Assembly: GCA_964016885.1 (NCBI GenBank)
Contig: OZ024742.1
Location: 354,082,001-354,146,000 of the forward strand
DNA: 64,000 nt
Direction: 5' to 3'
From: Eledone cirrhosa
Taxonomy: Eukaryota
In this document: one piece after another, positions 1 to 64,000 of the stretch
Numbering within the stretch: the first letter of the stretch is position 1
Layout of the letters: the number at the start of each line of letters is the position of its first letter
The notes under the pieces: generated by a model
Told to the model about the DNA's origin: nothing
Databases searched by the model: none
What the model saw: the letters and a program-made list of their open reading frames with translations, nothing else
Translations under genes and position numbers: made by a program

Positions 1-448
1 TTCATTTTGGGTGAGCTCATTTCGATATCACGAGATAATTTATTTTTTTCTTTTGTTTCTGTTGTCGCTGTGGTGGTGGCTTCAACACCTGCACTTGGTA
101 ATGGCGCGAAATGAATGTCTGCCTGAGACAAATTTAAAATATTGCTACTGCTTATATTTTTAGTTTTGGCAAACGTAGAAATATTTACAATGGTGGTGTC
201 GGTGTGAGGTGTTAGTTTGTGAGGAAGATGTGACCCTGAGTCGTCCATGGTTTTTTCAAAGAAAATGTTTTGTTTGATAATTATAAAAGTTTAAATTTTG
301 GGCTCAAGGCCGCAATCTTTTTGAGTCTCCTTTTCAGATAACAATGTATGTGCACGTATATACAGTTAACAATAACATTTTTCCATAAATGGCAATTTTA
401 AACAACTTTGCGGAGCTCACGATGATACGATTTACTACGTAGGTCGCC
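1..448 (-). mobile_element. Tx1-clade LINE family A, 5' end (5'UTR and start of ORF1); continues beyond the window start
   Basis: Collinear with about 15455-15904, sharing the same 5' terminus GGCGACCTACGTAG on the minus strand next to (ATT)n. Confidence 0.85.
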
Positions 449-508
449 AATAATAATAATAATAATAATAATATTAATAATAATAAAAATATAAATAATA
501 ATAATAAT

Positions 509-607
509 AATTGTTTCTCCTTGTTGGTACAATGCCAGCAATTAACTATGTGCGTTACTGGTACTTTATTTTATAACCCCTGTAATGGTGAGAGGGAAAG
601 CTACCTC
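509..607 (-). mobile_element. tRNA-derived SINE, diverged 5'-truncated copy
   Basis: Matches the 3' half of the SINE at 634-823 (AAATAAAGTACCAGT...GCTGGC...AGAAACAATT). Confidence 0.7.
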
Positions 608-633
608 AGAAGAAGAAGAAGAAGAATTTAATA

Positions 634-823
634 ATTATTTCTACTTTTGGCACAAGGCCAGCAATTATCCCAGTGCATTACTGGTACTTTATTTTATCGA
701 GCCCGTAAGGATGAAAGGCAAAGTTAACCTCGGCGGGATTTGAACTCAGATCATACAGTGCCATAATTATATGCTGCAAAGCATGTCGGGCGACCCTCTA
801 CCGATACTGCCAATCTACCGCCC
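634..823 (-). mobile_element. Full-length tRNA-derived SINE with 16-bp TSD
   Basis: Minus strand has A box TGGCAGTATCGG, B box GAGTTCAAATCC and tail CCTTGTGCCAAAAGTAGAAA. GAAGAAGAATTTAATA is duplicated at 618-633 and 824-839. Confidence 0.9.
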
Positions 824-2401
824 GAAGAAGAATTTAATATTACAGTATGGGAAGAAAGTAGAAAAGTTAAACCATAACTGGATTGTAAACAAGATCAACA
901 ACGGCAAAGGCGAAGAGGTATAGTGAGAGTTATTGAAAAACGCAAAGTAGCATAGAATGTTTAATATTGAAGAAGAACGTGTTTTAAATTTCAAAAGAAA
1001 TCTAATTTCAACAGGTGAATGCTCGGAGATTACGATATTTGGAATGGAAAATCGATTAAAACAATTCAAAATAAAACAATTTGAAAAGATAACCCCAGTA
1101 TTTCCAAGGGTTTAATGGTCAAACCAATAAAATAACAAAATAAATCTAGCAATGAAAAAAACAGAAATATCCCTGGAGAAATATGGGAAGTAGAAACATA
1201 TAAGAAATAATTTCATCCAGAGAATATAACAACAAACTATATGATCCTAAAAAATGAATAGAAGAAGATGCAACTGAAAATTACTGTTTAGATTAAATTC
1301 CAAAATGTTTGGTTAAAACACATACAAGACCTTTGCGAAAGAGTACAGCTACACAACTACATCCGAGCTACTTGAAATACACGCAAGGTTTTAGTTGTAC
1401 AAGAACAGAGTGCATGAGTGACGGTGTCGGTGAAATCCTGGTCTCACAAATATTTAACATATACAGGTCTCACTCCTTTGCTCCGATCTCAGTGTTTTCC
1501 ACTTTGATCATGATGAACTCAAACTTGTTTTTGAAAGTCCTCTTTCTCATCGCGTCCACAAGAGTGTCAGCTACAAACTGTGGCTAGTTTTGGGCCTGCA
1601 GCGGTGTTCCAGCAGGGGACATATCAGGAGGTGCTGCGTAGTCTGTGGTATTAATATCTAGAGGAAAAGAATCGCAAAAAATAATGGAAATGCATTCGTT
1701 ATGTTTATATCGAAAACAAATTATATTCGTTTCGATTTGTTTCAAGCAAAGAGCTTCGTTAGGCTTTGTTCTAGCGGTGACAGGGACAAACAAGTGGCAA
1801 CAATATTGTTTCGGAGTTGTTGCCATTTGTTAAGATTGTATATCTCTCTGTGAATCCTAGTACAAAAGGATGATGATGGTTATTTAAAAGACTTAGCGTT
1901 TGAAGATGGTTGCTTGCAAACGAATCAAATATCCTTACTCGATATAAATCTTACGAATGCGTTTATGTATCCGCTATGTTAGAGCGGATACATAGATAAT
2001 GGAAGTGATTACGACTTCATGACATTCGGGATGTTCTGTGTTACATTTAGGCAGGTTATATGACTATCAAACAACAAAATATATTGTTTCCACTAAATGT
2101 GATCAGACTCCCTTTCATAATGTTCCACGTGGGAAATATGTAGTACTTATTACTCTTGAAAGAAGTAGTAGGCAATGATGATGATGATACTAATTATATA
2201 ATAATAATAACAATAATAATAATCATAATAATAATAATAATAATAATAATAAAGGGAAGAAGACGCACGAGGTGACGGAGGTCATGAAATCGCTCCCGTA
2301 AGTTTTGAATGTTTAACATATTTAAACCATTTGTGAAATAACAACTCTTAGTACAAAAGCTACGTAAAGCACCCGGCTTGAGCCCCAAAAAATTCGGACC
2401 C

Positions 2402-3669
2402 AAAATATATTGTTATAAGGCTCAAATATTCAAATATTCAACTTTGTATTGTACACTGTATATCCCCCCCCCAAAAAAAAATGGCTATAAATGGAAGAAG
2501 AACCCCTCCCCTCCTCTCCTCTGGCTACACTATATAGGACAGCTAAACTCACCAACACCAGAAACTAGATACACCACCCACCCCATCATATGTGTACACT
2601 AAACACAACAGCCAGATAACGACACATTTTCACCTTCACCGCCACCGCTCATTACGGCCATCATTAGCACCACTATCCCATCACCGCCGCCACCACCCCT
2701 TGACTCCGCTACAGCACCATCACTACAGTAATACGGTCACATCACCGCCACCACTGCCTCGGTATCGACATCACCACCACCACTGTCTCAGTATCGCTAA
2801 CGCCGCCAGTCTCCCACTTCCCTGCTGGCTGCTACTCCCACATTATAGAATTCCTACTACTAACAAAGAGGAAGGCATCAAAATATATAGATAGACCCAA
2901 AAGAAAAAAGAAAAAACAAACAACAAAACCAAAGCAGCACAGCAACAACAGCAAAAAACGAGAAAAACAAACAGAGAAAAACAAAAACAAAAAAAAGAAA
3001 CCCCAAAAACGTAAAGAAAATATATTGTTATAAGGCTCAAAACGTAAAGAAAATATATTGTTATAAGGCTCAAATATTCAAATATTCAACTTTGTACTGT
3101 ACACTGTATATCCCCCCCCCCCAAAAAAAATGGCTATATATGGAAGAAGAACCCCTCCCCTCCTCTCCTCTGGCTACACTATATAGGACAGCTAAACTCA
3201 CCAACACCAGAAACTAGATACACCACCCACCCCATCATCTGTGTACACTAAACACAACAGCCAGATAACGACACATTTTCACCTTCACCGCCACCGCTCA
3301 CTACGGCCATCATTACCACCACTATCCCAGCACCGCCGCCACCACCCCTTGACTCCGCTACAGCACCATCACTACAGTAATACGGTCACATCACCGCCAC
3401 CACTGCCTCGGTATCGACATCACCACCACCACTGTCTCAGTATCGCTAACGCCGCCAGTCTCCCACTTCCCTGCTGGCTGCTACTCCCACATTATAGAAT
3501 TCCTACTACTAACAAAGAGGAAGGCTTCAAAATATATAGATAGACCCAAAAGAAAAAAGAAAAAACAAACAACAAAACCAAAGCAGCACAGCAACAACAG
3601 CAAAAAACGAGAAAAACAAACAGAGAAAAACAAAAACAAAAAAAAGAAACCCCAAAAACGTAAAGAAAA
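2402..3669 (+). repeat. Near-identical tandem duplication (offset 649 bp) in the Dong 5'UTR, with a 33-bp repeat at the junction
   Basis: ORFs 2592-2894 and 3241-3543 are almost identical. AAAACGTAAAGAAAATATATTGTTATAAGGCTC occurs at 3006 and 3039. Confidence 0.95.
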
Positions 3670-3973
3670 TAAGAATGAAGAGAGAAGCAGGCGGACGGAC
3701 AGAGAAGAGGGGGGAAAAAGTAAAACTTAAAAAACTAAAACTAAGTCAGACATTCGAACACTACATTACAATGAAACTTATGCTTATTCATTTCTGGGGC
3801 CCTTTCTGCCTGTGTGTTTGTTTGTTTATGTGTGTTCGTATACAGCGTGGTGATAATGCCACACAAGGGCCAAGTGGGATGGCGGACCCACAGATGGCTA
3901 TGTAAACATACATTCGCCAATCCTCGATAAGAGTGTTTAAATATCGAACATAAACAGTTCGAATAACGGTGAA

Positions 3974-6900
3974 ATGGAGACTAGAACGTCATGTGACAGA
4001 CTCTCACCCAACAGGTGCCCCCTGGCTCAGCAGCAGGAACCTGACTGTCAACCAAATACTGCTGATGTTGGAGGAAGGAGAAGAAGGAAAGGGGCCAGAA
4101 CCAACTGGACGAAAGAATTGAATAGAACTGTTATGCAATGCTACCTGAAAAGTAACCCCAAGGAGAGGAGCTACAGGAGACGGATGCATAACATCTGGAA
4201 CGAGATTGGTTTATTTAAATTAGATGAACAAAAATTGGCCGGGCAGGCTCGGGTAATAAGAACTAATGGGTGGATAAGCGAGCTGGAACTGGAGGAACTG
4301 AGCAGAGAGAATGGCTTGGAGATGGCGGGTGTAGTATGCCAGACAAGCGAGCCGGTGGGAAATGAAGGTGAGGAGGTCCTGAGAACGGAGGAACCACCCG
4401 AAGCAGACAATGATCTGAGTACTGAGATAAATAATACCTGGAACAGAGATACGGCCACTGAGGAGATGAATGCTGACGGGCTAGGACAAGATTCGGTTGA
4501 CATCCTAAATTTAGTGGTAGATGAATTGAACAATGATAGTGGGAGACCTATGAACCTAAGATTTGTAGACAGGAAAAAGTTAAAAGAAACAACAGCTAAG
4601 GTAAACAAAGTCATCCCATACCTTGAGGCGAGGAGCCTTCACCAGTGCAACAATATCCTCAGAGCAACAGCAAATACGGTGAGGAAACTACTTGGTATAA
4701 AAGCGAGAGGAAACAACAGACAAGAAAGAGCAGAGCCGTGGCGGAAGAAGCGACTGAGTGGGCAAATCGGGGAAATGAGAAATGACATAGGAAAGCTTGA
4801 GTCACTACTGAATGGGACACTAAAAAACATAGGCACTAAAAATAGACTGGAAATAAAATACAAAACTAGGAGTAAAAAGCTAAATATTATCATAGAGGAA
4901 TTGAAGCAACGCATTGTAGCAAAGAGTGCAAAAATCAGGCGATACGAGAACAGAGTCAGTCAGTATAAACAGAACCGCATGTTCGACAACAACCAGAAGA
5001 TGCTGTTTGGACAGCTTGAGGGCAAAGAAAGAGGCAACGACTTGATCCCTGGGGCGGAGCAAACTAAAACATTCTGGAGAGGAATATGGGAGCAGGATGT
5101 TAGACACAATGCCCAGGCAGGGTGGATTGAGACAGTACAGAGGGAGATCGGTGAGCAGGCACAGCAACAGACTGATTTGAGTATCACAGTTGAAACTCTT
5201 AAGGGACAAGCCAAAAAACTAACCAACTGTAAATCGCCAGGCCCAGATGGTGTGCAGGTGTATTGGATTAAACATCTAACATCCCTCCACCCGAAGCTGA
5301 CGGCCATGTTCAATGACTGCTTGGTGTCGGGTGAGGTGCCAGAGTGGTTGACAAAAGGTACCACAGTTCTGATAATGAAATACCGAATCAAGGGTAATGA
5401 TGCTACCAACTATAGACCTATCACATGTCTGCCCGTAATGTGGAAACTGTTGACGAGTATTGTGTCTGAGGAAATCTACCATCACCTCCACACAAACAAC
5501 TTGTTGCCGGACGAACAGAAAGGATGCCGAAAGAAGTCACGTGGTACAAAGGACCAGTTGCTTATTGATAAGATGGTAATGGGGAATTGCAGGAGGAGAC
5601 ACACTGATCTTGCCATGGGATGGATAGACTACAGAAAGGCATTTGACATGGTGCCTCATTCCTGGATCACCAAAAGCCTGGAGATCTTCAGGGTGGCGGA
5701 TAACATCAGACAGTTGCTAGGCAGGAGTATGGGGCCCTGGGAGACAGAGTTGACATCAACTGGAGTATCCTTGGGAAGCGTGAAGATCAAGAGAGGTATC
5801 TTCCAGGGAGATAGCCTGTCCCCTCTGTTGTTTGTCCTTGCCCTGATGCCCTTGACCATTATGCTGCGAAAAGTGAGAGCAGGATACAAGTTGGGAAGGG
5901 GAGAGCTTACCATCAATCACCTCCTCTTCATGGACGATCTTAAGCTCTTCGGGAAAAGTGAGAAGGAGTTGGATGTGCTTGTTGACACTGTCCGTATTTT
6001 CAGCAGTGATATATGTATGCAGTTTGGTATTGGTAAATGTGGAGTCATTGTGATGAAGAGGGGTAGGTTGAGCAGAAGTAACGGCATCCAGATACCAACA
6101 GGTGAGATGATAAAGGAAATTGACTCTGAGGAAGGATACAAGTATTTGGGCGTTCTGGAGGCTGATGGCATAAAGAACAAAAAAATGAAGGAATTGTTAA
6201 GAACTGAATACATTCGGAGAGTAAGGAGCGTATTGAAGTCACATCTGAACAGCAGAAATGCCATAAGCGCAGTAAATTCCCGAGCTGTGTCTATTATTAG
6301 GTACAGTGCGGGAATTCTGAGATGGAATGTTGCTGAACAGAAAGAAATGGATAGGAAGACTAGGAAGCTATTGACTATCTACAACATGTTCCACAAGAGG
6401 AGTGATGTCGATAGACTCTACCTAAGGAGATCTGAAGGTGGAAGAGGTCTTATCAGCATAGAGGACTGTGTTCAGATGGAGAAAAACAACCTATACAAAT
6501 ACGTGACCTATAGTAAGGAGCCAATGCTCAGAGCTGTACTGAAGGAGGGGACAGTAGGCCAGGGGATGTCCAGGGAGGAAATAACATCAAGGAGGAAGAG
6601 CAGCCTTAAGGGAAAACCCCTTCATAGTACCTTCTTTGAGAAAACTGAATTTAGAGATCCACAGACATGGAACTGGTTGAGAAGAGGAGACCTCAAAAAG
6701 GCTACAGAAGGAATGCTAATGGCTGCGCAGGAGCAGGCCCTCAAAACGAAGTGGTTGAAGCACCATATCTACAAGGAGGAGGCCAACCCACTGTGCAGGA
6801 TCTGTGGAGAGAGAGAGGAGACTGTGGCTCACATTGTGTCCGAGTGTAAACACCTAGCCCAGACCCACTATAAGGGCTGGAGACACGATGTGATGGGCAG

Positions 6901-7366
6901 GGTGATCCACTGGCACCTGTGCAAAGTAAACAATCTACCACATTCTAAGAAATGGTATGAGCATAGGCCAGAGGCGGTGATGGAGAACAATCAGGTGAAG
7001 GTGCTGTGGGATTTTAGGATACAGACGGACAAAAAACTGGAACACAATAGACCTGACCTGGTGGTTGTGGACAAAGAAAAAAGATCGTGCCTGATTGTGG
7101 ATGTGGCCTGCCCGTTCGACACGAGAGTGCAAGAGAAGGAGAGGGAGAAAATTAACCGATACCAGGACCTAAAGTGGGAGGTGAAAAGGATTTGGAACTG
7201 CCATGAAGTCAAAGTGATCCCGATTGTCATAGGCGCACTGGGGACTATCTCCAAAAGTTTCCAGGGATGGTTAAAGAAAATCGGCCCCTTCACGCTTTTT
7301 GGAACGCTTCAAAAGGCATGCTTGCTTGGAACAGCAAGAACCCTCCGATACGTCCTGAATATCTGA
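3974..7366 (+). CDS. R4/Dong polyprotein: reverse transcriptase, CCHC zinc knuckle and restriction-like endonuclease (1130 aa, uninterrupted)
   Basis: RT motifs YRPITCL, WIDYRKAFD, GIFQGDSLSPLLF, HLLFMDDLK, YKYLG; CRICG..HIVSEC; RLE motifs RHD, RPDLV..D, DVACP, EK..RY. Confidence 0.95.
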   Translation: METRTSCDRLSPNRCPLAQQQEPDCQPNTADVGGRRRRKGARTNWTKELNRTVMQCYLKSNPKERSYRRRMHNIWNEIGLFKLDEQKLAGQARVIRTNGWISELELEELSRENGLEMAGVVCQTSEPVGNEGEEVLRTEEPPEADNDLSTEINNTWNRDTATEEMNADGLGQDSVDILNLVVDELNNDSGRPMNLRFVDRKKLKETTAKVNKVIPYLEARSLHQCNNILRATANTVRKLLGIKARGNNRQERAEPWRKKRLSGQIGEMRNDIGKLESLLNGTLKNIGTKNRLEIKYKTRSKKLNIIIEELKQRIVAKSAKIRRYENRVSQYKQNRMFDNNQKMLFGQLEGKERGNDLIPGAEQTKTFWRGIWEQDVRHNAQAGWIETVQREIGEQAQQQTDLSITVETLKGQAKKLTNCKSPGPDGVQVYWIKHLTSLHPKLTAMFNDCLVSGEVPEWLTKGTTVLIMKYRIKGNDATNYRPITCLPVMWKLLTSIVSEEIYHHLHTNNLLPDEQKGCRKKSRGTKDQLLIDKMVMGNCRRRHTDLAMGWIDYRKAFDMVPHSWITKSLEIFRVADNIRQLLGRSMGPWETELTSTGVSLGSVKIKRGIFQGDSLSPLLFVLALMPLTIMLRKVRAGYKLGRGELTINHLLFMDDLKLFGKSEKELDVLVDTVRIFSSDICMQFGIGKCGVIVMKRGRLSRSNGIQIPTGEMIKEIDSEEGYKYLGVLEADGIKNKKMKELLRTEYIRRVRSVLKSHLNSRNAISAVNSRAVSIIRYSAGILRWNVAEQKEMDRKTRKLLTIYNMFHKRSDVDRLYLRRSEGGRGLISIEDCVQMEKNNLYKYVTYSKEPMLRAVLKEGTVGQGMSREEITSRRKSSLKGKPLHSTFFEKTEFRDPQTWNWLRRGDLKKATEGMLMAAQEQALKTKWLKHHIYKEEANPLCRICGEREETVAHIVSECKHLAQTHYKGWRHDVMGRVIHWHLCKVNNLPHSKKWYEHRPEAVMENNQVKVLWDFRIQTDKKLEHNRPDLVVVDKEKRSCLIVDVACPFDTRVQEKEREKINRYQDLKWEVKRIWNCHEVKVIPIVIGALGTISKSFQGWLKKIGPFTLFGTLQKACLLGTARTLRYVLNI

Positions 7367-7456
7367 GGCTGCAGGTAGTGGCTTGATATTCAATCCAACG
7401 GACTTTCCAGTTAACCAACATCAATGACTGAGATTCAAGGAATAACAATAGCAATG

Positions 7457-7517
<61 letters not shown>

Positions 7518-9287
7518 GGGAAGAAGACGCACGTGGTGGTAGAAGGTCATGAAATCGCTCCCGTAAGTTTTTGATTTTTAACATATTTAAATCAATTGTG
7601 AAATAACAATTCTTAGTACAAATGATGCATAAATCATCGAATAAAGTCTCATAAAATTTCGGATCCATAATATATTGTTATATCGCTCAAATATTCAATT
7701 TTGTATTATATATTTTATATTCAAAAAAGAAAATGGTTATAAATGGAAGAAAACCCCCTCTGTCTACACTATATAGAACAGCCAAATAACAGCAATTTCA
7801 CGAACACCAGAAACTTGATACACCACCTACCCCATCACCCCGCTGTGTACACTAAATATAACAGCCAGATAACGGCAATTTCACCACCACCACCACAAAA
7901 TGTGTAATTCCAATATTAAGAAAAATATGTCAACACATTTTAAACATACGCGTCTAACCGCATAGATTCACCGACCAAACAAACAAACTACAGTCTATTC
8001 AACAAAAGTCAGTAACGACAACGCCATGACTACAGTCACCGCCGCCACCACCCCATCCATCATTGCTACCACTATCCCATCACTTCCGCCACCACTCCTT
8101 CATTGCTACCACCGCTATTCCCCCATTGCCTTCTGTTAACTTACGAAAGGGGAAGGTGGCGGTATCACTAGACAATATTAATAAACAATATTAATATTTA
8201 ATTTTGGATCAGGAATATTAGAGTCGAAAAGGAGGAAATGGCAAAATGACTAAATAGTTAGCTAAATAGCTAAATAGCTAAGTGGACAGAGAAGATAATT
8301 TCACCACCAAAACCACCACCACTACCACGCTAAAAACTCTGGTCAAGTTGCCTCAACTTCAACACCATTACTACAGTGCTACGATCACATCACTACTCCA
8401 ACTACCTCCTGCTAAGTACTACTAGCACAGCACCACCACCACCACCACTGCCTCATTATCACTACCGCCGCTATTCTCTCCCACTATCTCCCGCTAACAC
8501 ATGCATCCTAATGTCCCCACCAAAAGAGGAAGGCATCAACATATATAACTAGACCGAATTGATGACCCGGTCAAAAAATAAAAAAAAAAAAAAAATCAAA
8601 ATCAAAGCAGCACAGCAACAACGATAAACGTAAATAAAAATGAAAAATGAAGAGAAAAACAAACAGACGGACAGAGAAGGGAAGGGAAAAACTTAGTCAG
8701 ACAGTCAAACATTACATTACAATGAAACTTATGTTTATTCTTTTGGGGTTTTTTTTTTGCCTGTTTGTTTGTTTGTTTATTTATGTTCGTCTACAGCGTG
8801 ATAGTGCCACACAAAAATCACCGGGAGTGATGAAATCACCCGTGGTTATGTAACCATACATTCACCAATCCTCGATATGAGTGTTTAAATGTCGAACCTA
8901 AACAGTTCGAATAACGGTGAAGTGGAGACTAGAATGTCATGTGACAGACTCTCACCCAGCAGGTACTCCCTGGCTCAGCAGCAGGGACCGGCTGTCAACC
9001 AAATACTGCTGGTGCCGGTGGAAGAAGAAGAAGGAAATGGACCAGAACCAACTGGACGAAAGAATTGAATAGAATTGTTATGCAATGTTACCTGAAGAGT
9101 GACCCCAAGGAGAAAGGCTATAGGAAACGAATGCATAACATCTGGAACAAAATTGGTCTATTTAAATTAGATGAACAAAAATTGGCCGGGCAGGCTCGGG
9201 TAATAAGAACTAATGGGTGGATAAGCGAGCTGGAACTGGAGGAACTGAGCAGAGAGATTAGCTTGGAAATGGAGATAAATGCAGCTG
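7518..9287 (+). mobile_element. Second Dong copy, head-to-tail, 3'-truncated (5'UTR and about 120 codons)
   Basis: Same 5' terminus as 2254. 8922-9275 is homologous to the ORF N-terminus, with the start changed to GTG and a frameshift. It ends in (TAA)n. Confidence 0.9.
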
Positions 9288-9324
9288 TAATAATAATAAT
9301 AATAATAAAAATAATGATAATAAT

Positions 9325-10248
9325 GATTTCTTTATTAACCACAAGGGTTAACATAAAGTAGAGATTAAGGACAGTACAGGACAATACAGGACGGAAAAAT
9401 TGTGGATTTCTGCGTGTAAAAAAACAAAAACAGAGGATGTAACAAAAAATAACAATGAAAAATTCCCCAATAGGGGGGATACTTCCGAGGGCCATTTGTG
9501 GAGAAAGCTCATTAAAAGGTCACAGTGACCCTGACCACCAGGGCAAGTGCCCTCTCCCAGCTGTCCACCTTTAATTTACAAACACCTACTCAGAGTAGGC
9601 CCATTCACTCGGGCCATACTTGCTTCTCTCACCCATCTTTCAACAAAATGCTGGGAAGAGAGCACTTCCCTCTCTACCCTGATTTTCCTCTTCAAATGAA
9701 ATTTGAAAAAGTTAATCAGGGCATCACCGAAAAGGGAAGTGCTCGTCTTCAGCCTTTTCAAACGTGTCCACCATACTATCTCTTTCGCCATGGCCACAGG
9801 ATAGATAAAAACTGCCTGCCCTTCCCTTCTAAAGGAAGATGGCGGAGCAATTCTCACGATGGACTCTGCTGATAGCTGGATCCGTCCTACACGTGACAGC
9901 AGGTGTTCGACATAAACCCACAAGTCAACAATGCTCGGAAACTGGACGAGTGAGTGCAGGACGGTTTCGTCGCGCTGCACCCATCTCGGACATGCCCGGC
10001 TGACGGCACCTCCATGCCTGTAGAGTTTATCCCGAACTGACAAATCTCCTCTGTAGCACTGCCAGGCCATGGATTTCTGGAAGTTGTCCATAGGCCCCGG
10101 CCCGAAAGTCCTTCCGAAGAGATTGGCTAGTCGATTTTCGTCGACGCCTAGAGTTTCTCCAAGTACGTCGTCACTCTTCCCCTCCACTAATCCTTTATAG
10201 AACGCCGAGGTGGAGTTTCCACAGATCACATTGCCGGATTGGTCGAGG
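9325..10248 (-). mobile_element. Tx1 family A, 5'-truncated copy with intact 3' end
   Basis: ORF 9576-10229 is the ORF2 C-terminus (FQKSMAWQCYRG, CPR..ETVLHSLVQ). The 3'UTR ends CCTTGTGGTTAATAAAGAAATC followed by (ATT)n. Confidence 0.9.
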
Positions 10249-10264
10249 AAATAATAATAATAAT

Positions 10265-10309
10265 AATTGTTTCTACTTTTGACACAAGGCCAGCAATTAC
10301 CCAGTGCAT
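10265..10309 (-). mobile_element. SINE 3' tail only (45 nt) within (TAA)n
   Basis: TTGTTTCTACTTTTGACACAAGGCCAGCAATTACCCAGTGCA matches the tail of the SINE at 634-823. Confidence 0.85.
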
Positions 10310-10317
10310 AATAATAA

Positions 10318-10645
10318 TGGCTCCTTAACTATGTCATTGTAAAGTTGGGCTAACAGCTCATGAGACTCTGTGAAGGCATTTATCCAAATATTTGGTATAT
10401 TGTCTTCTCCTGGGGATTTCCATTTGCTAGTCTTTCTAAGAGCCAAACGAAACTGTTCAACTGATATATGTTCCCATATTTGTCCCTCAAGGTAAGCTTT
10501 ATCTTTCATTTGTCTGTATATCCATGTGACATGTATATTATGAACTTTTTCTTTGGCCCAGATCTTTTCCCAGAGTTCTTGCACTTCCTCCTTTGGTGGT
10601 ATTGATTTAGCAGTTAGTGTTGACTTGCCAATTTTTTTGTAGAAA
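10318..10645 (-). pseudogene. Dong/R4-like ORF fragment (pre-RT region) of a second family, inverted
   Basis: QELWEKIWAKEKVHN..WKSPGEDNIPNIWI aligns to FWRGIWEQDVRHN..KSPGPDGVQVYWI of the 3974 ORF. Confidence 0.8.
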
Positions 10646-10649
10646 AGAA

Positions 10650-11344
10650 ATCACTGGAAGCTGGAGAAGTTAATATTAATTGTGGAATTGTTCAGGGTGA
10701 CTCTTTAGCACCGCTTTTATTCTGCAACGCACTTATACCATTAAGTAAAATGCTCAATAAAACAAAACATGCATATAAAGTCAATGACAAAACCATTAAT
10801 CACTTGTTCTACATGGATGACCTGAAACTATTTGCAAAAAATGATAAACAATTGCAAAGGCTATTATCCATTGTGGAACAGTTCAGTGATGACATTAAAA
10901 TGGAGTTTGGACTAGATAAATGCGCCAAAGCAGCGTTCACCAGAGGAAAGCTGCTGAAAAGTTCAGACATTAATCTTGATCGGAGGAGTGTGATAAGAGA
11001 ACTTGATCAAGAGGAAACTTACAAATATCTAGGTATTTGTGAAGGAGACGGAATCAAGCACTCGACAATGAGGGAAAGGATATGGAAGGAATGTTACCGC
11101 AGTGTAAGAGCAATCTTAAGAACGGAATTGAATGCAAGGAATAGGATCGATGACATAAACACGCTTGCCATACCAGTAGTAACCTAGTTACAATGTCATC
11201 AACTGGTCAAGCACAGAGATCCGTAGGCTCGATACAAAAATTCGAAAATTCTTAACCATGCACAGAATGCATCACCCTAAGGCAGATATAGATAGAATAT
11301 ATCTCCCTAGGAAAGAAGGAGGACGTGGGTTAATCCAGTTAGAT
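10650..11344 (+). pseudogene. Dong/R4-like RT core fragment of the same second family
   Basis: GIVQGDSLAPLLF, HLFYMDDLKLF, YKYLG, HPKADIDRIYLPRKEGGRGL; frameshift near 11187. Confidence 0.9.
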
Positions 11345-14300
11345 ATGCTGGGAAAGAGCACTTCCCTCTCTACCCTGATATTCCTTTTCAAATGAAACTT
11401 GAAAAAGTTAATTGGCATCACCGAAGAGGTAAGTGTTCGTCTTCAGCCCTTTCACACGTGTCCACCATACTTTCTCTTTCGCCATAGCCACCAGACAGAT
11501 AAAAATTGCCTGCCCTTCCCGGCTAAAGGAAGATGGCGGGGCAATCCTCACGATGAACTCAGCTGATAGCTGGAGCCGTCCTACACGTGAAAGCAGGTGT
11601 TCGACATAAACCCACAAGTCAGCAATGCTCGGACACTGGACGAGTGCGTGAAAGACGGTTTCGTCGCTCTGTGCGCAACTCGGACATGCCCGGCTGACGG
11701 CACCTCCATGCATTAGAGTTTATCCCGAACTGGCAGAGCTCCTCGGTAGCACTGCCAGGCCAGGGATTTCTGGAAGTTGTCCATAGGCCCACGCCCGAAA
11801 GTCCTTCCAAAGAGATTAGCGAGTTGATTTTCGTCGACGCCTAGTTTTTCTCCAAGTATGTCGTCGCTCTTCCCCTCCACTAATCCCCTATAGAACGCAA
11901 AGGTGGTGTTTCCACCGATCACATTGCGCGATTGGTTGAGGGCTGTGAGCGCCTGAAGACATTCCAGTCTCCAAGCACTCCGTCTCGGTCTTTGCTTGAC
12001 TCAGGACTGCAGCTTCGTCAAGGAGACGAGCTGGGGAAAGACGCGTCTAGCAAACGGCGACCACACCTGATCACCGTCGAGGAAGAGGTGGAGATGTCGT
12101 AGCCTGAGCGCGTGTCTACGCATCATCAGCCACGGCATGCCCAGCCTTCCACGTAGCGGGTGTTGACAGCAGATGGACCGCCTGACCATCGGAGCGCATC
12201 CCTTCCACAAAAAGTGAAAGAGCAAACGCTCAAGCGCAGTCAGTCGGGGCTTGAGGCAAGGTACGATGGTCAGGTGATAGTAGATGACGGACGTGAGGTA
12301 CGCTTTAGCCACCTCCGCTCGACCTTTCAGGGATAGCTTCCTCTCCGCCCATTTCTGGGTGAGAGAAGCCACCCTGCTCGTCACCTCGTTCCAGTGTTTG
12401 TCCGTCTGGAGGTCCGGACCGAACCAGACCCCTAGCAATTTAACCGATCCGACCGTCCAGCGTCCGACGACGCTGTTGGACGGCATGGACTTGCCTCTCC
12501 AGGTGCCGAGTTGCAGGCCCACTGACTTTTCCTGGTTGATCATTGCTCCTGTCACCGCTTCGTATTCTCTTAGTGGAGTGCCGATCACCTCGATGTGTTT
12601 GGCGTTCGACACCACCACGGTACCTTCGTCCGCATATGCTGACACGGATCTTCCGCATCCTAGTTCGCGCGGGACCCCCCTCAACGTCTCCAGTTTGTGC
12701 AGTAATGACTCGAGAGTCAATACGTACAAGAGGGACGAGAGGGGACATTCTTGGCGGACCGAGCGCATGATATTGAACGGTTTCGAAAGGTGACCGTTCA
12801 CTCTCACCACAGAGCAGATTTAGCTGTGCATGGCAGCGATCCAGCATCTTAAGACGGGCCCAAAGCCAGCCGCCCTCAGGGCTGCCGCTAGGTAACGATG
12901 GTTGACCCTATCGAAAGCTTTCGACTGATCTAAATTGATCTAGGACACACCCGTGCCAGGTTCCATAGCTACCCTCTCTGCGGTGTATCGCATGAGGTGG
13001 AGGTTGTGGTGGATGGATCTGTCGGGAATGGCGTCTGCGCCTCTCCCACCAGACAAAAAACGACAAGCGCCAACCTCTTTGCTAGCACCTTGGCCAAAAT
13101 CTTGAACTCTGTGTTTAGCAGGGTTATAGGCCTGAAAGTATCGATGTTATCCCCCTTGTTCGGATCCTTTCTCAGCAGCGCCACAGCTCCTCGGCTCACA
13201 GAGCTGGGAATTCACCCATTCTGTTGCCAGTTGCAATAGACTCTACCAAGAGGCCCCCGAACAAGTCTGGCATCTGTACGTAAAGTTAATAGTGCAGACC
13301 GTCTAAACCAGGCGGTTTACCCCTGGCGCAGCCAGTCATTGCCTCCCGTACTTCAGCGGATGTTATCGGCTTTTCGCAACACTCCGCCTCAGTGGCCCAG
13401 AGTCGCGGCAATCCGTCGAGGTAGACACTAAAGTCCATCCCTTGTTCCGGCCAGCCGCTGGCCCCGAACAGCTGTGCGAAGCGTCGCTGAAAAGCTTCAC
13501 ACATTTTCCCGGGATTGTGTAGCAGGCGCCCTTCGTGGTACAACAAAGACCGGATCGCTTTGTTGCCACGACACGTCTCCGCCACTCGGGCCCATTGAAC
13601 GGCTTTCGTCCCCTCGTGTCTGAGAGCACGCACCCTAGATCTGACAACGCAGCCTTAGTGCTTAGCATTGAAGTATTGCCAGGGGCCAATTTCGCCGCAA
13701 GTACGTCGGTCGCGATGCCTTTGCGTCTAATTTTCGTCTAATTTTTTAACTAATTCTCCCTCTGCTCTATTTTTCTCCATTGATAAAGCCTTACTAAACC
13801 TAATGGACTCTATTCTAATTGCTCTTTTCAGAGCAAACCACCACTTGTTGTTGACGATGGACCCCGTCAACACCCGCTTAACTAGTTCGCTAATCCGGTC
13901 TCTGTAGCCCTTGCGCGCTGGCAAGGACGCGTTTAGCTTCCAGTAGCCGGTTCCTCGTCTCTGAAGCCTATCTAAGTCAAGCACACAATCACGAATTTGT
14001 GGTCCGTGTAGCTGTTGTGTAGTCCTTTTCTATGATGCTGGTGTTGTGTTGGATGTAGTGTAATAATTGGTTGTTGTTCAAAGTTAATGCTGTGTAGTGT
14101 GTATCGTTTTGGTTGTTTTGTTTTGTTTGCGTTTGTTGTGGGTTTGTTTCTGTTTCGGTTTTTGATGACTTTTGTGGTGTTGGTGATGGCGGTGTTGCGG
14201 TTAATGATGGTCATGGTGTTGGTGTTTGTGGTGATGGGGTTGGTGATGCTGGTGTGGATGGTGGCATATCTGTCCTAACTTTTTTGTTTGATAGTTTATT

Positions 14301-15904
14301 TGTTTCCCTCTGTATTTTGTTTTTGGAGGGGGAAGGAAGAGAATTTTCTCTTTTTTGGTTTCTTTTTTTCGTTTTTCCTGACACCGTTTCCTACTCCTCG
14401 TCGTCACAATCTGTCTCCAGTTGCGATAAGCCGGGGAGTGGAAAGTCCTCCACAGGCGCTGGTTTTGGCTGTGGCGTGGTGGATGGTGTAGGCGCTGTTG
14501 CTAGTTCTGGCGCGTCGGGTGGTGGTTGTGTTGGTTTTGCTACTGTTGCTGGGGTTGTTGCTGTTACAGTTGTTGCTTCTACAGTTGTTGCTGCCATATC
14601 TGCTGCTGGTGGTGTTGATGGTTGTGTCACTGGGGTGGGTAAGAGAGGTGGCCTCAAACTTTTAGCCTGAGGGCAGAAAGCACTTAGGTGGGTTGCTTCA
14701 CCACAAATATCACACCTAGGCTTTCTGCCCTCGACGATTACGGTGAGGTGGCTGCTGTCAGTGAGGTCTATTACCTCTGGGATCTCCTCAATGCTTTTAT
14801 GGTCCGCTTGAATCAGGAGATCCATTCCATATCCAGACCAGTTCACCTGCCTTTCATTCGCTATCTCGATTATCTTGCTGTTGGCCTCGATGCCGGCGAG
14901 GACGGCTGCTATTAGCCATGGAATTTCGATGGCCGGTGGAACGTGGGTCACCCTGATCTTCACGAGTCTCTGGCCACAATAGCTTGGGACGAGTGTGAAG
15001 TCGTCACTTCTTAATGGCGCCATGGAGTGTTCTCTGGCCTCCTGTGGTGTTTCAAAGAACACGTCTACGGTTCCATCTTTCTGCCCACGTCTGATGTGGG
15101 TTTTTTTGCCCACACATGTCCCGAAGCTCTTTGCATTTGGGACTCGGATGCCCGTTCTAGTCGGCGCGATTTTATGTTAATTGTCCGATAAAACACGGTG
15201 AATAGGCGACGATGCTCCGTTTTATTAGTTTGGGGGTGAGGCTGACCCTGTACCCATCTTTCTTTAACATTCTTTTGGCTTCTTCTAATTCCTTCTGAGT
15301 TACCTGGATCGCTTCGCACATTTTTGCTACTCTTGCAAAAGACAGGGTAGTTTTTTTAATTTCATTGTTGCTGTTGTTGTTATCGTTATTTTTGTTATTG
15401 TTAAATTTTGTTTCAGTTGTGGTGGTGGCGTCAGTAGTGTTCGGTGTGGAAGAGTTCATTTTGGTTGAATTCATTTCGATATCACGAGTTAATTTATTTT
15501 TTTCTTTTGTTTCTGTTGTCGCTGTAGTGGTGGTGGGGGTGGCGGCTTTAACACCTGCCGTCATTGGTAATTTAAAATAATGCTACTGCTTATATTTTTA
15601 ATGTTGGCAAACGTAGTAATATTTACAATGGTGGTGTCGGTGCGAAGTGTTAGTTTGTGAGGAAGGTGTGAATCTGAGTCGGCCATGATTTTTCAAAGAA
15701 ACATTTTTTTTGTTTGGTAATTATAAAAAGTTTAAATTTTGGGCTCAAGGCCCCAATCTTTTTGAGTCTCCTTTTGAGAAATCAATGTATGTGCACTTAT
15801 ATACAGTTATCAATAAAATGTTTCCATAAATGGCAATTTTAAACAACTGAAAATAACAAACCTTTGTGGAGTTCGCGATGATGCGATTTACTACGTAGGT
15901 CGCC
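11345..15904 (-). mobile_element. Tx1 family A, decayed copy with 5' end, most of the APE domain deleted and the 3' end lost
   Basis: ORF1 pieces at 15564-14391 with knuckle CDICGEATHLSAFC. A junction near 14012 joins ORF1 to YTDHK..GYWKLN. RT pieces FRPITLLN and SAYADE. Multiple stops and frameshifts. Confidence 0.9.
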
Positions 15905-15952
15905 AATAATAATAATAATAATAACAACAACAACAACAGCAATAATAACAAT

Positions 15953-16142
15953 AATTGTTTCTACTTTTGGCACAAGGCTAGCAATAACCCAGTGTATTAC
16001 TGGTACTTTATGTTATCGACCCCATAAGTAAGAAAGGCAATGTTAACCTCGGCGGGATTTGAACTCAGAATGGCAAGGGCCGTAACTCTATGTGTCAAAG
16101 CATGACGTCTGACCCTCTACCGATACTGCCAATCCACCGCCC
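15953..16142 (-). mobile_element. Full-length tRNA-derived SINE
   Basis: Same A box, B box and tail as 634-823. Confidence 0.9.
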
Positions 16143-16956
16143 TTAACATTAATAACAGTAATGATAATAATAAAGGAGAAATACGATGATAGTGATTAAT
16201 ATAAACAACGGCACGAAGAAGAACAATAATTACAAGAGAAATACAAATGTGTATAATGAAAAGTTTATAAGATAGGGCTGATCACTAACAGTTAAACGTG
16301 GTACTAGTAAAAGGCGATAAAAATCAATACAATTAGCAAGAGATGGTAAATATGATACACACAAAGAAAACCTACCGTATAAACCCTAACATACAATAAT
16401 AAAATTAGACTAGAGGAATAAAAAATTAATACGAAAATAATATTCGTTGTGAATAATTATGTTAAAGGGAAAGAGACGTGTTATGTTCTAGCCATTTGAT
16501 TCTAAGAAAAATAAAGAAAATAACAGAACAAGTATGTACTGGCAAAATTTTTCATTAAATCAAAATTAATCTTCGAAAGATTGCGATTGATTCTGATATT
16601 AGTAGCTAGAGGCAAAATTTGATTACGAACCATTGTTTGTTTACTCCACGTTCAGTCATCTTTATAATGTTGTCAGCTATGAAAGAAATTGCGACTAGAC
16701 AGGACGCACACATATGTGAACGTATAGGTGATTAGGTATAATGAATTTGAGATAATTGATATATTGAATTAATCTATATATCGGAGACGTGTTTGTACCT
16801 GATTTCATAGCAACGTGTTTACGATCATCAATAGAAAAATATAAATATACACGCACGTATTTCACCAATACTATCTAGGCAGGACGAAAGACAAGCAATA
16901 GACTTACTGTTTTCCATATAACGAAACAGAACTGAACGAAACTTTACGTACATAAT

Positions 16957-16996
16957 TATCTATCTCTCTATCTATCTATCTATTTATCTATCTATC
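16957..16996 (+). repeat. (TATC)n microsatellite, the 5' flank of the Tx1-B pair
   Basis: Seen directly; TATC repeats recur at 20831-20855 and 26677-26692. Confidence 0.9.
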
Positions 16997-19900
16997 CCCC
17001 ACCCTAATGGAAATTGCGCAGCCCGATACCCGGGACGCAGAGAGGTAAGTGCCTTTTCTCTTCACCACCAACAGGGCTATGCTAAGAGTAGGCTGTTTAA
17101 ATGCGCGTGGCCTGGGCTCAACTTGGAAGCAAGCAATGCTTCTAAATGACCTCAGGTCACAACGTATAGATGTGATGGTTATTTGCGAGGCCCGGATCAG
17201 CAACGTGCGACAGCTGGCCCCCACCTTTGATGACTTTGAGATGCACGCATCTCTCTGTCAGCCCGGAGGTGTACGGTGGAGTTGTCGTTCTGCTGCAAAA
17301 ACATCTGGGTCTCGCAACACAGATGGTACATTTGGACCCGGAGGGTCGACTAGTGGTTCTGGACCTTGGCAGTGGTAAAGGCGGAGCGTTTAGGTTGGTA
17401 GCCGCCTACGGCCCTTTCGGGTCAATGCGGCCGGACTTCTTCCATCGTCTGGAGACTTTTCTGGGGACGTCCCGCTCCTTGCTATTAGTGGGGGACTGGA
17501 ATGGTATCCTAGATGCACGCTGGGACTACGTAGGGGCCTGCCCCGATAGAGAGGGGTGTAATAGCCTCAAAGGGTTAATCGGTCGATTTGACCTGGCCGA
17601 TAGATATCGACTAGATTTTCCGACTGCGCCAACCTGGACTTGGGCAAATCGTAGCAGATCATCTAGGTCGTACCTAGATAGGTTCTTAGTTAGAATTAAG
17701 GATAAGGACTTTTTAAGTTGTCCAAAAATGCGCATGGTTGGCTATTCAGACCACAAATTAGTGACCTGCATGGTCAACCTTGACAGAACTCATAGAGAGG
17801 GCCCCGGTTACTGGAAGCTCAACTTGCCCTTGCCGGCAAGTAGAGCGTACAGGAATCGGATTAGTACGTTAGTTAAGGAACGGTTGACTGGAGCGATCGT
17901 CAACAGCAGGTGGTGGGTATCTCTAAAGAGAGAGATTAGAGTAGTCTCGATAGAATTTAGTAAGGTTCTAGCTGCGGATAGGAATAGGAAGGAAAGGGAG
18001 CTAATAGATAGAGTAGAAGAGGCAATTAGAAGCGGCGACGTGGCCAGAGTGCTAGCGTCGAGAACGGCTTTGAGCCAGTTTTTCGACGCGAAGCACGAAG
18101 GCTGCGTTGTCCGAAGTAAAATACGTGCTCTAGGGAACGAAGGGACCAAAGCTGTTAGCTGGGCCCGCGTGACAGAGGCCAACAGTGGAACTAAATCCAC
18201 CATCCGGTCTTTGCGAGACCTGGATGGACGGGCGATTCTTGAGCCTAAGCAGATGTGTGAGGCCTTTCAAAGGCACTTTGCTCGACTGTTCGGGAGGGGC
18301 GGGGAGCCGGTTGGGAACGTGGACTTCGGTCCATACATCGACGGCCTGCCGCGCCTCTCGGACAGGGAGGCGAAGTCCTGCGAGGAGCCGATTTCGGCCG
18401 CTGAGATAGAGGACGTGCTGAGCCAATGCGGCAAACGCAAATCCCCGGGTCTCGATGGTCTTCCTTACGAATTATATCTAGCTATGCCGGACTTGTTCCC
18501 CGATCTCCTCGAGGCGGTCTACTGCAACTGGCAACAGAACGGGAGAATTCCCTGTACTGTGACCAAGGGCGTAGTCACGCTAGTGGGGAAGGGCGAGAAC
18601 AAGGGGGACGAAATAAGTAACTTCAGGCCCATAACTCTGCTAAATACAGAGTTACAGATTTTGGCCAAGGTGCTAGCAAAGAGGTTGGCGCTTGTCGTGG
18701 GCAACCTGGTGGGAGATGCGCAGACATGCGCTATCCCGTCCAGGTCCATCCATGACAACCTCCACCTCATGCGATACATCATAGAGAGGGTTGGGAACGA
18801 ACCCGTCTTTGGTGGGGCTCTGATCAACTTGGATCAATCTAAGGCGTTGGATTGGGTCGACCATGGTTACCTGGATGCGGTGCTAGCGGCGGCAGGCTTC
18901 GGACCCGTTTTCAGGGGCTGGATCACTGCTATGCACAGCAGCCGCATCTGCTCTAGGGTCAAGGTGAACGGCTACCTCTCGGAGCCGTTCAAAATCTCGC
19001 GGTCCATCCGACAAGGGTGCCCTCTCTCCTCCCTTCTGTATGTGTTGACTCTCGAGCCACTACTTCGGAAGTTGGAGTTGTTGCAGGGCATCCCTTTGGA
19101 ACCGGGATTGCGGAAAGCGGTGTCGGCCTACGCCGATGACGTGACAGTAATGGTGTCGACGGCCTCCGAAATCGAGGCGGTCGGCACCTTACTGGAGGAG
19201 TACGAAAAGTTCACAGGGGCTAAGCTGAACCGGGACAAGTCGATCGGTTTGCAACTCGGCACGTGGAGGGGCAGACCGATGCCCTCCGATGGCGTCGTCG
19301 GACGCTGGACGGAGGGCCCGGTGAAGTTGCTCGGGGACTGGTTCGGACCGGACCTCCAGGTGGAGAAAAACTGGGCGGAGGTTACGAACAGGGTGTTTGC
19401 ACTGACCCAGAAGTGGGCCAGTTGCAAACTATCCCTGAAAGGTCGGGCGGAGGTGGCGAACACCTACATAGCGTCCGTCATCTACTACCGCCTGACCGTA
19501 GTGCCCTGCCCAAGGGAAACCCTCACGAAGATGGAGCGCGCGCTCTTCCAATTCCTTTGGAAGAGGCGGGCTCCTATGGTGAGGAGATCCATCTGCTGTC
19601 AACACCCTTCGAAAGGAGGGCTGGGGATGCCGTGGCTAATGATGCGTAAACACGCATTAAGGCTACGGCACCTCTACGTATTCCTCACCGGACAACCGGT
19701 GTGGGCCTCGTTTGTGAGACGAACCTTTCCCAGACTCGTCTCACTCACCGAGCTGCAATCCTGGGTCAAGCAAAGACCGAGAAAACTGGGCGCCTGGCAC
19801 ACTGAGTGTGCCCAGGCGCTCACCGCCCTCTGGCAGGCGGATCCGGTTATCAGTGGAGACTCCACCGCAACATTCTATAGAGGGCTGGTACGCAGCAGGT

Positions 19901-20830
19901 GCGACGACGCCCTCGGAGAAGCCCTAGACATGGAGGAGGACGAACTGGCCAGCCTGTTCGGTAGGACATTCAGCCCGGGACCTATGGACAACTTCCAGAA
20001 GTCCCTGGCCTGGCAGTGCTACCGAGGAGCTTTACCGGTTCGAGAAAGGCTCTACAGACACGGGCGCCCGGGTAGCGACCCCGCCAAAAATATCTGTCCC
20101 AGATGCGTGTGCGACGAGGAAACCGTTGCACACGCATTGGTACACTGCTCGGGCGTAGCCGATCTGTGGGGCTATGTCGAACAACTGCTGTCAAGGGTGG
20201 GACCGATCCGGTTGACCACCGAGTCTATTGTAATGATCAAGCCGCCTTCCCCCTTCAAAGATGAAGCAGAGGCGGTGTTTCTGTGCGTAATAGCCATGGC
20301 GAAAGAGGTTGTATGGTGGACGCGTCTGAAAGGACTGAGGTCAGGCACCTTTTTCTCTGGCCAACAACTGGTCCGTTTCTTCCGATATCATTTCGGAAGA
20401 AGGATCAGGATGGAGAGAGAGGTGCTGCACCCCAGTCGTTTTTATGAAAGGTGGGTGAAAGTGGCGAGAATGGCCCGTGTGAATGGGCCTTCTCTTTACA
20501 TGAGCCTGTAGGTGGAAAATAGGAAGGAACGAAGGAGCACCCCCTCTCTGTGCTCCTGAGGAAAAGGGTTGCACACTTTTTTCGGGGGTGTGTGCGACCC
20601 CCCAAGGCGCCTCCTCTCTATTGAGGATTTTGTTATAAATTTTATTTTTTGTTATATTTTATAACAAAATCCTCTATTGAGGATTTTGTTATAATTCTAT
20701 TTTTTGTTATATTTTATTTTATTTTTATATATTGTTATTGCCTCCTCCCTATTGAGGACGCCTTGTTTTGTAAACTCCCCCCATTGTACTTGTCCCACTT
20801 TTGATGCCCTTGTGGCAAATAAAAGAAACA
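16997..20830 (+). mobile_element. Tx1-clade LINE B1, 5'-truncated within the last codons of ORF1
   Basis: Starts with MEIAQPDTRDAER*, homologous to the B2 ORF1 end. Full ORF2 and a 3'UTR with AATAAA, followed by (TATC)n. Confidence 0.9.
17079..20511 (+). pseudogene. Tx1-B1 ORF2 (APE endonuclease, RT, CCHC) with one frameshift near 17270
   Basis: CLNARGL and CEA are in one frame; GDWN, YLDR, SDHK, RQGCPLS, YADD and CPRC..HALVHC are in the other. Confidence 0.9.
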
Positions 20831-21090
20831 TATCTATCTATCTATCTATATATCTCCCACAATCTAGCTGTCGTCTGTTCTACAGTGTGGATGTCATTCA
20901 CTTCGCACAGAAGTTTTGTTCAAATTTATTGAGGAAATTTTGTGAGTTCAAACTTAATTTTGATACAATTGTGTAGCTTGACCCTCCGTCTGAACTGTCA
21001 GGCGGTGGGTCAGCTCATCTTTACCCCTCCTAGAGGTGAAAAACCTGTTTTAAAAAATGTTGTGTAAAAAATTTCAATCGTCTAACAGAA

Positions 21091-22991
21091 ATGTTAAACG
21101 CAGCGAACGAAAATAGTGGTGGGGGGACAGCGGTAAGAGTTGTAAGCTCGCACGCTTTAGTCCTCCCTTCCTTCCCAACTAACGTCATAGAGAAGGAAGA
21201 AAAAATTAAAATAAAAACAGACGAATCTGCGGAGAAAAAATTAAATGACGAAAACACAAATCTGGACTTGGATTCAAACAACGAAGAAAAAAAATTTGAA
21301 AAATTGCATGACAATACTAATAACACAAACAAAGACACAACAAACGCAAAAATAACAGTTGAAAATAACACCATATCAGAAAACAAAGCAGACGACAAAA
21401 TTTCATTTGCACAGAAAACAAAGAATCTTTGACTTATATAGCGGAAAACATTTCAGATGTGGTACGAAGGATCACGGACGCCAAACAATACATAAGTGAA
21501 GGAGAAAATGGTATTTTATCGGTAAAAATGCCTCAAGAATTCACGAATGACATTGAAAGCCGAACGGTCAAGTTTCGGACCATCAACAACAGTACAAAAA
21601 AACCTGAACAGCCTTCTCAAGCAGATATCAAAACAGTACTCACAGAAGTACTTAATGAAACCACTTTCATAAGAAAAGACAGACTGTATGGAAGCCTAGC
21701 AATTATCATGAAGAACGAATCGGCGGCAAAAAAATGTGCTTTGTCACCGATTCGTTCAACAAATTTCACCTTTTATCCATCTTATATGGGGAAAAGAACT
21801 CAACGCATATGGCTGGATGCAATGATGCCAGATGTGGACTACTGCTGGCTCATAGCTGGCTTCATCGATCCAGTGAATGACAACGTGATTTCCATTGGGA
21901 AAACCACAGGCAATGCGTTCAGTGGAACAGGTATAGAGCTGGTAGTACAAATGAAGCCTGAACGCATCGCCCAAATACCCGACAGAATCCTATTAGAGGA
22001 CCACGGGTATATAAACATTAGCGTGGAGGGGAGAAGGCCGTCCTGCCATATCTGTGCAGGCAGAGGGCACCTGAAGGCCGCTTGTCCCCAACTCAACAAA
22101 AAGAAAACCCTGCTACCAACACCAGCTCCACCACCACCACCACAACAGATAAACAAACAACAAAACTCAGTCCCACCCAACCTGTCCCTCAGTAAAACCA
22201 CAACACCACCACAACACAAACAGTCACAACACATTACCCCAAAACAAAATACAGGCCCACCCAACCTCTCACTCAATAAAACAACACAACCACCGCAGAC
22301 ACAACACACAACACAGTCTAACATAGTGACATCCATCTCCCCCACAAAGAAAACCAACACGGAAACATTACCAGCAAACATACCTCTTCCCTCCAACACT
22401 GAAGATAACCCAACGAATTCGGAGGAAGAAACGGAGTCCTTCAGACAGATTAAAAGGAAAAAAAGAAAACATGTGCAAAACACACAAGGACAAACAACCC
22501 CCACCCAAATCTCAACACAATCCAACAAAATAGAAAACACCCCTCCAGCAACAAACAAAACCAAACCTGCCCCTCCCCTCTTCGAAACACTCACACCATC
22601 GGAAAAAAAGACATTACACTATACTTACATCAACAGAAACAATAATAAATTAAATGAGCTCATATACAATAATCCTTCGGTACAAACCGAAGGTGTAAAC
22701 TTTGTTTCGTCAGAAAACTACCCACATTTAAAACTAATAAAGATCCCAATGAACCTCTACCAAAAACTAAAAAAGGATTTTAAGGAGGACGTAGGACCAC
22801 CCTCTGTCAAACCCATAAACCGCGTCCTACTAAAAAGCTTTCCCCCTCCCCTTCCCCTCCCCAACACAACTCCAAACACCCCAACCCCACCACACACTGA
22901 CGACCCCACACCACCACAAGACACCCCTTCACCCAACACCCCCGACCCCATGGAAGTCGTGCAACCCGAACCCCGGGAAGCGGAAAGGTAG
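21091..22991 (+). pseudogene. Tx1-B2 ORF1 (gag-like, CCHC knuckle, Pro/Thr-rich tail), split by a 1-bp frameshift near 21429
   Basis: ORFs 21091-21432 and 21429-22991 together align to family A ORF1 (SFA..K, RTIN, VEGRRPSCHICAGRGHLKAAC). Confidence 0.85.
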
Positions 22992-23024
22992 GTCTCTACA
23001 ATCTCCTTTGGCTCTGCCGCCCAC

Positions 23025-26000
23025 ATGGATGTGTTAAGAGTAGGATGTTTGAATGCACGTGGCCTGGGCTCAACTTGGAAGCAAGCAAAGCTTCTAAATG
23101 ACCTCAGGTCATGTAGTATAAATGTAATGGTTATCTGTGAGACTCGAATCAGCGTCGTGCGGCAGCTGGCCCCCACCTTCAATGACTTTGAGGTGCATGC
23201 ATCTCTCTGTCAACCTGGAGGTGGGGGTGGGGTTGTCGTACTGCTGCAAAAACACCTGGGTCTTGCCGTACAGGTTGTGCACTCGGACCCGGAGGGTCGT
23301 TTGTTGGTGCTAGACGTTGGCAGTTGTGAAAGTGCGGCCTTGAGACTGGTCGCCGTCTACTCCCCTTTCGGAGCTGAACGGCCCGACTTCTTCCAGCGTT
23401 TGGAGACTTTTCTGGGAACGTCGCGTTCCCTGCTTCTAGCGGGAGATTGGAATGACATCCTGGATGCACGTTGGGACTATGCAGGAGCATGTCCTAATAG
23501 AGGGGGGTGTAACAGACTCAAGGGGTTACTCGACAGTATTAACTTGGTCGATAGATATCGATTAGATTTTCCAACTGTGCCTACCTGGACTTGGAGAAAC
23601 CACAGTGGTCAATCTAGATCGTACTTAGATAGATTCTTAGTTAGAAGTCAGGATAGGGACATATTAAGCTGTCCAGAAATGTGCACGGTTGGCTACACGG
23701 ATCACAAATTAGTGACCTGCGTGGTCAATCTCGAGAAAACACATAGACAGGGTCCCGGTTACTGGAAACTTAATTTGTCTCTACCGGCAAAAGAGACTTA
23801 CAGAAACCGGATTAGCAGATTAGTTAAGGAGAGGTTGACGGGTGCAATCGTCAACAACCGATGGTGGGCATCTCTCAAAAGAGAGATTAGAACAGAATCA
23901 ATAAGTTATAGCAAGATGTTAGCTGCCGATAGGAATAGAAACGAGAAAGAATTAACAGGTAAATTAGAAGAGGCAATCAAGAGCGAAGATGTGGCCAGAG
24001 TGCTGGCATCGAGGACGGCCTTGAACCAGTTTTTCGATGCAAAGCACGAAGGCTGCGTCATTCGAAGTAAAATACGTGCTCTAGGTAATGAGGGGGCCAA
24101 AGCCGTTGGATGGGCCCGCGTGACAGAAGCTAAGAGTGGAAATCGATCCACCATCCGGTCGTTGCAAGACGAAGATGGACGGGTGATCCGGGAGCCTAAG
24201 CAGATGTGCGAGGCCTTTCAAAGGCACTTTGCCCGATTGTTCGGGGGAGGCGAGGGTCCGGGCGGGGGCGTCGATTTCGGTCCATACCTCGACGGCCTGC
24301 CGCGTCTCTCGAACGAAGAGGCAGAGTCCTGCGAGGGACCAATCTCGGCTGATGAGATCGGAGATGCGCTGAGCCAATGCAGCAGACGCAAATCTCCAGG
24401 TCTCGATGGTATACCATACGAACTTTATTTAGCGATGCCGGTCTTCTTCTCCGAACTCCTCGAAGCGGTCTACTGCAATTGGCAGCAGAACGGGAGAATT
24501 CCTTGTTCTGTAGCCAAGGGCGTAGTCACGCTGGTGAGGAAGGACGAGAACAAGGGGGATAATATAAATAATTTTCGGCCCATAACCCTGCTAAACACAG
24601 AGTTAAAGATTTTGGCCAAGGTGTTAGCAAAGAGGTTGGCGCTTGTCGTGGGTGGCCTGGTGGGAGATGCGCAGACATGTGCTATCCCATCCAGGTCCAT
24701 TCCCGATAACCTCCACCTCATGCGATACATCATAGAGAGGGTTGGCAACAAACCCGGCTTCGGTGGGGCCCTGATCAACTTAGATCAGTCTAAGGCCTTC
24801 GAGAGGGTCGACCATGGTTACCTGGATGCGGTGCTAGCGGCAGCTGGGTTCGGTCCTGTTTTCAGAGGCTGGATCACTGCCCTACATAGCAACCACATAT
24901 GTTCTAGGATCAAGGTGAACGGCTACCTTTCGAAGCCGTTCGAAATCACACGATCCATTCGACAGGGGTGCCCTCTCTCCTCCCTTCTGTACGTATTGAC
25001 TCTCGAGCCTTTACTGAGGAAGTTGGAGTTGTTGCAGTGTATCCCCCTGGAACCAGGATTGAGCAAAGCGGTGTCGGCCTACGTCGATGACGTAACAGTA
25101 ATGGTATCAACCGACTCGGAGATCGAGGCGATCGGTACCTTACTGGAGGAGTACGAAAAGTTGTCAGGAGCGAAACTGAACCGGGAAAAATCCATCGGGC
25201 TGAAACTCGGAACGTGGAGAGGCAGACCGATGCCTCCTGACGGTGTCGTCGGACACTGGACGGAGGGCCCGGTAAAGTTGCTTGGGGTCTGGTTTGGACC
25301 GGACCTCCAGGTGGAAAAGAACTGGAACGAGGTTACGAACAAGGTGTTTGCACTAACCCAGAAATGGGCCAAGTGTAAGCTGTCCCTAAAAGGCCGGGCG
25401 GAGGTGGCGAACATTTACATAGCGTCCGTCACTTACTACCGCCTGACTGTCGTGCCTTGCCCTAAGGAAACACTCACCACCATGGAATGCATGCTCTTCC
25501 AATTTCTTTGGAAGAAGCGTCCTCCTATGGTGAGAAGATCCATCTGCTGCCAACAACCTTCGAAAGGAGGGCTGGGGATGCCGTGGTTGATGATGCGTAG
25601 GCACACATTAAGGCTACGGCACCTACAGGTATTCCTCACTGGTCAACCGGTGTGGGCTCCGTTCGTGAAACGAGCCTTTCCGAGACTTGTCTCGCTCACA
25701 GAGCTACAGTCCTGGGTCAAGCAAAGATCCGGAAAACTGGGAGACTGGCACACTGAGTGTGCTCAGGCGCTCAGGGCTCTCTGGCAAGCGGGCCAGGCCA
25801 TCGGTGGAGAATCCACCTCAGCATTCTATAGAGGGCTGGTGGCTAGCAGGGGCGATGACACCCTTGGAGAGTCGCTGGACATGGAAGAAGACGAACTGGC
25901 CAGCCTGTTCGGTAGGACTTTCGGCCCAGGACCAATGGACAACTTCCAGAAGTCACTGGCCTGGCAGTGCTACCGGGGGGCTCTACCCGTTCGAGAGAGG

Positions 26001-26462
26001 CTCTACAGACACGGGCGCCCGGGCAGGGATCCCTCAAAAAAGATTTGCCCTAGATGCGTGCGTCACGAAGAAACCGTTGCGCACGCATTGGTGCAATGTC
26101 CGGGCGTGGCAGATCTGTGGGGCTACGCCGAACGACTGCTGTCGCGGGTGGCGCCGATTAAATTGACCGCGGAGTCCGTGATGACAATCAAACTGCCTCC
26201 CCTCTTCACAAAGGAAGCAAAGGCGGTTTTTCTGTGCGTAATAGCCATGTTGAAAGAGGTTGTTTGGTGGACACGATTGAAAGGTCTGAGGTCAGGCAAC
26301 TTCCTCTCTGGCCATAGTCTGGTCTACTTCTTCCGATATCACTTCGGAAGAAGGATAAGAATGGAGAGAGAGGTGCTTGGCCACAGGCAGTTTTATGAAA
26401 GGTGGGTGATAGTGGCGAGAATGGCTCGTGTAAATGGGCCTTCTCTGTATACCATCCTGTAG
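23025..26462 (+). CDS. Tx1-B2 ORF2: APE endonuclease, reverse transcriptase and CCHC (1145 aa, uninterrupted)
   Basis: CLN, CET, AVY, GDWN, YLDR, TDHK; FRPITLLN, LDQSKAF, RQGCPLS, YVDD; CPRC..HALVQC. Confidence 0.95.
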   Translation: MDVLRVGCLNARGLGSTWKQAKLLNDLRSCSINVMVICETRISVVRQLAPTFNDFEVHASLCQPGGGGGVVVLLQKHLGLAVQVVHSDPEGRLLVLDVGSCESAALRLVAVYSPFGAERPDFFQRLETFLGTSRSLLLAGDWNDILDARWDYAGACPNRGGCNRLKGLLDSINLVDRYRLDFPTVPTWTWRNHSGQSRSYLDRFLVRSQDRDILSCPEMCTVGYTDHKLVTCVVNLEKTHRQGPGYWKLNLSLPAKETYRNRISRLVKERLTGAIVNNRWWASLKREIRTESISYSKMLAADRNRNEKELTGKLEEAIKSEDVARVLASRTALNQFFDAKHEGCVIRSKIRALGNEGAKAVGWARVTEAKSGNRSTIRSLQDEDGRVIREPKQMCEAFQRHFARLFGGGEGPGGGVDFGPYLDGLPRLSNEEAESCEGPISADEIGDALSQCSRRKSPGLDGIPYELYLAMPVFFSELLEAVYCNWQQNGRIPCSVAKGVVTLVRKDENKGDNINNFRPITLLNTELKILAKVLAKRLALVVGGLVGDAQTCAIPSRSIPDNLHLMRYIIERVGNKPGFGGALINLDQSKAFERVDHGYLDAVLAAAGFGPVFRGWITALHSNHICSRIKVNGYLSKPFEITRSIRQGCPLSSLLYVLTLEPLLRKLELLQCIPLEPGLSKAVSAYVDDVTVMVSTDSEIEAIGTLLEEYEKLSGAKLNREKSIGLKLGTWRGRPMPPDGVVGHWTEGPVKLLGVWFGPDLQVEKNWNEVTNKVFALTQKWAKCKLSLKGRAEVANIYIASVTYYRLTVVPCPKETLTTMECMLFQFLWKKRPPMVRRSICCQQPSKGGLGMPWLMMRRHTLRLRHLQVFLTGQPVWAPFVKRAFPRLVSLTELQSWVKQRSGKLGDWHTECAQALRALWQAGQAIGGESTSAFYRGLVASRGDDTLGESLDMEEDELASLFGRTFGPGPMDNFQKSLAWQCYRGALPVRERLYRHGRPGRDPSKKICPRCVRHEETVAHALVQCPGVADLWGYAERLLSRVAPIKLTAESVMTIKLPPLFTKEAKAVFLCVIAMLKEVVWWTRLKGLRSGNFLSGHSLVYFFRYHFGRRIRMEREVLGHRQFYERWVIVARMARVNGPSLYTIL

Positions 26463-27187
26463 GTAAAGAAGTAAAGGAGAGGGTAGCACCTTCTCCATGT
26501 GCTCCCCGGGCAAAGGATTGCACACTTTTTCGGGGGTGTGTGCAACCCCCATCACGTCTCCTCCCTTTTGAGATTATTTTCGATTATTTTCATGTTACAC
26601 CCTTTTTACTCGATTATATGTAAACTCCCCCTTTGTATTTGTCCCTTCTTTTTATGCCTTTATGGTAAATATAGAAATCTATCTATATATCTCCCTCTCT
26701 CTATATATATATATATACCGTTTATCCTGATCGCTTGAAATGAAATACCGATAACGCGTAAGAAAATCCAAGAAGAAAAAAGATGAAACGAATAGCCAAA
26801 TTAGGACTGAATATATTGAATTGGATAAAGGAGGCACTAACATAATTATTAATCGCTACTATTATAGTCAGGTTATGAATTTAGTGTAACGTGTGCACCG
26901 GATATTGTGCAGACATCACACAATAAAACATGAGAGTGTCACAAATAAAGGTATCATGAACGAAATAAACGCTGTATAATAGGAGAATGAACTAATCTAG
27001 CGATACTATAGAAGGAAAAATGAAACAAACCCTCTCAACACTAATAGTAATACAAATAAGACATAAGATTGACAGAATGTCGTACAAATATTTATTTTAC
27101 CGGGTTGGTGGAAAACACATGCATATTGAAAGTTACTTATAACTTTTGATTTAGCGTGACACTTGGGACAATACCATTGACCTCACG

Positions 27188-27510
27188 TTGCTGCAAGATG
27201 GATCCTCACCATATGTTGAATGCATTGCTCCTGAGTGACATTTTGTCCAATTTCCAGGACGTTGGTCGGGTCAACGAGTTCAATATGAATGGCCAGCAAC
27301 AATCGCTGACTTAACATCATGCGATTTCTTCTTCTATGTGTGGGAGAAGAAATAAGTTTATAGTTTAAAACCAAAAGCTTTCACTTAATTGAAAGAACGC
27401 ATTCGTCATGAACTGCCCAGCACACCATATGAGTTCTTTACAATGTCAGCCGATAATGTACCGAGAAATTTACAAACACTACTGGATAACGCTGGGGTAT
27501 ATGTAAAACG
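27188..27510 (+). pseudogene. Tc1/mariner transposase relic with DD41D (rosa/Visitor) spacing
   Basis: Translates LLQDGSSPY...FPGRW...EWPATIADLTSCDFFF..VY..KP...LKERI, with 41 residues between the second and third Asp and in-frame stops. Confidence 0.75.
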
Positions 27511-27656
27511 TCATTACTTCTAATGTTATAGTGATCAAAACGAAACATGATTTACGAAGGTCGACCAATAATTAATAAGTTATTGACACTTTTAAATAGA
27601 GTTTATGTTCACTCTCCCTATATAAGCATTCAAAATATCTATTTATAACAGGAAAA

Positions 27657-27657
27657 T

Positions 27658-27694
<37 letters not shown>

Positions 27695-27794
27695 GCTGCT
27701 GCTGCTAATAATAATGATAAGCTAACACTTTTAAATAAAGATTTTATTTTCACTCCCTATATAAGCATTCATAATATCTATTTATAACAGCAAA

Positions 27795-27828
<34 letters not shown>

Positions 27829-27950
27829 GTACTACTACCGATACTACTGCTGCTGCTCCTGCTACTAATACTACTACAACTATTACTACTGCTGCTGCTG
27901 CTGCTGCCGCTCCTGCTGCTTTTATTGTTGTTGTTCTTGCTGCTGCTACT
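27657..27950. repeat. (CTA)n/(CTG)n compound microsatellites with a short local duplication
   Basis: Seen directly; about 27586-27660 is repeated at about 27725-27795. Confidence 0.85.
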
Positions 27951-28309
27951 ACAATTAAATACCACTTAACATTGAGGGGATGGACAAACTTATGGAAACA
28001 AATGAAATAGGTGCATACTAGTGTTTCAAAAAATATTGAATGACTTTAAATGGAATAGGATATGTCAATATAAACAAGTGAAACATAGACATATTGTCAC
28101 AATAGTCATAGCAGGATTCAAACAACTTTTATTTGAGGCTCAAACTAAGCTCAAATTGTATGAACAATGAATAATTGAGTATAGTCAAAACATTTTTTTC
28201 TACCGTCGGTAGATAAATTATTTATGCCACGATAAGCTCAAACGGATCATTGTGTAGAGGCAGACGAAGTATAGTTTTAATCCTATTTAGTGTAGGGAGA
28301 TGAATTATT

Positions 28310-28452
28310 TATAGCAAAGTGTTACGGCCGTTTATGGTCTGAGTTCAAATCCAGCCGAGGTTATCTGTGCCTTTAATCCTTACAGGGTCGATAAAATAAA
28401 GCACCAGTAATACACTGGGATAATTGCTGGCCTTGTGCTAAAATTAGAAACA
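28310..28452 (+). mobile_element. tRNA SINE, 5'-truncated
   Basis: B box GAGTTCAAATCC and tail GGCCTTGTGCTAAAATTAGAAACA. Confidence 0.85.
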
Positions 28453-29299
28453 AATATTTATATCACGATATATGTGGAAATATCAGACATAGAGGAAAGA
28501 CTCTTGGTGTAGAATCAATGAAGTACTCCTGGGTTAGTATTTGCAGGAATGCGAAATATACTATGTGAAACCCGAATTAACTTCAATTATAAAAGCCAGA
28601 AAACATGGTTACAGTCTAAATTAATATAAACATTTATACATTTTTATTCTATGTAGTGGAATCTGCAACTAGATTGAAGTGACGTTCACTGTTATTGCTT
28701 ATATAAATAATACCATGAACTGGAAACAATTACATTAGGACTATATTATATTCTGACAACGGAGAGCCGTTACTGTAATGGAGAACAAATGAGAGGAATA
28801 TTTTTCCACATTGTACGCCTTTCAGAATTACATACTATAGATAAATATCGTTCAATAATTCCACTATAGGAAACTTCATAGCATGAATATTGTAGAACAA
28901 ATGCAGGGATTTTTTTAGGACTAGCCATACATACACGCTATATAAAGTGTTGGGCTATAAACAACGGAGGAAACATAATGTGAAATGTTGATTAAAGAAC
29001 AATGCTGAAAGGTTTTAAGACTAACTTATTTAGTGATGGCGTGGTTAGACATTTAATAACAAACAAGGACATTGTACCACACGCTTAGGCAATGTATTAT
29101 ATGAAACTATTTGGCTTCGATAATAAAATAATTGATTTCGTATGTAGTGTTGTGAAAACATGGGAGATAAATAAGTACAGAAATAATTCGTGCTGCTAGC
29201 TTGCAGCAATTAGTGTTAGTAATTTGTAGAACACGTATGATATTAATGTTGAGAAAAACAGTAGTTATGTATCGATGGTGAATATACCACTGCATGCTT

Positions 29300-29615
29300 A
29301 ACAATCATTTGCTTATGGGTGATCTTAAAATGTTCGAGAAGAAAAAAAAACGGATGGTTTCTTCCGTTAAATATTTTCACTTATTTTGCAAAGAATTGCG
29401 ATACAATTCTTATGAGATAGAGAAATGTGATTTCAGCTAACATGAATAGTACTCCCTGGTTATAATGTAATATATGGCAATGAGAAGTTGTATAAGTACT
29501 TAGGAATAGAAAAACCGATTATTGGGACTGAAAGAAAATATATATTTAGAAAAAGGAATCAAGGAACTAACATTTATGTCGAACGTAAAACGGAAATGGA
29601 GGAATGTGTTGTTAT
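29300..29615 (+). pseudogene. Highly decayed Dong/R4-like RT relic
   Basis: NHLLMGDLKMF and YKYLGI remnants in the expected order. Confidence 0.5.
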
Positions 29616-29683
29616 CTTTAAGCAAATAAGGGGAACCAGTAATAAGTGATAGATAAGGCATTCTCAAATGGAATAAGGAAAAT

Positions 29684-29837
29684 CTTCTTCTTCTTCTTCT
29701 TCTTCTTCTTCTTCTTCTTCTTCTTCTTCTTCTTCTTCTTCTTCTTCTTCTTCTTCTTCTTCTTCTTCTTCTTCTTCTTCTTCTTCTTCTTCTTCTTCTT
29801 CTTCTTCTTCTTCTTCTTCTCCTCCTTCTTCTTCTTC
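29684..29837. repeat. (TTC)n microsatellite
   Basis: Seen directly. Confidence 0.98.
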
Positions 29838-30454
29838 ATCGTCATAGGTTCAATATGGTATCAGTGGGCATAGTCTAGGTATTACATCTTTGTTTGTTCC
29901 ATTCTGATAAAATAAAAGAAATTTCAGCGTCCTCGATGCAAAGACAAAACAAAGATTAACTTTATCGCTGTGACTTCAATTATATTCAAGCTATTACAAG
30001 CTATGAAGAATAATACCATGTACTAAACGTTATCGTGTGCTTTCTCATTTACACCTGTTTACGTTTGTTGTTCTGTCATATAACAAATTGTTTTGTTTTC
30101 GTCGATTTTAAAGTAGGTTTCTTTATATTTGACCTAAAAGGTTATTTCTAAGTACATGCATTCCATACAGTTATCTAATTACTGTATGTGTAGAATTTGA
30201 AATCCTTCGAAATTTGCAGTGCTCAAATTTGTTTAAATAGATAGTTTTCTATGCGGTTGAGCCAGGTGCATCACCGAAGAGAAACCAGCAACGACAACAA
30301 TATAATAAAGTTTACAATATATTACTGATTACAATAGAACACAATACAAATGTTGCTTGGGACGGTGGATGAACTTTATGTAGTTCCATGGAGAATTCCA
30401 CAAAAACCCTGTCATCTGAGGGGTGAGACCAGTTCGCTCACTTAGTTTCTTTAT

Positions 30455-30935
30455 TCCTCTCTAGAAAAGCATTGTGTCCATTCTTTCACCCTCGTCAATC
30501 TCGCCGCTCTCACAAATAAAACACAGTAGAAGGCAGCTCTTCCCTCTCTATCTTAATATATGCCGGTTTAGCAGAGGTTGAAATGTGATGACCTCACTGA
30601 TTTTAGACGAGGTCACTATACTTCTTCTCTTGCTATATTTACCAGACATAGGAATAATTGTCACGCATGCTTTCTAAAAATGGTGGTACTTCAATTGTTA
30701 CGATAGACACGGTTGATATGCGGATATGTTCTAATTGAGATAAAAGTTCACACAAGCCCACAAGTCAGCAATGCAAGGTAACGAGATGATAGCGTGCAAT
30801 AGGGTTTCGTCGCTTTGACTTCATATCGTTCAAGTCCCTGTGTGTCAATTATTGGCCGTAGAAGGGCTCCCAAACTGGTCGTATACCTGCCAATGTTGTT
30901 TGTCACTCATAGCACCTCTCATAATATCGTCGCTC
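30455..30935 (-). pseudogene. Old Tx1-like ORF2 3' relic
   Basis: CCCACAAGTCAGCAATGC..GGTTTCGTCGCT and CTTCCCTCTCTA match 11360-11670. Confidence 0.6.
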
Positions 30936-32195
30936 TAATGTTTTTAATATTCTGTTAATATAACTTAGGAAAACAAGCATTATATTCTGAACGACTAAAG
31001 TTTACTTTGGCTTATAAATACCGAGAATGCTTGGCTGCTCCCGAGAATGACAGATCTTGCTTGGCAATTAACCCAGGATTTTGGGTCGGTTACAGAGATC
31101 GACTGCCGAAAGATATATTGCACGTATTCGTTGCTTTGCTATTGTCTTAACTTAGTTAATTCCGCCCTATTCGACATTGCAGTACTTGAGGTAATAATGC
31201 ACATTTCACAACAAGCATAGTCTCTGAGGAATCACATGGATGTAATCATTGACTAAATATTATATTTAAGAGTACCTAATCGCAGAATCTTTTTTGTATG
31301 TGTGAGAGTTGACTCTTGTTATTCGATGGAACGGATTCAAATTAAAAACAAACCTCATCGTATTCTATTTATGGTTGATCTGAATTGTTTATTTAAATAC
31401 TAGCCGTGTAGAGAGTTGATTTGATCAGTAATAAAGCAGATTATTTTGTAGTTTTAGTGGAATAAAATTGTTATTAATGATTTCATACTGCACTGTCATT
31501 AAAACAAAATAAACGAAGGGGGATATTTAAATATAATCAGAAAATCATTTTACACGACAATTTTATGAGGCAATGTTTAAAATAATGAAAATCAAATGAT
31601 TGAGGAAATGAAATTAATGTTTCAAAATAATACAGTAATTTATATATATAATTTGCACAAAGATGTTGAAGAATCATTAATTTCCTAACACATTACATAT
31701 ATTATTTATATGAAATTTCATTTGATATTGATGCAGAAAACACGAGAAAAATCGTCACGGAATTGGTGACAATTTTATGTAAAACGAATCGATGGCAAGT
31801 AGTTATAGCGGGTGATACTTATGCGAGAGTACATCATTAGTGATTCGGTTTTAAGGGGCTAACCATATAAACAGGGAACAAATTCTTAACATTAATATAT
31901 CCAAAATAACATATGTATTGAGATAATTCTTGATATAATATTCTCATTGAAATGGGACTATGAAAAACCAAACTAATGCTATCAAAAATATAGGTTATTC
32001 ACCCATTTTGAATTACAGCAGAATCACAATGACTTTCTCACGATATAGTTGATAAAAAACACGGATATATGAATACATCTGTTTTGGTTTTACTATATAT
32101 ATATATATATATGCGTAATATATTTTACACGCACGCCCTGATATGTATATAAGAAGAATATACATACATACACACATACACACACCCACACCCAA

Positions 32196-32227
<32 letters not shown>

Positions 32228-33219
32228 GTGTATATATGAGTTTATGTGTGTGTGTGGATACGTGTGTATCTTCTTTTTACATACATATCCGGATTTGTGT
32301 GTAAAAAATTGTTCGACTTGTAGCCGTATTTTTTTAACACATGTCATGATCTTTGTCATATAGAAGATTCTATTTAACTATAATATTCGGTGAACTTCAA
32401 ATTTGAAATTAATATTAGGATTTAATCTTCTTTATTTTTGAATTTAACAAATAAATGTCAAATTTGAGATGTTCGAATTATATTTGAAGGACTTTTGAAT
32501 CTTGTGTTTTGAAAGAATACATATTATTTGAAGATTCGTGAAATGAAAGTGAGTTTGATATTTAAATTATTACAAATAAACGTCAAATTGACGAAACGTT
32601 TAACTACTATTATTGCGTTGATTAACGTATAAACGTTTCAAATACTCTAAATGCAATTTACATACTATCACGTACATCTCCACACATGTAATTTGAACAT
32701 CAGGCTTATTCTTTAATTTCTCTATCATGGTTTTCTGCTATAGCATTATAGCTTTTTTCAGAGGCACAGCCCTGAATATTTCGATTATCTCAACGGATAT
32801 ACCTAATCATATACATTTGTTAGAGAAAATGTCAAGTGGATAGAATTCAATCCGTTCTTATTATTGCAATATATGTAAATAATAGCTGCTGGATCCATTC
32901 ATATCAATTTGATTTCAATGACATGCATTTTAAATAATGCCAGCAGTAGCTATTATGACACATGTTAATGTTTGATTGGAAAGCAACTGCTCATCATGTA
33001 CAAGCTAAAATAATTTTTTGCATCACTTTAATTGCATTGAAAACTGTTGAAGGACAAAGAAAATGATACCTTTCACTGTTGAAATATTGATGCTTCTCCA
33101 CATCAATTTCATTTCAAAATAAAATATTCTCGAGAAGATTTATAAAATTACATATACACGACAGGATTTGAAGGAGTATTATATACTGTGCCATAAATCA
33201 TATTGTTCGACGCTCTTCC

Positions 33220-34125
33220 AATACCGACAATCCATCTCACTAAATCTTTTAAATGTTAAGAGCTTGGGTATATTGATTTTACCTAAAGATTAGCCAAAGA
33301 AGGCAGCGTGATAGAACTATAAAGTGTCTTGTGAAAATAGACTTGATATTTCCGTCATTTGTCGTTGGACGATGGACCTTTCCAATCTGCTCTTTGCACA
33401 TGATATATTTCTATCAGACTGGAAACTGTTTCATGTTGTAACAGAATAGTATAATGCTAGGAACAGCGCAAACATCAGTTCGATTTATAAACTTACTACA
33501 ACAATAAATTTCTAGCTGAGGCGAATAAATATTTAAGATATAGACAATTCAAATAGCTAAGACATTTTCTGAACAAGAACCACAAACCCTTATAGGAGAT
33601 ACAACAAGGCTTGGTGATGAGGTTCTACCATGAGATGCTGAACTTCATAAGAAGAATCAAAAAGATTTGCTTCGTGATCTAGATTTTTTTTTACTCTATT
33701 CAGTTGATGCATATCCTGATGACACTCTTTATAACAGAGAATTGGTAAACCGCCTTTTGTTAAACGCATGTATGTTTTGAAGAATATCGAACATGCAGAA
33801 TAAAAAGATATTGCGGGGACGATATTGCTCCTCTCAAATCCTGACCTGGTGTATCACACTTCCACGCGACATATCAATCCTTGATAAACGTACAAAACTG
33901 GATGTAGACTAGGAAAGAAAACTGGTACGAAGCAGCAGGGTTGTGAGTTCTACCTTGTGCGATGAGAAAACAATTCTAGAAATATCATAAACAAATCTAT
34001 TTCAAATAACAACAGTAGAGGTATTTAAAACAGAGAAAGCAAGGGAAATAGAGTCACAGAAGAATGGAGAGGGAAGAAGGAGGGTGGTCTCTATAGGAGC
34101 AGGGCACGGTGGCTTTGGGGCAGCA
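33220..34125 (+). pseudogene. Very decayed RLE non-LTR relic, possibly HERO-like
   Basis: Faint remnants resembling R(Q/P)ISL.N, QQGLVM, RKENW.EAA and G.GHGGFG in the expected order. Confidence 0.3.
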
Positions 34126-34504
34126 CCCTGCGAAGAAAACCGCAGATGCATTTCAGTGGACAATGACTAGGGTCACCCGCTAAAACAGCTACATCACTTC
34201 GTAAGGTTCCTTCCTCAGGTGGGCGACGTTTTTATCTTACCTTGTAGGGTAACTCGGCACTAAGGGGTCCAAGTAAGCATGAAGTCTCGACGGCAACCGG
34301 TGCGAAGAGGAGGTGGCCGAACAATTCCCGCTATTTGTTAAAAATGAAAATAAATATGTATATTAATGAAACCTCACCTGAAAGTTGTGAATGCTTATAT
34401 CACCCTATCATCCACGTTCATCTATGAATCATGAAAGCATCTATCCACGTCCGTTTGGTAATTGCATCTGTTTTACTATTTACAAGTTTATATGCTACTC
34501 CCTA

Positions 34505-34572
<68 letters not shown>

Positions 34573-34664
34573 CAGCTCGCACCTATGCAGGTTTAGCTGG
34601 CCTCTACGAAGGTATATCTCGTTGGAGGTGTCTTAGGTAATTTAATGAGAAGGACCCGATTCTA

Positions 34665-34798
34665 TCATCTCATTTTTACAGCTGAGTAAACTTGAGCAAC
34701 GGGAAATAAAGTGTCTTTCTCAAGGAAACACCACGTCACCCGGTCACAACCTTTCAATTGCAAGCCCAATTCTCTAACCACTAAGACATGCGCCTTCT
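34665..34798 (-). mobile_element. CORE-type tRNA SINE relic
   Basis: Minus strand GGCGCATGTCTTAGTGGTTAG...CCTTGAGAAAGACACTTT...CTCAGCTGTAAAAATG. Confidence 0.6.
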
Positions 34799-34871
34799 CA
34801 AATCCCTAATGTACGTGTTTTTGTATGGTCCTTGATATTTTGCCCCTATGTTGCTAATAAAATAAATCATA

Positions 34872-34999
34872 TAATTCCTGTCGAGATTATATTTGTCTTT
34901 CATTCCTGATGGGTCGCCAAATAAAGTAACACTAACGGACTGGGCTAACATTCCTCTCCACCATAATGTTGGCCTTGTGCCTAAATAGGCAACAATTAT
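34872..34999 (+). mobile_element. Diverged SINE 3' part running into (TAG)n at 35027-35185
   Basis: CTTTCATTCCTGATGGGTCG..AAATAAAGTA..TGGCCTTGTGCCTAAATAGGCAACAATTATT. Confidence 0.65.
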
Positions 35000-35026
35000 T
35001 AGTATTAGTAGCAACAGGAGCAACAA

Positions 35027-35090
<64 letters not shown>

Positions 35091-35116
35091 GATGGTGGCG
35101 GTGGTGGCGGTGGCGT

Positions 35117-35169
<53 letters not shown>

Positions 35170-64000: not shown

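Follow-up and report, generated by a model that had tools for sequence, protein, structure and literature searches.

An abundant SINE of Eledone cirrhosa and its probable mobilisation by Tx1-type LINEs

An abundant SINE of Eledone cirrhosa is probably copied in trans into ATTAT sites by the ORF2 protein of ATT-type Tx1 LINEs (families A, C and D). This assignment was drawn from a tail module shared by the SINE and these LINEs, together with a common ATTAT junction and a similar length of target duplication. The analysis covered a 64,000-nt stretch of DNA (the window; Table 1), and LINE sampling comprised ~1 Mb plus targeted loci (~1.9 Mb read) of the 3-Gb genome.

The SINE and the LINE families

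The SINE is 187 nt long, non-coding, dispersed and of high copy number, with 141,051 exact tails counted genome-wide (>140,000 copies), and includes 5'-truncated copies and target duplications. It appears tRNA-derived with a degenerate head: alignment to 16 tRNA-like loci of the genome matched this head in the regions of the D- and T-loops (z 1.3–4.0, compared with −1.5 to 0.5 when the 3' half of the SINE served as a control), and ARAGORN and Rfam gave no tRNA match.

The LINEs were assigned by sequence to the L1 superclade (L1/Tx1), as they encode ORF1 and ORF2 with APE, RT and a C-terminal zinc motif. Pfam identified Exo_endo_phos, RVT_1 and zf-RVT in ORF2, for which the best PDB match was human L1 ORF2p (E 3e-49 over EN and RT; R2, 5e-19) and the closest named homolog a protein of Argonauta hians (66%). 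In a quick tree built without named Tx1, Keno, Kibi or Koshi references, the Tx1/L1 RTs separated (SH-aLRT 99) from those of RTE, CR1 and Dong. The label Tx1, as against L1, is provisional; the CCHC-like motif in ORF1 fits Tx1. Clade labels for Dong, RTE and CR1 were assigned from domain content and known features of these clades. Tx1-A positions refer to an element of 5,870 nt. An intact ORF2 of 1,152 aa was found in 4/40 Tx1-A copies, and one of 1,150 aa in 2/2 Tx1-C copies. Octopus genome annotations include L1-Tx1 (PMC13282606, PMC8967140).

Table 1. Repeat features of the window. SINE percentages are identities to the family majority sequence; all hairpins are predicted.
Coordinates	Strand	Feature	Details
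3..448	−	Tx1-A, 5' fragment	First ~490 nt, 80% to full-length copy; crosses window start
449..511		(AAT)21 tract	(ATT)n on minus strand
512..607	−	SINE, 5'-truncated	Positions 93–187, 96 nt, 81%
636..823	−	SINE, full-length	93.5%
2252..7440	+	Dong/R4-like LINE (putative label)	5' region duplicated; ORF 3941–7366 with RVT_1; (AAT)n tail 7441–7517
9273..9324	+	Second Dong family, short 3'-end fragment	(AAT)n tail; matches Dong2 ends
9325..10248	−	Tx1-A, 5'-truncated	Positions 4955–5870; hairpin 9337–9349; AATAAA 9331–9336; end 9325; 16-bp target duplication, one mismatch
10249..10267		(AAT)6 tract	
10268..10309	−	SINE, 3' fragment	Positions 146–187, 42 nt, 98%; ATT repeats on both sides (inserted in tract)
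11345..15904	−	Tx1-A	5' end intact; 3'-truncated at position 5555; ORFs broken
15905..15955		(AAT/AAC)17 tract	Degenerate
15956..16142	−	SINE, full-length	187 nt, 91%; head tRNA-like (stretches resembling A and B boxes), followed by body and tail; hairpin 15968–15980
16996..20830	+	Tx1-B1, 5'-truncated	Between (TATC)n tracts; ORF2 17176–20511 with APE+RT+zf-RVT; hairpin 20805–20817
20856..26679	+	Tx1-B2, near full length	ORF1 21369–22991 (CCHC-like motif); ORF2 22992–26462 with APE+RT+zf-RVT; hairpin 26655–26667, loop variant
28313..28452	+	SINE	Positions 49–187, 89%; not adjacent to Tx1
45819..45997	−	SINE	Positions 7–187, 88%; not adjacent to Tx1

The common 3' module

The SINE end aligned without gaps to eight Tx1/L1-clade lineages (3 SINE and 9 Tx1 ends) along a module of ~25 nt, comprising a 3–4 bp stem around a CTTGT loop followed by 12–13 nt ending in GAAANN. 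In the anchored alignment, all nine Tx1 tails matched the SINE end beyond chance (z 2.2–5.3, p ≤ 0.023), whereas eight of nine non-Tx1 tails were not significant, the exception being one CR1-like tail (z 3.1); in register, the Tx1/L1-clade tails beat every non-Tx1 tail sampled. Dong, RTE (4 tails), CR1_1 and CR1_2 were discarded as partners for lack of a tail match, and a BLASTN search with the entire SINE returned no 3' match among 12 LINE references. The first-pass annotation had proposed the 3'-end similarity from four termini, all of which are present as written (Tx1-A, 9325–9349, minus strand; B1, ending at 20830; B2, ending at 26679; SINE, 15956–15980, minus strand), and the similarity is borne out. 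Tx1-A as the specific partner is not supported: its tail scored lowest of the Tx1 group (z 2.2), with B1, C and D above it. The best sequence match was Tx1-B1, which lies in (TATC)n rather than ATT; what follows the ends of both B1 and B2 is (TATC)n instead of (ATT)n.

Stem positions were paired in 83% of cells of the 12-row alignment, compared with 15–54% in slid controls. Both sides were altered in three of the four stem pairs, with the closing C–G invariant, corresponding to ~3–4 independent compensatory events; the covariation score was reached by 0/500 shuffles, a count that is not a probability because the rows are related. The tails of A, C, D and B3–B5 lie after ORF2 C-termini, with ORF2 at most 1.5 kb away at 16/30 loci. 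A scan for the hairpin over 219 loci and the window yielded 274 matches, nearly all of them SINE or Tx1 ends, plus a few unlinked singletons. The hairpin was rejected as a general L1/Tx1 trait: a first metagenome scan found none, and a single weak match was obtained among 80 metagenome L1/Tx1 loci, which are 25–40% identical and many of which may be without a 3' end.

These features bear on whether the hairpin is still read. The tail might have been captured from a Tx1 ancestor, with Tx1 ORF2 still mobilising the SINE by relaxed recognition, such that an AUU end suffices and the hairpin is a relic. This would suit a stem that is short and predicted to be weak (the final 32 nt fold at ~−4.8 kcal/mol), with its outer pair broken in 6/12 rows and a loop variant in B2, and mammalian and most plant L1s are described as relaxed (PMC3472496). 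However, pairing is restored by a G–C/C–G swap between the SINE and Tx1 and by the A–U pairs of Tx1-A, and the module is kept across ORF2s that are 65–82% identical although the 3' UTRs upstream of it diverge between families, so we consider relaxed recognition unlikely. We give still less credence to a true partner among unsampled or extinct LINEs, with a longer matching tail and only a secondary likeness to Tx1. The fraction of the genome read leaves room for such an element, and no sampled Tx1 was tract-independent at full length; against it, the hairpin scan returned SINE or Tx1 ends bar the few singletons, and a LINE driving so many copies, a 2%-divergent subgroup among them, would be expected to be both recent and numerous.

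Insertion sites, ages and adjacency

Target duplications were called at 101/163 SINE ends, some of them tandem copies, compared with 6/163 with swapped flanks, and at 54/102 ends of an evenly spaced sample. They span 9–22 bp (median 15 bp), with ATTAT at positions 0–4 in 83–93%, and TTT directly follows ATTAT at 13/67 ends (background 4.3%, p 5e-6). Insertion of the SINE into (ATT)n, as formerly proposed, was not supported: it uses ATTAT pentamers, and a tract of at least four ATT units lies 5' of 4/119 copies, compared with 8.9% of background ATTAT sites. Microsatellite targeting by Tx1-A was confirmed, with at least four perfect ATT units before the 5' end of 36/40 full-length copies. ATT repeats likewise precede the 5' end in all 100 Tx1-C copies listed, nearly all in tracts of at least four units.

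Spacers of tandem Tx1-C copies, counted by eye, measured 15 bp in ten cases (nine from one array), 18 bp in ten and more in three. Three short Tx1-C copies (L348, L355 and L365) carry non-repeat duplications beginning with ATTAT. With two full-length Tx1-C copies in the set, the Tx1-C duplication evidence comes from few copies. Among truncated copies, duplications were callable in 15/39 A, 4/39 C and 3/10 D, mostly as pure ATT; automated calling performed poorly here, as 5' boundaries were often misplaced. Median divergence was 6.0% for the SINE (2.2% for its youngest subgroup), 2.6% for Tx1-A and 1.8% for Tx1-C, all samples being small and the Tx1 sets picked by exact tail and biased young; both Tx1 distributions have tails above 10% and overlap the SINE range. 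On the proposed comparison of duplications and ages, the SINE and ATT-type Tx1 thus agree in the ATTAT junction, the ~15 bp length and the age range, but differ in dependence on long tracts. None of the sampled LINE families has the exact site use of the SINE.

Site use also bears on two CR1-like candidates. CR1_3 (L432), whose end has a TGGC...GCCA stem and an AAAAC terminus, supplied the one significant non-Tx1 tail (p 0.002), and mollusc SINEs often have partners of CR1 type (PMC11481361, PMC4824008); its loop has 4 nt, the alignment holds only with a gap of 3 nt, and 6/6 of its ends carry a 10-nt tail unit, absent from the SINE, followed by (TA)n and never ATTAT, which makes it a very improbable mobiliser. 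Equally hard to credit is CR1_2 (L439), which is abundant and has a sense-strand (ATT)n end of its own, but shows no terminal similarity to the SINE (z 0.4), and whose duplication calls (8/17 truncated ends) all coincide with an ATT-linked 3' repeat internal to the family, with 0/5 at independently truncated ends.

The first-pass annotation had further taken SINE tails as the source of landing pads for Tx1-A and Dong. A SINE tail stands upstream of 86/1,687 Tx1-A 5' ends (5.1%), which is ~20 times the rate at random positions (0.26%) and within the 4–8% of ordinary (ATT)n tracts. Tracts of at least 3, 4, 5, 6 and 8 units had a SINE tail beside them in 11/156, 5/66, 2/47, 2/31 and 0/20 cases, respectively, and Fisher tests of Tx1-A adjacency against each length class gave p 0.27–1.0. 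Adjacency is therefore no higher than expected from (ATT)n, the outcome named beforehand as counting against the claim. For Dong, 2/12 ends face a SINE tail, which for so small a sample lies within the tract baseline of 8–14%, and the claim is likewise not supported. An ATT tract was present on the far side as well in 20/30 Tx1-A-adjacent SINEs, compared with 14/119 SINEs elsewhere. Upstream of 40 Tx1-A 5' ends picked by position from the first 100 places listed, a Tx1 tail was found 13 times and a SINE tail never, which understates the rate, as 7 of those 100 were SINE-adjacent and none of the 7 was picked; for 29 similarity-picked ends judged by eye, the counts were 9 and 5. The SINE and Tx1-A probably meet by using the same tracts, rather than by SINE tails making pads.

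Within the window, the 3/3 adjacency is a local run. All three reported junctions exist, but that at 10248 is a truncation point and not a 5' end; the spacers given as 15–60 nt are roughly right (63, 19 and 51 nt, in the order of Table 1), and the three SINEs do differ in length and identity. A single duplicated locus behind 448 and 15904 was not supported, as the sequence in common goes no further than what remains of the SINE, and the two SINEs are not alike. Read on the Dong sense strand, Dong tails consist of (AAT)n, in the orientation opposite to the ATT tails of the SINE and Tx1, and the Tx1-A 3' end at 9325 abuts one such tail, that of the Dong2 fragment.

Proposed mechanism and known systems

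For mobilisation by ATT-type Tx1, ORF2 would grip the predicted hairpin (CUUGU loop, 12 nt, GAAANN), as stringent L2 LINEs do. The AP endonuclease would nick the bottom strand, the ATAAT 3' end could pair with AUUAU of the RNA and prime reverse transcription, and a second nick ~15 bp further would create the target duplication. The looser site use of the SINE may come from a short Pol III 3' end of AUUAU plus U's, while LINE RNAs would bear several AUU units beyond AAUAAA, hence favouring long tracts. More tentatively, and with less than even confidence, an animal L1-superclade lineage may recognise a structured 3' handle and drive an abundant SINE, with target stringency set by how long the AUU tail of the RNA is, and not by the endonuclease alone. 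One enzyme would then leave two patterns, with LINE RNAs directed to (ATT)n and Pol III SINE RNA to any ATTAT, genome-wide. If true, this would identify what probably powers a major expansion of a SINE in octopods, and a site-specific LINE could spread a passenger well outside its own target. The lineage, whose hairpin spans 13 nt and which has intact copies of ORF2, naturally occurring variants of the stem and a pair of target repeats, offers a ready test system.

The proposed SINE–Tx1 pair belongs with the SINE/LINE pairs known to have a common tail, a kind of pairing rarely reported for Tx1. No report of a SINE with a Tx1 3' tail was found in the literature searched, although one may exist in Repbase, in earlier papers or in supplements. 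The present SINE may be one of the octopus SINEs OK, OR1 and OR2, reportedly described by Ohshima and Okada in 1994 as tRNA-derived with LINE-derived tails.

The pairs of eel (UnaSINE1/UnaL2) and zebrafish (with ZfL2-1 and ZfL2-2) similarly have a short 3' stem-loop in SINE and LINE, with an exchangeable stem, a conserved loop and a short tandem repeat; those are L2-clade and assay-proven (PMC4176376), whereas the present pair is L1/Tx1-clade, with ~25 nt shared and 9–22 bp duplications, and was recognised from sequence. In crocodilians, movement of SINEU by Tx1-Mar was likewise inferred, from target and age, and SINEU-1 and -2 are also looser on target than the LINE (23% and 13%); their heads are of snRNA type, they end in poly(A), and no LINE with the SINEU-1 3' end was found (Kojima 2015, PMC4494074), in contrast to the tRNA-like head and shared tail without poly(A) of the present SINE. 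Kibi, Koshi and crocodilian Tx1 resemble these LINEs as APE-type elements inserting into microsatellites, their targets being, by description, (TC)n, (TTC)n and (TTCC/TTTC)n rather than (ATT)n and (TATC)n (PMC4494074). Bivalve HCD SINEs are also tRNA-derived with LINE-derived tails, but the mollusc partners reported there are CR1, CR1-Zenon, L2 and Nimb, unlike Tx1 here (PMC11481361, PMC4824008, PMC4758252).

Closest in clade are maize ZmSINE2/3 with LINE1-1_ZM and Chlamydomonas SINEX-3 with L1-1_CR, which share an L1-clade 3' end, the maize pair as a hairpin with compensatory changes; they belong to green plants and share 50–80 nt (Ohshima 2012, PMC3472496; PMC3747384). One survey counts three L1-tail SINEs among 58 pairs, none of them animal, and neither "Tx1" nor "octopus" occurs in its pair table as available (PMC3472496). 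An open question raised in PMC3472496 and PMC4176376 is whether L1-clade elements at first recognised a specific 3' structure, a requirement later relaxed to poly(A). The shared-tail L1 examples surveyed come from plants and algae (PMC3472496), and an animal L1/Tx1 lineage would extend them.

The 3′ end common to the SINE and the Tx1 lineages

The 3′ end of the 187-nt, tRNA-headed SINE was aligned with those of the Tx1/L1-type LINEs of this genome, and all twelve ends aligned without internal gaps. The stem arms of the predicted hairpin read TGGC/GCCA in the SINE, AACC/GGTT in lineage A, GGCC/GGCC in C, TGCC/GGCA in B1 and TGCC/GGTA in B2, and enclose a loop that is generally CTTGT, with TTTAT in B2 and CCTGT in two B lineages. 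Downstream follow 12–13 nt terminating in GAAANN; AATAAA, immediately 3′ of the stem in the LINEs, is absent from the SINE. Stem cells were paired in 83% of cases, compared with 15–54% in slid controls, with two-sided changes at three of the four stem pairs, an invariant closing C–G and an outer pair broken in six of the twelve ends. As the aligned rows are related, these changes amount to approximately three to four events. The four termini quoted by the first-pass annotation (SINE, Tx1-A, B1 and B2) occur in the window exactly as quoted.

Similarity to the last 30 nt of the SINE was scored with one fixed scheme, applied after the alignment had been seen, which yielded z values of 2.2 for A (two copies), 3.9 for C, 3.8 for D, 5.3 for B1 and 3.2–4.3 for B2–B5. 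The C and D tails are closer to the SINE than the A tail. The nearest sequence of all is that of B1, so the tail may be older than the divergence of A, B and C. BLASTN of the SINE against 12 LINE references found no longer 3′ homology in any of them. Lineages A, C and D reside in (ATT)n and the B lineages in (TATC)n; given that Tx1-B carries the same hairpin yet lies in (TATC)n, the clade has switched target repeat and retained its 3′ module.

We consider it probable that ORF2 of the ATT-type Tx1 lineages mobilises the SINE: it would grip the predicted 3′ hairpin, nick at an ATTAT site and prime reverse transcription through AUUAU pairing, leaving a duplication of ~15 bp. That recognition has instead been relaxed, with the hairpin persisting as a relic, is unlikely, and a partner among unsampled LINEs is more doubtful still. 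Nine non-Tx1 tails (two Dong, four RTE and three CR1-like) scored between −1.4 and 1.4, except for CR1_3 at 3.1; CR1_3 is nonetheless a most improbable mobiliser, as its tail, a 10-nt unit, gives way to (TA)n. Equally improbable is CR1_2, whose tail is (ATT)n but which has no terminal sequence in common with the SINE and showed a duplication in none of five independent truncations. The other tails are (AAT)n on its own sense strand in Dong, (GAT)n, (TG)n or (TA)n in RTE, and a 5-nt unit in CR1_1.

Insertion signature and neighbours

Target duplications of at least 9 bp were detected at 101 of 163 SINE ends, compared with 6/163 in a swapped-flank control, with a median of 15 bp; they begin with ATTAT, preceded by C or T in 78% (background 64%). 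A few short Tx1-C copies show non-repeat duplications that also begin with ATTAT. Counted by eye, the gaps between tandem Tx1-C copies mostly measure 15 or 18 bp; all but one of the ten 15-bp gaps come from one array. Insertion of the SINE into (ATT)n tracts, as originally proposed, was not borne out, since at least four units lie on the 5′ side in 4/119 SINEs, against 8.9% of ATTAT sites; the corresponding count for Tx1-A is 36/40. Past its 3′ end the SINE has a median of 2 ATT units, compared with 2.5 in C and 9 in A. Directly after SINE ends, ATTATTTT is found in 13/67, compared with 4.3% by chance (p = 5e-6), an excess that would fit a Pol III RNA whose 3′ end is AUUAU and U's and for which a short match would suffice to prime.

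All three SINE/Tx1-A junctions annotated in the window are present, with ATT-type spacers of 63, 19 and 51 nt, but that at 10248 is a truncation point and not a 5′ end. Their SINEs are unlike each other, as had been noted: they measure 96, 42 and 187 nt, and their respective identities with the family majority are 81, 98 and 91%. Genome-wide, a SINE end lies within 60 nt of 86 of 1,687 Tx1-A starts (5.1%; 0.26% expected at random positions). Near ATT-tract ends, the frequency is 4–8% for tracts of at least three to at least six units and 0/20 for those of at least eight. The idea that SINE tails are favoured landing pads thus fails for Tx1-A, as 5.1% is no higher than this baseline (Fisher p 0.27–1.0), and is not supported for Dong, of whose 12 ends two face a SINE tail, within a tract baseline of 8–14%. 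The far side of the adjacent SINE has at least three ATT units in 20 of the 30 examined among the 86, compared with 14/119 elsewhere (p = 4e-9), so most of them lie inside a tract used by both elements, exemplified by the 42-nt SINE at window position 10268. A Tx1 tail is the commoner upstream neighbour of Tx1-A (13/40).

SINE copies diverge by a median of 6.0% (n = 73), and those of one subgroup by 2.2% (n = 15). The medians of A and C are 2.6% (n = 18) and 1.8% (n = 22); both of these sets were chosen by exact tail, and their full sets extend to older copies above 10%. The suggested comparison of age profiles accordingly yielded overlapping divergence ranges.

The elements and their surroundings

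The SINE is represented by 141,051 exact 26-nt tails across the 3.0-Gb genome and by 121 3′ ends in an evenly spaced 0.99-Mb genome sample. Its head can be matched, with a ~24-nt insertion, to tRNA-like loci along the D- and T-loop stretches (z 1.3–4.0; 3′ half for comparison, −1.5 to 0.5), and ARAGORN and Rfam called no tRNA in it.

The LINE ORF2 comprises APE, RT and zf-RVT domains; among proteins of solved structure it comes closest to human L1 ORF2p (E 3e-49, compared with 5e-19 for R2). Its closest named homolog is an Argonauta hians protein (66%), which makes an octopod the probable host. These LINEs belong to the L1 superclade. The narrower Tx1 label is provisional and is used here in view of the target specificity and a CCHC-like ORF1 motif. 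In addition to A, B1 and B2, lineages C, D and B3–B5 were found, and ORF2 identity across A, C, B1 and B2 is 65–82%. Full-length Tx1-A spans ~5.87 kb, and its 1,152-aa ORF2 is intact in 4/40 copies. Exact matches to its 5′ end number 1,687 genome-wide, and those to its 3′ end 9,314; Tx1-C has 1,655 exact ends and an intact 1,150-aa ORF2 in 2/2 copies. The likeness of a Tx1-A 5′-UTR hairpin to that of the SINE may be due to chance (BLAST E 1.3).

Location of features in the window (G000:C3:354082001-354146000) and at other loci (L and G000:C1) of the same genome
Feature	Location	Strand	Remarks
LINE nest in microsatellites	window 1-27,000	Tx1-A minus; B1 and B2 plus	Tx1-A, Tx1-B1, Tx1-B2, Dong-like elements, SINE copies
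Tx1-B	window 16957-26700		in (TATC)n
SINE, first 95 nt	window 16048-16142; L122:8000-8100		tentative predicted fold a single long rod, no cloverleaf
Second, longer SINE group	L070:2927-2976; L122:688-737	minus (L070)	extra pyrimidine-rich segment, same hairpin end; 14 matches in 0.99-Mb sample
Tandem array	L007 ~13-300	minus	54-nt unit: last 41 nt of SINE plus target duplication
tRNA-like repeat	L452, L454-L462		most top tRNA matches in genome are its copies; variable anticodon; possibly another SINE or a tRNA pseudogene family
Tx1-A 5′-UTR hairpin (positions ~147-167)	window 15737-15756; L220-L259	minus (window)	GGGC/GCCC stem, CTTGT or CTTGA loop; 11-nt identity with SINE hairpin; exact in 21/40 copies; Tx1-C has a TTTT-loop hairpin at matching position
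Tx1-C array	G000:C1:423367689-423420217		about ten copies head-to-tail; 15-bp (ATT)5 spacer at nine joints
CR1-like family ending in (ATT)n	L439:1259-1308; L433-L449	minus (L439)	last 110 nt often duplicated internally
Tx1-A in internal ATT tract of that CR1-like family	L228		flanked by 11 and 16 units
(AT)n tract	window 42481-43897		very long, ~705 units
Presumed Penelope-like element (from sequence features)	window 57782-63894	inverted relative orientation	two diverged copies (89%); Pfam on four ORFs tried, no match

Comparison with known systems

Pairs of SINEs and LINEs with a common tail are of a well-known kind. In L2 LINEs the stem is exchangeable and the loop specific (PMC4176376); the ends described here follow that pattern, which by analogy may extend to this clade. 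Of the 58 pairs in the Ohshima survey, three involve L1-tail SINEs, which belong to maize and Chlamydomonas (PMC3472496, PMC3747384). The partners of bivalve SINEs are CR1, CR1-Zenon, L2 and Nimb (PMC11481361, PMC4824008, PMC4758252), and octopus repeat papers, in the excerpts consulted, report L1-Tx1, Dong-R4 and abundant SINEs with partners unnamed (PMC13282606, PMC8967140, PMC9115989). Tx1 is not mentioned in PMC5786205 or PMC7245038. Our literature search, covering the main text of open papers, found no SINE with a tail in common with Tx1. The sole case found of a SINE moved by Tx1 is SINEU, assigned through target and age; its tails are poly(A), and for SINEU-1 no LINE 3′ end in common was found (PMC4494074). 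Crocodilian SINEU-1 and -2 are, like the present SINE, loose in the use of their Tx1 target (PMC4494074).

Follow-up and report, generated by a model that had tools for sequence, protein, structure and literature searches.

Two related L1-group LINEs, B1 and B2, stand head to tail on the forward strand within one TATC/GATA tract of Eledone cirrhosa DNA, which raises the question of whether such tracts are the sequence into which these elements insert. A GATA-repeat target had been put forward as a candidate in the initial annotation, which knew of no such case. We addressed this question in the window (the whole stretch of DNA analyzed, 64 kb; table 1) and by sampling related copies and their junctions in the genome.

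At this locus, B1 has the repeat on both sides, as originally read: a microsatellite at its 5′ end and an ATCT tail at its 3′ end. The DNA upstream of the microsatellite is unique and contains no 3′ end of another copy. The unique sequence of B1 terminates in ...AAAGAAACAT at 20831, after which the ATCT repeats begin. Its ORF2, with an ATG at 17079 and a stop at 20511, matched Pfam RVT_1, Exo_endo_phos, and zf-RVT, and a +1 frameshift in the APE domain near 17270 split the tblastn alignment into 17079–17270 and 17275–20508. B2 was found inserted in the 3′ flank of B1 in the same orientation, again as first described: the 64-kb window contains two exact copies of the 19-mer ATCTATCTATATATCTCCC and no others, at 20840–20858 and 26677–26695, where they bracket B2 as its TSD, and the reverse complement of the 19-mer is absent. 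A single extra A (20859) lies between the 5′ TSD copy and B2. Neither element in the window carries a poly(A) tail, and an Rfam search of 16000–27500 matched nothing.

Table 1. Coordinates of the B1/B2 locus and of two relatives in the window
Feature	Position	Strand	Details
Family A, 5′-truncated copy	9285–10270	-	3′ end ...CCCTTGTGGTTAATAAAGAAATC, then (ATT)n; (ATT)6 directly upstream
Second diverged relative	11356–13999	-	ORF2 residues 239–1129; 50–80% amino acid identity to B2 (tblastn)
(TATC)10 microsatellite	16957–16996	.	5′ flank/target of B1; TRF period 4, 10 copies, 88% matches
B1, 5′-truncated copy	16996–20831	+	Start matches last codons of B2 ORF1
(ATCT)n tail of B1	20832–20858	+	Reused as B2 target; holds 5′ TSD copy 20840–20858
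B2, full-length element, 5817 bp	20860–26676	+	5′ end CAATCTAGCTG..., 3′ end ...GGTAAATATAGAA
B2 ORF1	21091–22991	+	CCHC knuckle CHICAGRGHLKAAC; interrupted near 21423
B2 ORF2, open	23025–26462	+	1145 aa from ATG; 1156 codons stop to stop
B2 ORF2 domains	APE ~23088–23648; RT ~24558–25289; CX2CX8HX4C motif ~25950–26120	+	
B2 3′ UTR	26463–26676	+	Last ~25 nt (GCC..TGG.AAATAAAGAA type) conserved in 14 3′-end variants
3′ copy of B2 TSD	26677–26695	+	ATCT units, then unique flank

The reading of B2 ORF2 as open and endowed with the APE catalytic motifs was upheld. Pfam identified Exo_endo_phos (2.2e-08) and RVT_1 (3e-25), and zf-RVT scored 27.0 bits, just below its cut-off of 27.5. The C-terminal CCHC motif CPRCVRHEETVAHALVQC was read directly from the translation; the pattern of the L1 group is CX1-3CX7-8HX4C. 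The top PDB match was human L1 ORF2p (2.9e-49), aligned over residues 7–866 in a match that spans endonuclease (EN) and RT, and the B2 counterparts of human L1 endonuclease residues N14, E43, Y115, and D145/N147 are all present, as are the directly read motifs ...SYLDR... and ...TDH.... For ORF1, which contains an 84-nt tandem duplication at 22141–22315 (TRF), no Pfam family was matched. Its break near 21423 is a one-base length difference compared with a copy in which ORF1 is open; the B2 copy of the window is thus not fully intact. At the 3′ end, this copy has AATATA just before the tail, where 29 other copies have AATAAA. The alignment of 14 sampled 3′-end variants, ATT-tailed ones included, gave a mean column identity of 76%. 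A 3′-terminal hairpin was considered and rejected as too weak, with RNAalifold retaining a 3-bp GCC/GGC stem and one compensatory pair in 2 of the 14 variants.

Copies were sampled from 996, 1048, and 609 first-look candidates, in each case by taking the 40 with the best scores and keeping 30 loci; they represent the best-scoring copies of one genome rather than a random draw. The ends of B2 are common to 26 other fetched copies of 5591–5827 bp, which are 97.9–98.9% identical to the window copy (median 98.1%). ORF2 is open in 14 of the 27 copies, and both ORFs are open in 6. Among the 609 candidates of the B1 family, the best 40 were scored, and all were 99% identical. B1 and B2 each stand for a subfamily of their own, with many copies of ~99% identity, and the two elements are 82.5% identical over 3641 nt, in line with the earlier view that they are diverged and inserted independently. 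In passing, B2-like pieces with few differences were observed in contigs of sequencing runs labelled as two other organisms.

The flanks of these copies showed a strong and oriented association with the repeat. An ATCT-phase 8-mer was present within 30 nt upstream of 28 of 30 full-length B2 copies and the AGAT orientation upstream of none (0/30); in the rest of the 64-kb window, taken as a control, 2 of 1804 windows of 30 nt contained the ATCT 8-mer. Fifteen of the 28 repeat-bearing flanks lie behind the tail of another copy. For the other 13 copies, no 3′-end motif was detected over 150 nt, and the flank gives way to unique DNA; these copies occupy ordinary genomic microsatellites. For 5′-truncated B1/B2 copies, 58 loci were collected, and after removal of 32 that extended beyond the 1.5-kb flank and one internal deletion, 25 true junctions were left. 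With differing truncation points, 22 of these 25 adjoin an ATCT-type repeat (4 of them imperfect), one adjoins (ACCT)n, and two have neither an upstream repeat nor a recognizable duplication. TSDs, informative in 16 of 27 full-length B2 copies, measured 13–27 bp (18–23 bp in 14 of 16); they begin at the element 3′ end within the repeat and extend into the unique flank. Short targets of ~3.5 repeat units were also used; one full-length copy lies in CTAT(AT)n only, and in another the duplication falls in (AT)n next to the repeat. In sequencing runs, no joint bridges B2 and hence no empty allele came to light; pre-insertion sites were all reconstructed from the duplications. The repeats themselves were examined on contig C1, where, of the first 23 arrays with 10 or more perfect units, 16 adjoin a family member, 5 have none beside them, and the status of 2 is ambiguous; one 3′-end remnant of 10 nt was found among them. 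Random 5′ flanks in other copies, the observation that the initial annotation had set against its own proposal, were not observed. Taken together, the results confirmed that the B1 and B2 families target (ATCT)n, equivalent to (GATA)n, always in the ATCT orientation.

The 3′ ends were similarly uniform. In the B2 family, ATCT follows ...AAAGAA within 10 nt in 30 of 30 copies (directly in 25), and the tails comprise between 1.5 and over 20 units. In the B1 family, ATCT follows the 3′ end directly in 29 of 30 copies, and only ATC follows in one. The absence of poly(A) noted for the window copies extends to the families, with none at 60 sampled 3′ ends. Copies outside repeats retain ATC or ATCTATCT, and AATAAA lies 3–9 nt before the tail.

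The window contains two relatives (table 1), of which the second is incomplete, its 3′ side being cut off. The first belongs to family A, which, like family A2, is a sister family with (ATT)n as both tail and target. At least three ATT units follow the 3′ end in 27 of 29 other copies of family A and in 17 of 19 copies of family A2, and ATT also lies upstream of 7 of ~10 truncated family A junctions. The two tail types are unmixed: ATT occurs at none of 60 B-family ends, and ATCT at none of 48 A/A2 ends. In quick tree searches on one third of ORF2 (residues 771–1156), the ATCT families formed one clade (SH-aLRT 100). The ATT and ATCT sister clades share the 3′-terminal motif, and their ORF2 identity is 54–79% depending on the domain. 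B2 and family E, which have the same ATCT target, are 61% identical in EN and 76% in RT, compared with 58–59% and 78–79% for B2 and the ATT-targeting A2; in this comparison, the EN domain appears no more diverged across the ATT/ATCT switch than among the ATCT families. Clade-diagnostic residues are mildly enriched in EN (13/229 vs. 25/809 elsewhere), including a cluster at residues 163–174 (WDYAGACPNRGGCN vs. WDCVGVADRSGGCK).

From these sequence comparisons, we proposed that B1 and B2 very probably represent a young and abundant APE-bearing L1-group lineage that inserts one-way into (ATCT)n, likely through an EN nick and pairing of an (AUCU)n RNA end. In this proposal, the APE domain of the element would show sequence preference in nicking the bottom strand in or at the repeat; the duplications of three short targets begin at TG^TCTAT. 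The RNA would end in AUCU units acquired by read-through into the repeat downstream of the donor, as suggested by the ATC or ATCTATCT kept outside repeats and by the position of AATAAA, and these units would anneal to the nicked strand and prime reverse transcription. The second nick falls ~20 bp downstream of the first, because most TSDs extend 18–23 bp from the element 3′ end. Head-to-tail stacking follows, since the tail of every new copy is a fresh target. Inside arrays the RNA tail equals the target sequence, and it is impossible there to separate where the nick falls from where the tail units come from. The lineage would have switched once, from an (ATT)n to an (ATCT)n target.

It is also possible, if the less probable course, that the target is set mainly by base pairing of the RNA 3′ repeat units with any nicked DNA, the EN being of low specificity; on the same tentative footing, a new templated tail would have been enough to turn an (ATT)n-targeting lineage into an (ATCT)n-targeting one. 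Consistent with this, EN in the comparison above appears no more divergent across the switch than among the ATCT families, the closing ~25 nt of the 3′ UTR recur in all 14 3′-end variants with the tail unit as the main difference, ATC or ATCTATCT persists outside repeats, and tail and target types never mix. Against it stands the clade-diagnostic cluster at EN residues 163–174. Pairing of poly(A) to T, moreover, confers only weak specificity on L1, which also counts against a target set by RNA. In addition, sections of two studies ascribe target choice in other sequence-specific APE LINEs mainly to the endonuclease (PMC4494074, PMC3812793). A bolder version, that a change in the few templated RNA 3′ repeat units, and not in the endonuclease, re-aimed an octopod L1-group lineage from a (TAA)n to a (GATA)n target and made it a naturally programmable RNA-guided LINE, we consider unlikely; if it were true, thousands of young copies would seek and seed most long GATA arrays.

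A nick by the element's own EN combined with RNA pairing remained our preferred reading compared with two others that the junctions already contradict. One holds that (ATCT)n is a mere element-encoded 3′ tail, the upstream repeats being tails of earlier copies among elements that prefer each other's neighborhood. Stacks are indeed common, with at least 15 of the 28 repeat-bearing flanks following another copy's 3′ end, but this reading is very improbable given the 13 flanks that pass into unique DNA, the unique DNA bordering the repeat upstream of the window B1, the duplications spanning repeat plus unique flank, and the targets as short as ~3.5 units. The other, passive accumulation of random insertions that persist or gather in low-recombination DNA rich in microsatellites, reportedly once proposed for Waldo-A/B near CA repeats, fits flanks abounding in (TA)n, (TC)n, (TGTC)n, and other simple repeats, but is scarcely credible in view of the base-exact junctions, the fixed orientation (28 ATCT vs. 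0 AGAT), the duplications that begin within the repeat, and a copy identity of 98–99% that leaves little time for sorting.

Published cases of microsatellite-seeking LINEs are few and offer little insight into what determines the target. Sister clades with two targets, (ATT)n and (ATCT)n, and many young copies in one genome amount to a natural swap experiment, which could locate the specificity determinant in an endonuclease loop or in the RNA tail. With ~70% of the sampled long GATA arrays carrying a family member, the numbers, marker behavior, and assembly of octopod GATA microsatellites are probably tied to LINE activity.

Judged from their N-terminal APE, RT, and C-terminal CCHC domains, B1 and B2 belong to the L1 group (L1 and Tx1 clades). 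Bit scores were 217 for frog RT proteins, 170.7 for human L1 ORF2p, and 170 for a thrips protein whose automatic name is "Transposon TX1 149 kDa"; a protein search with the RT region gave almost no named matches among the 120 listed, and the ESM Atlas matches were only APE+RT clusters without clade information. Sequence-specific insertion into a repeat and a 3′ end joined to target-like sequence instead of poly(A) are Tx1-type traits, and the Tx1 label holds only as far as the L1 group. The L1 clade proper was rejected, with poly(A) absent and the target a repeat rather than loosely A/T-rich DNA. Among distant relatives in metagenome contigs (80 loci kept, 25–40% identity), none of the 24 that include the ORF2 3′ part has an ATCT tail; three have an A run and one has (TGTC)4, a result without bearing on the age of the target. 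The B1/B2 families are probably among the relatives of the L1-Tx1 elements of Octopus vulgaris, for which the annotation gives 80 families and 56 Mb, 13 of the families being recently active with 421 insertions (PMC13282606). The main text of that report does not use the word "target," and TATC, GATA, and ATCT are absent from it and from one supplement table.

An R4/Dong affiliation was likewise rejected, the APE domain being present in B, E, A, and A2 copies. Dong and other R4 elements have a restriction-like endonuclease C-terminal to RT and no APE domain. Because the APE of A and A2 is N-terminal and the Dong endonuclease restriction-like, the target that they share appears convergent. This target, (TAA)n/(ATT)n, is listed for Dong in part of PMC3812793. 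As in other microsatellite-targeting LINEs, the repeat lies upstream of truncated B1/B2 copies (22/25), and the TSDs consist of repeat plus unique DNA. Waldo and Mino are also APE LINEs at microsatellites, (ACAY)n and (AC)n, according to the same source (PMC3812793); however, they belong to another clade, the R1 clade, whereas B2 ORF2 matches Exo_endo_phos and L1 ORF2p. Human L1 resembles B2 in its two ORFs and C-terminal CCHC and is the best solved-structure match over EN and RT, but it ends in poly(A) and its TTTT/AA target is a loose one, as described in a section of PMC3812793, compared with the strict repeat target of B1/B2. In the portions of the literature covered, the repeat targets of LINEs are TC, TTC, TTCC/TTTC, AC, ACAY, and TAA, and no GATA target was found, the Tx1 target figures of PMC4494074 aside; by this literature measure, a GATA microsatellite target appears to be new for LINEs, although microsatellite-seeking LINEs as such are already known. 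The closest parallels are Kibi, Koshi, and the crocodilian Tx1 elements (Tx1-1_Crp, Tx1-2_AMi, and others), which passages of PMC4494074 and PMC3812793 describe as inserting into (TC)n, (TTC)n, (TTCC)n, and (TTTC)n: like B1 and B2, they are APE-type L1-group LINEs that insert into microsatellites, whereas the target of B1 and B2 is (ATCT)n/(GATA)n and their host is a mollusc.

The region 16500-27200 was read directly, together with TRF output and an ORF listing. The initial annotation had placed (TATC)n on both sides of B1 and had B2 landing in the 3' flank of B1 with a target-site duplication; both readings held, as the array precedes B1, ATCT units follow it, and an exact 19-mer that occurs only twice in the whole 64 kb flanks B2 (table). 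These two related LINEs share 82.5% identity across 3641 nt. The ORF2 of B2, previously described as open with its endonuclease (APE, or EN) motifs kept, is indeed so: it encodes 1145 aa from an ATG at 23025, with Pfam matches to Exo_endo_phos and RVT_1 (zf-RVT slightly below cut-off), and alignment with the human L1 endonuclease shows that the catalytic N, E, Y and D/N residues are retained. Because B1 has a frameshift within its APE part and B2 ORF1 is broken near 21423, neither window copy is fully intact. ORF1 also showed in-frame length differences between B2 copies.

Features in and around the B1/B2 stack (window coordinates)
Feature	Position	Strand	Description
RT-like stretch	4982-5875	plus	weak RT similarity to B2 ORF2, 25% over 311 aa; probably another LINE class
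First A-type copy	9285-10270	minus	3' end ...CCCTTGTGGTTAATAAAGAAATC, then (ATT)n
A-type relatives	9591-10241 (inside the first A-type copy), 11356-13999	minus	50-80% aa identity (tblastn)
Unrelated sequence between two A-type pieces	10300-11340	minus	LINE RT-start-like motif ..KSPGEDNIPN..; probably another inserted element
(TATC)10 array	16957-16996		TRF
B1, start	16996		right behind (TATC)10; aligns with last codons of B2 ORF1
B1 3' UTR duplications	20628-20738		short, internal, periods 18-28; absent from B2
B1, 3' end	20831		unique sequence ...GGCAAATAAAAGAAACAT, then ATCT units
19-mer ATCTATCTATATATCTCCC	20840-20858, 26677-26695		flanks B2
B2	20860-26676		5817 bp; one additional A at 5' junction
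84-nt unit, x2.1	22141-22315		inside B2 ORF1, in proline/threonine/glutamine-rich part
Long arrays	27658-27920, 29683-29837		(TAC)12, (ACT)32, (CTG)11, (TCT)52; downstream of the stack

By its sequence, the B2 protein is a member of the L1 group, since among solved structures it best matches human L1 ORF2p, across both EN and the reverse transcriptase domain (RT), and it carries a C-terminal CCHC motif. Its closest named relative, at 62% identity, is a hypothetical Argonauta hians protein, which makes an octopod host probable. Assignment to Tx1 would depend on an RT phylogeny with curated references; a 'TX1'-named protein and L1 gave equal bit scores. A repeat study of Octopus vulgaris gives L1-Tx1 (80 families in all) as the sole L1-group class among the recently active LINEs, and its consulted parts name no insertion targets (PMC13282606).

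We addressed whether (ATCT)n, which is the same repeat as (GATA)n, is an insertion target or only an element tail by searching the window's own genome (3.0 Gb). For each B search, the best 40 of about 600-1050 first-look candidates were scored and 30 loci were kept; because only the best-scoring candidates were retained, these samples lean to young, complete copies. ATCT lay within 10 nt of ...AAAGAA in all 30 sampled B2-type 3' ends, directly adjoining in 25, with tails of 1.5 to more than 20 units, and directly followed 29 of the 30 sampled B1-type ends, the other bearing ATC alone. The 5' flanks of other copies were likewise not random, which argues against a mere tail: an ATCT-phase 8-mer occurred within 30 nt in 28 of 30 sampled full-length B2 copies, and the opposite orientation in none of the 30, compared with 2 of 1804 control windows in the rest of the 64-kb window. 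Among these 28 flanks, 15 follow the tail of a preceding copy, with several subfamilies represented among those copies. The remaining 13 lack any 3'-end motif over 150 nt and grade into unique DNA. As for the two misses, the duplication of one extends past a TATC/TGTC array, and the other is located in CTAT(AT)n. Truncated copies provide a sharper test of the target, because their 5' ends are scattered over arbitrary internal positions. The 58 loci examined included 32 copies that extended past the 1.5 kb flank and one whose break reflected an internal deletion, leaving 25 true junctions; 22 adjoin an ATCT-type repeat (4 of them imperfect), one lies at (ACCT)n and two lack a repeat.

Target-site duplications were examined in the window copy and 26 more full-length B2 copies (27 elements, 5591-5827 bp), and were considered measurable if they held at least 5 letters outside perfect ATCT runs. 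The 16 measurable duplications span 13-27 bp (18-23 bp in 14), as in ...ATCTATCTAGGAAA, TCTATCTATCTATCACACACAC and TCTATATATGTGTAACCGAATA. The remaining 11 copies sit within long arrays, which makes their duplications uninformative. The measurable duplications start at the element 3' end or one base past it, within the repeat, and extend into unique flank; in three short targets, the duplication begins at TG^TCTAT. Since the duplications begin in the repeat and reach unique flank, they place the first nick within the repeat or at its 5' edge, with the second nick about 20 bp further downstream.

Counted over both strands of the genome, overlapping matches to (ATCT)10 number 94,230, and we sampled the first 23 distinct arrays within 0-25 Mb of one contig, with 1.5 kb on each side. 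Sixteen directly adjoin a family member, which supplies a 3' end on the upstream side, a copy (full-length or truncated) on the downstream side, or both. Five have none, and two, one beside an inverted piece of a 3' end and the other beside a 10-nt remnant of one, are ambiguous. Among the neighbouring elements are additional subfamilies whose 5' UTRs differ and whose ORF1 is 36-59% identical to that of B2. At one locus (L119:1541-1930), a family 3'-end fragment without its AATAAAGAA end lies in reverse complement beside (ATCT)14, with two more 3' ends within 400 nt, a complex or rearranged layout. Relative to the window copy, B2 copies show 97.9-98.9% identity, the 1156-codon ORF2 frame is open in 14 of 27 and both ORFs in 6 of 27, and recent activity of these copies appears likely. 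No empty allele of B2 was found in the contigs of public sequencing runs. Contigs from runs labelled as two other organisms contained B2-like pieces with very few differences (e.g., 3 in 261 nt); therefore, this family, or a very close one, extends beyond the species label of the assembled individual.

The sister families A and A2 end in (ATT)n. Family A gave 1245 candidates, with 39 scored copies 91-95% identical (the window's own excluded), and A2, found at L261:2470-2745, gave 2197, with 39 scored copies 96-98% identical (the query's own excluded). At least 3 ATT units followed the 3' end in 27 of 29 A and 17 of 19 A2 copies; ATT also lay upstream of 7 of about 10 truncated A junctions, and (ATT)6 precedes the truncated 5' end of the first A-type copy in the window. 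ATT was found at none of 60 B-type ends, and ATCT at none of 48 A-type ends. All 14 sampled 3'-end variants have the terminal ~25 nt of the 3' UTR in common. At 6 of the 19 A2 loci (L274, L278, L281, L283, L284, L287), the (ATT)n tail is succeeded by one shared sequence (beginning GGTGGATTGGCAGTATCGGTAGAG), perhaps a SINE or another element that likewise inserts into ATT repeats. In quick IQ-TREE trees of ORF2 residues 771-1156, rooted with proteins about 40% identical from a protein search, ten ATCT-side clusters formed one clade (SH-aLRT 100), A and A2 branched separately at an unresolved fork that also includes an NCBI protein, and the Argonauta hians protein fell outside this grouping. A single target switch would suffice to explain these quick trees of part of ORF2, and its direction was probably from ATT to ATCT.

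Full-length copies of A, A2 and E, another family with the ATCT target, were compared with B2 by domain. Identity to B2 was 61% in EN and 76% in RT for E, 58-59% and 78-79% for A2, and 54-58% and 70-71% for A; by these EN identities, the endonuclease does not appear unusually diverged across the target switch. Residues fixed differently between the clades account for 13 of the 229 EN positions and 25 of 809 elsewhere, including a cluster at 163-174, a pattern that is suggestive rather than decisive. Copies outside repeats still bear ATC or ATCTATCT, which makes it probable that the RNA itself terminates in repeat units. A mechanism dominated by this tail is a possible account, if the less probable one; we favor a combined mechanism, in which a preferential nick would be followed by pairing of the RNA tail.

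Dong carries a restriction-like endonuclease. TAA is the target listed for it in the consulted parts of the literature on microsatellite targets (including PMC3812793). The initial annotation knew of no GATA-repeat target, and the full-text searches and consulted passages likewise name no GATA/TATC target for LINEs. The microsatellite targets given there for APE LINEs are TC, TTC, TTCC, TTTC, AC and ACAY (PMC4494074, PMC3812793, PMC4640811, PMC5753468, PMC8967140, PMC9115989).
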